Positions 1 through 64,000 of a DNA stretch of 64,000 nt are shown here, one piece after another; positions within the stretch are counted from its first letter, which is position 1; each line of letters begins with the position of its first letter. The notes under the pieces are model-generated. The model had not been told where the DNA came from and made no database searches. It saw nothing but the letters and a program-made list of their open reading frames with translations. This DNA comes from Takakia lepidozioides (Eukaryota; Plantae; Bryophyta). The stretch spans positions 28,644,001 through 28,708,000 of the forward strand of contig CM060733.1 in NCBI GenBank assembly GCA_030704615.1. Direction: 5' to 3'. The position numbers and the translations under genes are program-made.

Positions 1-366
1 ACATTCATAATGAGCATTGTTGTCGCGAGCTTTGTTGACTTGCTCCCATCGTATAATGGCATACATGTCTCCTCCTCAAGTGTGATTGGAATATTGTAAT
101 GGCCACCCGCCACATCATTGCCTTCGTGGTTCTCGTTGCTACCATCATGAACTATTCTCACTCCTTCCGGTCTTTCCTCTTTTTTTGTCGTATCCATCAC
201 TTGAAAAGTTTCGTGTAGCATCCTCTGAACCTCCACACCAGAATCAATTGTTGGTTCAGAATGTTGGATTTCTTCCGGATCAGCACTTGTTATTGGTGGA
301 CTCATGGCCCCAGGGGCGATTTGCAATGTTCTACCATATGTAGAGCCTTGGTGGCCAAGTTTCATG
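1..366 (-). pseudogene. CACTA (En/Spm) TnpD N-terminal fragment
   Basis: Manual minus-strand translation gives ...HELMKLGHQG... and ...ITLEEETCMPLYDGS..., resembling the transposase-associated region and PLY(E/D)GS motif of CACTA TnpD; runs off the window start. Confidence 0.4.
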
Positions 367-947
367 AGCTCGTGGAGGGCGGTTTGAGGAGTGTCTACAG
401 GATGCTCTCATGGTCATGCAAGTGAGAGAAGAGAGGAAAAAAAAGGATGTTGGGATGAAAGCATGTTTGGGATTAGGCATTGCTTTAGTTTCCCTTCCTC
501 ATAGCTTTCCACCTTCTCTATAGGCCGAGACCTTTCCGTAGGTGGAGGCAAGAGTCAGTCCAGGTTGCAGGAGTGACACTGTGGAGTTGTTTTTGGTGTG
601 GGGGAGTTGTTGTTTTCATTCTTGTGTTTGGATCCCCTCCACACCTGCATGCTTGATTGTGCGCCATGCTAGTTTTGTGTGGGCGCTTGATTTTATAGGT
701 GGTTGACTGGGGCTTGATCGCCGATTCAACCCTAGAGTATGATGTCGATGGTGAGGCTAGGTTGATGACCAGTCTGACCATCTTTGTTTCTCCTGTGGTG
801 AGGTTGGAGGTGATGACCAGCCAACCATGGCTATGTTAGGAACCTAGTATTTCAAACCATAAGCCGCATCAAGTTCTCTACCCGGTTACCTTGTGGAGAG
901 GGGTTTAGGAACAGGTTCATGACCGGTTGAGTGTCAGTTTGTCAACA
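367..947 (+). repeat. 3' part of the LTR/leader of the DNMT-PHD gypsy family (copy A)
   Basis: Similar to 12331-12909 and ~62280-62918 (shared blocks ...GTAGGTGGAGGCAAGAGTCAGTCC... and ...TACCCGGTTACCTTGT...); each copy ends in CA just before CGGAGG and gag. Confidence 0.75.
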
Positions 948-1242
948 CGGAGGGGCCCAGTGCTATGGTTTGCATCCTGAGTTGTGTCCAGGCCAGTTCC
1001 AAGGGAACAATGGTGGCTGGGGGCGAGGTGGAGTAGCCCAGAGAGGACGAGGTGCAGGCCAAGGGCAAGCTCAACATGGCCAAGGACGCAGAGGTCAGAG
1101 TGGTGACCAAGGCATGGCCAACCGGCTTCAGCAGCTAGAGCAGAGGCTCGCTGCCATAGCCACAACTCAGGTGGTACTGGCTCCAAGGCCGGATGATCCA
1201 CCTCCTGCTCCTGAGGGAGGAGACATAGGAGGCATGTGATTC

Positions 1243-1400
1243 ATGTGTGGGGCAGCACTACCACTAAGGAGGGGTGTCACTACCACTACCACTATGTGTG
1301 GGGCACCACTACCACTAGTAAGGGGTGTCACTACCACTACCACTATGGGTGGGGCACCACTACCACTAGTGTTGGGCAGTACTACCACTAGTACAAGTGG
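1243..1400. repeat. ~51-bp tandem repeat (about 3 copies) just after the gag stop
   Basis: ATG(T/G)GTGGGGCA(C/G)CACTACCACTA...GGGGTGTCACTACCACTACCACT repeated; seen as the repeating MCGAPLPLVRGVTTTTT peptide. Confidence 0.8.
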
Positions 1401-2730
1401 AGTAAGCTGCGGCAGTGACTCGAGGAGCAGCATGAGTTCCTGAGCCACGGGGTGCGGAGGTGGAGTTTGATCCACAACGTGGGGAGGCAAGCCGTCAGGC
1501 CAGGCTTCCTCAGTCATTCACATTGGTGGAGACAGCGTCGACGCCGTCCATGGCACCTAGTACTCGCCCAACTGTTACCGAGGCGAAGGTTACTATGCCA
1601 TTGGGGAGAGCTACACCTTAGCAATACCACTACCTAGTGTTACTAAGGCTATGGCAGCTAGTGTGTTACTGGGGGCGGCCACATATTTGTGCCAAGCTCC
1701 ATTGTTCTCGGCTACCATGATTGCGACGCCGGGGGTAAGACCAGTTGAGGTGTTCAGGCTGGCAGCTACACTCTGTGAGAGTGAGGAGATTACTACATCA
1801 GAGGAGATAGTGGGAGGTGTAGTGCTGGAGAGATCCTCGGATGTGAGGGTCAAGACTACCACGACGGCGCCATGGCAAGCTGCAGCTGCTAGGTTGGCAG
1901 AGCTGCCAGGTAGGCCAGCCATTGAGCATGCCATGGTGACACCTGGAGTTGTCATGTTAAACAACCAGGATGACATTTTCTGTTTGAGTGGATTGGCAGG
2001 CAAGAGGTACCGGCCACTACGGGTCTTGTTGGACTCGGGAGCTCAGCCATTGATGCTAGGCAGAACTGCTATTGCAGGCTTGGGCCTCGTGGAGGCGGAT
2101 ATGGAGCCGTGCCTTTTCCAGATATAGACATCTCTAGGAGGATCAGAGCGGGCTCGAGGCATGACACGGCATGAGTTGGCTATTAGACTATAGCCGGATC
2201 ATCCTATAGATGGCTCAGTGATGAGAGCCAAGGCCATTGTGATAGACGCGGTCTCGTACAATGTCCTTGTTGGTGGGGTAGTGTTGTACCCCATGGGCTT
2301 CACCCTAGATTTTTTGGAGGAGTCGGCTTCCTATAGGCTTGGATGGTAGTTAAGGGAGGGCCGGCGTGTGCAGCTCCCTGTGACGTTCATAGGAGGAGTT
2401 GCGGTTGCCCACCGAGGCAAGATGTCGACACTGGCAGCATTCACAGCTGCAGTGAGTTGGCCTGAAGAGTTGCTAGAGGGCAACGCTCATTCAGAGGATG
2501 TGTCACCTCCGGGAGAGCAGGATGACATGTATGGTATGGCGAAGTTGTCTGCCATAAATGCTCACACTCCATTGTGGGGCTCGAGCAAGGATTTGCATCG
2601 GATTGTTGATTGTCGTGTGCAACAAGCCTGGGTAGAGGCTTTTGTACCATCAGGAGAGGAGGACAGTGCGGGGATTGCATCAGGTCCACCTCAGTTGTCA
2701 CCATTAGATACCACACAGTGTCCGGATGAA

Positions 2731-3666
2731 GGCATTTGCCTTCTGGACTTGTTTGGCGGGATCAGCACCGGATTGGCTGCTATGCTATAGGCATGTGTAC
2801 GGGTACGGTGTTACTTGTATGTAGAGAGGGATGAGACTGCACGACGCGTCTCACTCCGTCATGTTGCTCAGTTGGTGCAGCAGTACCTTGAGTTGTTACC
2901 GGTGTCTGCAGTTTGTGGATATCAGCAGGCCTTGCCAGCAGACAGTTCGTTGCTGGGGGCGCAGGATTTGGAGCAGGTTGGCTCCATTGATTTAATAGTG
3001 GCAGGTTGGCCCTGCCAAGGGCATTTATCAACCGGGCATGGCAATGGATTGCGAGACTCGAGGTTGGGTCTGTTTTAGGAGATGGTGCAGGTTTTGCGCC
3101 ACTTACAGCTTCATCAAGCTGTATCTCCAGCATACATCTTGGAGAATGTGCCACTGATGGGCGATTCTCAGGCCAGGGTGATGGCCAGTGTGCATCAAGT
3201 CCGGTCGTGGCTTGGTTAGCAGTGTTGCTAGATGCAGCTGCAGTGGGGTCACGGACTCATCGTCCACGGTTATGGTGGACTAACTTGATGTCACATGCAC
3301 TGCTCAAGTGTGCATTTGATGGGGTGCAGCGGCCAGCACACCTCACAGTGGATAGTATTTTGGATACAGGGAGACAGTCTCAGCATGTGAGACACGATGA
3401 CCGTTCGCCTTTGGCAGTGGTCAACAAGGTGGGTCAACCACGAGCAGCACTACCTACACTGCTCAGCTTCCCAGGATCACATGCTTTCCGGGATAGTAGA
3501 CCTGGCCTCATGTGGGATGTTAGTTGCAGCAGTTAGTGGGGCCTAATGCCGATGAGCGAGAGCGGGCTATGGGTTTTTCCACTGGGACCACGGCGGTGCC
3601 TTCTCTTTCTGAGGCATCACGTTTTCAGGTGTTGGGGCAAGCGATGGATCTCAATTGCTTGACCTG
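2731..3666 (+). pseudogene. DNMT3-like C5 cytosine methyltransferase domain within the retrotransposon pol
   Basis: Motifs in canonical order: I LLDLFGGISTG (2740), II YVERD, IV IDLIVAGWPCQG (Cys codon 3013), VI YILENVP (ENV 3142-3150), VIII DAAAVGSRTHRPRLWWTNL, IX ERERAMGFSTG, X RFQVLGQAM. Interrupted by stops at 2788 and 3076 and by frameshifts. Confidence 0.88.
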
Positions 3667-3770
3667 TGTCGTGCGCATATATATCGCTACACAACTACAT
3701 CGCTGTCCAAACCACACCACACATATATGCACAATAAAGTAGTCTGCCACAATGCCACAATCGCCCCCCT
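3660..3770 (-). repeat. Polypurine tract (3764-3770) and 5' ~100 bp of the 3' LTR of copy D
   Basis: Minus strand reads AGCTAGGGGGGCGAT|TGTGGC...TTTGGACAGCGATGTAGTTGTGTAGCGATAT, homologous to 22641-22790 downstream of copy E. Confidence 0.7.
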
Positions 3771-4005
3771 AGCTGGTGGATAGGTCCCTCTACCTCCAGA
3801 TAGCTACAAGATGTAATAGCCACAGCCGTACTAAGTCCTCTATCACTGTCCCTATTGTACTCAAACTCTATAGACCAAGAGGCCGGGTACAAGAGTAGCC
3901 CCATCGTTAGTCGCCGTCTTGCAATCTGTGAACTTGAGCCAGGACTTCGTGTATTCAAGGTCTCATGTAGCTGGGCCTTGCGTTGCTTGTTAGTATCCAC
4001 TCCCA

Positions 4006-4150
4006 CTATCCAATGCATCGTGGACATAACCAATCCCCATCCGGAACCATCTCAAGAGGTGGAGTCAAGCATCCCATATGCCAACCTCTAGAGCATCGAT
4101 CACACACCAGCATGGTGGCTGCCCCTTTAGCAGACCCACACAACATGCAC
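4006..4150 (-). other. PHD finger at the integrase C-terminus
   Basis: CMLCGSAKGAATMLVCDRCSRGWHMGCLTPPLEMVPDGDWLCPRC is a complete C4-H-C3 PHD with the typical PPL..VP.GDW.CP.C tail, in frame with the integrase tail. Confidence 0.92.
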
Positions 4151-7100
4151 CTCAAACCTGCAGATACCACTGCCAGGTTTGGGTCAATCCTGCCATCGAC
4201 ATTCGGAAGGTGACATGGCGCACAATTACGCACATGGTCCTTCCAAGTTATGCCATCCCGACCCTCCAAGACCAAGACGCCTGAGGGCAAGACCTCTCGA
4301 ACCCTCAAAATAACACGTCCTGCAGTCACATCCAGGGTCGTAGGAGCAGTCTGCTGCAGATAGACATAGTCACCAGGGTTGAATATCTGAACCCCAGGAC
4401 GATAGCCCCCACCACGTATGGTAGCATACCTCAACGTATCACGGTGTTGTGCAATGGCAGGGTTCTCGAAAGCCATGGGCATGACTCTCTTGAACAACTC
4501 TGCACGCTGCTCACATGCACGTGCCCACACGTCCGGATCGTCAAGGTTAAGAACTGTAGCAGCTTCTCTGCGAATGGATGTAGGCAAATCCGGCTCTCGG
4601 CCAAAGAGAAGAAAGTATGGTGAGAAGGAGGCAAGTGATGCTTGCATACTGAACCTGTAGCCCATGGCTAACCAGGGTAACTGAAGGTCCCAATCTCCTA
4701 GGTGTCCCTTCTGCAAGCCATACTGCGCAAACCCCTCTTTACTATCTGAACAACTCTCTCTGCCAAGCCATCGGCTTCAGGATGATCCCGAGAAGTGGTG
4801 CGGTGGTCTATCAAGGCCTTGTCACACAAAGCCTGAAACTCCCCCAAGAACTCTCTCTCTTGGTCCGTGAGTACCTCAGCTGGAGCACCGAATCGGCTAA
4901 GCACACAATCCAAGAATGCATACGCAGCTCCCTCACTAGCCTTATCAGGCAATGGAACCAATTCAATCCACTTGGAGAAGTGCTCCACCATCACCAACAC
5001 GTACTTGTTGTGGCGCATGGTCAGTGGCAACGGCCCTGCGAAGTCAAGACTCCACCTGTAGCCCAATCCCATGATCGGAAGAGGGTGCAATTGTGGAGTA
5101 GGGGCGTTGAATGAAGCACGCACCCTATCACACACCATGCACCTAGCCACAAATTGTTGCACCTCTGTGTGCATACCACGCCACCAATACTGCCCCTGCA
5201 GTAGACTATGAGTGCGTCGCACCCCAAAATGCCCCAACTCCTCGTGGGCATGGCGCACTAACCGTGCCCGCTGTGTTGGGTGAGGCACAATCCTCACTCG
5301 ACCATCCTCCCACACTCGGAGCAGGTGTGTCCCCTCCTACTTGAACCTCTTGGCTCGTTGTAGGATCCGATCCCTCTCCTTGGCAATCACAGTGGCTGCC
5401 GTGTCTCCAGTGCGGAGGTAGTCCAACACAACTGAATCCTCATGTATATCTTTGGCGCCACCAGGGTCCTCAGACACTTGATCTACAGTCATCCCTGTTG
5501 TAGGTCCAACCTGGCCTTCCGCTGCCAAGATACACAGAATTGCAGATGCATGCCATCCGGGCACCATCTCCTCGTCCGTCTCACCATGCCACCGAGCTCC
5601 AGTGTCATCTTGTTGGCTCGTGCATGGATTGCGACTCAACCCATCTGCATTGCGATTGACCAAACCCGGTCGATGCACCACCTGAAAGTCATACTCTTGA
5701 AGGATGAGTGCCCACCGTGCAAGCTTCCCCGTAAGCTTGTCTGACTCCATCAACCATTTGAGTGGTTGGTGATCCGTGACAAGGGTGAAGAGATTGCCGT
5801 ATAGATAGCACCTGAAGTGTGCCACGGCCCACACTGCAGCTAAGCATTCTCCCTCATATGAGCTATACTTAGACTCTGCAGCGTTGTTTGAGCGGCTAGC
5901 ATAAGCCACTACGAACTCTCTTCCCTTCATCCACCTGTGTGAGCACCGCTCCAAGCCCCAGCATGCTCCAATCTGTATGCAGCTGAAAAGAACGCCCCCT
6001 GATAGGTCGTCTCAAGATGGGCGCCGAGGTCAACCTCGCCTTGAGCTCTTGAAAAGCTTGTTCTTGCTCATCTTCCCACTGCCACTCCTGGTCCACCTTG
6101 GTCAGCTTGGTTAGAGCCTTTGCAATGGCACTAAATCCCTTAACAAACCGTCTGTAATAATTTGCTAACCCACATGAAAGCTCAAACTCGGCTCACATCC
6201 GTGGGGCGAAAACCTGTGCAATGGACTCTACCTTAGTCTGCTGTACCCCCAATCCTCCAGGATATATCATGTGACCCAGATACTCAATCTGGTTGTGGAA
6301 AAACTTGCACTTGCCCGGATGTAACTTCAATCCGTGCGTCCTTAAGCGCTCAAATACCAGAAGGTGTCTCTCATGCTCCTCCACCAAGTAGTACTAAAGA
6401 TGATGATGTCATCTATGTAGCACCAAGCAAATTCCACCCCTGCTAGAATCCTGTCCATGACTTTTGAAACTCAGCGGGAGCGTTTTTAAGCCCAAATGGT
6501 AAGAACCCCCACTGGTATAGGCAATCCTTCCCGTGCTCATTGATCCCCCAGAATGCCGTCTTTTGCTTATCCGCCTCCTTGATCGGCAACTGTGATATCC
6601 GGATCGTAAATCCAACGTGCTAAAGACCTTGGAATGCCCAATGGCATCAAAGATCTCCTCTGGTGTTGGCATGGCATACCTATCGGACTTGGTCTGACGA
6701 TTTACAGGCCGGTAAGCACCGCACATACGTCTCTCCGTCCAATTGCCATAGACATCCTTCTTAGCTGGCATCACTGTGGCTGAAGCATACTCTCCACCAG
6801 AGAGCTCACCAAACCTGCCTCCCAGAGATCTTGAGTCCTCATCTGAATCAAAGACCTCTCCATGTCACTGTATCTATAGGGTCTCCGAAAGATTGGCGTG
6901 TCAGTGGCCAACTCAATACGGATCTCTTGACCCTTCAGTGCTCCCAAGTCCTTCAAACTGAAGGCAAAGCAATTCCTGTAAGCCCTCAGGAACCGCCGTA
7001 TACGTCGTCTCTCTCCTCCGGTGACAATGGGTCCAATGTCAGGCTCCCAATTGTCCTCCGTAACTGCAACCTTAAGTCCAGTGGGCTTAGAGGTAGAGGA

Positions 7101-7690
7101 CGCGTCCCGTGGTTGCTATGCTGCAACCTCTTGAGCAGTACTCCCTTCCTGCTCAGTCAATGACAAGGCCTCATCCTGCCCCATCATCTCATCATTGAGA
7201 ACCTCCTCATCCCGAGAAGAATCCCCCCACCTCCTCATCCATCACAGCTGCCTTGGCTGCCAACTCCCTCTGAACCTCGAGCACCTCCCACGTGTGCCAT
7301 GGATGTCTACACCCCGTGGTCCTCACCAGCTCGCCCCCACTCGCAGCCTGTACCGTCTCGGTAGGCAGAGAGACCGTCGGGAAGTGCACTCCGCACTCTA
7401 CTTGCTCAGCCATAGCCAAGCTGATAATCCAGGTCAAGCAATTGAGATCCATTGCTTGCCCAACACCTGACGACGTGATGCCTCCGAAAGAGAAGGCACC
7501 GCCGTGGTCCCAGTGGAAAATCCCATAGCCCGCTCTCGCTCGTCGGCATTAGGCTCCACTAACTGTTGCACTGGCTATCCCCCAAGAGGCCAGGTCCACC
7601 ATCCCGAAAAGCAGGGGATCTGGGAAGCCGAGCAGTTGCTTTGTTTAGGTATGCTGCTCGTGGTTGACGCACCCTGTTGGGGACGATCGA
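4006..7690 (-). mobile_element. Ty3/gypsy copy D pol: DNMT C-terminus, RT, RNase H, integrase, PHD finger (degenerate)
   Basis: DNMT motifs IX/X (ERERAMGFSTG, VLGQAMDLNCL) at 7440-7560; RT (RMCGAYRPVN, FSTLDLRSGY, YIDDII); RNase H (LHTDWS, YEGECLA, LVTDHQPLKW); integrase HHCC and D,D,E (WSLDF, VLTDQ, GLAERVV); C-terminal C4HC3. Confidence 0.92.
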
Positions 7691-7749
7691 GGAAAAAAAG
7701 GTGGAATGCTGTTTACAAATCCAGAGAGAAAGCAGATATACATTCAGCA

Positions 7750-9940
7750 TAGGAACTAGTGTGTTATGAGTAGGGTGGGGGTGTTTGCTAGAAAAAATCT
7801 AGGCCGTCAATGTCACCGTTTGAAGCAAGGTGAGGATGTATGCGGATGTGCAAAGGCTGGGATAGCTGAAGGAGCAAGGATAGAGTGTGGGTCCAGATTC
7901 ATCCAATAGGGCAGGATATCAAGCACAAGATTACTTATGATTCCTAGTGGATTAGAGCTACAAGAAAGTGGGCACCTTCTTCTCGACATATTTCAGCTTG
8001 TTTTAGCCATCTCACCAGACTTGGCCCTGAGATGAGATGCAATTGAATGCTGTAAGTTAGTCGTTGCTGTTGATAAGTAGGGTGGGGGTGTTTGCTGGAT
8101 GGAACAATTTCTAGGCTGTCAATTGTCAGCTGCTAGCAGGAATGCAAAGATGTATGCTTGTTTTTGCAGTGTCATAGAGAGCTGAAGGAGCATGGATAGA
8201 GTATGTGTCCAGATTCATCCAAGAGGGCCGGATTTCAAGCTCCACGTTACCTATGATTCCATGTGGAAGGATAGATACAAAAAACCTGCATGGATAGATG
8301 GTCGACTGGAAGCCGCAACAGCAGCGGCACAATTGATAAAATCATGCACTTCTAATGAAGGCACCTTCTTCAACACATTTCACCCTGTTTTCCCCCCTTA
8401 TCAAAATTGGCCCTCAATTTTCATGTTGAATTCTGCAAGTTAGCTGTTGAGTGAATGTAGTTGGGAGTGACTTTGACATGATACTGCCAATGTGACAAGG
8501 ATATGCATTGAACTCATTGGTAGAGGGGATATTGGGATAAACTCTTGGCCATTTGCCATCGTCAAAGCTGAAATTGTACTAGTTGTCATTCTGAACACTG
8601 CCCTGGTGGACATGTATGCCAAATGTGGGTGCAGCAAGCCTAATGCGAAGGGAGAGTTCGACAACATGGCTAAATGAGATGTGGTGTTGTGGAGTTCCAT
8701 GATTGCAAGGTATGTGCAACATTGGTGTGAGATTAAGGCTTTGGAAACCTAAGAGCAAATGATGTGGGAAAGGATGAAGCCAGACCATGTCATGTTCATT
8801 TGTGTTTGTAATATGCATATGCGAGCCTAGAAGCAAGGGGCCAAGAGGTTCATGGTGACATCATCAAAGCTGGAATTGTACCTGATGTCATTTTGAACAT
8901 TCCCTTGGTGTACATGTATGTCAAATGCGAGCCTGGTAGCCCTGGAAAGGACGCAACGGTCCACGGTGACATTGTCAAAGCTAGTATTGTACCACTAGAT
9001 GTCTCTAAACACTGCCTTGGTGGACATGTATGTCAAATGCAAGCCTGGCAGCCCTGAAAAATGGTGCAGAGGTCCACGGTAATATCGTCAAAGCTAGTAT
9101 TGTATCTGATGTGATTCTGAATGTTGCCGTAGTGGACATGTATGCCAAGTTTGGGTAAACTACAAGGATACAAATGGCATGCAGTTTGATAATATGGCTG
9201 AATGAGATGTGGTATCAGCCTAGCCATAATTGCACTTAACTAGAGTAGGCAATGAGTGAAGACGGGGTTCGTGGTGACATTGTCCAAGCTAGAATTGAAT
9301 TGATGTCGTTCTGAAATATGCCCTTGTGGTGAGGGCATGCAGAGCATGAGCGCGGGATGGGGTTTTGGAGACCTGAAAGCAAATGATGGGGGAAGGGGTG
9401 AAGCTCGACCACATAATGTTTGTGTGCGTTTGCAGTGCGTGTGCAAGCCTGGCAGCCCTGGAAAGCACATGCAAAGAGGTACATGTTTGCTTCACCAAAG
9501 CTGGAATTGTACCAGATGTGATTCTGAACAATACCCTCGCGGGCATGGATAGCTGAAGGAGCAGGGATAGAATGTGGGCGCAGATTCATCCAAGAGGCCG
9601 GATTTTCAAGCTCCAGATTACCTATGATTCATTATGGAATGATAGCTAGAAGAAACCTGCATGGGTAGATGGTCAACTGGAAGCCGCAGCAGTAGCGGCA
9701 CAATTGATAAAATCAGGCACTGCTAATGAAGGTAGTGGATTGCTAAAGTTCGAGAGATGTCAGTGTATGCATCTTCTGCTCAGGCATTTGAAAGTCTACA
9801 TAGACTTTGCAGCTTTGTGCATTTTTGTAGCAGCACCGGATTAGATTATGGAATGGATCTTTGAACATTATGTCACGTTGTATTTGAATCGATGTTCCAA
9901 TTTCAATGTGCTTTCATGTTTCAATGCTGCTAGAGTTAGG
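7750..9940 (+). pseudogene. Patchwork of PLS-PPR fragments and the repeated YKKPAW module
   Basis: ILNTALVDMYAKCG and other L/S motif remnants at 8560-9540; three copies of the QIHPRGPDFKL...YKKPAW(I/V)DG module; many stops. Confidence 0.75.
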
Positions 9941-10471
9941 CCCATGACTATGGTCATGTACACGACTACCTCCCATCCACAGAGCCTCCGCCACGTGCCA
10001 CTTTCACCCCTCGTGTTCGCCCATACTCGTGCCACGTGCAGTATCTAGAGTGCGCCATGGAAGTCATATGCTCCAGTCATAACAACCACCCCCATCCTGC
10101 ATAATTTGATTCCACGTGTCATGTCCAGTCTTCTCCACGTGTTGTCCTGGGGTTAATCTGCGGAAGTCATATATGCCAGTCGTAAAGACCCTGACGCCTT
10201 CCCTTTGACGTGACACATGGCATATCCCTTCCGTTCCACGTGGAGCTGACATGGATTCGCAGTCATTTACTACGGTCTTATCAATGACTATGATTAGGCG
10301 TCCCCGTTGCCACGTCAACAGTGAGCTCCACGACTGGCATATACGACTCTATGGCGCTTACGACTCATTTATCACAACTAATTGGGTTTATTTGACTGGG
10401 CAGTCATGCAGTCATAAAAGGCTGATACGACTGGAAAATAACAGACATAAAAGCCGGATTTTCTACTAGTG
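9940..10471. mobile_element. Terminus of a CACTA element
   Basis: Ends ...GCCGGATTTTCTACTAGTG (reverse complement CACTAGTAGAAAATCCGGC), preceded by dense CACGTG/AGTCAT/ACGACT subterminal repeats. Confidence 0.75.
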
Positions 10472-10475
10472 TCAT

Positions 10476-10985
10476 TGCCTGTACCATCTCGATAGGCAGA
10501 GAGATCGTAAAGAGAAGTGCACTCCGCACTCTACGTTGCTCAGCCATAGCCAAGCTGATAATCCAGGTGTCAAGTTAAATAAGCACAGTGTGAAAACAGC
10601 TAGAATAAAACTAGTTATTTGTATTTAACACTTGGATTTAGGTCAAGTGTTAAATCAGGTGTCAAGTTTAGTTTGACACCTGGTCCGTCTTATCTTAACG
10701 AGAGCGGCAGTCGCGCAGCTCATCTCTCTCGAATTGAGCCTGCGCGACCGAGCTCCTGCATGCGTTTAGATCTGAGTGTACTCATGATGGGAGTGTAGGT
10801 TGTTGTGGGGTGGAGTCCCCATAGCTTGGGGTGCCCCTGGCTCGACTACTATTTCAAAGAGTGATGGTTTTGGTTTTCATGTTTTGTGTCAACAGTGTGT
10901 TCTTTGGTTTATCACTCGAGAGAGATGAGCTCTATCTAGTTTCCAGTGCTAAGCTAGATAGGATTGTTTTGTTTTTAGCACTATT
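10476..10985. repeat. DNMT-linker fragment (minus strand, 10476-10567) fused to an LTR segment (plus strand)
   Basis: 10476-10567 duplicates 7345-7433; 10568 onward resembles the LTR at 22790-23106 (TTGAGCCT, GTGGA(G/T)TCCCCAT(A/G)GC.TGGGGTGC.C.TGGCTCGACT, TTTATCA). Confidence 0.7.
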
Positions 10986-11907
10986 ATAATATAGATGGTC
11001 ATGGTCTTGTACACAGCTCAAGCAATGAGCATAGAAACGGCGCTAGCTGGAGTTCGTCTCACATCCTCAGTCGCAATGGTGGGACTCGGGGGGTATAGGT
11101 AGAGTGGTTGAAGCACGGCAGCAGCTCGGCCATGGCTGCCTGCCACTTTCAAGCTTCTTCACACTGCAGCCTGCGCACATGGAGACGACGCAATCCTCTG
11201 ATAACTGAAGGTGCCAAGCGGCTGTTGCTGCACCGACGTGTTAGTCAAATCCCGAACTGTTGTGCGAGGGGATTCGCTCCGAAGTCTTGCAGGGTGTGCC
11301 CGAGCAGGCATGTGTGGATGAGCAGTGTCTACTTAGGAAATAGACTGTAGACCAGCCAGCACCAGTTGTCTTGTTCATACCACGCAAGTGAGATGGCGGA
11401 CGGGAGGAAGCTCATGCGAAGCCTCTCTTGTGTGACCGGGGCGTGTGTACGACGGGGAAGCGTGAGAAGATGCACTGATGAGCGGGTTTTGTAGAGGGAA
11501 ATTTCCGTGTTTGACTGCGCAAAGGCAGTGGCTGTGGATGTCGGAGCGATGGTATCAGAGTACGCTGGAGAGATAAGAGTCTCCGTGTTGCTGAAGGCGG
11601 AACTCATGCCCAGTGCTGAGTACAGTTGTTGTGGCATCTAGTGTCCGTCCTTATGCTACTTTGCAGAAGACCTGGTGTTGGCGAATGGGTGGCAGGGTCA
11701 CTTCTCTAGGAAGAACGTCACGGGCTTGAGTTTTTTGCCTGTTAGTCCGTTCTCTCTTAAAGAGTCTGCAGTGTGCAGTTGGTTGCTTCCCCGTGCGTAA
11801 AAAAAAAACCGTGTAGGCTAACGCACAGAAGGAGAGAAGACATACAGACTGGGGGACAGTTCTTCCGGGAGCTAAGGTGGGGAGAGATGGAAGAGAGAGG
11901 ACATTAA

Positions 11908-12270
11908 ATGGGCAATACTTGTATTGGTGCAGCAAGTAAGACCGGCTTCTTCCAAGGCTTCTCACGGACCAATTCCTTTTCTTCTACATGCAACGGTCAG
12001 CCCACGTCCACCTCCCAGGCGGAATTCCGTCACGACCGCACCAGCAACCCGATCAGTAGTCAAGGCTCCCCAAAGCGAGACCTTGAGCATCACACTACCC
12101 AGAAAACACCCCCATTACTAACCACATTCAGCCTGTTGGGGCTGTCCATAACTATGAGCAGTTTAAAGAGGTGATTGAAGCCATGAAGAAAGGTGGGGAG
12201 GTGAAGGTGACACCAGGGCAAAGCCTGACTGCCGCAGTGCTTCAGCGGCAGACGGAGAATCTTAGGGAAG
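11908..12270 (+). pseudogene. Captured 5' fragment of a calcium-dependent protein kinase gene (CPK1/2-like N-terminus)
   Basis: MGNTCIG acylation-type start and GQSLTAAVLQRQTENLRE, which normally precedes the CDPK kinase domain; frameshifted, kinase domain absent. Confidence 0.75.
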
Positions 12271-12330
12271 AAGACGGGGTCCATGGTTTGAAGTCTCATG
12301 ACTACCACAATCTATTGCAAGACATCTTGC

Positions 12331-14139
12331 CCATAAGCAAGAGAGTGTGGAGATAGGGTAGTGGGATGAGAGCATGTTGTGATATGAATTACTTTAGTCT
12401 CTCTTCCTTGTAGTCTTCCACCCTCTCTGTAGGCCAAAACCTTTCTGTAGGTGGAGGCAAGAGTCAGTCCGGGTTTGGGCTGGGGTGTCTTGCAGGAGCG
12501 ACACTGTGGAGTGTTTTTGGTATGGGGGAGTTACTATTTTGATTTTCTTGTGCTTGGATCCCCTCCACACCTGCATGCTTGACTGTCCGCCATGTTAGTT
12601 TTGTGTGGGCGCTTGTTTTCATAAGAGGTTGGTCCGGATTTGATCACCGGTCAATCCTAGAGTGTGCTGTCGATGGTGAGGCTGGGGCGATGACCAGTCA
12701 GACCATCATTGTTCTCTTATGGTGAGGCTAGGTTGATGACCAGCAGACCATAAGAGTGCTTGCGGTGGATGCAGGTGCAGATACAGGTCTACGTTAGAAA
12801 ATTATTTCTGCTTGAACTAGTAGCCGCAACAGGTTCTCTACCCGGTTACCTTGTAGAAAGTGGGGATTAGAGACAGGTTGACAACCGGTTTGAGTGTGAG
12901 TTTTCATCACGGAGGTGCCACCAGTTGCTGAGGAGAGTGCCGGTACGAGCACCAGCGATACTAGTGGGTATACAAGACAAGGTGTGTGGTTTAGGCCACC
13001 TTCACCTTCAGTGTCTTCTGAGGAAGGTTCAGACTCAGAGTTAGGAGGATTCTCGCCGAGGGTGCAAGCCATTTTTGTGCCATTGTTGTGGGATACGATG
13101 GAGGAAATGTATTGAGCTACTAAGGGGCCACGTCGGCACCATCGAGCTTGATGATTTCATACAGGAGTTTGATAGTTGGTGTGATTTGCAGCAGATGCGC
13201 AATCCACAACTGTTTACGCCTTTTATGGCGTGGAAGGGGCTGAGGGGCCACCTATGGATGACTATCATGAGTTTAGGCGGGGAAATGAGGTGGAGATTGA
13301 GGAGTGTCGACAATATTGGTCATCTGACTATGTCTCCATCACTAGAGGCACAAGGGCAGCGGCGACACCAACAACAACACCAACATCCCCAACTGCAAGC
13401 ACTAGTAGTGGGACAAGTAAAGATGGAGCTGGGAAATCCACTCAAGCTCCTGCTGCAGCACCAGCACCCGTGCCTACCTTTAACCCAGTTGTGGAGTTCT
13501 TCGAGGAGTTGAGGAGAAACTACCAGGGGATAAGGACGGATAAATTGCGGAGCTTGCAAGAGTTCCAACGCAAGCCTACTGAGAGTTTGAGGGAGGCTTA
13601 CACGCGCATGAGGCGATTGATAAATGTAACCCAAGGAGTTACGGAAGCTCAAGCAATCCAATTTTGGTATGGGATATTGGACAAGGAGCTGAGGAGAAGG
13701 GTGCGGGATGCAACTCTTCTACAAGTGGACCAGCCCACCTTAGCAAACGTGTTTTTGCTGGTAGAGCGGATAGAGCTCAATATGGTGGAGGAGCGAGTGG
13801 TCATGGTGGGGTTTGGTAAGGAGACACAACGAAGTGGGGCTCCTAGTCAACAACAACCACTACCCCAACGTGTTCAAGGCAACAAGGGGGCTCAGGCGAA
13901 GCCCAGGGAAAGAGATGATCTCAATTGCAGAGGTCACTTCCTTCATTCTCAGGCCAACAACAGTCGGATGTGACATGTTGGGATTGTGGAGGACCCCATG
14001 TTAAGAGAGATTGCCCGAAGAGAGGCAAAGGGCCGGCATAGGCACAGCCTACACAACTACAATGTGGGCATTGTGGCAAGTATGGGCATGAAGAGGCCCA
14101 TTGTTATGACTTGCATCCTGAGCTACGGCCAGGCCAGTT
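12331..14139 (+). mobile_element. DNMT-PHD gypsy copy B: LTR 3' part plus gag (truncated at both ends)
   Basis: gag IELDDFIQEFDSWCD...FQRKPTESLREAYTR; two CCHC knuckles (CWDCGGPHVKRDC ~13977, CGHCGKYGHEEAHC ~14063); similar to 62350-64000. Confidence 0.85.
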
Positions 14140-14278
14140 GGGACATTGACTCCCGAGGTTCGTGAGACAGTCTATAGATTGGGAGGTTATTCCGGTGGAT
14201 TTGTTCCAAAGAGCTGGAAGAAGCAGATTTTCCACGCATGAAAAAAGAGGCGGCGGAGGTAATGTGTATGTTGGAGAT

Positions 14279-17200
14279 CCTGGGGGGTGCACTCTTTATA
14301 AAATGTCTGTATCACGTGCGTTCGCCGCCTAATAAAAAAAACCCCCTATATACGGGTCCTTGGATCATTTATACCCCCTCTGTACATACATTTTGAAGAT
14401 TATAAAACCCCCTCATGTAAATATATAAAAATTTGTAATTTAAAAAAAATACCGCCTTCTGTATGTATATTTTCCTTTCCAATAATTAAAAAATACCCTC
14501 AAATATGTATATGTATGTTTTATATTATATCAAGTTTATTCATTTAAAAATAGAATAAAAATCTAATTAATTAATTAAAAAATCTATTTGCCCTCGATAA
14601 AACTTGTTGTGGAATCTCACTTTGAACAAAAATCAGATGCAGAGAGGAAGGGACATTGTCAATGCCCGATGTGCAAGAGGCCTGAAGAAAGTTTCCATTT
14701 TCTGATATACAGTCCTGGGTATTTTCATCAGAGAGTGAACCTCTTGAAGACCATCAAGACCTAGTCACTGCACCTCTGTTCATCAACTAGGACAGTTTCT
14801 GAACTTGTTCTACAGTTTCAACCTTCGTAAGGTCCAATTATATTCAAAACCTACTATTGAGAATTCCTCTCCAAAAAGAGATTTCGTGCGCCTTTGCTGC
14901 CACTGTTGGAGTCCAACCTGCCTCGCAGTTGATAGAGTTCAATACATTCAATTAGGTGACAAACATTTCATTTCACCAATACTCCCCACAAGAACAAACA
15001 CCATTTTGGAAGTGGTGAAAGCGGTTTGCATCCCGTACAACAATCTCTTGCTTAGCTCTCTTTGAGATGAATTTGGTGGCTGTGTGGCAATCACCACACA
15101 TCTGAAGATTCCTAATGATCCCAAAGACATCCCAGAGGGTGCGTTGATAAGCCAAAAACAATGGCCAACTTCTCATTGTGGTGGCAAAGAGACGATTCTT
15201 TAAGCTCTTCCTCAACATCATGCAATGCAAAGCGGGCTTCACCCCTTCGCACATCATTTGCTCATAGGTCTCCAAAGCCTCCATCCCGCGCCCTTGCTGT
15301 GCATATCCTGCAATCATCGCACTCCACGACATCACATCTCGTTCAGCCATACCGTCGAACACTCCCTTCATACATGTCCACGAGGGTATTGTTCATAATG
15401 ACATTTGATACAATTGCAAATCTGACAATGTCGCCATGGACCTCTTTGCCCTTTTCCAGAGCTGACAGGCTTGCACACGCATTGCAAATGTACACAAACG
15501 TGATGTGGTTGGGCTTCACCCCTTCCCCCATCATTTGATCATAGGTCTCCAAAGTTTCCATACCACGTCCCTGCTGTGCATACCCTACAAGCACCGCACT
15601 CCACGACACCACACCTCGTTCAGCCATGGAAACTCCCTTCGCATCCTTAATGCACCCATATTTGGCATACATGTCCACCAGGGGAGTGTTCATAATGACA
15701 TCTGGTACAATTCCAGCTTTGACAATGTCACCATGGACCTCTTTCCCCTTTTCCAGAGCTCGCAAGCTTGGACACTCATTGCATCCTGCTAACATTATAT
15801 TCCACGTGATCAAAGATCGTTGAGGCATTCTGTTGAACACTTGGTGAGCATCGATGATACTCCCGCACATAACATACATGTTGACAAGGGTGTTGAGTAG
15901 AAAAACATTGTGGACTCCCTCTCTTGATCCTCTTTCAGAAGCTGTGGTCATGGTTGAGGTGCCTGATTTTATCAACTGTGCCGCTGCAGCTGCAGCCTTT
16001 AGTTGACCATCTACCCATGCAGGTTTCTTGTAGCTACTGACCCCCACATGGAATCAAGGTAATCTGGAGCTTGAAGTCTAGCCCTCTTGGATGAATCTGG
16101 ACCCACACTCTATCCATGCTCATTCAGGAAAAAACAGGGAAAAACAGGCTGAAATGTGTTGAAGAAGGTACCTTCATTAGCAGCGCCTTGTTCTATCAAA
16201 TGCACTGCTGCCGCTGCTGTTTCCAGTTGACCATCTACCCACGCAGCTTTCTTGTAGCTATTGATCCGCAGGGAATCAGAAGTAATATTGTGTTTAAAAT
16301 CAATCTCTTGGATGAATGTGTTCCTCGACACCACCTCGTTCAGCCATAGTGTTGAACACTCCCTCCGCATCCTCAATGCTCCCACAAATGGCATACATGT
16401 CCACAAGGGTATTGTTCATAATCACATCCGGTACAATTCCAGCTTTGGTGATGCAACCATGCACCTCTTTGCCCTTTTCCATGGCTGCAAGCTTGCACAC
16501 GCACTGCAAACGCACACAAACATGATGTGGTCGAGCTTCACCCCTTCCCCCATCATCTGCTTTCAGGTCTCCAAAGCCCCATCTCGCGCTCCTGCTCTGC
16601 ACACCCTGCAAGCATCGATTTCCACGACACCACATCTCATTCACCATAGTGTTGAATATTCCTTTGGCATCCTCAATGCTCCCACATTTGGCGTACATGG
16701 CCACCAGAGCAATGTTCAGGATGACATTTGGTACAATTGCAGATTTGATGATGTCACCAGGGATCTCTTTGTCCTTTTCCAGGGCTGCCAGACGCACTGC
16801 AAACGCACACAAACGTTATGTGGGAGGTTTCACCCCTTCCCCCATCATTTGCTCATAGGTCTCCAAAGCCTCCATCCCGTACCCCTGCTGTGCATACCGT
16901 GCAAACATCACAATCCACGACACCACATCTTGTTCAGCCATAGTGTTCAGAATGACAGGTAATCTGACAGGCATTCACCTTTTTGCCTCGGTTGTCCCAC
17001 CATTGACTGGGGTCAGAAAAGTATTCATTCCACAGCTTCTCCTCATCTCTGTTACCTCTTTTAGGATACTTTCCTGTTATCAGTTGGGAGTATCATGTCA
17101 AAGTCACTCCAAACTATCAAAGATTCACTCAACCAGCTAACTTGCAAAATTCAATATGGAGATTTAGGGCCGATTCTGATAAGAGGGAAAAACAGGGTGA

Positions 17201-19294
17201 AATGTGTTGAAGAAGGTGCCTTCATTAGCAACGCTTGATTTTATCAATTGTGCCACTGCTGCTGCAGCTTCCACTTGACCATCTATCCATGCAGGTTTCT
17301 TGTAGGTAATCATAGGTAATCTGGAAAACGGCTCCTGGCAAATCACCTTCATCTTCCCAGACAATCTTCTCAGCTCAGCATGGGATTTCCTTAATTCTGG
17401 GATGCAACTTGTCATCTACAACGAAGGTGAGCACCTTGTTGCAAACCTCAATGCAGCAGCGACCTGGCTCCTTTTCAACCCCTCTGACCTTCATCATTCT
17501 TCTCACCTTTACAGTATCAACCCACCTGCCAGCTACTGCATAGATGTTTGATAGCAACATAAGTCGCGACATCCTGTTCATTCCACTTGAGGATAGATGT
17601 TGCCGCACGTTCAGGTCCACTGCCTCATCCAGTTGTCCCCCACGTCCAAGAAGGTCCACCATGCAGCCAAAGTGCTATACTGTCGGAGTGACACCATGAT
17701 CTTGAATCAAGGAATCGAAGTAGTGTCTTTCTTCATTCAGAAGGCCAGTGTGGATGCATGCAGAGAGAACACAAACTGCTTCAAGCCGTTCTTTTGCATT
17801 CCTTCAAATAGTTGCAGGACCTCCCTATGACAACCATGCTGTGCATATCCTACGATCATTGCATTCCACGATACCACATCTCATTTAGCCATATTGTCGA
17901 ACACTCCCTTTGTATCCTCCATGCACCCACATTTGGCATACATGTCCACCGGGGCAGTGTTCAGGATCACTTTTGGTACAATTCCAGCTCTGACGATGTC
18001 GGCATGCACCTCTTCGCCCTTTTCCAGGGCTGCCAGGCTTGCACACGCACTGCAAACGCACACAAACGTGATGTGGTCGGGCTTCAACCCGTCACACATC
18101 ATTTGCTCATAGGTCTCCAAAGCCTCCATCCCACGTCCCTGCTGTGCATACCCTGCAAGCACCGCATTCCACGACACCACACCTCGTTCAGCCATAGTGT
18201 CAAACACTCCCTTTGACTTTGTAAATGAAGATAGGTCCCTTTGATGGGGCATGGATTGTAGTGGTTTCGCAGTCCTACTTGTTGTTTCCTCGTCGCCATG
18301 TCCATCTTCTACTTTGGGGCGGGGTCAGGGCTGGCAAGGTTTTAGCAACCAGTGTCATGACTCTCTCTCTCTTCCTCTTTGTTCTGCCCAATCTGGGTGC
18401 AGGATCTATGGCCACAAGGCTATCATGAGTACTTTCTCCCTCACACACACCTCTCCCTGTTCCGCCCAAACTGGGCATGGACTAGGTAAATAGCCACAAT
18501 GCAATGACAAACGTCGTATGAGTACATTTCGCTCTCTCTACTCTTGGCAATAGACTGAAATTGAAATGCAGTCGGGGAGCGTACCTTTGAACAAACAAAC
18601 AGATGCAGAGAGGAAAGGTAGCCTATCAATGCCCGACGTGCGGGAAGCCTGAAGACTAAACATTTTCTGATAGACCCTCTTCACTTACATCAAGAACAGA
18701 GTCCTTGCACGGCTGTTCGCCAAGATGCACCCACATTTTGCAAACATATCCACCAGGGTATTGTTCAGAATGACAGCTGGTACAATTCCAGCTCTAAAGA
18801 TGTTGCCATGGACCTCTTTCCCCTTTTCCAGAGCTGCCAGGGCAGTGTTTAGAATGACATTTGGTACAATTCCAGCTTTGACGCTATCCCCATGCACCTC
18901 TTTGCCCTTCTCTAGGGCTGCCAGGCTTGCACGACGCCACATCTTGTTCAGCCATCTTCGCGGAAGGGAAGTCGAACGCGGGAGAGGAGATGAGAAGAGG
19001 AGAGGGAAAAGAAAAAGCCGTCGGAGGGAAGGGGAGAAAGATCGCGGGAAGACAGAAAAAAAAAACCAAACAAAAGGATGAACCCGCGACTTAATCCCGC
19101 GGTGCATCGCAGCCTAATCGTCGTTCTTACCACTACACTACCCCTGAAAACTCAACAACCCCCTCATGTAATATTATATTTAAGGTGTTTTAAAACCCCC
19201 TCTGTATGTATAATGTTGTACATGGGGGGTTTAAAATACCCCCTCCTGTGCACGCACATGGCTGGTACATTTAATGAGGAGTGCACCCCCCAGG
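14279..19294. mobile_element. Non-autonomous Pack-type TIR transposon (5016 bp) carrying PPR-DYW fragments
   Basis: Perfect 16-bp TIRs CCTGGGGGGTGCACTC / GAGTGCACCCCCCAGG; 8-bp TSD TTGGAGAT at 14271-14278 and 19295-19302; removing the element restores TnpD MCMLEMHIPPSFFD; ACCCCCTC(A)TGTA subterminal motifs at both ends; no transposase inside. Confidence 0.9.
14973..18960 (-). pseudogene. Fragmented PLS-class PPR / E-E+ / DYW RNA-editing factor sequences
   Basis: Repeated P-L-S units ([26 protein letters not shown]; ACASLAALEKGKEVHG; NTALVDMYAKCG); E/PG box LLSNIYAVAGRW..GVEKEPGRCCIEV (~17440-17560); DYW domain [16 protein letters not shown] / [29 protein letters not shown] (14973-15230). Confidence 0.9.
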
Positions 19295-21684
19295 TTGGAG
19301 ATGCACATTCCTCCCTCCTTCTTTGACATCCACACTTGATAGTGCACTTAGTGGAAGAGGCTTCGATTACCGGCCCCGTTCATTATCGGTGGATGTACTT
19401 CCTTGAGCATTATATGAAGACTTTGAAAAGATTTGTAAGGCAAATGGCGCACCCGGAGGGTAGCATGGCGGAGGGGTATACGTTGCAAGAAGCTATGTTC
19501 TATTGCACGGAGTACATGGCAAGGGTGGATGAGGAAGCCCCTCGGATGTGGAAGGAGGATGCACGAACCAATGACATCGTTTTGCCCAAAAAATCGAAGA
19601 GGGTAAAATTGCCGACCTTGGTGATTGAGCAAGCGCATGACTTCATACTGAAGAACACCCCATCCATACATGAGTGGGAGACAAGATACAATAATCTGGT
19701 TCAGCAACGAGAGGATGAGACACTTGCATGGAGGCGGAACCATCCAAGGCCGGTTACTAGACGCCCACGACGAGGAGCGGGCCGCCGGAATGTTTCTTCA
19801 CAAAATTTGCCCATGGAATTGCAGCCTCTAAGTTCATTCCAACAGTGGCTTCGGACTTCAGTTTATGACGCCGTTGCTCAAGGAGAGGTGGTTTCAGATT
19901 TGGTGCAAGACATTGCAAGGAGCCCTTCTCAATTTGCGACCTCATACACGGCGGTTTGGGTTCATGGTCGTCATTTCCGCATTCGTGCTCTTGACATGAA
20001 GCGCAAAACAACCTTTGATTCTGGCTTGTGTGCCACATATTGGCAAGACTCCATGTGGGGCAAGGGAGATACACGACCTGCTATGAGCAAACTTGAGTAC
20101 ATTGGAGAGCTTGAGAACGTACTCCAACTTCAGTATACAAGGTAGCGGCCTCTTCTCTTCAAGGAAAGATGGTTCCAGCCACATCTGTGGGGCCCTTCGC
20201 AACACTAGTGCAAAATGATTGTGGTTTCATGCGCATCAATGCAGATAGGCTCAACCCTACTCATCGTCCCTCCGATGAGCTTTTTTCACGACTTTCAGAC
20301 ATGGAGCAAGTTTTCTTTTCCGATGACAAAACAAGAGGGGGGGATTGGAAGGTGGTTGTGCATGCTCAGCCAAGAGAAAGACGTATCTATCATGGTCACG
20401 GATCTCCATGGGGTGAGGCAATTGCGGTGGACGGAGAGACTGGTTATAATGATGCTGATGATGGAGGTTGGGTAGAGGGGTAGAAGAGGATGATGATGCC
20501 CCGGACAATGCATCCTGGACCCTATATGATGAAGCTCTAGAAGATACGGATGTTGGAGAAGGAGACAAAGACACGGCCATTGACAACGAGGTGGAGGATG
20601 ATTTGGAGGTGCCTTTTGAGGGCCGGGCCATTTATGACGATGACTCCGATGACCAAGAAGACTTGTTGCTTGATGAGGATGAAGAAGCTCCGGATGATGA
20701 TGTTCAAGTTGATTAGACACAAAATCAAAGCTACATAACAATTCTCGCACCGAATTGGACCCATCTCTTTGATTGATTGTACATGTACATGCATATTGTA
20801 CTTTATTTCTATGATTGATCAAATATGGCTGTGGCTGATAGTCTTTTAAGAAAGAAGGCAGAAGCAATGAATATGTTGGAGCGACACATACAGATGTGGT
20901 ATCAAAAGAATTATCAAAATGAATGTCACAATCTACAAGAAGGTCCACAACAACAAGCTAAACCATTAAGAAAAACAAACACCCTACCCCAGTACCATAT
21001 GAAAAAAAAAAAAAAAACTAAGAACCCCAAAGGCCCTAAACTTAAACCTAGAAAGCCCTGCCGTCGATGCTTGCAACCCCCACGCGTCGGCACCTGCGAC
21101 GCGGTTTTTAGGATTTATGAGGCCGGGGGTTGCAAACGGCGACGGCCAACCGTCGCCAACTGCGACCTGTTTTTTTGAATGGATTTATGAGGCCTGGGGT
21201 CGCAAACGGCAATGGCCAGCCGTCGCAAACTAACCTGTTTTTTTTGTTTTGCAAGAATAGGGCAGCCGGGCAATTTGCGATGCCCCGCCATCGCAGGGGC
21301 CTTTTGCCCTTCATGTCACCATGCGACGGCCTGACGTTGCAAGAAAGGGCTGCGATGAAAGAAATGGCAAGAAAGGGTTTTTTTTTTCGGCGTGCAACGA
21401 CCGGTCATCGCTAGAAAGGGCTGCCTTCTGCTCTTCGCTTGGGGGGGGGGGGGGGGGGGGCACTTGGGCGTCGCACGGAAGGGCTGTCTTTTGCATTTTA
21501 TCCGCACGTGCGACGGTCAGGCGTCGCCATCTGGCCCCGGCGCTAGGTGGCGACCCGTGGGATTTGGCTGCGACGGCCCGACGTCGCAAATACGCTCCGC
21601 GGGGTTGGCGTCGCATGCTCAGCGCCGCGCGGGGCGTGGGGCCACAGCTGACATCGCAAACCCCCCCCCCCATTTGCTGTAGTG

Positions 21685-23283
21685 TGGTTTGCAAAAGAGA
21701 TACCTAGGATATTGGGATCTTCATGTACCTTGGTTAGCCATGGGCTACAGGTTTAGCAAGCAAACATCACTTGTCTCATTCTCACCATATTTCCTTCTCT
21801 TTGGCCAAGAGTCGGATTTGCCTGCATCTATTCGCAAGGAGGCTGCAGTAGTCCTCAACCTTGATTATCCGGATGTATGGACACAAGCATGTGCCCAACG
21901 GGCAAAGTTATTCAAGAGAGTCATGCCTATGGCTTTTGAGAATCTTGCTATTGCCCAACACCGAGACACATTGAGGTATGTCACTATGCATGGAGGGGGG
22001 TATCGGCCAGGTGTTTGGCGTTTCCACCCTGGGGACTATGTGTATCTGCAGTAGAGAACGCCTACGACATTGGATGTCACAGCAAGACATGTGATTCTAA
22101 GGATCAGGGAGGTGTTGCCTTCAGGAGTATTGATTTTGGAGGGTCGAGATGGCATGGTATGGAAGGACCATGTACGCAATTGTGCGCCATGTCACCTTCC
22201 ACATGTGGATGGGAGGATAGATCCCAACCTTGCAGTGGTACCTGCAGGATTGTGTTGCTATGTGGGCATGCTCGTGGTGCCGCCACTATGCTGGTGTGTG
22301 ATCGATGCTCAAGAGGTTGGCACATGGGATGTTTGACACCACCTCTTGAGAGGGTTCCTGATGGAGATTGGTTATGTCCGCACTGCTTGGGATAGTGGCA
22401 GTGGATATGACTAGTGGCAGCTAACAAGACATGGGAGGCCAAGCTCATGGAAGTCAATACCCGAGATCTCAGACTCAAGTTCACAGGTTGCAAGATGACG
22501 ACTAACAATGGGGCAACTCTTGTACCCGGCCTCTTGATCTATCGAGTTTGAGTGTAGTAGGGACAGTGGTGGAGGACTTTGTGAGGCTATGATCACTATC
22601 ACATCTTGTGGCTACCTGGACTTAGAGGGACCTAAACGCTAGCTAGGGGGGTAATTGTGATGGACTAGTGGCTCCACTAGTGGTGGCTAGTGGCAACCTA
22701 GTGGTGCACTAGTGTTTGGTGTGCACATGTGTTGTGTGGTTTTGGACAACGACGTAGTTGTGTAGCGATATGTATGCACACCACAACTGTCAAGTTATTT
22801 TACCACTAGTGTGAAGTTAGCTAGGAAATAGTTAGCTTTTATATATTGACATTTGGGATTGACCCAAGTGTTAATCCAGGGGCCAATATATGTTTGGGCA
22901 CCTGACGTTGTTATCTTCACGACAGATCGCGGTGGGTTCATCTTTATTGAGTTGAGCCTCACCGCGTCTAGTTATGGCGCCGTAGTGTGGATTCCCCATG
23001 GCGTGGGGTGCACTTGGCTCGACTTAATATGAATGATGTTTTCATGTGCAAATGTGTGAGTTTGAGAGAGCTTGTGTGCTTGTATCATTCATTTCTTTCT
23101 TTATCATTGTGATGGACTAGTGGTTGTACTAGTGGTGGCTAGTGGTCGCCTAGTGGTTGGACTAGTGGTTGTCTAGTGGCAGCCTAGTGGTGGACTAGTG
23201 GTGGACTAGTGTTTGGTGTGCACATGTGTTGTGTAGTTTTGGACAACGATGTAGTTGTGTAGCGATATGTATGCGCACGACAC
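21685..23283 (+). mobile_element. DNMT-PHD gypsy copy E: integrase tail, PHD, PPT and partial 3' LTR with a duplicated LTR start
   Basis: Peptides 21689-22395 are near-identical to copy D (WDLHVPWLAMGYRFS...MLVCDRCSRGWHMGCLTPPLERVPDGDWLCPHC); PPT AGGGGGG at 22645-22651; LTR starts TGTGATGG at 22656 and again at 23108. Confidence 0.88.
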
Positions 23284-23818
23284 CTTTATTACATTAATTT
23301 TTAAAGTAAAACTCTAGATTTTTTGTGACATTTAAAAAAAAAAAATGGGTGGAAGGATATTGCTCTACAGTATTTTTTAAGTAATTTAAAAAAAATTACC
23401 TCAAAAGAATAAACTGCACCCTATATTTGTTCTCACGTGGTTTTGAAAATACGGGGAGTGACCCCCCCAAGGCAGATAGTAAGTGCCTAAACCATTCAAT
23501 TTTGATGTTTTCATGCAGTGAAAATCTGCTGCCACAGTAGTAGTTCAGTTTACTCGATGTAGTCATTTCATTGACTGGAGGCAGTGAGCATACAATCACT
23601 GTGTAGCCACTACAGGTTTATGAAGAGGACTTAGGATTATTATGTCATTCTTTATCAAGGGTTTAATATATATATATATATATATATATACTGGTTTTCA
23701 CTATGTTTTGTTGTGGTCAACAGAGAATGAGCATATAAAACATGCACGTGATGCATTCACAATTTCATGAAGACGAAACCAATCCACACGTGCACTCCCC
23801 ATTGAGTATCCCTCGACA

Positions 23819-24055
23819 ATGAATGAGTTGGAGCTATTAATTTCCAGCTCGGTTAGGGCCCGGGTAAGTGGATTTGCAAGGGACAATGAAGTGGAGGACA
23901 AAGATATGGTATATCTATCATTTCCCCCTTCATTGACAACCACCTCCTATCGCTCAATGAAAACTTATGGCAATCATTATCGTGTGAATGATGAAGCATC
24001 TCGTCTTAATGTAACTATTGATAGTGGCGTTGCCTCAGTTTTCCAACAGCTGTAT
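23819..24055 (+). pseudogene. CACTA TnpD fragment (region preceding DUF4216)
   Basis: TSYRSMKTYGNHYRV...TIDSGVASVF parallels TSYTAVWVHGRHFRI...TFDSGLCATY in ORF 19336-20145. Confidence 0.65.
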
Positions 24056-25386
24056 AGAAACCACGTCCCATCGGATGGTAGAAATGGTGCGTAAAGGCCA
24101 CCTTTTGCTCCGAGATGTTCCAAAATCCATTTCCTAGCCCAATGTTTCTCATGGATCCTGCAAGAAAGTGAATCAAAATGCCATGCTGAGCCATTTTCAA
24201 AGACTGTGATTTGATACATTCTAAATCAAGGGAAATCACATATTGGTCATCTGCCTCAAGGGCATTGGATTCGGCCCATGGGGAAGAGACTGCCTCAGCC
24301 AGATAGAATTGATGGAATTTCAGGGCCTTTGCTGAAGAATGGGAGTTCCAATAGAGTGAGAGAGGCGGCCCCTAGCTGTCCATGAGCCATGGCCTTTGGA
24401 GCTTGGAACTCATCTTTTTTTTCTTGTCAGAATCTCCACGAGAAGCCATGGGGACAAGCAAAACAAAAACAAGATTAGCTGAAAAGAATGAGGGGAAGAG
24501 GGGTGGGCACTTAGCTTCCCGGAGCTTTCGAAACAAGTAAGAATGCACAATGGGCAACGAAATTTGGCTTGGGGAAGCCACCGTCATTCACTTTGCACAT
24601 TACGAGGAGCGGTGAGGTGATAGAGGCGAGAGGTGGCGGAGCTTGAAACAACTGACAAACGTCAGCTAGGAGTTAAGATAGAGAGGAAAGCCTGAGAAAA
24701 GAGCTAGGGACTTAAACCAGCCGAAATAGATAACAGAGAGAAGGGGCAGAAAAAACAACTCCAATAGGGCTGAGAGCTCAGAGTGAGGAGGATTTGGAGT
24801 AATTGACGTAAGGCATTAGCTAGAGCTGGGGCGGTGCAAGAGTGAAGTGCGCTGAGAGCATTTCCGTTGGTTGCCATATATTGTGCATACCGAAATCTAA
24901 AGGTCTGCCTACTTTGGGCATTTGTAACAGCTTTTATAGATACTTTGTGGTGGAGAACATGTCAAATTTTTATGTGTATTTTGGTATGTACTAGTGAGAC
25001 TTCAACATGTTTGTTAGCTTTCTTATGTATGCTTGTTCTAAGATTGCGATTGCGAGAGGATGTGGTTTGTTGCGAGCCTCAGGAGGTTAACCAAAATAAT
25101 CGATAGGTTATGAACAATGTGGATGGAAGTATTGGGTGGCTCTACTAAAGGGTTAGTTATGCCTTATTTTGTAACAAGGTTAGTTGCTTTGTTGTCCACC
25201 TTCATGCAACTAATTGTGGTTGTTACTATCTCATCAAACTGTGTCAACTGAACATCTATTTTATTATTTAGATAACACAAGTATAATTTGAGTCATTGAC
25301 AAAAAATAAAATTAGACCAAAACCTAATTTGAGTAGTGAACAATGTGATAGACAACAAATTGGGAACATCCTAAGATCATATATAA

Positions 25387-27750
25387 CTACTTGGTAGCAG
25401 ACTTGAGGCTTGATTTTTTCTTCGGTGGAGTAGAGGCAACGGACTCGAGACTTGGTTTTCTCTCTCGAGGCTTAATGATTGGCTTTCTTTTATCACCAAG
25501 AAGGGTGGTGCCACCTTCTTTGCCAATTTGGTCACTTTCACTTTTAGCTGGCTTCTCTGAGTTAGCGGATTCCTTGGGTTTGGGTTTTGTGGGATCATTA
25601 TCCATCAAGTATTTGGCTAGAAAACCTATTGGGTCTTCCGGCCTACATTGTAAATGCATATTCATATTATTTATTAGGGATTAATACGTACGATAACTTA
25701 CATAATGTTAAATGTATGATCTAAAATGATGTTAGCATCATTGAGCCTCAAACCATCATTAATTGTGAACAATTTTGAGTTATAAGTTTGACCCCTTATG
25801 ATGCATCATTTTTATGAAGTGAATGTAAGGTTTAGAATTGTAACCGTGCATTAAATCAGAATTTCAGCTACCATGATGACGTTTTTCGTTTGAATTACTT
25901 ACAACTTGGAAAGGTTGAGACTACATATATAAATATCTCTCAATCAAGCACAAGAGTAGGAAGCACAGTGCTTAGGTGTTTATGCCTTACTTATGCATTA
26001 CCTAGGTGATCTAAGGTTCAAAGTGTACACCTTCCAATGGAAGGCAGTAATCCTTTGTGATGAAGTGACACTATAATTTACGCATCATCCATGAGGAATC
26101 ATCTTTCTTTCTTTTGTCTCTCAGTCAATGCTCCTCCACAATATGAATTTATCAAAGTGGAAATGATCCCTACGTACCATCAAACCATACTACCCAATAT
26201 GTTAATTAGAATTATGAACAATATGGTCACCGTTCTCTTGGATGTATTAAATCTGCCATTGCCATTTGCTTATATAGACTTAATTATGTTGGCAAGTAGA
26301 AGTTTTCATTAGCTAATGTTATATACATTAAAAAAAATTGAGGTCTTCATAAAAATCACATTTGTGCCTTCATCTAAAAAAACCAACGGAAAGTGCAGAT
26401 TACCTTTGAAGAGCAACCAATCGATAACCCGCAAGTAAAATGGGAATCAGCATCGTCTCCTGTACAACAAAAAAAATCAAATTAGTTAGGCTATGGTATT
26501 TACAAGATAGACTACTGTGCGCATCAGTGTCCCTCTCAATATGCAGGTTCTCATTTCATTAAAATATCATACAAATGGACTAGTTGTTTACCAGATATTC
26601 TTGGGCTGACATTGTCTTCACATTTATTTTTTCATCTTCTTTGGCTACCTCACCCTGGATGGCTCGATCACATTACACATATTTGTGAAAACATTCGTAT
26701 TTTTTTGCACAAGTTGTACATTATTAAAGGCTAAAATTTTGATTAGGACGAATGGGGGAGCTGTATGTAGAAGTTCTCATTGAAGATAATGTAACTAAGA
26801 ACTACTTCATCTCATGAATATTCTCTCATTTCAAGGATTGTGGACTATATATGGGTTAAAGCTAATGACGGTCGGTTTGTCTGCAAATTTGAGATATCTC
26901 AATTCCGTTGGAAAGCTCTCGATGAGTATGGGTGCATCGAGGTGGTTTCATAAGTTTTGGACCTACGGTGAGGAAAATATTTAATTTCAAGTAGTTTTTG
27001 TAAATTCATGAAAACTAACAAATTGGGGTTTTCTGGAATATTGGCCTTTCATTTGTCATTTGGTATACATGGTCATAAATGTATGTGCCCAAATAACACA
27101 GGCCACACTAGTATAATTGATATCACGTTGGATTATGATTGATTTAATGTTTGCACACTTGTAAAATATTTATGTAATTGATTCATGGTGTCACCTCTAT
27201 ACCTCAGAAGGTGGCAGAGTATCATCTGTTGGCATTAGAACAGCTGTGCAACAAGTGAGGCCCAACTATCAGTACTACAAAATATACAAAGTCATGGAGA
27301 TAATTAGGTAGACAAAGGGTAATTACAATATATATGCTCAACCTGGAATCTTCTAAAATTTGGGAATTTGGTTTAATGACCAATTATATATATATATATA
27401 TATATATAATTAGCTATATAAAATACATATATTGCAAGTTGATTTGTAGGCATTCTTTTCCATGTTATACAAATTTTGTCATACAACAAGTATTATCATC
27501 TTTGGCCTTGCGTTCTAACATGTCTAAAGATGATTTATAATATGATAAATATAATAAAGTATATATGAACTAATAAACTAAAATATGACATCTTTAATTT
27601 TTTTAAAAATAGAACAACTATGGCTCTCGTATAAAGATCTCTTAGCACTTTAATGCAAAAAGATTAGCTGGAACCTTCAAGTGCTCCAAGGAGAGCTTCT
27701 GCAGTAGATGCAACCGATGGAGTCTTTGCAACAGGAAGTGATGCAGCCAT
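25387..27750 (-). CDS. Dpy-30-motif protein, 5 exons, about 163 aa
   Basis: Manual model with GT-AG introns and consistent phase: 27750-27675, 27243-27203, 26654-26592, 26459-26404, 25642-25387. Gives SAQEYLETMLIPILLAGYRLVALQRPEDPIGFLAKYLMD (Dpy-30/RIIa-like docking motif) and a Lys/Ser-rich tail. Confidence 0.8.
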
Positions 27751-28735
27751 TTTGGAACCAAAATTTCAACACTATTGTTTAGAAATTAAAATCGATACTT
27801 TGTCGTTTGATATGTTACACTTGTGGGAGACATAGACCTTCCCAACACTTTAAATGTAGAAGTCTCAAAGATCAATGATATATAAATAATAACATCTATG
27901 GTAATGGTGTCAAGACATCGCGGCCTAATCAATTAATAAGCCCAAATCGACCTCCTATTGTGTATGTCTACTAGACCCTCCAAAAAATACCCATTAGTTT
28001 ACAAAAATTATGTTATGTATAGTGTCAACCCTAGCTGGATCACATTTCTGAGTTGGAAACATGTAACGTTATAAAGGTCGCCCTTTGATCACAAATCTTA
28101 TCCAAATATGACGAAAACATTTTCTTACACTCAGCCACATCAATATGATGTTGCATCTATAAATTGACTATGAACCTAAGTTGTAAAACATATGTTAATT
28201 AACTTTGATCCATGATCTAAAAAAAATGGATTTTCAGATTGTCTAAGAGAGAACAATCCCCCAAGCTTACTGCACAATCCTTGACCATAAGATCGAGACA
28301 TTTACTTAAGGTTAGTTTTCTTTTACATATTGATGATTTGAAATTGATTTATTCATTGATCTGCCTATGAAAAATAAATATAAAGTTGGATGATAAGTGG
28401 AAAATTTGTCTTTTTTTTTATGATACAGTGGATGAGATTTTCTTCTAACTCACACTAAATAAGAATTGAGTTTTTTTTTTTTTTTTTTTTTTTGGAGGAT
28501 TCAAAGCTACTACCTCTTCAAGTCATCTATATGCCTTTTCGTCTTTTTTAATACCTGACCTACCATTAATTTTAACCCACCTCTTCAAATTATTTTCGAA
28601 TATTATCTCTTGGGATCTTAGTGAGAGAAGGGTGGTTGTTGGGATCTTTGTTGCTCATGATCATTCGTATCACAAAAGTGAGGCACCACGGCGATCAGAG
28701 CATTCTTTGAGAGTATAGAACCGGAGGTAGATCCG

Positions 28736-29665
28736 GTGATTGTAGAACAACAAACACGACAAGCCTTAGAACGAGAGATACAACTTGCTAAAGAAGCAAA
28801 GTTCTACGAAAAAGAGAGAGCTCGAGAAAGAGAGTGTGATAGACGGAGAAGACGTGAACGTTTGACAGAAAAAAGAAGAGAACGAGAGAAGGGGAGAGCA
28901 AGAGAAAGAAGGAAAAGAAGAGACCGAGAAAGAGAGCGCCAAAGAGATAAGAACCGGGAAAGAGAGGAAGAGACCGAATTTGCTCAAGAGAGAGAAAGAG
29001 GAAGGGAAGTTGATAGAGAAAATGAGAGAGAACGAGAAAGAGAGAGGTCTAGAGAGAGAGAAGAAGATAGACTCAAAGAAGAAGGAAGACAGAAAGAAAG
29101 AGATCAAAACAAAGCAAACGATCTAGAGCGAGCACAACTTAGGAAACGACAACGAGATAGGGAATACCGTAGAGAAAAAAGTAGAGAGCGTCTCAGACTA
29201 AATGAGAGAAAAAAAGAGCTCGAAGAGAAGAAGCATTTCAATGAAGAGAGACAACAAGATAGAGAGAAGAACGAAGAAACATATAAAGAACGAGAGAAAG
29301 AGAGGGGCGATGAAAGAGAAGATCTAAGAAAGAGAGATTATGAGAAATATTTGGAAGGTCGAAGAGAAAGATTGAGATCCAAACAACACGAGGAAGATAA
29401 CTTAAGTCAAAGAAAATTAGATGTTGCTAGGAAAAAAGAGATAGAGCGAGCGAAAAAAAGAGAGCATGAAAGAGAAAAGTCAGGTTGGAGGGCTGCCGCA
29501 AGAGAGGCCGAAGAAAAAATGCAAAATCAAAAAAATGCTGGACAAGGGTGGGATGATTTCTGTGAGAAAAAGAGAGACGTAGAAAAAGAAATGGACAGAG
29601 ACAAAACAAATCGGGAGGCATGGCAAGCAGTCTTGTCTAGAATGTTTTTCCGATGGAAGATGTAG
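28736..29665 (+). CDS. Arg/Glu-rich low-complexity predicted coiled-coil protein (start uncertain, may have upstream exons)
   Basis: 309 open codons in AT-rich surroundings with a non-repetitive C-terminus (GWDDFCE..AWQAVLSRMFFRWKM); oriented divergently from the Dpy-30 gene; possible upstream exon near 28240-28290. Confidence 0.5.
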   Translation: MIVEQQTRQALEREIQLAKEAKFYEKERARERECDRRRRRERLTEKRREREKGRARERRKRRDRERERQRDKNREREEETEFAQERERGREVDRENERERERERSREREEDRLKEEGRQKERDQNKANDLERAQLRKRQRDREYRREKSRERLRLNERKKELEEKKHFNEERQQDREKNEETYKEREKERGDEREDLRKRDYEKYLEGRRERLRSKQHEEDNLSQRKLDVARKKEIERAKKREHEREKSGWRAAAREAEEKMQNQKNAGQGWDDFCEKKRDVEKEMDRDKTNREAWQAVLSRMFFRWKM

Positions 29666-30747
29666 AAATCGACTTGGTTGAAATAAGTTGAAGTTATGTT
29701 GAATTGAGTCACATGGTTGTTTTGAAGCATCAAAGTTCCATATTAGTACATTCGATTCATCACTTGCTCATCTACATAACCTAATTCTGTTTTGTACAAA
29801 ACTCCCGTTCCCACACCCAACCAAAAACTTTCTTACCCAAACATGCCCATGCTTATAGTGCCCATCCCGTAAAGGGGCAGTAGCCAAAAGATGTATGACT
29901 CTTAGTTACGCCGGCTTCAAGGCCGGTGTCCTCTTTCTTTTTGTTTTGTATAAAATGTATGTTAATTAATAAAAATAACATCATATTCAAAACAAAAGTA
30001 TTATTAATGACATATAATCTGAGTTAATTTACTCTAAACAGCAAATCAATCAGGAACATCCATAACTATAAAAAACCAAACTGAAACAAAAACACCCTCA
30101 TGCTAAAAGTAAGTGATTATGACATTTGAGGCCATAAAATGAATTAAACTGGAAGGGATTCGTTTTTTAACCCACATGATAAACTTTCCAAATCCATGTC
30201 TCAATCCAAAAATTGTTACTATGGTTAGAAGTCTAACTAGAGGGGACATGGAAAGAAAAAAAGACTCTTTTTGTTTTTCATAATTTCTTTTTTTAAGCAT
30301 TATTGCCCAAAGACTTCCACACCATCAAAGTGACTCATGCCCCCCGTTAGATTTTCCAATGGTCAAGATCTTGCCAAGGCTATATATATATCTTCTTTTA
30401 AATCTATATAACAGACAATTTGAAACATTTGAACACGGAATGGCTCTTAACGATTTCGCACTCGATCCGACGGATCAAAATTATGCTGTACAGAAGCGGT
30501 CGTAGACCCTAAGTGTTTTACGACGGAGCACCAACTTCGTTGCAGGCAGTGCGACGACCGTCGTCACGTTGTGTGAGGATTTCGTTACGGGAATCGTGAT
30601 AGAGGAAACCCGTGATTAAGCACGGGGCCGGATTAAGCGACACAACCATCTACCCTTTCCCGCTCGTACAGCAGTCTTGCTGAGTTTTATAACACACACA
30701 ACAGACACAGGATTGCTAGCAGGGTTAGATCGCGGGGAGCTGGAGCG

Positions 30748-33700
30748 ATGGCAACCGGGATGGTGATGGACATGAAAGAGTCTCTGGTTTCTCTTCTGGA
30801 TGCGCCTCTGGCTGACGCAGTTGTCTTTGGCGTTCACATTGACGGTACTCTTTCTCTCTCTCTCTGTGGGCACTTTCTCCGTTTCTCTCTCGGTCATTTG
30901 AGTCCTTGGGCCTCCCGCGGACGTAATGACATAATCAATTTTTCGGTAGAGCTTGTATGGGTTTAGTGGAATCGCTTGGTCTCTCTCCTCATCCCCCCCC
31001 TTACTTTTCGCAATCTGTGCTCTGGCCAGCACGGGACAGCAGGTCCAATGAGAGTCACAGCTGTTCTGTCCTTTAGAACATTGACTGTTTTGTAGTTTTC
31101 CCTCCTCGTGACAGGGTCCTAGTTTTTTCGGTGGTTGGGCTTGCTTGTAATGTGGGCTATATTGATCATCTTTTACCAGACCTATTATTCCAGAGTCGTT
31201 AAAACAACACTACATTTTTATGTATTGCAAGAGATTTCATTCTAGTTTGGAGAATGTGTCATTTCGAGCACAATCGGTGCAATCTTTGTTTTTTTTGAGC
31301 GGGAAGAGGGGCGGGGGGTTGGGGTGTGATTCGCTCTTTGACTCTTCACGAGGATTCGGCTAGGATGACAACAGATCTACAACGTCCAACCCAAAATCTA
31401 GGGGTTTACTAAATGCGAACATTTTTAAGACACTTATCGTTAGAGCTTCCTTTTGACACATGTAAAGAAAGGATTGCTGCAAACTCTCCACAATTTGGTC
31501 AGTGAGTGACTCCTTCTCTGCTATTCACAAAGTGTGACACAGAAAATCTAGATATCCTGTTACAGCTCACCTATGAAACCTGATTGGTATTACATTGGGG
31601 TTGCATTTCATGGAGGAGCATCACGCACACTAATCAGAGATGGTTGGGTTGGCAGGGCATTTGTTTGTGGAGACCCTGCTGGTCGTGGTGATTGCAGTCC
31701 TGCTATTACAGAAAAGTTACCAACCTGAGAAGCGCCCACTCACACAGCATGTTCTCTCTCTCTCAATCTCTCTCTTCCTCTCCCTTTCTCCGCAAGATTG
31801 TATGCAAGCAGTAGTAAAATCAGCCCTTCATACCTGGTTTGCTGCCTACCTGGTTGGTAGAAACTGCATGGCTGGGCATGTGATCGTTGTTGCCAAATCA
31901 TGGCCAACTTTGGAGGGAAAAGGTGAATGGAGTTCCGTCCCTCCCATCCCAAACCTCCCCTTTTACAGTGCGACTTGGCTTTGCAACTGCAGCCACCTGT
32001 CTCATCTGTGGAAGGCAGAGGATCATAGTATCAGTGCTCATATCAACTAGACAGCAGCAATGCTGAAGTCGACATTTTTATTCCCAATGAGATGTCTATA
32101 CCAGCCCCTACTTCAATACTTGGTTCCATGCAATTCCTATCTGAGTTTCCATAACCTGGTGCACAGCCAGCTCCTGGAGGGGTCACATCCTGTGGAGAGA
32201 ATGCCCTAACGGTCATAGCCAAGATTTCCGGGGAACAGACAATGAAGACATTCTCTTCTCTTCTCCATCCAGATTGGGTCCAGGTTCTACGGGATGCCAT
32301 GTCCAATGGACACACCTTTTCTCTCTCTCCTGCCTGCTCCCATGGCACTCTTTACTTGGACTGGTCCTCGCACAACTTGCTCCTTTGCAACCTCTACTTG
32401 TGGGAGGAGAAAGCTTGACTATATGTAAAGTCAGTTGGTTTGAAAGTCTTAAAGGAGGGAATGGTACGGTGGGGAGCAGGAAATAAACCAGTTGTGTGAT
32501 GAATGGACCCCGGAGCCATTGCACCCTCCCATCACAAGTGAGATGGAAACTGTAACCCCTATTCTTGAAAGGTACGTGTTTGCAGCTTAAAGTAGTGGTA
32601 TTGTGGTAGCTTGTTATAGCCTTATGGTAAGTGCACTTTCTAAGTGGTACTTGTCCGATTCCAGTCATTGATTATGTTGGAGTGATGACACATGGTCTGG
32701 CCAACGCTGGGTAGATGATTCTCTTTCCAAAGGGCAGAGTATTTCAGGTCTGTATTGGGAGAACGATCTGGAAACAGGAGTGGGCAGAGTTCAAGTTAAT
32801 TTTGGCAGTTTTTCCTGCAATTCTCTATGTAACAGACAATTAAAATGCAGTGCAGCGGGCCCACACACAGTGGTCGATGGTAAGGATGTTATCAATTTGA
32901 CCTCAGCAAATTACTTGGGCTTGATTGGAAACACCAAAATCAAGGTCCGTCCAGTATTTGATTTGTTTTGTGGTTTCAATTCAAGATTTTGGTGACTTTG
33001 CCAGTGCATGTTTGTTTTTCTGGCTTTAATTGCAGGCACTGCTATTACGCTCTTACTGGGATTAGTTGACTAGCATCACCAGATAGCCACTAGGCTTGGG
33101 GGCCTTGTCTATATGAGACCCATGGAGATTGCACTAATGTATGCAGTGCTCAATTAGAACCCAAACTTGTGCCTTTGCAGCCCAGGATCCTGCAGTATAT
33201 ATCCCCTCCTGTTCGGTAACGATCTCAGTATGAAATTGTTGGAGCACGGTGACAACACTGGACATGCCAATAATCGGGATGTTGTTCATTCATCTGGCTG
33301 TCAGTTACATGAGAGATAGAGAGAAAACTCATTGCATTGTCAAACTGAACTTCAGCATTTTTGCCCACAGGCAGGATTTTACAAAATGAGGTGCTTGTTG
33401 AAACTTCCAAACCTCTCTCTTATAATATTCTGAGCCCAAGTACCTCTATCAACCCACAATCAACCTTTATTCAACCGGCATGTAAGATTTGATCATTTTG
33501 GGTTGGCTGCTGCAGGAAGCATGCATTGCTGCTCTAGAGAAGTATGGAGTTGGGGCATGTGGCCCACGGGGATTCTATGGCACCATTGGTAAGGTGCTTC
33601 TATTTGGGCACTCCTTCACTAGGTTTTCTTGTGCGTGGGCAGGTAGGTGTGAAAGGAAAGGAAAGGATAGGCAAGGAAACAAACTTTATAAAAAAGAGAT

Positions 33701-36581
33701 GTACACTCTAGACTGTGTTTTAGAGCTGAAACAGGAGGGAAATCTCAACTTGGGGGGTTATATGAGGAGAGGATTGCCGCCCCCAATGACTTGGTAGGGG
33801 CTGTGTTTTGGATGAGGCACAGAACCAGCTTATGCTTTGGCATTTACTATTTGGTTGCTAGGTGGCTTTGTTGTCTATGAACGCTATTTGCCGTTTCTGG
33901 GCTTGTGTACCCCCTATCCACACTAGGTGAGGATGTTATGTGGCTTCTCCCTCTTCTGTCATGCCTGTCTGGCTCATTTTTATCAGGAGGTGGTTAGCCT
34001 GGCCCTGCACATTCAATGGTTTTGGCTATCTGATCGCAACTTTCTGTGTGCTAAATCATGATGTTTCTTGGCATGCCAAGGTTGTGGTACAGGTTGTTCA
34101 TTCGGAGAGAGATGCAGGCCGTTGTATTCTAGATGCATACTAGCACACCTACGGTTTTCCCTCTTATTTCTGAAAATATGAGTTTGCCCTGGGGAGCAGA
34201 TGTACACATGGACTTGGAAGCGAAGATAGCCCAATTTATGGGAACACCAGATGCCATTTTGTACTCGTATGGGTTGGCTACTGTGTCCAGTGTGATTCCT
34301 GCCTTCTGCAAGCGAGGCGATCTTATTCTTGCGTGAGCACTTCTGTCCTCCGATACTCACTATTTACTTTTAAAGTCCTATTTCTGTCCTTCTACACTGT
34401 CTTTGGGTCTAGCTTCTGTCGGCATTTGTCTTCAGCATTTATGTTTATGCTTGAAAATACTTATGTAACATCAAAATGCAGGGACGAAGGTGTGAGTTGG
34501 GGCATACAGAATGGGCTATTTTTATCTAGGAGTACGGTGAGGTATTTCAAGCACAATGACATGGCATCCCTAGAAGCACTCTTGGAGGATGTGAGACAGG
34601 AGGACTGGCGCAAAAAGAGGGCCCTAAACCGCCGTTTCATTGTTGTTGAAGCCATCTACCAGGTGTCACTACCACTGTCACTTTCAATGTTACTTGTTCA
34701 TGCATCTACGGTAGTGTATTAGACAAGCAACTCATTAAGGGAAGCTCTACATGAATGATGACAGGAAATGGTTGTTCACATTGTGGTCCAATAAGCGTTT
34801 CTGTGGTAACACAATGGGTGTTTTGGGACAGAATTCAGGTCAGATGGCACCCCTGGATGAAATTGTTCGGCTGAAGGAGAAGTACCTTTTCAGAGTCTTG
34901 GTGGATGAAAGCAACTCAATTGGCGTGCTTGGCAGCAGTGGCCGTGGCCTTTCTGAGCACTTCAACATTCCTGTAGGTTCTGGACTCGCTTGTTAATATA
35001 TCAAGCATTGATTGGCAAGGGGTTGAGCTTTTGCAGTCATTGATCGGTTGAGGCAGCGGGGAACTTTTTTAAGGTTGTTCTAGCATCGCTGCTTTACTCT
35101 GTAACAGACAATAAAAGAGCATAGATAGCACAGCTTTAAAAAAAACAAACTGTAGGGAGTCACAGAAGTAGTCTTGTTGGGAATTTTGCACTGAAGTTTA
35201 TGATGGAAAGGCACATGCAGGTAGAGAAGGTGGACATAATCACAGCAGTCATGGGCCATTCTCTGGCATCAGTTGGTGGCTTCTGTACAGGCAGTGCCAA
35301 AGTTGTGGATCATCAGGTGTGTAACAACATCTTTGCGCACATGTGATGCGATGCTTCTCTGCCTGATGCTCTCTTCACAATTGTTGGAAAGACTCTCGCT
35401 GCTCTTCTTTGAAAGGCTTGAGAAATTGGTGAAAGTTGTAACCCTCCTTGGGTCTGAATTCATGGTTATTACTTAAATCAATGCTATCCATGGTAAAGAT
35501 GTCCTTCTCTGGGCATAGGGTATCTCTTTACTGACGAGTTTAGATTGTTTGTGCAGCGTCTTAGTGGAGCAGGTTACTGTTTTTCAGCAGCATTACCGCC
35601 ATTCTTAGCAAGTGCTTCCATTGCTGCAGTGGAGCTGTTAGAGGATAACCCTGCGCTGCTAACCAAACTCCAACAGAACATCGCCATTTTTCGCACAAGT
35701 GGGTGTTTTTCTATCCTCCCTTTGTCAAAAGGATAGATTTAAAACTCATCCGCACACCCATGGCCTGATCTCTCTCTCTCTGACAGTTATCAAGGTCACA
35801 CCACTGGAGTGAGCCCCTCACAAAGGTAGTGTCTATTCCCTATGTTTCCATCCAAACTGGGCGCGGGGTCCATGGCCACAAGGCTATGGCAAACTTCTTA
35901 TCAGTACATTCTCTGTGTCTCCCTTTCTCTTACTTGGGGCTACGGTAAACAACGTTGTATGAGTACATTTTCTCTTGCTTGCTCACTTGATCATTATGAG
36001 CACAGGTCTTGCAACAATCCCAGGAGTGGTGGTTGGAGGGCATGCACTGTCTCCTCTCATATTTTTGCATTTGCAAAAATCGGGCTCCTTTGGAGAAGAT
36101 TCGGTGGTTCTGCAGCGGATTGTTGATGAAGTAAGCTTTCTTCCTTCATCAATATTTCCAAACCTCTGATTGCATTTCATGGTTCTAAAAGTGTTCACTA
36201 GTCACAAATCTACCAAGGACTATTGTGTGGGCCTCATTCATGTTATGGGTAATGGAATGTTCTCATTGGCAATTTCTTGTTAGCTTGCTACCATGCCCGA
36301 ATCACAACAGCACTGTCGCTCCAACAAACTGCAGGAAGCTGATAATCATGCTGTACATGTTGTTGAACTGGGTACTGTTGAGTGTGATAGAATTTTGGAG
36401 GTGGGGGAAACAGATGCTGGGGGAGGGAGTGCTATTGAGTGTAAGCAAGCGCTCGATACTTGACAAGTGCAAGCTGGGGGCAGGCATCCGCATTACTGTG
36501 TCAGCCGGTCATACAGAAGCTGAGCTCCTCTCAGTCGCTTCCACATTGAGGAATGCTGTACGATCTGTTCTCAGTTCATGA
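30748..36581 (+). CDS. LCB1: Serine palmitoyltransferase subunit 1 (long-chain base biosynthesis 1), multi-exon
   Basis: Exons in order encode [117 protein letters not shown]. Confidence 0.95.
35770..35975 (+). mobile_element. Two stacked 3'-end fragments of the CT-associated LINE in an LCB1 intron (another at ~36660-36715)
   Basis: AAACTGGGCGCGGGGTC.ATGGCCACAAGGCTA.GGCAAAC...TATGAGTACATT matches 43943-44000; preceded by a (CT)n tract. Confidence 0.8.
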
Positions 36582-39222
36582 GATTACATATCTTATCATT
36601 TAGTGCATGGAACACACAGTTCCCACATGCTCATTTCTCATTTATACCCTCTCTCCCTCTCTCTCTCCCTTTCTAGGCTATGGCAAACAATGTCTCATGA
36701 GTACATTCTCTCTCTTTCGGTCATGGGGCCTCCCCCCCTCCCATTGCTATGGAGATCATAAGGTTTCTTTCTTTGTTTCACTTTCCCAGTGTAAGCTTTT
36801 ACAGGTCAAGTACAGTTTTAGCTGTTCATTTTCTGATAATTTTTGGAATGTTCCCGTAGGGGTTATGCATCATATAGCTCAATCAGAGATTTTTCTTTTG
36901 GTGCTTAGTGTAATCAGGATATTCCACATATTTTTTCAAGCTTTTCCCAACCATTTGTTACAATGTATGTGGCTGAATTGGCCGCTTTTCTGCAATTTAC
37001 AGTGTCACCGATGTGATCACTTCACCTCCATTTGGAGTCAGGGTGGAAACAGCTGCAAGCGCTGAACAGGAATAGTTTGGTCCAAAAACTTTGTCAGTGT
37101 CCCACTTTGGAAAGGTTACAGATTATCTGCCAATGGGGCAAATATGCAAAATCCAGCTGTGCTGAGCACAAGTGTAGAGATTGTTGTTTGAGGAAAGTTA
37201 AGTCTTTTGAGACCAAATATGGCAACAGTAGTTAATCTGAGGCAGCTTCGCCACTCGTGCAGATTGAGAACGAGTCTCCAAGGTCAATGCTGATGATGAT
37301 ACTCTCTGGCCTCAATGGTTACATGCACGCCTATCAGATGTTGAAGACAGCCCACCTCCTAACCTCAAGTCGAGTGCAGGGCTGGCACCCAACGCACGTT
37401 AGCTCTGCCTGCGACATTCTTCTCCTCCTTCTACGCATGCGAGGGCCCACTGTCTGCAAGCTCTGTTTTTTCCCGAGGAAGATTGTAACAAAAAAGTCGA
37501 AGAAACTTGGGTGGGGTGGGCTAGTAATGGCAGGTAGTGGCAGGCTAGATCCACTAGGCCGGCTTGTCCTGGCAGCAAGACAATGTTGCACGTTTGAGGG
37601 ACGGTACCGATTTGATTTCAGCCTTTGAAGTGGCAGATCACTACTTGTTTGATCATGAAGCATAATCCAACAGTGCTGGCCCGGAGAGCGTAATGTTGAC
37701 TCCAAAATATTTCGGGGAGTGTTTTGGGGCCCCACACAAGATCGGCGTGCGTTCCCTTTGACCCAGGGAGGTTCATGGAAACGTGACCAGAATCGCATGG
37801 ATGGTGGGCAGCAGCAACCACGAAACGTCATCGCCTCTGTTCCTCCCCAAGAAGAAACAAATTGTTAACTACAAAACAAAATCACACTCGGGGATGGAAA
37901 GTGCCCTCGGGGTCCTTTGTGCACACAAGGAAAAGTTTAGCTCGACATTGGAAACATTCGCACCGTCCAGACGTAGGATGATTTGTTCGTGTACTGTGTG
38001 AGTTGAAACCACTAGTCTGTATGCCTTGATGGCATCTCAACCACCTAAATGTTCCTCACCAACCAAACAGAAAACAGAGCCGGGAAAATATACCTGTTTA
38101 GAATCTATGCCATAATTCTTACGCCCTCCAATTTACTATGGAACAACCTGACAAACATACCCACCAGCTTCAAAGCACTTCATGTCTGCAGTTCCAAGTT
38201 CCAACGTCTCCTCCAGCCTGACCAGAACTTAGCAAGGGACTGATCCAGAATTATATGAGAACAACTTGGTGAATCCATCATCGAGTACATAGTGGAACTT
38301 AGAGAAGGTACCTAACCGTAGGTTGCTTTTTGTCTCATCTAAAGCCAGGCGGTGTGTGTATCATGTATGTACTGGGGTACCTCAGAAGATGAGATCCAAC
38401 TCTGGTTCACCACTTGAGTTGACTTTGAAGTCTGCGTACCTGTATGAAAAACAAAGAAAGAAGAATGAGTTTGGTAACTATCATTCTCTCCGGAGTCCGG
38501 AGATGCCATGTCATCGCATTGAGTACGCATACCCAACAAAAAAAGAATCTTGGGTTCTGCAAATTGACTTTCTTCCTCGTTTGTTCCTGATGTTAACACG
38601 TGTGGCGTCATGTTAAAATCGGGCTCCAGGAATGAAGGCCATGCTGCTAGCGATGAAACAGGAAGAAAAATAGGAAGATGTTTGGTGTGCCAGGCAAAGG
38701 TCCCCTTTTCCTTGGCCACAGACTTGCGTTTCTGGGGAGCTCTGGTAATCACATACAGTAGGTGTGAGGAGACACACACCTCGAGTCAATGCTGTGCTGC
38801 ATTATCTCAGGTGGGTCAGTGAGACAGGGAGGAGAGAGATGAGCGTGTGAAGAGGCAGGGGGGAGCGCAGGTGGGGTGGGTCCGAGAGATGTGGCCACAC
38901 GGAGGTGAGGAGGGCTGGCAATCAGGAGACAAGAGGGAGGGAGCAAGTGTCACCTTAGGGCTTGTTGTGATGGCTAGTTTTTTGATGTCCGAGTGCCGGA
39001 GGCGTCTCAGTCCAACGATCAAGGAGCCCCCATCCTTCACTTCATACAGACATGTACTGCATGAAAGTTGACAGATTCTTTGTGGAGAGGAAGAGAGGTG
39101 AGATAGCAGTAAAGGGGAAAATATATATATGAGAGGATCGGTACTCTCTAGTCTACTGATGTGTAGTTTCAGCGCTTGTCTTTAGCCCCCAGAGATAGAG
39201 GCAGACAGAAAGAGAGAATGCG

Positions 39223-42200
39223 ATGGGCAACGTTGTGTCACGGGTGGTGGGGTGCTTTAAGCCCCGACGGGATGACAATGGCGGGCCAGATGTTGCTTTC
39301 TCAGAGCCTTTGGACGAAGGGTTGGGCCATTCGTTCTATTATGTCCGCCCCGCATTGGCCTCGCCCGCCCACTCTCCCGTCCAGCAGCAATCGGAGGAGA
39401 TCTCTTCAGAATTTGTCCTCAATTCTGACACCACTTCAGAATCGGATGCCCACAGCGGGGAGTATATGAGAGGACTTCCCAACGTCGATTCTGAGAAAAT
39501 AAGGGATGAATCAGAGCTCAAACTGGTGGAGAGATCTAGAGTTGGCTGGGAAAAGCCCAAATTTGTGGGCAACGACAAATCCAAAAGCCTGTCGGAGACC
39601 TCTTTCAAGGCAATATCAGGTGCATCTGTCAGCGCCAATACGACCACCCCCCGCTCCGTTAATTCGCTAGAACAGTTCAATTCCTTCTCTAATATACCCT
39701 ATGATCGGGCGGCTGCTTTTGAAAGCACATCCTCCTTTAGTGCCATTCCTCTCCAACCTGTTCCCAGGGGCGTTATTGCCAACTCGGGTCCCATCTCAGG
39801 ACCTCTCTCAGGTCCCATGTCCGGGCCCCTTGACAACCGGGGCTTTCTCTCAGGGCCTTTGGAGAGAGGATTTCCTTCAGGTCCTTTGGAGAGGGGATTC
39901 ATGTCAGGTCCATTGGAGAGAGGGTCTATGTCTGGGCCGATAGAGCCAGTGGATCGCACCCACTTCTCTGCACCCTTGGCAGGTCCCTTCCCCAAGAAAA
40001 GGAGGAGTTCTCTTGCCCGGTTTGTAACAACAATGAGCGGACCAGTAAGGAAAGCCATAGCCAGAACTGTGTCAAAGACATCAGCCACTCTTGCACGCAC
40101 CCAGCGATCTCTTGTCCTTCCCATGAAGCACCTCGTCTTGGGCGAGGGGAGGTACAAGGATCGTCCGAAAGGTTCTATAGACTCACCATTGGATATGGTG
40201 AGCTACACAAGTTCAGAACCAGATTTGACTGAGAGTGACAACCTTCAATGGGCACAGGGCAAGGCTGGCGAGGACCGTGTACACGTTGTATTGTCTGAAG
40301 AGCACGGGTGGCTATTTGCAGGCATCTATGATGGGTTTAATGGTCCCGATGCCACTGACTTTCTCATGAGTAATTTGTACCCAGCAATCTATAGAGAGCT
40401 TAAGGGACTTCTTTGGGATCAGAATGAGGGCTTTGATTTTTCCAATTGCAGCCCAACTGCAGGAGGAGGCAGTGGTTTAGGAGGGGTGGGATCATATGGG
40501 CCGGGAGGAAAAGACGTTGAGGGGCAAGGTGGGAACTTTCTAGATCGGCTGAGTCCAGTGGCCTTGGATCATCATGTTTGGGAGGCATTTGAAAATAATG
40601 GGGGCTCTACTGGTGTGGAGCTCAACAGTGGTAGAGCTGAGGATGATGAGAGAAACAAGTTAAGAGATGGGCAGAACATAGATCAAACTCATCCATGTTC
40701 TTTGCCTGTAAGAACTGTGGAGGAAGCTGGTTTCAGTTCTGCAACAGAGCACCAGCATGAAAACTGCCTGCTGGCATTACATGGCAATGACACTGACAGA
40801 GATTTCTTACAAGTGAATGGAAACATGCTGGACTGTTGTCCATGTTCTTGGGTTGAAAGTGCAGTGGATGATGAAGCTGTACACAATTCGGCAACAGACA
40901 ACCAGCATGCAGAATGCATACTGGCTGAAAACAGTCTGGACTGTATCTGTCAGGTAGAGAAGATGGTGCGTGTGGATGAGGGAATTCAACAAAGGGGTGC
41001 AATGGAAGGAAATGAGCAAGCAGAAAAGAGCCCCAGGCCATCGGCAAATGGGTCCAGTGCTGAGGGAATGCTAATGCTGGAACAGGACAAAAAGCTTCAG
41101 GATAGACTAAATTTAGACCAGGCAGGTGACGAGGCTCCTCTGGTTGTAGAGTTGCAGCTGGACAAACTGGAGCAGACTGTGCCAGACTTAGAACAGAAGT
41201 CAATTAAAGAGAGGAATCTATTGGGCCTGAAAGTGCGGCAGTTGCGTGATCACCACCGTGAACAGCACCGAAAGTACTTGAAGTGGAGGTAGAACTAATC
41301 ACATTGGAGATTCAAGTTTGATGCCATGGATTTTTTGCCACTCTTGGGTGTTCTTTCTGTGTCCTAAAGCATTATTGATCAACCACGCTGGAGATATGCT
41401 TTTCTAGATAGATAGGCTTCTTGTCACAACGAGTTGTTTTGCTTTCTAGCTAGAAGCTTCTTATTGCTCAATTTACAGGATGTCTATGTAGTATAGGTAG
41501 ATGGATGCACACTTATCAAGTTAGAAGAACTTCTGTTGGTCTGTCTGTCGTGCAGTAGTTCTCATATGAGATTTTTAGTTAATTTTTAATCTGTTCAGTC
41601 TCTGTTCAATTGTGGGTAGGTCTGACTGGGAGCAAGAAAGGCTGGTGGCTGAAGAGCGACTCAGAGAGAAACTTCAACAGGAGCACAAGGCCCGAGATGA
41701 CAACAAGGGTTCTGTCGATCACAATGCCGTTTTGAAAGCACTGGCCCGAGCACTGGAAACAACGGAAGATGCCTATTTTGAAATGGCTGACAGGTAGTCC
41801 TTTGCTCTGGTGGTACGAGAGATTTTAGCATGGTTTGGAGGCACTCACTACATGCTTTCTAAATCTGAAACCATCGGGGTTTGTATCTTGGGGAAATCTG
41901 TAACGTCCTATTTCCCCCCTCCTCTAAAAAATCAGCCTCTGCTCCATCTCTGTTCCCCCCTTCCCCCCTCTCTCTTTCGTAATTCTACTGTGTCCCATTC
42001 TACTGAACCCTGATGGACGTATTTGTCTTCTGGTTCTCTCTCTCTCTTCCTGCGGCTACAGCAGACAAGTCTTCTGATCCTGCAGATGCAAGTTTTTCTT
42101 TTTTCTTTTCTCATGCAAGATTGTTTTTGATTGGCAGGGTGTTAGATGAGAATCCTGAACTCGCGCTTATGGGATCCTGCGTGCTTGTAATGCTCATGAA

Positions 42201-45200
42201 GGATGAGGATGTATATATCATGAATGTTGGCGATAGTCGTGCAGTTCTTGCTCAACAGCGACTCAAACAGTGCCCCAACAGTTCTCTCTCAAAATTTACC
42301 CGCGGGCAGTTATATTCACAACCAGATGGCCATAGGTCAGATGAACCTGAACGAATTGGGGCTCGCGACCCGTTGTTGCGGCTGGAACTGGAGAGGATTA
42401 TCGAGGAGACTCGTACAGAATTGGAGGCTGTTGAGACTTCATATGATACCAGCAGCCTGGCGGCTCCTGTACCAGGTGCATCATTGTTGGATGCCTTGCA
42501 GCTATCATCCGATCACAGCACTAGCATTGATGAGGTAGATAATAACCCCATGTCAGAGAACCTTCCTTCTCTTTTGCGTAATGTTTGCTCTCCATAAGTT
42601 GTGATGTACCTTTTGGGTGATGCTACTCATGAAACATACTGTGCAAGTGCCTGTTTTGAAGCTTGTCGATGCCTATTTTAAGAAATCTGAATCTGGGTGT
42701 AGTTCCTGCTGTGGCACCTTGTCATGCCATGATTCCGCCACAGCGAGTTTGAAACTCTGTTAGTTGAAGTTGTGTACACCTTCTCTGTGTATGGATATCT
42801 AGGAAGTGCTGAGAATAAGAGCAGAGCATCCAAGTGATGACACCATTATCTCCAATGACCGCGTGAAAGGGAGATTGAAAGTGACCCGGGCATTTGGTGC
42901 GGGGTTCCTCAAAGAGGTATTATTCTTTCCTCACCACACTGCATATCTGGTGCTGGAATGGACCTCTCTCTCTCTCTCTCTCTCTCTCCCTTAACCATGC
43001 TTTGTCGCGTTATTAGACCTGCCTTGGAGTACGGATCTGCTATATGGGTTGATAACTCCAACCAGGCTAAGTCTCTAGAATCCATTCAAGTGGGGGTGCT
43101 TAAGGAGTGTATGTCAGCATGCTCCAAAACAGCCAATGTGGCTGTTCGGGGTGAGTTTGGCATTCCGTCCTTAAGCTCCCGACGAGATGAATTCAAGGTC
43201 AGATGGTGGGGTCAGCTGCAACACATGCCCAACACCAGATATCCTAAGTTAATCGACTCTATATCTTGGAAACAGGACCGCCCTGTCAAACAGGCTAAGT
43301 CCTGGCAGAAGAGAGTAGAAGAGATCCTCAAGGACCTGGACCTGGATCCGCAAGTCTTGACCCTGCTGGATAAATCTGACTTAGAGGCTGTAGTGTCCTC
43401 AGCCATGTCTGTTGCCATGAGATTGTCTGATGAAAATGAAGTTAGGCAGAAAACTTCCCTGAACTTGTTTCCAGTCTGTGACGTGGGGGAGGACATCTTG
43501 GATGACCTCAAGGGTCTACCCACTCTCGGCACTAGACTGAAATTTAAACTCAGGGCAGGAAGCCTACCTTTGAACAGCAAACAGAAGCAGAGAGGAAAGG
43601 GAGAGTGCAATTGCCCGTTGTGTGGGCAATCTGAAGACAGTATTCATTTTCTGATACACTGTCCGGGGTTCTCTCACCAAAGAGACGCTCTCTTCAAATC
43701 TATTAAGGGAATTGTGCCTGTACCCCTGTTTACCAACTTTGAAAGTCTCGAGGCTGAGCCAAAAGCCCAGGCCCTCCTGAGGCCTAGTTTTTGGGCAAAT
43801 CACACACAGCAGATTGATGCTTGTGTGAAGGGATTTCTAGAGGATATCTGGAAAACCCGGATTAATTCTTTATATGGAGGTAAGTCTTACTACCAACGTC
43901 AGCCCCTGACAGAGGTAGGTTCTGTCCCTTTTGTTCCCGCTCAAACTGGGCGCGGGGTCAATGGCCACAAGGCTACGGCAAACAACGTCTTATGAGTACA
44001 ATCTCTCTCCCCTTAACCCGCAAGTCTTGACCCTGCTGGATAAATCTGACTTAAAGGCTGTAGTGTCCAAAGCCATATCTGTTGCCAGGAAATTGTCTGA
44101 TGAAAATGAAGCTAGGCAGAAAACTTCCCTGAACTTGTTTCCAGTCTGTGACATGGGGGAGGACATCATGGATGACCTCAAGGGTCTACCCACTCTCGGC
44201 ACTAGACTGAAACTTAAACTCAGGCCGGGAAGCCTACCTTTGAACAGAAGCAGAGAGGAAAGGGAGAGTGCAATTGCCCGTTGTCTGGGCAACCTGAAGA
44301 CAATATTCATTTTTTGATTCACTGTCCGGGGTTCTCTCACCAGAGAAACGCTCGCCTCAAATCTATCAAGGGAATTGTGCCTGTACCTCTGTTTACCAAC
44401 TTTGAAAGTCTCGAGGCTGAGCCAAAATCCCAGGCCCTTCTGGGGCCTAGTTATTGGGCAAACCACACACAGCAGATTGATGCTTGTGTGAAGGGATTTC
44501 TAGAGGATATCTGGAAAACCCGGATCAATTGTTTATTTCAAGGTAAGTCTTACTACTGACATCAGCCCCTGACAGAGGTAGGTCTGTCCTTTGGTGTTCC
44601 GCTCAAACTGGGTGCGGGGTCAATGGCCACAAGGCTACGGAAAACAACGTCTTATGAGTACATTCTCTCCTGTGTGGTCCAGTGGCCACAAGGCTACGGC
44701 AAACAATGTCTTATAAGTACTTATTCTCCCCTGTGTACATGATACATGTCTTCTTCTTTCAGAAGCGAAGTCTTCTTCTCCTCTGCAGAGTCATACTATG
44801 AGCCTATTCAGAGCCTTTGATGAACAATTGACTGCATAAAAGGGCCTTTGATGCTTGGCTTCAGGTGAAGTTCACGCTTAGTTAGCTGTCTACCTCTGTA
44901 CAGTAGTTTGTGCAACTCGGATTAGAGAATTCACTTTGTCATCATGGAGGCATGAGCTTGCATAATATAGATTTGCGCCAGTGTTTGATGCCCCGAGTTC
45001 TCCAAATCAAATTGGTGCCAATTACGTCGGACAAATTTTCCCTAACGGCTGCTAGATCTGAGTGGTGGGTTTCCTCAAAATGATCTCAGGTTCTTGCACT
45101 AAAGGAATGTGTGATGTTTAACTTGCAGACCAAATGGAACAATGCTCTGCTGGAAATGTTCCGTTGCGATTTCAAAGGCACAGGTCCTTATATCACCTGC

Positions 45201-46374
45201 AATCCCTTTCTCCACCACCAGAGGCTGGGCCCACAAGACCACTTTTTGGTGCTTTCATCAGACGGCTTGTACCAATATCTCAGCAATGAGGAGGTAGTTT
45301 CCCATGTGGAATGGTTCATGGAAAAGTTTCCTGAGGGGGACCCTGCTCAACATCTCATTGAGGAGCTTCTGTTTCGTGCTGCTAAGAAAAACGGTAGGGA
45401 AACACCTTCAGAACCTGTTTGGGAACTTTGCAAACTCTTAGGCAGTAAATTGGGGTAAGGGAGTGTCGCCCATTGCTTGTGGGCCTGGCTTGTGGGACTG
45501 TAGGTAGCTTTTAACAGGAGAAGCCTGGGAAATCCATTTGCGTGCTGGGAAGAACACTTATTTGTGTTGACTATGGACACAATTGTGTAAGTTCAAGCTG
45601 AACCGATCTCAATTGCTGAAGGGTGCCAAGGAGCTGGTGGTGTAGCAGCCTCTCCCTATGTAAGGCCCAATATTGGATGTGCCCACCAGGGGTAGCAGTC
45701 GCAGTCATGGATTCTACGGTGTAGGAATGGCCATTTCAGATAGGTCAGCCTGATGGAAAAAGTCTGGATAGCCTGTTTCCTGTTAAACTTGGAAGGCTTT
45801 CCCTACACTTCTTGTAAGCTTTGTTTCTCTGAAGACGTGCTTACTATAAATTGGGGATCAAATCAGGTAGATTGGTGTGTTACCAAAGATTTTGGTGAGA
45901 CCCAGGTTCTGATGTAGCTAGCCTTCAGCAGGCCAGTGCATTTCTAATGCCATGCCCAAGATTTATTTGATGTGCAGCAGAGTGGAATGATCCAGCATTC
46001 TGGGTTAGTTTTGCCCTTTTTCTGAGGTTTGATCCACTCAGAAACTCCTCCCTTCAGCGACACTCAAAATCTGCCCAACTTGCTTGTTCCAACTTCCCAG
46101 GTTTGGCTGTCAAGCCCAGATTTCCAGCATTAGACATGGCATCTCAGCCAACTCCTGGAGGGTTAGTGTCCTCCAGGGCTTGGGCTGTGGCAGTGCATTT
46201 TTCAAAGTTAATTTTTTCAATATTATTTCTTGAAATACGCTGTCACTGGTGGGTACAGGTATGGAGTTTCATGACCTTCTGGACATTCCACAAGGTGATC
46301 GCCGCAAGTACCATGATGATGTTTCAGTGCTGGTGATCTCTCTTGAAGGCAGGATCTGGAGATCCTCAGGTTGA
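39223..46374 (+). CDS. POLTERGEIST/PLL-type protein phosphatase 2C (plant clade C), multi-exon
   Basis: [34 protein letters not shown] repeats, [59 protein letters not shown], and last exon [24 protein letters not shown]. Confidence 0.95.
42997..44725 (+). mobile_element. Three stacked 5'-truncated copies of one LINE in a PP2C intron
   Basis: Copy 1 (42997-44000) is an open ORF2 tail with [11 protein letters not shown] and [14 protein letters not shown]; copy 2 spans 44019-44662; mini copy 3 spans 44676-44722; all end in TAT(G/A)AGTAC. Confidence 0.85.
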
Positions 46375-48589
46375 GCCTCGGACCCTTGAGGTCTGGTAAC
46401 TCTTACACGTGAGTTGGAGCTATTGGATTGACCACATTCATTAGAGAGACTAGCACACCCCTAACACCATGGGTCATTCATTCTTGTAACATTACTTCGA
46501 ATAATGGGGGTAGCTTGCGAGCCTCCCATTTCAGAATGATGTGCCTCTGGGTATCTCTTATAAGGGTATAATCCAACAAGCATCAATGTACTCTGTCAAT
46601 GTGACTCACTCTTGCTTGTTAGGTGGCAGTTCAATCACTCAAAAGATACAGTAATTAGCTCCTGTGACCTATGGTGTATTCTTAGACGCCTATGGTATAG
46701 ACTCTTGAATTTTGTCATTGGTATGTGTTGGTTGAAGTTTATCAAGTGCTGTAATTTGGCATTCATTGTCCCACTTGTGTGTTTCCTTGTTGGTTTTGTG
46801 AGTGCACACTTGTATCTCTCTGTGTCATGGTGTGGTTGCAGAGCACCAACTTGAAGTTGCTTCACACCTTCGATCTCAGCCACTCACAACAGCTGTGGGC
46901 AGTTTAGGATCCTCTCTGCAACCTCTATGGACTGTCCAGCTTTCCTCAAGACATTGAAAACTCTGACTTGGCTCCCCCTCAAAAATGAAGCTGTAAGTTT
47001 CATTTTCATGCACAACAGGCTACTCGCTGCCACCTGTCCACCCGCTCACCACGTGTCGGGGGTGGATTTGAGATGCTGGAAATAAAAAACTGAACAGCAA
47101 ACTGTCCGGATGATGATGTGCTGACCGCAATAGGCTCAGTGGAACCAAATAAACTATCAGGAGGCTTGCCCGGTATAAAAAATCTGCGCATAGGTGGTAA
47201 TTGATACATTCTAGGCATAGATGGCTCTTGTGTAGTATTCAGATCTGGTGTAGAATTGGCCAAATCTAGGCGGATTTTAGAGATAGAAGAAGCCAAACCA
47301 ATAGAGAGGAGATAGTGGTGCACAAAAACCTGATAAGAAGATTTGGTAGTAATATGGTTAATAAATTGATAGAGATGAGGGAAAGCTAGCGGCGACCTGC
47401 AAGTCCTCCCAAACATTAGAATTTTGGATTAATCTAGCTTCTAATTGGAAGATAATAGAAATGAGATAAGAACTTAATGCACATGTGCAACCTCTCACAG
47501 GATGGTAGTTTCCGGCATGTCAAATTTTCCCCACCCTCTCTTGAGAGTGACATGGAACTGAAGGAGTGTAAATCTAGTCGGGGTTATGCTGGGTTACATA
47601 ATGAGGAGTGTAAGTCCACTTGGGGTTACACTAGGTTACACGGCGGGGTGTGTAACTCCACTTGGCGAAATTCGACTGTCTAAATTTGGCTAAAGTATAA
47701 AATGGACTAAGAAGAGTTACATGAGAGACCGGGGTTACAAAGTGTTACAACATTTGGGATACTGGTGCCCGGGTTATACTACAATAGCCTCCCATCAAGA
47801 ATCGAACCCAGTATCTTGCCACATGCACTACCCACACGTGACTGCAGACCTCAAATTTGCAACACAAGAAAAAAGGGCTCGAAAGAAACTCAAATCATCC
47901 CTTATGGGAAGCTTTCGCAATTGCAAATCACAAGTGGATTTCTCTGAAAAGGTGGGCCAAATGTGGAGATAGTCTCTTTGAGAGATTTGGTAACTTGCAC
48001 ACTTAGTACCAGGTCTGTCGTAACTACCTCCCAGTGAAGGCATTAGCCCAATAATTGAAGGAAATAACAAGCCAAACAACTCAGCTGGATCAGTTATTTC
48101 AATTACTTAGAGGGCTCTGCAGAGAAGTCAAATCTTCACTCTAGATGACTCCTCTTGTTATTCTAACGATGACCGAAGGTCGGAAGCTAGTTTAGCGTAG
48201 AGCAGGAATAGGGATCATAGTGCCACGTCATCGTCGTTACGTTTCATCGCCACGTTTCGTCGTCAAATTTCGTCAATCTGCCCAAACTGCCCGTCTAAAA
48301 ATCACCAATAGAATTTGTCGCGCAAAGTGTTTCGAGACTACCCAAATTGCCCGTTTCTTGAACTTCTTGAACCGCAGGAGGGGTTTCACAGGTCGCGAAT
48401 CGGAGATGGAGACGTTCACAGATTATGAATACACAGCAGGAGCTCTCATGATGGTGGGACAACCGCAATCGCCAGGTGTGGCTTTTCTTAATGTACGATG
48501 TGAAGAAGTTTTTCCATCCTGCAAATGTGGGCTCTTAGTACCATGATTTGGTCTTCTTCCTGATGTTTACAAGGCTCTTGGGAGATTCA

Positions 48590-49540
48590 GCTTGGTCTTA
48601 GCAGGCCGTGTTTCAATCTCTGCCTGCTCAACTGCACCGTGGTGGTACAGACCAATCTGGCATTACCTGACTACAGACACAAGCAGCACACATAGAGGTC
48701 ATTTTTGGGTTGATGGTCGGCAGGTCAAGGACAACGCAGTGAGGGCATCTTCTTCTTCGACCTATTTCAGCCTGTTTTGCCCTCTCATCAGATTCAGCCC
48801 TGAGATGTGGGTCCAGATTCATCCAAGAGGGCCGGATTTCAAGCTCCGGCTCACCTATGATTCCCTGTGGAAGGATAATTACAAGAAATCTGCATGGGGT
48901 AGATGGTCAATTGGAAGCCGCAGCAGCAGCGGTACAATTGATAAAATCAGGCACTGTTAATGAAGGCACCTTCTTCAACACATTTCACCCTGTTTTTCTC
49001 ATTTGTCAGAATCGGCCATGAATTTCCATGTTGAATTTTGCAAGTTAGCTGGTTGAGTGAATCTAGTTTGGAGTGACTTTGACATGATACTGCCAATGTG
49101 ATAACAGTAACGTATCCAAAAACAGGTAGCAGAGATGAGGAGAAGGTGTGGATAGGAACTAGTGTGATTGGGCGTTTCCTAGGCTGTCATTGTCAGCTGC
49201 TAGCAGCAAGGGCAAAGATGAATGCATGATTTGTGCAGAGGCATGGATAGCTGAAGAAGAAGGGATAGAGTGTGGGTCCAGATTTATCCAAGAGGGCCAG
49301 ATTTCAAGCACAAGATTACGTATAATTCCATGTGGATCAATAGCTACAAGAAAGCGTAGATGGTCAGCTAAAGGCAGCAGCTGCAGCGACACACTTGATA
49401 AAATCAGGCACCTCAATCATGACCACAGCTTCTGAAAGGGGATCAAGAGAGGGAGTCCACAAAGCCTCTTCTGGCACTTCTAGGCATGTGAAGATGCTTT
49501 GTGTGGCAGGCAGACTGACAGAGGCTCTACAGACTTTAAA
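48590..49540 (+). pseudogene. Two YKKPAW modules plus a PPR-gene N-terminal fragment
   Basis: Same module as at 8180-8360 and 15960-16120; ends with HVKMLCVAGRLTEALQTL, typical of the region before the first PPR motif. Confidence 0.6.
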
Positions 49541-49564
49541 CCCAAGGCGGCATTTCAGCAGATT

Positions 49565-52130
49565 CAGATGCGTAGTACCTGTCAATAAACATTCTTTGAA
49601 GAGAAGGAATGGCAGAAGAGGGTGTGTGCTGGATGCTTCATCGTCTTTTTATAACAACCACAAAGGGCCGAGACGGAAGAAAGTCGTTCAGGGAGAGTCC
49701 ATCAAGAGGGGTTGCCTCTGTCAGTTTAGGATTGGACGATGCTACCTGGATCCTTCTCTTGCTGTCATAACATACTACAACAAAAACCATGTTAATGGAT
49801 GTGACAAGGTCTGCCATGGCCACATTGATCCGACTTCTAGTAACACCCATTTCGTGCACGCACCTCACCTTAGTGAAGAGGCTAAGATGTGGATAACGGA
49901 TAGCATACGTGTTGGGTTGTCGCCTGCTGAAATCATGGCCCAACATGAACAACAGGTATTTGATAGCAAAGTCAATGGAGAGAAGTGGTGTCGTGATGAT
50001 GTTGTGCTTGAGCATAACATTAGAAACATCATGGACAAGTTGGCATGTGAGACTTTCAAGCGACATAAAGACGAGGGGACCAGTCTGAAGATGTGGAAGG
50101 AGGCCCAGCCCCAGAGTGTTTTCTTCTATCAAGAGGACACGCCTGATGCCCCTGCAAGAGGAACACGGCGCGACAGTGTCGACCTCAAATTTGCCATTGG
50201 CATTCAAACAGAATTTCAGAAAAAAAAACAATGCTCCAAATGGGTGACAAACGTATTGTCTCTTGTGATGCGACCTTCGGAACGAATGAACACAAGGTGT
50301 GTGGAATCGACGGCGTGGACTCCTGGGAGCATGCGAGCATATCATCTTTCACTATGAAGGGGATCAATGGGGAGCAAGGGGATCAGTGGAGAGCAGGGGC
50401 ACAGGGGGAGCATAGCCTTATCCGATGTGTAGGGGATCACGACACTGGGTCATCACCAGTGACCTATTAATCCCCCTATCGGATTCGACACCACGGCTGC
50501 CTCACCCCATTAGGGGACTAGACACATAGGCCAAACTCCATTATGTATACTGATCTGTGTATGTTGGGACCATTTTGGGACCATGACGTGTACTTGTGTG
50601 ATTCGTAATGAGGGGTGCGCCGGCAGGAGGGAAGACAGCTTAGCAAATGCATGCCTTGGAGGGTTATAGAGAGGAATGATGGAGAGATGGTCTCCTTCTA
50701 GGGGATCATGGCATAGCCCACAGGGGGGATCATAGAATACTAAAATGAGAATAGAAGGGGTTGCAGGGTTCAGGGTTCACCTCTTGTGATTTCATGTCAT
50801 TAATTTCAGTAAAATATTTCGCCTATTTTCAAAACAAAAGTACTTACATTGCACATTTTTGTCTTTGTGTGCAGTATGCCATGTATACTCTTATGGTCTT
50901 TGACATTTGGCTGAACGGCATCCCTGTTGCATACATAATATCTTCAAGAAACAATGCCAACGATTTGTCAAGTTGGATGTTGGCTCTTCGTCAAAGGCTC
51001 TAGGCCGATCAGCTAGATTGGCGTCCCAACGCATTCATTGTGGACGATGCCGATGTTGAGATTAACGCCATTCGGTTTGTTCTCAATCCCTCCCCCCTAC
51101 CAATGAACTTCCATTGCCTTGCCTACTTCTGCATGAGGGGAGCACTGAGAGGGGAAGGGTTTCAGTCAAAGGGGATCAGGGGATCACAAGCAGGGAGCAT
51201 TTATCAGAGATTCATACTTGTATCTGATTTTGTGGTGGTCCTGTTGTGGTGTTGTAGTGGCCTTGCTAATGCCGTTTTGTGGATGGTTCAGGCATACGTT
51301 CCCAGGGGTGTCGGATTTCCTATGCCTTTGGTACGTTCGAAGGGCCTGGCTGAGGAATGCCATCGAGAAGATCAAGGATGCCCAGTTAAGGGCCGATGTC
51401 TTGCAAGGTATGGGTGACATCATGTACAATAAAGGTGGTCCCATTGGTGACTCTTCGCAGGCCTAGGCTGTGTTTAGATTGTATGAGTTACAAACAAAGT
51501 ATCCCGCAGCTAAACTGTTCTTCTTGTATATCCACAAATGGTGGATCCCGAAAGTGGACATGTGGGTTGTTGGAGCTCGAAATATCCCACATGTCGGACA
51601 AGATACGAATGCTGGAATTGAAGCGTACCATGCGAACCTGAAGAGGCGCTTGTCCCAAACAAGACAGAAAATGGACGGGCGTCGACTAGATTGGTTGGTC
51701 TACATCCTAACAGGTAGCCTCCTCACACATTACTAGTACATTTCGACCTTGAAAGGTGAAGGGTTCATTCGCAACTCTAGGATGGAACATTTCGTGCAAA
51801 ATGCGGTGTGGATGGCTGGGCAGATACCGGAATCCAACGTGGAATTGCCCGAGCACACGGGGGATCCTGCGAAGGTAAAAAACATGTCTTCTCTAGGCAC
51901 TGTATACACTATATGCAATCCAACATCCGAGTGGGCTTGTTGTGACTGCCCTAATGCCATGGAAGGGAACCTATGCAAGCACCAAGTGAAGGTGTTCAAG
52001 ATGTTGCGGCCACATGTACCAGAGGGTTTAATTGTCCGAACTTGTGGAACATGACTTGGGACACTCAATGGGGGCATGGCCATGCTGCTCAACCTTAATC
52101 CCCTGTCCGTTGCGGAGCCTCTGTGTGACA
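49565..52130 (+). pseudogene. Mutator-type (MULE) transposase with SWIM zinc finger, intron-containing, degenerate
   Basis: CDATFGTN (D1), YTLMVFD..NGIPVAYII, FIVDDA (D2), CLW(Y)VRRAW, DTNAGIEAYH (E), SWIM CDCPNAMEGNLCKH; in-frame stops at 51001, ~51464 and ~51734. Confidence 0.85.
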
Positions 52131-53139
52131 CAGATCCCATAAGACATTGATCCCCCTGCACCAGACACGGTTCCGGCTGGCACTGTCTTGGGGGAGCAGC
52201 AGCCCTGCCATGAAACGCAGGCAACTGTCATGAGGCCATCGCAGAGGAGATGCTTGGTTACATGGCCCTTCATGCCACCATTTTTGCATTGCAAGCACAC
52301 TGCTCCCCTCCTCCCATCATCCCCCTCTTCGTGTAGTGCTTCGGCCTCTACTCCCCTGAAATGGCAGAGGTTCCCTGATCCCCTTGATCCCCCTTCTCAT
52401 CACAGCTGGCCCCCTCACACCCCTGCTTCCTGACGCTGTGCTTAGCTCCCCGTGATCCCCTTCCCATTCACTGCTCTCCCTCATCCCCCCATCCCCTGCA
52501 GCTTCGCAATGGACTTATATGCCCGGTCCCCTTCACCGTGCACTGCTCCCCAATGTATCACCCAAAGAGTTCGCTCAACAAGGCAGTGCGGCTGTCATCC
52601 GGCGGGGCAATTATTGAAGCCAGCGCCTTGTGTTTAGTGATCCATGACGTTTTGTGCGATTCACAGTGGTATGAGAGACATTTGTGGTGACCTTGGTAGG
52701 AACCATTTGGATTCCCATATTGTATATAATATATCGGACACCGTATATGTGGTTTTGAAAGCCATTATGTCTCATAACCATTATACATTCGCTTCCAACG
52801 TGAAGCCACCAGTTCAAAGTTCTCCATTTGAAAAGGAGGATATCATTGCGTTTGCAAGGCAGTGCACCATAAAACCGATGCTTCAATATCATCGTCCCTT
52901 TCAGAGAGCAAATGACATTGTCTTGGACTAAAGCAAAAGTTTGTGGGCTCTGGATCATCTTCCGACTCTCAGCTCTTGGCCATTGTTGGGCAAATTTCAG
53001 ATTTTGCTTTGGAGTTTATTTTCAGTTTTTGTTGCATGCTTATGCACCACTCGTACATGCAAGGGATGTGACCTTTCATAGTGCAAAACACGGATATGAC
53101 CTTTCACAACTTGCCCCTTCACACACGACTTTTCACCAG

Positions 53140-53830
53140 TGATCCCCCGATCCCCCGATTCGAAACCTGCCGTCCCTCACCCCGTGGTCCCCTCATCCCT
53201 TTATCCCCTGTCCAGCTCCTGACATTCCCTCCATGATCCCCTCATCTCCTGCCATGTTCCTCTGGTTCCCTGATCCCCTGGTCTCCTCGCCCGCTCCCCT
53301 CGTTCCCTCATCCCCTGATCTCCCCACCCGTCCTCCTGGTTCCCTGATCCCCTCTTCTCCCGGCCGGTTCCCCTGCTTCCCTAATCCCCTAATCTCCCCA
53401 ACCATTCCCCTGGTTCCCTGATCCCCTCTTCTCCCCACCCGTTCCCTTGGATCATTTCCCCGGCCATTCCCCTGGTTCCCTGATCCCCTGATCTCTCCCG
53501 CCCATTCCCCTGCTTCCCCGATCCCCGCTAACCCCTTATACAATCCCTTGTCTTCTTCATCCCCTCATCCCCCGACCACCCTGAACCTGAGCTCCCTGAT
53601 CCCGGGATCCCCCTGATCCCCCTTGACCCCCCCTGAACGCCTTCCAGGCTCCCTTATCTCCCTCATCCCCCGTTCCTCTGGCTAAGTCATCCCCTGTGGC
53701 ACCGACCCCCCGGTTCCCTGATCCCCCTACCCCTCGTTCAATGCCCCCCATCCGCCACATCCCTGGTTGTCTGATCCACCTCAAGGATCCCCTCACCCCC
53801 TCACCCCTTCATCCCCTTCATCCCCTTCAC
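53140..53830. repeat. Degenerate C-rich repeats (TCCC(C)TGATCCCC)
   Basis: Many GATCCCC/TTCCCTG units between the transposase and Ulp1 3' ends; the complementary GGGGATC occurs in the transposase introns. Confidence 0.7.
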
Positions 53831-53885
53831 AGCACAAGTGGACGCCAAAGAAGGCACAAATGGATTACAAAGAGGAGGACAAGCT

Positions 53886-54760
53886 TCATTTTTTCTTCGT
53901 GGGGAATGGAGATACAATAGCTACATCCTCAGCATCCGAGGCATGCACATGCGACAGTCTACGCTGCAAATCTGCATCATCCCAATTATCCACTATCCAT
54001 CCACAAAGAAAATCCTGCTTTGATATTGCGTACTCATATGTAAACCAATCTGCTGTAAAAGATGCCCCCCATTTTTTTGTGATTTTGGTCTCCAAGTATT
54101 TTTGTATGAAAGTCATTACAAAGTAGCCACACTCCCAACCGCTTGGTTGTTGTGGCACCTCAGGTTCCAGCCACTCCCATGCCATTATTTCATTCCAAAG
54201 TACTGAGTCCGGTTCGACTTTGTGTTCGTATGCTCTAAAAGTGTGAAGACCGTTTCAAAGACAAGTCGGCTATGGGATCTGAATGATGTCATGGAATTCA
54301 GATGAACAAACTTGGACTTATCAAAAACTGTCAAACTCCAATGGCCCCTGCAGAACGCACATGTGTTTGAGGCCAGACACCACTAATGCTTTCCATTCTC
54401 CAAATCAAATCAAAGTCGGTCAAAGCTGCAAATAGGAGGATTGAGGGACGTACCCAGTGCATAAGGGGATGAACCATGTCTGAACCTTATCTGGATTCCT
54501 CCCTAGGCACTTCTTAGTTACCCAATCACTTACAAGACCTTTGGAAATCCTGTGAAGGTCGTCCTTGGTTGATCCCTCCAAAGACGTCCATATCAGTGTG
54601 TCCATCAGAGCCCACCAGCAACGATTACTCTCCTCCAGGGATAGCTGCAAAATATTGGCATACAAAAACACCCCTCTATCCCCCGTTTCCCCATACAATT
54701 TTGACAACCGTAAGATAATCCCATGAACCCAGAATGGACTCCTGTGGAGTGCCTTTGAAG
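53886..54760 (-). pseudogene. Ulp1/peptidase C48-like protease, convergent with the MULE transposase
   Basis: WFIPLC, intron, GHWSLTVFD (catalytic His ~54340) and VPQQPSGWECGYFV (oxyanion Gln and catalytic Cys ~54130). Confidence 0.75.
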
Positions 54761-56600
54761 AAAATAAGGGAGCCCTTGTCCTCTAGGAGCTTTTCCCTCA
54801 GTCTATTCTAGTTTCTGCATTTAACACAAGTTCACGAAGTCACACAGGTAGGCAATTAACTGTTAAGGGTGTTTTTAAGCAACCATATCATCCCCCAATC
54901 ATGCATAAAGCCCTGCTGAATGTACTCACCATGAATTTGGTCCCCTCTTGGTCGTTGGAAGCCATGGCCCACTTACTTAGTGACTTCTGGCCGACCAGAT
55001 TTTGCCTTCCGTTTCTTCCCTGTTCTGGTGATAGCTTTACTTTCCCCCTCAGCTGCACGGTTCTCCTTCCTCCCCCGCATCATCACCTTGATTTTTTGTG
55101 CACACTTCGGCTCCCCCTCATCCTCGGGGGGTCTTTGCTTCCCCTCTCCGGTCTGCTCCCCCTTGCCCTTCATGTGTTCCTTCTCTTTCCTCTTATCCTT
55201 TGTTTCTTTCTGATCCCCCTGCTCCATGCCCTGTAGGTGCAATTGGCGTCCCGAAGTTTTTGCAACAACGACCTGCTATTGGGCTAGATGATGTTTTGCC
55301 GGAGGTCAAACCCATGTGCAAGGGGGTTGGAGCAGAAACCATAGGCGCAGGCACCGTCTGACCCGTGGTGAATGTGGAGCCAAGGGTGAGCCCCAATTCA
55401 ATATTCTAAGGATCTGTGGAAGCGATGGGAGCAGTACCAAGGGGCTGGAGTAAGCGCTCTGCTGTGGGGGAGACCAGACTATCTGCGAGTGCGGATAACA
55501 ACGGGATGGCCTGTGGATGACACGGGGGTGCACATGGGAAAATAGACATGGGCGGAACAAACCCCTCCGTTGCCAATTCGGTGTTCCCCACCAATGACTG
55601 GCGTTCAGGGGTCACCAACGTTGAAATAACCTCAACCTGTGTCGTCGGCAGAGGACTGGAAACAGCTACAAATCTGCTGGACTTGGCAGTTGGATACACC
55701 ATTCTTGGCACATTCTCCCTCTCCACGTGGGAAGTACACACAGACTCGGGATGAGTTGAAAGAGATGATTGGACAAGGGCAGAGAGTGAAGGACCACAGA
55801 GAGACACAGGAGCCCGCGACAGAGCATATACATGGAGGGGAACAGGCATGACATCGGGAACAACGTTGGGGGATGACACCTCAGGTGATGGAGCACTGAG
55901 GGGGGGACCAGAGGGAGTCACAGTAGCATGCGAGAGAGCAGACAGATATGGGGAAGAAGAGTGGAAGTCAAGGGCAGACAGGGGGGGGGGCAGGGTCACA
56001 CACGGATGCATGATTCGTAGAAGACAAATCTGGGGGAGTAGACAAAAATCGGGAGTAGAGGTGGGGGCTGCCAGGGCTAAAACGAGATCAGAAAGGGAGG
56101 GAACAGTGATACACACTAAAGATGTACCAGATGAGGGGGGAGCACAAAAAGAAAACTCATGCGAGGAGGGAGATGAGTCCGATGGGATATCATGTGGTGA
56201 GACAAGGGTAGCCACTTCTAGGGGAGTAGATAATGGAAGAAGTGCAGAGGCGGGGGGATCACATAATTGGGGAGGAGTCGTAGAGAGGGCGGCAGACACA
56301 GAGGGGGGGGCGGAGAGGAGGGTAGCACCTGGTGCGGGATCACAGATTTGAAGGGGAGCAGCGGCGGGGATATCACATGATGGGGCAGCAGAGACAGAGA
56401 GGGTAGCGGAGAGGAGGGCCGCTCCTTGGGAAGGATCAGAGATAGGAAGGGGAGAAGAGGCGGGGGCAGCAGAGATAGCGAGGGCAGCGGAGTATGTCCT
56501 TGGGGAGTATCAAGGACGAGAACATGACTGAACACAAACAAGATATCAGACTAGCGATACAAGACTAGACAAGAAGTCAAGGTCAGCATGGCCGAATGCA

Positions 56601-57152
56601 TGACGAGTAAATAGGAATTAAGACGATCTCTTTATAACAATGAACAAACGTACAAGATATTGGAACACGACTTGAATACTGGAACGCTGGAAACTGGACT
56701 GGAGTACCAGATACTGGAAACTTGGAGAGAGTACTAGGAACTGGAAACAAGAGTAGCTTGAACTGGTGTTGGCGAGACTGAAGAGTGTCCAGTCTCGCCT
56801 CTTATATATACTGGCTACTAAGAGGTTCCCTAAGAGGCTTCCCCAAAGGAGGTTTCTTGATGGAGAGGTTTCCAAGGTTAAACAAAGGTTTCTTGATGGA
56901 GAAGTTTCCTTAAACAAAGGAGGTATCTTGATAGAGAAGTTTCCTCCAAATGAAGCTTCTTAAGTAGTTTTCCAAGTTACTTTCGGTAATTTGATAAATT
57001 CCCGATAACTTGATAACTAATGGTAACTTATGATAAATCATGGTAGATCATGGTAGATCATCGTAGATCACCTAACTTTCGGTAACATGATAACTCGATA
57101 ACTTGATAACGTATTTACTCCTGGTAAGTTCCTCTGGGCTATGTCCGTGACA
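56601..57152 (-). repeat. 3' LTR of the chromovirus
   Basis: Minus strand: PPT AGAGGAGGGGGTGA (57166-57153), then TGTCACGGAC...TATATAAGAGG...CTCGTCA; the far end is approximate. Confidence 0.7.
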
Positions 57153-57306
57153 TCACCCCCTCCTCTAGCGTCGAGTTCCTCGAGGAGCAGTAAAATCTTG
57201 GACTTGCTTAGAGTTGGAGAACCTCCCTCCTTAATATGTATCAGATACACTGAATGTGGAGTGTTCACCTTGAAGCTAACTTGGCTGACATCATCGTTGT
57301 GACATC

Positions 57307-60040
57307 TTATTGACGTGTAGCTCGGGACTTAGTTGGATATTGTTGATGAAACTCTTGGACTTTGTTACATGCATTGGCAAGGTTGGATGAAGGTTCCCAC
57401 GTTCGTTCGCTGATGCCGTAGCCTTTCCAATGTACGAAATACTCAAGACGTTTATACTTGATGCGAGAATCTAGGACTTCGTCGACTTCATATTCGATTT
57501 CCTGATGACTTCGATTGGTAGAGGCGGTATGGAAACTCTCCCTGGAATATTTGATGGATGATACAACTCCAATAATAAAACATGAAAGACTGGATGGATG
57601 CACATACTTCATGGGAGTTCAAGCCGAAAACTAACCGGATTTATTTGTCGAATAATTTTGAATGGTCCCAGACGTTGATAATCCAACTTCCTTGATAGTC
57701 GCGAGGTTTGTATGTCCCGTCAAAGAAGCCACACACGATCTCTGACCTTGAACTGGGGTTGGAGTTGATGATGTTGATCAGCATACTCCTTGTATTGTTT
57801 TTGAGCTTCTGCGAGGTGGAATATAAGCTCCTTGTGAATCGTAGCAAGATGAGTAGCAAGGTTTTCTACAGCAGGACTTCCAACAGTCTTCATGTGGAAA
57901 AGGTTTGCTCGAGGATGATGACCATAATTAGAGAAAAATGGAGTTTGCTTGGTCGAAGAATGTATAGTGTTGTTGTAGGCAAACTTAGCCAATGACATAA
58001 GGTCCGTCCAATTATCTTGGTGATAATTTATCGTACAGCGAAGATACTGCTCCAAAATTTGGTTTACGCGTTCGGTTTGACCATCAGTCTGTGGATGATT
58101 AGCTGTAGAGAGATTGATCTCAGTATCCAATATGTGAAATAATCCCCTCCAGAAATTTGATATGAACTGTGGTCCTCGATCAGATACGATGTCCTTCGGG
58201 AGTCCATGAATGCGGTAGATATTATTAAGGAAGAGTCTTGCAGTTTCCTCGACGGGAACCGTCTTATTACATGGAATGAAATGTGTCATCTTTGTAAAAC
58301 GATCTACAATAACAAGGATTGAATCGATGGTTTTGGAAATTGGAAGGTCCGTAATAAAGTCCATAGATACGGATGACCATGGACCATTGGGAATGGGTAT
58401 TGGTTGAAGAAGGTCATAAGGTTGAAGTTGTGGTCCGTTTGCTCTAGCACACGTGTCGCAAAATTTTATAAATTCTTTCACAAGTTTCCACATCTGCGGC
58501 CACCAATAGTCCCTGGATATCAATTCCATTGTTTTGTTGAAGTCGAAATGTCCTGCAGCCGGAAGATCATAACATGTTTGAAGAATTCGCAGTCGTGTAG
58601 GTCCTGGAGGTATATAGAGAAGTCCCTTGAAATAAAGTTAAGTCATCTTTGAATTCGAAGTCGTTTGTAACATGTGGGTTGTCTCGAGGTCGATTTAGCT
58701 GACTTCGTAGTGTCGTAGCAAATTGGTCGCTCTTCAGTGCTTCCTGAATCTCCTTTATGATCTCTGCATCATTATAGGTGGACATGGATAACATATTCAA
58801 TTGGAGATTTGCTGGTTTCAAGATGATGGATTTCTGATGGTCGAAAGCTGTCTCCTTTTTTTTTGGTGCAAGATACGATCGTCGAGAAAAAGCATCGGGT
58901 TTCCCTTGAAGATGTCCGGGGCGATAGGTAATAATAAAATCAAACTTTGCTAGTGACATACCCCGTCTTGCTTGACGTCGATTCAAAACACGAGCACTCA
59001 TAAAATATTCGAGGTTTTTGTGATCGGTGTAGACAGTGACCTGATGTTTAGCTCCCTCCAATAGATGACGTCACTCCTCAGAAGCATCAATGATCGCTAG
59101 AAGTTCTTTGTCATGGATTTTATAATTGATCTCTGCAGCGGAAAATTTGCGAGAACGAAAACCAACAGGGTGAAGTCGGCCATCCGTACCGTATTGAGAG
59201 AGTATAACGCCAAGTGAAAAGTCCGATGCATCTGCTTCCAAACAGAATGGTTTAAATGGGTCTGCATGTACCAGTATTGAGGCCATTATAAATGTCTGCT
59301 TCAGCCTTTTAAATGCCTGGTCAGCCTTCTCGTCCCGTACAAATTTATCATTCCATGTGAGTCGTGTCAATGGTGCAGCAATTTTGGAGTAGTCAGTGAT
59401 GAAGATTCTATAGAAATTTGCAAATCCTATAAAACATTGTACATCTCGGACCGAAGTTGGTTTAATCTACTCGATGATGGTTTGTATTTTTTTCTGATAC
59501 TTAAAGACGCCTTTGTCGGAAATAATGTAGCCCAAAAATTCGACCTCAGATTGATGGAAAAGACAATTTTCCAATTTGACATATAGTCATCTTTCTCTTA
59601 ATTTATCAAGGACAAGGCGTACATGGCGGCCATGTTCTTTTTCATTCTGTGAAATATCAAAATGTTGTCTAAATAGATGACTACAAAGTCATCTAAAAAT
59701 TCTTGAGAGATGTCATTCATCATATGTTGGAAAATTGTTGGAGCATTTGTATGACCAAAAGGCATAACACTGTATTCAAAATGTCCATATCTTGTTCGAA
59801 AAGTTGTTTTCCATTTGTTTCCTTCTTTTATCCGTACAAGGTTATAAGCTCATCTCAAGTCAATTTTGGTGACGACAATGGATAACGATTCTTAATTGTG
59901 ACTTTGTTGAGACCGCAATAGTCCACACACATGCGTAATGATCTGTCCTTCTTTTTCACAAACAAGATAGTCGCCCCCGCAGGTGATTTTGAATGTCGGA
60001 TAAAGTTCTTCGACAAATTTTCATCAATGTACTCTGTCAT
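57307..60040 (-). mobile_element. Ty3/gypsy chromovirus (Tcn1-like): RT, RNase H, integrase, chromodomain; 5'-truncated
   Basis: [64 protein letters not shown], and chromodomain EYEVDEVLDSR..YFVHWKGYGISERTWEP. Confidence 0.92.
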
Positions 60041-60049
60041 GGTTTTAGT

Positions 60050-62918
60050 CATGGTTACCTAGAATTACCTACTTCTAGTTAACTAGGACATTTTAGATAT
60101 TTATATTTATATTTTGTGTGTTGAGACTTCATTTGGTCTCACATGCCAAGTGAGGTGTCGAGCCTCACTTGAGACATGGAGATAGATTTTCCCCTTGTGA
60201 GTGTTGAAGAGGCTCATCTTCTTGTAGTTGAGCCTCCATGAGCTTCTTTCACCTCTATAGCTCTAGGTATTGAGAGGGAGTGTGTTGAGGGTTTTGTAGG
60301 GTGGATTCCTTTAGCAAAGGTGCCCTTGGCTTGACTTAGTTTATGTGATAGAGTGGATTTCACTTGGAAGGACTAGGGCTTGTTCTTCATGTGATTGCTT
60401 TATGCTTTGAGAGCTTTCATTGTCTTCTACTTCTCTCATTTCTCATCTCTTATCACTACAAGAAGATCACCTTATGCTTGTGAGTGCGGAGTGTAAGGAT
60501 TAGTTTTGCACTTGTATTTTAAAGAGGTTGAGAGCTAGGAGAATTTACCTCTTGTATCACAAGGCTTGCAAGGGGTTGCAAGGAAAGATGCTCGAGTATT
60601 GCATGCACCAAGGAGTTGGAGAGCTTGAGAAGATAGCTCTTGAGTCACAAGATTTTGCAAGGATTGTAAGGAGGAAGTCTTGTGTGTGTGGAAGCATGGA
60701 TTCTAGGGTTTGAGAATCCTTTGTATGCATTATGGAGTCGATGGTGTGCGCCATGGCTTGTGGAGAGTGACTAAGGTTTGTTAGTGCTCATTTCACTATC
60801 AAGCTAGGGTTAAGCAAGTTCAAAGTGTGGATGTTGTGGAAGAGAAGCCAATGAGCTATATATGCTTGGGCTTGAAGACAACAAGGGCAAGCACTTGGAG
60901 AGCACTAAGAAGCTCAAGAGGTTTTGAAAGGGAGCATGTGAAGAAATCTTCCAATCATGGTGGTGTGGAGCCAAGCTTCATTGGAAGGGCTTGGAGAACA
61001 TGTGGTGGGAAATCCTTGAAGGGAAATCATCATTCAATGTATGCATAGCTTCACCCTAACTATGTAATGTGACAAGAGGGGGAGGCAATACTTGGCTATT
61101 CATGCTCTTGGTAGTGCGAGCTTTGTGGTGGATAGTTGACCAAGCAAGTGGTGCATGTGTGGAGCATGCTCGCTTGAGTTTGTAAGTTCAAGTTTGAGAA
61201 GGGGAGCTCTTGAACTAGCAAGAGGTGAAGGCCTTTGAGATCCATTTGTGTGTGAAGTGGAGAGGTGTTGATTCATGTTATGATGAAGGAGAGCAACACA
61301 TAGGCCAAGAGGTCATGAAACATGCATTCAAATGACCACGGGGAGCACATGGATGATGGATTGGTGCAAGACCCCAAATGAGGCATATGGCGTGAGAGTG
61401 GGATCCAAGGCGGATTGCTTGGGAGCATTATTGTAAGTGAGAAGCATTGCTCCTACACATTGAGATAATTTGTGTTGATTTGGAGCAATTGTTAAGTGAT
61501 GAGGAGACAAATGCATGATTGCTCGGCAATGGAGATATGGTAGTTTGCAATCAAATCCCAAGGACTAGAAGGGGGATTGATTTGGTGGACAATGACTTGC
61601 AAGTTGAGTTGGACCACTCTTGGTTGCACATTAGGGTGGAAGAGAGCAAGAAGATGCCTCTTATGACCACCTAGAGACCATATTTTTGCTTGAGTAGAAG
61701 CATAGAAGTCAAGGACTTGCATTCTAGCTCTTCATTACAAACCCTAGTAGTGTATGCTCAGACTATACCTCTGTTAGTATACCAAACAGGAGCTTGTCCC
61801 TTTGACTATACCTCTATTGAGGTATCACCATATGTGAACCCTAATGTGAGACTATACCTCTGTTAGTATACCAAACAAGAGCTTGTCCATTTTACTATAC
61901 CTCTATTGAGGTATCACCATATGTGAACCCTAATCAGCTCAGACTATACCTCTGTTGAGGTATCACCATATGTGGACCCTAATCAACTCAGACTATACCT
62001 CTGTTAGTATACCAAACAGAACCCTCATTTTCAGACTATACCTCTGTAAAGGTATCATCAACATAAGGGACCCTAGCAACCTCAGACTATACCTCTGTTA
62101 AGGTATCAACAGTGAAATGACTTGGTGAAATTTAAGGGCATTTGGAGGATTGTTTGAAAGATATTTGAGGGCCCTTGGAGGAGTATTTGGAGGATCTTTG
62201 GGGTCCTTGGAGGAGTGTTTAGAGGATCTTTGGGGTCCTTGGAGGACCCTTCGAGGAGCTTTGGTGGACAATGTTGAAGAGCTCTTGAAGGATTGATTGA
62301 GGGATATTGAAGGATACTTGCCACGGCCATACAAGCGAGTGGATAGAAACATGAGGGAGAGTGGTGGGATGAGAGCATTTTGGGGTTAGGAATTGATTTA
62401 GTTTATCTTCTCCATAGTCTTTCACCCTCTTTGTAGGCCAAAACCTTTCCGTAGGTGGAGGCAAGAGTCAGTCCGGGTTTGGGCTGGGGTGTCCTTGTAG
62501 GAGCGACACTGTGGAGTGTTTTTGGTGTGGGGGAGTTGCTGTCTTGATTTTCTTGTGTTTGGATCCCCTCCACACCTGCATGCTTGACTGTGCGCCATGT
62601 TAGCTTTGTGTGGGCGCTTGTTTTCATAGGAGGTTGGTCCGGATTTGATCACCAGCCAATCCTAGAGTATGCTGTCGGTGGTGAGGCTGGAGTGTTGACC
62701 AGCAAGACCACCAGTGTTTCTTCTATGGTGTGGCTGGGTTGATGACCAGCAGACCATAGGAGTGCTTGCGGTGGATGCAGGTGCAGGTACAGATCTACGT
62801 TAGAAACCTATTATTTGTGCTTGAACCAGTAGCCGCAACAGGTTCTTTACCCGGTTACCTTGTAGAAAGTGGGGATTAGAGACAGGTTGACAACCGGTTG
62901 GGTTGTGAGTTTTCATCA
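60050..62918 (+). repeat. Probable long 5' LTR region of DNMT-PHD gypsy copy C
   Basis: 60150-60520 shares blocks with LTR pieces at 10700-10985 and 22930-23106 (TTGAGCCTC, GTGGATTCC..GGTGCCCTTGGCT.GACT, TTTATCA); 62280-62918 matches 367-947 and 12331-12909. Continuity of the middle part is inferred. Confidence 0.5.
61761..62110. repeat. Array of 8 units (43-51 bp) with core (G)ACTATACCTCT
   Basis: Cores at 61761, 61804, 61850, 61893, 61942, 61991, 62034 and 62085; two unit types, one containing the hairpin ATACCTC-N4-GAGGTAT. Confidence 0.9.
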
Positions 62919-64000
62919 CGGAGGTGCCACCAGCTGCTGAGGGGAGTGCCGGTACAAGCACCAGCGATACTAGTGGGTACACAAGACAAGGTGTGCGGTT
63001 TAGGCCACTTTCACCTTCAGTGTCTTCTGAGGAAGATTCAGACTCGGAGTCAGGAGGATTCTCGCCGAGGGTGCAAGTCATTTCCGTGCCATTGTTGTGG
63101 GACACGATGGAGGAGATGTATGGAGCTACCAAGGGGCCACGTAGGTACTCTGGAGCTGTGGGCACCATCGAGCTTGATGACTTTATACAAGAGTTTGACA
63201 GTTGGTGTGATTTGCAGCAAATGCGCAATCCACAACTGTTTACGCCCTTTATGGCGTGGAAGGGGCTATTCCAGCACCTTGAGGGGCCGCCCATGGATGA
63301 TTACCATGAATTTAGGCGGGGACATGCGGTGGAGATTGAGGAGTGGCGAGAGTATTGGTCACCTAACTATGTCTCAATCACTAGAGGCACAAGGGCAGCG
63401 GTGACACCAGCAGCTACACAAACATCTCCAACTACAAGCACTAGTAGTGGAACAAGTAGTGCCGGCAAGGTGGTACCAGTTCAAAAGGTACTACTACTCC
63501 TCCTGCCACAATTACAACACATGTGCCTAGATTCAGATTCAGCCCGGTGGTGGAGTTCTTCCAGGAGTTGCGGAGGAACTACCAAGGTGTACGGACAGAG
63601 AAGCTGTGAAGTTTGCAAGACTTCCAGCGCAAATCCAGTGAGAGCTTGCGAGAGGCCTAAACTCGTATGAGGCGCTTGATAAGTGTGACCCAAGGGGTTA
63701 CTGAAGCTCAGGCAGTCCAGTTCTGGTATGGAACTTTGGACAAGGAGCTCAAGAGAAGGGTGCGGGATGCAACCCTGTTACAAGCGGCCCAACCCACATT
63801 AGCGGATATGTTTCTGCTGGCTGAGCGGATTGAGCTCAACATGGTGGAGGAGCGAGTTGTTACCATTGGATTTGGCAAGGACATGCCTACACGAGGTGCA
63901 GCTGCCAGCCAACAGGTACAAGGGACTGCCCAACAGCGTGGTTAGGGGGGCAAGGTTGTCCAACCCAAGTTCCATGAAGCTTACATGGGACCTCAGGTGC
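62919..64000 (+). mobile_element. DNMT-PHD gypsy copy C gag (continues past the window end)
   Basis: ORFs 62924-63670 and 63667-63945 are close homologues of copy B gag; frameshifted. Confidence 0.88.

Follow-up and report, generated by a model that had tools for sequence, protein, structure and literature searches.

KnitGypsy-Dnmt3 of Klebsormidium nitens is a Gypsy retrotransposon whose DNMT3-type domain evolves under purifying selection (de Mendoza et al. 2018, PMC5890265). No activity of this DNMT was seen in yeast, a result held to be inconclusive by its authors, and the same article describes as unclear what DNMTs do when carried by retrotransposons. The family described here, studied in a 64,000-nucleotide stretch of the Takakia lepidozioides genome (contig CM060733.1; hereafter the window), fits this kind of element, split repeats included: Gypsy domains (RT-RH-INT) are combined with DIRS-like split repeats in both (PMC5890265). 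In KnitGypsy-Dnmt3 the DNMT is located in the Pol ORF (PMC5890265), whereas a conserved stop groups it with gag-PR in the clade of the window; moreover, the present family also occurs in liverworts and volvocine algae, against Klebsormidium for KnitGypsy-Dnmt3. A K. nitens integrase (P0111, 49% identity) ends without a PHD finger, the likeness to KnitGypsy-Dnmt3 being otherwise by description. The term "PHD" does not occur in the main text and three supplementary text files of PMC5890265; the count leaves aside the figures, of which Figure 4c may show a PHD. No paper reporting a PHD and a DNMT3 domain in one Gypsy element was found in a search that lay outside figures, bioRxiv supplements, subscription journals and Repbase.

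PHD fingers have been described as widespread in retrotransposons (PMC6673714) and are present in Chlamydomonas Gypsy elements (PMC9940879). In REM1 and Gypsy-7a_cRei, as here, a Gypsy polyprotein carries a PHD, to which the steering of insertion has been attributed; insertions of Gypsy-7a are 2.6-fold enriched between genes, PHD-guided integration being proposed rather than shown (PMC9940879, PMC8557442, PMC6673714). Unlike the present family, Gypsy-7a has no DNMT among its listed domains, the two being compared by description. Chromoviruses share with the present family a histone-reader fold placed after the integrase C-terminal domain, but the fold is another one and the lineage is distant (32% identity at best, long branch in a quick RH-INT tree); the chromodomain has a methyl-lysine cage, whereas an unmodified-H3 pocket is predicted for the present PHD. 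EpiLTRs also pair DNA methylases with a histone reader, but with a chromodomain, a DAM and a DNMT sister to DNMT4, and the PHD is unmentioned in the text of that preprint (bioRxiv 2026.05.21.726589).

The PHD finger and the decayed copies of the window

Window domains were mapped using stop-free ORFs and local profiles. The following features were assigned to copies C, D and E of the family and to a chromovirus.

1397..3666, plus strand: copy C, interrupted by the inserted copy D; it holds a gag remnant, a protease (1996-2391) and a DNMT3-type domain in decay (2728-3666)
3663..4005, minus strand: 3' untranslated end of copy D, matching the B-repeat ends of copy E
4006..4149, minus strand: C4HC3 PHD finger ending the copy D integrase (stop codon 4008-4006; first Cys at 4149; Pfam PF00628)
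4237..4368, minus strand: four-strand beta domain of the copy D integrase C-terminus, directly before the PHD (AlphaFold)
4704..5285, minus strand: zinc-binding domain and core of the copy D integrase (PF17921, PF00665)
5691..6078, minus strand: RNase H of copy D, frameshifted
6265..7082, minus strand: reverse transcriptase and N-terminal part of copy D, frameshifted and with stops
7400..7684 (approximate), minus strand: 3' part of the copy D DNMT3-type domain, joined to the D linker and RT; the 5' part of D is missing
21686-22395, plus strand: integrase tail and PHD of copy E (Pfam and similarity to D), with a frameshift between the first two Cys
22661..23285, plus strand: 3' end of copy E with B1 (22661-22788) and B2 (23158-23285) of split direct repeats, 86.8% identical
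57507-57310, minus strand: chromodomain of an unrelated chromovirus (PF00385, E 1e-15)

The integrase-tail ORF of copy D (4776-4006, minus strand) ends in a complete C4HC3 PHD finger, as the sequence-only reading had claimed. It matches PF00628 with an E-value of 2.1e-11 (44.1 bits for a cut-off of 24, profile positions 1-47 of 47), and the eight zinc ligands (8/8) as well as the conserved Trp of PF00628 are present. The PHD of copy E is 87% identical to it over 46 amino acids and matches PF00628 at E 7.8e-10 (profile 3-47), so the likeness noted earlier stands; it does not end the integrase in one frame, since a frameshift near 22258, between Cys1 and Cys2, puts it out of frame with its own integrase.

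The strands of the beta domain correspond to residues 28-71 of the 4449-4009 translation in the AlphaFold model (modest pLDDT), and we take this domain to be SH3-like. The PHD, which follows it directly, was rightly placed where chromoviruses have a chromodomain: the C-terminus of the copy D integrase has a PHD instead of a chromodomain. The chromodomain reported at 57.3 kb was recovered as listed above, in a distant element whose integrase is 29% identical to that of copy D. Among intact relatives, the beta domain has a dN/dS of 0.01-0.02; for the PHD, 0.06 was obtained from two intact-copy pairs, a third pair being saturated, and about 0.15 between copies D and E. For the DNMT, values of 0.07 and 0.11 were obtained. 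The PHD of copy D is real and ordinary for its family.

Copies D and E are both dead. By tblastn against intact relatives, the frame of copy D is broken near 7460, 6815, 5926 and 4730, the last break splitting the integrase core from the PHD-bearing tail, and four stops interrupt its RT-RH-INT stretches. Its 3' end, a CA at 3667 with one 4-base target-like flank, falls inside the DNMT of plus-strand copy C, so that copy D is nested in copy C and has lost its own 5' part. No DNMT adjoins copy E within the window.

Several other sequences were observed in the window. Gag-containing 5' pieces of the same family are found at 12355-14131 and 62256-63978 (plus strand), and 343-957 matches the region upstream of these two pieces. 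Many decayed repeats occur on both strands at about 7760-9730, 15230-18940 and 48750-49460, the translations of which presumably resemble PPR motifs. A DUF4218 ORF (19327-20145, plus strand, E 1e-23), a weak PP2C match (42007-42597, plus strand) and a 661-nt tandem duplication with 92% identity (43348-44669) were also recorded. The observed/expected CpG ratio is 0.90 in the chromovirus (57200-60000, minus strand) and 0.38-0.54 in the DNMT3-family copies, for a window mean of 0.49; it amounts to 0.56 and 0.81 in the intact relatives L001 and L081.

The PDB sequences nearest to the PHD are those of CHD4, PHF12, KDM5A/B PHD1, ATXR5, BHC80, DPF3, BAZ2 and UHRF1; the solved relatives closest to it read H3 tails that are unmodified. 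With a mean pLDDT of 61 (63-81 in the PHD part), the AlphaFold model has its structural matches in the same PHD group and lies within 0.8-1.9 Å of the BAZ2, DPF and ATXR5 PHDs over about 48 residues. Pocket residues were mapped on KDM5A PHD1 and UHRF1, in which the R2 aspartate and the A1 pocket are described as essential (bioRxiv 715474, PMC3214078). The window PHD has equivalents of the whole A1 pocket (KDM5A L309, P331, G333 and W335) and of the R2 aspartate (D312). The A1 pocket is kept in 25/25 close and 92/96 distant relatives, the R2 acid in 24/25 and 92/96. The K4-contacting acid (E305 or D292) and the second R2 acid (D315) are absent from the window PHD. As the E305-equivalent acid is found in 0/25 close relatives, against 57/96 distant ones, the window PHD may bind H3 weakly.

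The K4me3-cage Trp position, which we assume to be two residues before the His, is occupied by Gly in the window and is aromatic in 0/25 close and 1/96 distant relatives; the aromatic cage that the sequence-only reading wished to look for is thus missing. Such a cage is needed for K4me3 reading by PHDs (PMC3214078), and the window PHD was rejected as an H3K4me3 reader. UHRF1, which binds H3 via R2 whatever the methylation of K4 (PMC3214078), is the best analogy for it.

It is improbable that the PHD is conserved for a function unrelated to histones (for example to bind DNA, to multimerise the integrase or to contact a host factor) and owes its resemblance to H3 readers to inheritance. Acids equivalent to E305, D306 and D315 of KDM5A have indeed disappeared from the window clade, whose PHDs have a median net charge of +1, against -4 in the distant relatives; however, nearly all members retain the A1 pocket and the R2 aspartate. 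The PHD probably serves to tether the integrase to free H3 tails rather than as an ADD-like partner of the DNMT.

Linkage of the PHD finger and the DNMT3-type domain

A search with the integrase tail gave 161 relatives, of which 120 were listed. Among the matches listed, the named hosts are Marchantia, Calypogeia, Klebsormidium, Pleodorina, Volvox and Haematococcus, the closest named relative being a Marchantia protein (76% identity). The 612-aa gene model P0001 (Marchantia Mp_7g09570), which joins the protease end, part of the DNMT, the integrase tail and the PHD, is probably no gene of the host but a mis-spliced copy of the element. No relative was detected by a scan of IMG/VR.

We collected 82 related loci, 80 by RNase H peptide patterns and two by an RNase H pattern together with an integrase pattern. 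A DNMT lies upstream in 47 of the 52 loci having enough upstream DNA, a PHD lies downstream in 50 of 53 informative loci, and both are present in 30 of the 34 informative RNase H-picked loci, which form 28 clusters at 99% identity and only 3 at 80%. Two of the exceptions, L072 and L074, are internal inversions in which both domains are still present. A DNMT-only profile retrieved 431 representatives at E < 1e-30; of the best 150, which were examined, 52 proteins extend at least 180 aa beyond the integrase core, and 48 of these carry a PHD. The co-occurrence that the sequence-only reading proposed to count is therefore found from either side, and the idea that separate PHD and DNMT subfamilies merely recombined here is excluded by these two counts.

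A chance pairing, brought about locally by the nesting and recombination of copies, can practically be dismissed. The window copies are nested and truncated, D ending inside the DNMT of C, but the same order recurs in 30 of the 34 loci, the DNMT tree and the RH-INT tree divide according to the same two layouts, and the intact relatives L001, L002 and L081 refute it.

The best PDB matches of the DNMT domain are DNMT3A/B/C (E 6e-8 to DNMT3A, against 0.04 for DRM2). It is of unpermuted DNMT3 type and has the catalytic residues: among 50 full domains, the Cys is kept in 48, the Glu in 48 and the Arg in 49. Intact relatives that are apparently high-copy exist (L001, L081). The ends of L081 are identical over 127 nt; L081 and L082 are an intact element on contigs of a genome titled uncultured cyanobacterium, a probable eukaryotic contamination of that bin. 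The elements end in TG...CA, with 4-base target duplications in L059 and L073 and 3 of 4 bases in L042. These three loci hold complete split direct repeats (A1..B1-A2-B2), whereas copy E of the window shows the B1/B2 pair only. The B1-A2 joint in L059, L042, L073 and at 22661-23285 of the window reads CA-nn-TG and resembles the junction that integrase ends form in a circle; once integrated, the element spans A1 (TG) to B2 (CA).

Two layouts were distinguished: the DNMT is placed either before the RT, as in the window type, or between RNase H and integrase, in a second type that includes Pleodorina. The second type forms one set of 37 rows with a support of 99 in the quick RH-INT tree. A DNMT tree, for which the 20 rows of the window type were all used along with 35 of the 121 rows of the second type, separates the same two layouts (support 98; one change, against 16 in shuffles). 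In both layouts, the PHD follows the integrase. A PHD-only clade (P0073, P0089, P0091, P0096) falls inside the second type with a support of 99 in the quick RH-INT tree, and a DNMT without PHD is found in P0122, P0129, P0195, P0226 and P0235. Since the PHD stays behind the integrase in both layouts and losses go both ways, it is an accessory of the integrase and not of the DNMT.

Second-type proteins such as P0033, P0084, P0086, P0109 and P0129 have an extra C-terminal 300-450 aa after the PHD, in which a Tudor-like domain matches PF21743 weakly and an adenine-methylase-like domain matches PF02086 weakly. Among 71 long tails of this type, 67 match their own profile and 34 the Tudor-like one, and both methylase motifs are kept in only 3. 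In a profile search of the PDB with the algal-type tails, PHD proteins and one Ty3 polyprotein were among the best 60 matches listed. The layout DNMT3, PHD, Tudor and DAM-like in one ORF is absent from the EpiLTR text (bioRxiv 2026.05.21.726589).

These data bear on the comparison with animal enzymes made by the sequence-only reading. In DNMT3A/B, the ADD domain is a reader of unmodified H3 encoded together with the DNMT3 catalytic domain. By contrast, the present reader is a canonical C4HC3 PHD, about 1100 codons from the DNMT in the clade of the window and beyond a stop. It is unlikely that PHD and DNMT3 form one reader-writer unit of this kind, steering integration and methylation to H3K4-unmethylated chromatin. 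The tight PHD-DNMT linkage speaks for such a unit, as do the proteins having DNMT and PHD in one chain (58/129, in a sample biased towards PHD), the K4 acid kept in 57 of the 96 distant PHDs and the DNMT standing directly before the integrase in the larger clade; against it, the stop separates the two domains in the window's clade, the PHD-only clade and PHD-less DNMT elements exist, and the position of the DNMT varies while the PHD stays on the integrase. The ADD analogy is not supported on these grounds. What stands of the proposed pairing is one element lineage in which both domains are under purifying selection; one reader-writer protein it is not. Reader and writer serve the same element and are not one module like ADD-DNMT3A.

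The in-frame stop between DNMT3 and RT

Two further features were assigned to copy D.

7110..7118, minus strand: in-frame TAG CAA CCA (TAG 7118-7116) between gag-PR-DNMT3 and RT-RH-INT-PHD, a predicted leaky stop in frame with the RT start
6999..7109, minus strand: RNA stem with a long loop, predicted 3' of the stop (one arm at about 7109-7088, the other at about 7024-6999)

The domain order in the clade of the window is gag-PR-DNMT3-(TAG CAR YYN)-RT-RH-INT-PHD. In the intact L001, 1369 aa of gag-PR-DNMT, a single TAG and 1047 aa of RT-RH-INT-PHD follow one another in one frame, and the same single stop precedes the RT in L002, L081 and L003. The "one polyprotein" of the earlier reading had to be given up on two accounts, copy D being frameshifted with four stops and the clade having this in-frame TAG between DNMT and RT.

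A TAR-CAR-YYN motif is located about 350-375 nt before the RT in 23 of the 55 loci covering the site; 6 of these contexts are strict CAR-YYA like the window and 17 read CAA-CCC or CAA-CCT rather than YYA. Of the loci without the motif, L013, L015, L025, L026 and L028 have abnormal spacing or no DNMT there, and most others belong to a sister subfamily (14 loci) with no shared stop from protease to RT. In that subfamily PR-DNMT-RT form one frame, offset from gag, likewise in P0015 and P0122; the DNMT shares its ORF with the RT in L059-L062, P0015 and P0122, and not in the window's clade. A DNMT made at Gag level would thus not be family-wide, as the sister subfamily, P0015 and P0122 have no such stop.

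UAG-CAR-YYA is a plant readthrough motif (PMC2754532, PMC3159437), and an in-frame stop with CAR-YYA and an open frame beyond it was found in the window and in 6 loci. The single in-frame stop, its CAR-YYA context and a predicted stem with a long loop, which begins 8-15 nt further downstream, are shared with the readthrough sites of TMV-type plant viruses, MuLV gag-pol and SIRE1 pol-env (PMC2754532, PMC3159437, PMC2194720). The stop follows gag or pol in MuLV and SIRE1, whereas here, with readthrough predicted, it follows protease and methylase (PMC2754532, PMC3159437, PMC2194720). No report of a leaky stop after a DNMT was found in the literature searched, outside of which lay figures, bioRxiv supplements, subscription journals and Repbase.

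The duplex of the window stem has a predicted energy of -22.6 kcal/mol, equalled in 2 of 387 slid controls. Of 20 related sequences, 18 outdo at least 95% of their slid controls, in windows chosen post hoc after inspection. Stem arms pair at -12 to -31 kcal/mol within a clade, apart from one pair at -10.6, and at -4 to -15 kcal/mol across clades. RNAalifold returned no consensus structure across clades, a register scan gave no clean shared helix, and of nine single folds, eight had a z weaker than -2.2.

In two public runs (1633 and 2105 contigs), no change of at least 20% affecting TAG-CA is among the variants listed, and the one listed variant inside the stop motif keeps the pyrimidine; the alignable depth rises at the stop. 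We consider it rather improbable that the TAG is an ordinary stop and that RT-RH-INT-PHD comes from a spliced or separately initiated message. Such a case would resemble the gag-pol stop of Candida Tca2, whose bypass has not been shown to be readthrough (PMC2194720), and gene callers do begin ORF2 after the stop. However, the six bases 3' of the stop keep to the readthrough motif in clades that share only 40-57% identity in the flanking linkers, no conserved ATG begins ORF2, and 7.6 kb contigs from two RNA libraries, which may be DNA, are colinear across the site with no joint listed. Expression is not indicated by the RNA runs X1-X4, which consist of contigs and contain only 0.05 of the words. 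Because the TAG separates gag-PR-DNMT3 from RT-RH-INT-PHD, production at Gag levels is likely for the methylase, and readthrough would be the only source of the PHD-integrase. This leaky-stop arrangement is the part of the family worth following.

A proposed mechanism for the family

On balance we favour, as a probable account, that the locus is a dead copy of a green-plant Ty3/Gypsy lineage with a DNMT3-type methylase, in whose relatives the PHD tethers the integrase to free H3 N-termini and a DNMT3 made at Gag level methylates the element's own cDNA. In this mechanism, most ribosomes would stop at the TAG and a minority would read through it, so that Gag-PR-DNMT3 would be abundant and RT and IN-PHD rare. 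The protease would then free DNMT3 and IN-PHD as separate proteins. The PHD would bind H3 A1-R2 with little reading of K4, and would for that reason favour nucleosomal DNA rather than one mark; in this way it would tether the integration complex to free H3 tails. The DNMT3 packed in the particle would methylate the new cDNA, hiding or quieting it. From the stop, DNMT3 is predicted to be as abundant as Gag in the particles, which suggests methylation of the own cDNA and not targeted methylation at the insertion site.

A more extended account is advanced tentatively, as a possibility. An old green-lineage Gypsy clade may have tuned the dose of its own methylase by recoding, with a TMV-type leaky stop and a 3' stem after DNMT3, a methylase at capsid level and cDNA methylated before the PHD-integrase is tethered to H3 tails; the algal branches would add Tudor-like and adenine-methylase-like domains after the PHD.

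The data extend the Gypsy-DNMT3 association from one charophyte to liverworts and volvocine algae. Natural variants with and without the stop, the PHD, the DNMT or the K4 acid are available for comparison, and the clade makes both the role of a retrotransposon DNMT and PHD-guided integration testable.

Follow-up and report, generated by a model that had tools for sequence, protein, structure and literature searches.

A 5016-bp unit at positions 14279-19294 of a 64-kb stretch of Takakia lepidozioides DNA (the window, as analysed in full here) sits inside a CACTA transposase gene and, with a probability of about 0.8, is a non-autonomous Pack-TYPE element with terminal inverted repeats (TIRs) whose cargo, taken mostly from a single gene family, was built stepwise and amplified together with its ends, the present copy being a pseudogene. 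The original prediction of a Pack-type TIR element carrying captured host-gene pieces is upheld by the TIRs, the target site duplication (TSD), the lack of a transposase, and the Pfam matches and intron of the cargo.

The unit is a true transposition event into CACTA TnpD. Its 16-bp TIRs, CCTGGGGGGTGCACTC at 14279-14294 (plus strand) and 19279-19294 (minus strand), match exactly, as first described, and can be extended imperfectly from the left end to about 43 bp (43 nt at 77% identity). They are flanked by the expected exact 8-bp TSD, TTGGAGAT, at 14271-14278 and 19295-19302 (both plus strand), and are the sole non-microsatellite perfect inverted repeat of at least 10 nt with a flanking 8-bp direct repeat in the 64-kb window. 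Removal of the element and one TSD copy gives the reconstructed empty site ...EAAEVMCMLEMHIPPSFFDI..., which reads as one frame over the junction and restores the CACTA DUF4218 frame, in agreement with the original prediction; downstream of the junction the frame matches DUF4218 profile positions 41-107 (Pfam, E 7.5e-23). The host TnpD (DUF4218) coding piece to the left (14178-14270, plus strand) is assigned by frame continuity, its 33 residues alone giving no Pfam match, and the remainder of the host CACTA, comprising DUF4218 and the right end CACTACAG, occupies 19303-21684 (plus strand). The alternative 9-bp TSD raised earlier does hold as a reading, requiring unequal ends and yielding an identical empty site, and a single copy is compatible with both lengths. 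No further TIR copy is present within the window; a candidate at 23456-23472, with three mismatches, was rejected as scoring no higher than background, and the extended TIR had zero matches in a JGI metagenome scan.

Shared subterminal motifs, also predicted, were recovered: three ACCCCCTCTGTA-like motifs on the left, four on the right, none in the 4.3-kb interior and eight in the whole window, with a search pattern derived from the element's own ends. The left subterminal region (14295-14619, no strand assigned), which is the 3' end relative to the cargo, is AT-rich, contains three clear and two degenerate ACCCCCTCTGTA-type motifs and has high summed depth in the DNA run X1. On the right (18956-19278, minus strand), the four motifs are followed by a 5' UTR-like tract rich in pyrimidines, and this region is possibly a promoter end.

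The superfamily had been left unassigned on the grounds of a hAT-like 8-bp TSD and subterminal motifs combined with atypical CC ends, and this caution stands. hAT ends usually carry the terminal dinucleotide CA or TA; both ends of the element start with CC, and it is therefore not filed as hAT. A hAT identity comes close to an even chance: non-autonomous, Ds-like hAT elements similarly have an 8-bp TSD, a short TIR (5-27 bp in hAT; PMC10741241) and short subterminal repeats at both ends, but the element differs in its CC ends, and a hAT transposase with such ends did not turn up in the 64-kb window. A Mutator-like (MULE) identity is more doubtful, short-TIR members sharing the G-rich ends, cargo capture, a TSD inside the 7-12 bp range and the possible 9-bp reading, whereas the TIR of the element amounts to only 16 perfect bp, or 43 bp at 77%. 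Long TIRs are usual, although not universal, in MULEs.

PPR, E and DYW sequence had been put at about 4 of the 5 kb, which proved too high: it measures 2639 nt, or 53% (PPR 1970, E/PG 409 and DYW 260 nt), with reference spans chosen by the analyst from the translation and verified with Pfam and tblastn. The rest consists of PDF-motif pieces (689 nt), LINE-like pieces (452 nt, on the strand opposite to the PPR pieces), the termini (~680 nt) and ~550 nt unassigned, the largest unassigned interior gap being 173 nt. There is no transposase inside the element, the interior being made of PPR, E, DYW, PDF and LINE pieces. The PDF exons and their intron, the LINE scraps and the PPR/PDF mosaics outside these TIRs had all been overlooked in the earlier description.

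Read in the direction of the cargo, the interior begins with three short PPR pieces (18725-18955, minus strand), the first starting at an ATG immediately after the pyrimidine-rich tract, followed by three fragments of LINE-like 3' sequence (18368-18675, plus strand), oriented against the PPR pieces, and by the cleanest PLS triplet with the last P/S repeat, interrupted by one stop of CGA-to-TGA type (17775-18215, minus strand). The next stretch (17345-17774, minus strand) contains the last S motif, a partly deleted E1/E2 (Pfam E_motif, 8e-12), the PG box at 17473 and the N-terminal part of the DYW domain, which stops after LSGKMK. A PDF unit (16980-17325, minus strand) comprises the first exon (EKLWNEYFSDPSQWWDNR, 14/18 identical to Diphasiastrum P0021) up to its GT donor, a ~190-nt intron, called by sequence inspection, and part of the second exon. 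Two frameshifted PLS triplets follow (16321-16946, minus strand), then two copies of the PDF second exon with a linker to the PPR N-terminus (15908-16320, minus strand), PLS-PPR pieces with internal deletions, beginning with an N-terminal PPR (15233-15907, minus strand), and the C-terminal part of the DYW deaminase with HNE, CGDC and the EYW stop (14973-15232, minus strand; Pfam PF14432 in both frames). The sequence after this stop (14800-14972, minus strand), covered by X5 record 9 and X6 record 18, is probably the 3' UTR of the donor gene. Last comes a LINE-like ORF C-terminal fragment around the zinc knuckle (14620-14799, plus strand, antisense to the PPR pieces), 69-70% identical to window positions 43568-43749 and 44245-44412, whose identity as a LINE is a lead.

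As predicted, every PPR, E and DYW piece in the element lies on the minus strand. With the OSB-type PDF-motif exons and intron (~0.7 kb), which belong to the same gene family as the PPR pieces, one host family, that of PDF-PLS-PPR-E-DYW editing-factor genes, accounts for about two thirds of the element; this cargo was copied as DNA, with the PDF intron retained, and runs in a single orientation. The seven PPR cores within the element are only 73-86% identical to one another and are thus not recent tandem copies. Protein searches returned no PPR from the same species, the best matches on the longer pieces reaching 58-65%. A rather doubtful account, which fits the Pack-TYPE anatomy equally and differs solely on why the cargo is single-themed, holds that PPR DNA is so common that any capturing transposon takes it up, with no homology bias and with nothing but junk or small-RNA noise as outcome. 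PPR bins reach a summed depth of ~1e6 in DNA, three transposon contexts in one 64-kb window carry PDF/PPR pieces and LINE scraps were captured as well; random capture would nonetheless be expected to draw on mixed sources and strands, rather than to give some ten separate pieces of one family in one orientation, with the LINE pieces opposite.

This copy is a pseudogene reservoir and not a functioning editor. Of the zinc ligands and terminal motif claimed originally, HNE (15180-15172), CGDC (15098-15087) and the EYW stop (14984-14973) are all present, but a frameshift puts HxE and CxxC out of frame with each other. The DYW domain is moreover split by 2.1 kb of filler, its N-terminal part ending at 17347 and its C-terminal part restarting at 15232, while intact proteins have the two nearly adjacent (P0001 residues 1-83, then 68-166). 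No working editor is therefore encoded: the element has no continuous PLS array-E1-E2-DYW frame with HxE and CxxC, on which ground a functional PLS-DYW editing factor was rejected, and this copy has no targeting sequence. With a longest stop-free run of 236 codons on the cargo strand and a split and frameshifted deaminase, the suggestion that the element generates new editing specificities is not supported for this copy.

It might still apply to other members, if the family end acted as a promoter and some copies with intact or spliceable PPR-DYW frames gave rise to new editing factors, the present one having decayed. All PPR pieces do point away from the 5' UTR-like tract, the first from its ATG, and putative-RNA runs contain relatives of 14819-15035 at 94% and of 15059-15234 with three substitutions and two gaps, most relatives having an extra base at 15151, the site of the DYW frame break in this copy. 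Taking runs X6 and X7 as RNA is, however, a guess, their contigs may derive from donor genes and element-end depth in them is very low; with the defects of the present copy, this makes a gene-building vehicle very unlikely.

Judging from public sequencing runs, the element termini seem to be highly repetitive and the cargo junctions seem to exist in multiple copies. In the DNA run X1, summed contig depth, which is inflated by overlapping contigs and is not a copy number, reaches 45,000-79,000 at the termini, 3,100-4,600 at the cargo-specific segment 14921-14963 and 60-98 for paralogue-specific contigs. In the independent low-coverage run X5, one contig spans the LINE/3' UTR/DYW junctions (14608-15035, 10 differences over 429 positions) and another the PPR/LINE junctions (18186-18752). 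The original prediction named an entry of PPR sequence into this copy only as the outcome that would count against it; the X5 contigs over cargo-specific junctions, at 96.5-97.5% identity, argue indirectly for the opposite. Among the contigs listed, none joins the terminal region to the cargo with at least 31 letters on each side. With summed depth about tenfold lower at this cargo end than at the termini, the interior of most family members is probably a different one, which may or may not contain PPR sequence.

Elsewhere in the window, PPR/PDF mosaics are also found beyond these TIRs, adjacent to a MULE transposase and to one end of a CACTA, which indicates that PPR carriage is not special to this TIR family. 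The same 1-bp deletion is found in the repeat at 16640-16430 and in the mosaic at 9310-9545, which also have another variant in common; of the seven P-motif copies of the window, only these two carry them. That mosaic is CACTA-ended and lies 7 kb from the element. The frameshift common to both thus makes it seem that broken PPR pieces pass between transposon types. The MULE at 49410-52050, considered as a candidate partner, has PDF/PPR sequence in common with the element, without a match to the element's ends in the window; a word search found no homologue of its N-terminal ORF.

These outside mosaics, together with termini far deeper than the cargo and a weak hairpin followed by CTAA-T at 19114, could point to a nested origin, in which a short TIR element (~0.5-0.7 kb) came first and later received a separately mobile, Helitron-like PPR mosaic that the TIR transposase never moved. 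In a Helitron1-type scan (5' TC, 3' hairpin plus CTRR), 19114 is the sole candidate, weak and wrongly oriented: its hairpin (-11.2 kcal/mol, 5-bp stem) stands out no further than roughly the best 5% of the 452 comparable sites of the window and would make the cargo antisense to the Helitron. X5 record 15 (19056-19255) crosses 19114, no interior-skipping joint appears among 15 listed of ~930, and the junctions of the outside mosaics differ from those of the element. Such nesting is highly improbable. A literature search for PPR genes captured by Helitrons came back empty.

Under the preferred reading of a stepwise-built Pack-TYPE element, the transposase of a partner would move the unit by binding its TIRs and subterminal motifs; no partner transposase with the element's ends was found in the 64-kb window. 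Template switching during double-strand-break repair would have assembled the interior, as judged from junction anatomy; microhomologies were noticed on visual inspection at just a few joints. The first acquisition may have been a PPR-E-DYW-3' UTR gene end, whose DYW domain then received 2.1 kb of PDF/PPR pieces, with more pieces added after that. Once PPR sequence was aboard, abundant genomic paralogues and pseudo-copies would be the easiest homologous templates, a preference that would hold the cargo to one theme and one orientation, and the patchwork would have been amplified together with its ends, perhaps to tens of copies.

Pack-TYPE elements (Pack-MULE, Pack-CACTA and Pack-hAT; PMC8903248, PMC6379663), documented for hAT, PIF, CACTA, Mariner and MULE (PMC8903248), are likewise non-autonomous, bounded by TIRs and TSD and devoid of transposase, with several gene fragments, intron included, captured as DNA. 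The element departs from them in that two thirds of it come from one gene family, in being apparently multicopy with its cargo, and in its host, a deep-branching moss according to a quick tree; neither moss nor PPR occurs as a whole word in the text of the survey (PMC8903248). Intact Diphasiastrum PDF-PPR genes supply the donor architecture: the PDF-PLS-DYW proteins KAJ7517631.1 and KAJ7568880.1 share the PDF motif, E, PG box and DYW ligands, with PLS triplets up to 58% identical to those of the element, whose order in contrast is scrambled, with several frameshifts and stops and the 2.1-kb split in DYW.

For the thousands of site-specific RNA editors that some seed-free plants gained, the current genome-wide account is PPR expansion by retroposition (PMC13386178), a paper whose mechanisms section covers retroposition features only and in which Takakia shows the poorest agreement on intron loss (51.98% vs 74.78-93.21%). 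The element shares with that model dispersed, transposon-linked PPR copies in an early-diverging plant, but was copied at the DNA level, bounded by TIRs and TSD, and exemplifies a route through DNA in which introns are retained and modules shuffled, for which the 16-bp end and 8-bp TSD offer a searchable tag to measure it. DNA transposons thus carry the sequence of this gene family around, any role in making new editors being hypothetical. Transposon-borne pseudogenes may be included in the PPR gene counts of this genome, and if the copies make small RNAs, transposon silencing would target a gene family that the plant needs. It is a rather improbable further step that several DNA-transposon superfamilies of this moss pool PDF-PPR-DYW modules, swap them by homology-guided repair and occasionally release intact, expressed chimeras; if so, DNA transposons would be an engine of editing-factor expansion and recoding beside retroposition.

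The element spans 14279-19294 (5016 bp), and its insertion is a true transposition, as the original prediction held from its terminal inverted repeats (TIRs), target-site duplication (TSD), subterminal motifs and empty site in a CACTA gene, all of which were seen. The two ends form a 16-bp perfect inverted match, extending out to 43 nt at 77%, and are immediately flanked by the direct duplication TTGGAGAT, an 8-bp TSD; this is the sole non-microsatellite pair in the whole window with a perfect inverted repeat of at least 10 nt and an 8-bp flanking duplication. A subterminal motif of 12-13 nt is confined to the ends, with three copies in the left 340 bp, four in the right 340 bp and none in the interior. 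When the element and one TSD copy are taken out, the empty site gives an open frame reading MCMLEMHIPPSFFDI, which is the conserved part of DUF4218 in CACTA elements, and the piece downstream of the insertion matches DUF4218 (profile 41-107). With one copy to judge from, a 9-bp TSD is a possible alternative to 8 bp, requiring unequal ends and leaving an identical empty site. The truncated CACTA that hosts the element lies directly downstream of a retrotransposon gag region at 12355-13822, present in a second copy (84%) 50 kb away at 62358-63881.

The CC ends of the element lie off the usual hAT end consensus, which is not CC, whereas its 8-bp TSD, short TIR and subterminal repeats agree with hAT, of which these are features (PMC10741241). 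The TSD length is also allowed for MULEs, but MULE TIRs are usually long, and Zisupton likewise produces 8-bp TSDs (PMC12730594). A hAT assignment is tentatively preferred (about 45%), with MULE unlikely and any other superfamily slightly more so; in working mode the element resembles Ds or Pack-MULE. A TIR-like 17-mer at 23456-23472 (minus strand) is followed by CACGTG at a spacing near that in the element's ends; it scores at background level, and no partner end or TSD was found for it in the window.

Mapping against the window's own clean copies assigned 1970 nt of the element to PPR, 409 nt to E/PG, 260 nt to DYW and 689 nt to PDF-motif pieces, all on the minus strand, and 452 nt to LINE-like pieces on the plus strand, with about 680 nt in the ends and about 550 nt unassigned. 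The predicted co-orientation therefore stands and extends to the PDF pieces, while the proposed 4 kb of PPR/E/DYW sequence shrinks to 2.6 kb; counting the previously overlooked PDF pieces raises this to 3.3 kb. In plant OSB proteins the PDF motif binds ssDNA (PMC6963530). Database searches took the pieces of the element one at a time. The best PPR match is a Diphasiastrum protein in which PLS repeats follow the PDF motif; its N-terminus is identical to one cargo PDF exon at 14 of 18 positions, so that one gene architecture could supply PDF, PPR, E and DYW pieces alike. An intron of ~190 nt kept between the cargo PDF exons, and common to two other window sites, points to capture as DNA rather than cDNA.

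This copy cannot encode an editor. Its DYW domain is split by 2.1 kb of PDF/PPR pieces, the first part ending at 17347 and the second restarting at 15232; the expected zinc ligands HNE and CGDC are both present, but in different frames of a domain cut in two, and the cargo strand stays free of stops for 236 codons at most.

The LINE-like scraps match sequence at 42958-44700 (zf-RVT lead; plus strand), a LINE-like 3' fragment in which 670 bp are tandemly duplicated internally and the tail is repeated; shorter copies of the tail lie at about 35810-35975. This fragment sits in an intron of a POL/PLL-type PP2C gene, one of two intact-looking host genes (30750-36580 and 39223-45460, both plus strand), the other being, by eye, presumably serine palmitoyltransferase LCB1-like. 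The best named matches of the PP2C gene are mosses, and in a quick tree it forms a deep branch within the moss clade (support 99) that belongs neither to the Sphagnum group nor to the Physcomitrium/Ceratodon group. An AT-rich block (25-30 kb) holds a 309-codon low-complexity, R/E/K-rich ORF at 28736-29665 (plus strand) with no Pfam match, and Ty3/gypsy-like remnants of pol, in which RT, RNase H and integrase were recognised by eye, lie in LTR-like surroundings at 55400-60050 (minus strand).

Public-run contigs were matched once to the window at 85% likeness, from a DNA run (X1) and an independent sample (X5). PPR repeats had a summed X1 depth of about 1e6, positions within the left and right terminal regions 45,000-79,000, the cargo-specific sequence that follows the DYW stop 3,100-4,600, and contigs specific to a paralogue 60-98; summed depth is not copy number. 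X5 matched in 3181 records against 89367 for X1, suggesting low coverage in which chiefly repeated DNA assembles; one X5 contig crosses the LINE/3'UTR/DYW joints (14608-15035; 10 substitutions in 429) and another the PPR/LINE joints (18186-18752). On our reading, elements carrying these ends number in the hundreds and those carrying this cargo end in the tens, at ~2.5-3.5% divergence from this copy; among the contigs listed, none joined element end to cargo with 31 letters either side, so the link between the two is indirect. Two further runs, which we guess to be RNA, contain relatives of cargo-specific stretches, and these may derive from donor genes.

Two further PPR/PDF mosaics lie in the window. 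The first, at 7760-9740 (plus strand), is probably a truncated Pack-CACTA, its boundary being a right end of CACTA type at 10471 with ACGACT subterminal repeats. The second, at 48750-49460, continues in frame into a nearly complete MULE transposase gene (to 52050, plus strand; FAR1-like N-terminus, D-D-E motifs, SWIM finger) with a few stops and one frameshift, possibly a host-gene/transposase chimera: its first ORF opens with ~50 codons from the N-terminus of a PDF-PPR gene, with PDF exons ahead of it. A 5' end of this MULE was sought and not found; downstream, a G+C-skewed array of ~37-bp GATCCCCT-type repeats (53100-53830) is possibly its subterminal region. Between the element's 16640-16430 repeat and the one at 9310-9545, identity is 89-93%, higher than for any repeat pair inside the element (73-86%). 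A 1-bp deletion and a second variant occur in both and in none of the other five P-motif copies; thus both were copied from a template already broken, or one was copied from the other. In the Takakia genome, broken PPR pieces seem to pass between transposon types, and the evidence indicates that many elements carry PPR sequence.

The DNA-level, co-oriented cargo is drawn mostly from a single family, and the element itself lacks a transposase. We propose that it is mobilised in trans and that its interior would have been filled stepwise through break repair with template switching, PPR templates being favoured because homologous copies are abundant. In the Pack-CACTA tandem-insertion model, DNA between neighbouring copies is captured (PMC6379663); filler inside a domain, as here, is unexplained by that model alone. 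At the right end a pyrimidine-rich tract runs up to the ATG that opens the first PPR piece, making transcription from the element plausible.

Pack-TYPE elements are well known (PMC8903248); in a literature search mostly outside subscription journals, we found no description of one filled with editing-factor sequence. Against its significance stand a cargo that is broken, a function that is at most putative, a search that turned up no partner, and the apparent commonness of PPR carriage in this genome. Takakia lepidozioides has 2,016 PPR genes, and a recent survey attributes PPR expansion to retroposition, with Takakia the poorest fit for intron loss (PMC13386178). As an editing-factor-filled variant of the Pack-TYPE kind, the element raises a directly testable question.
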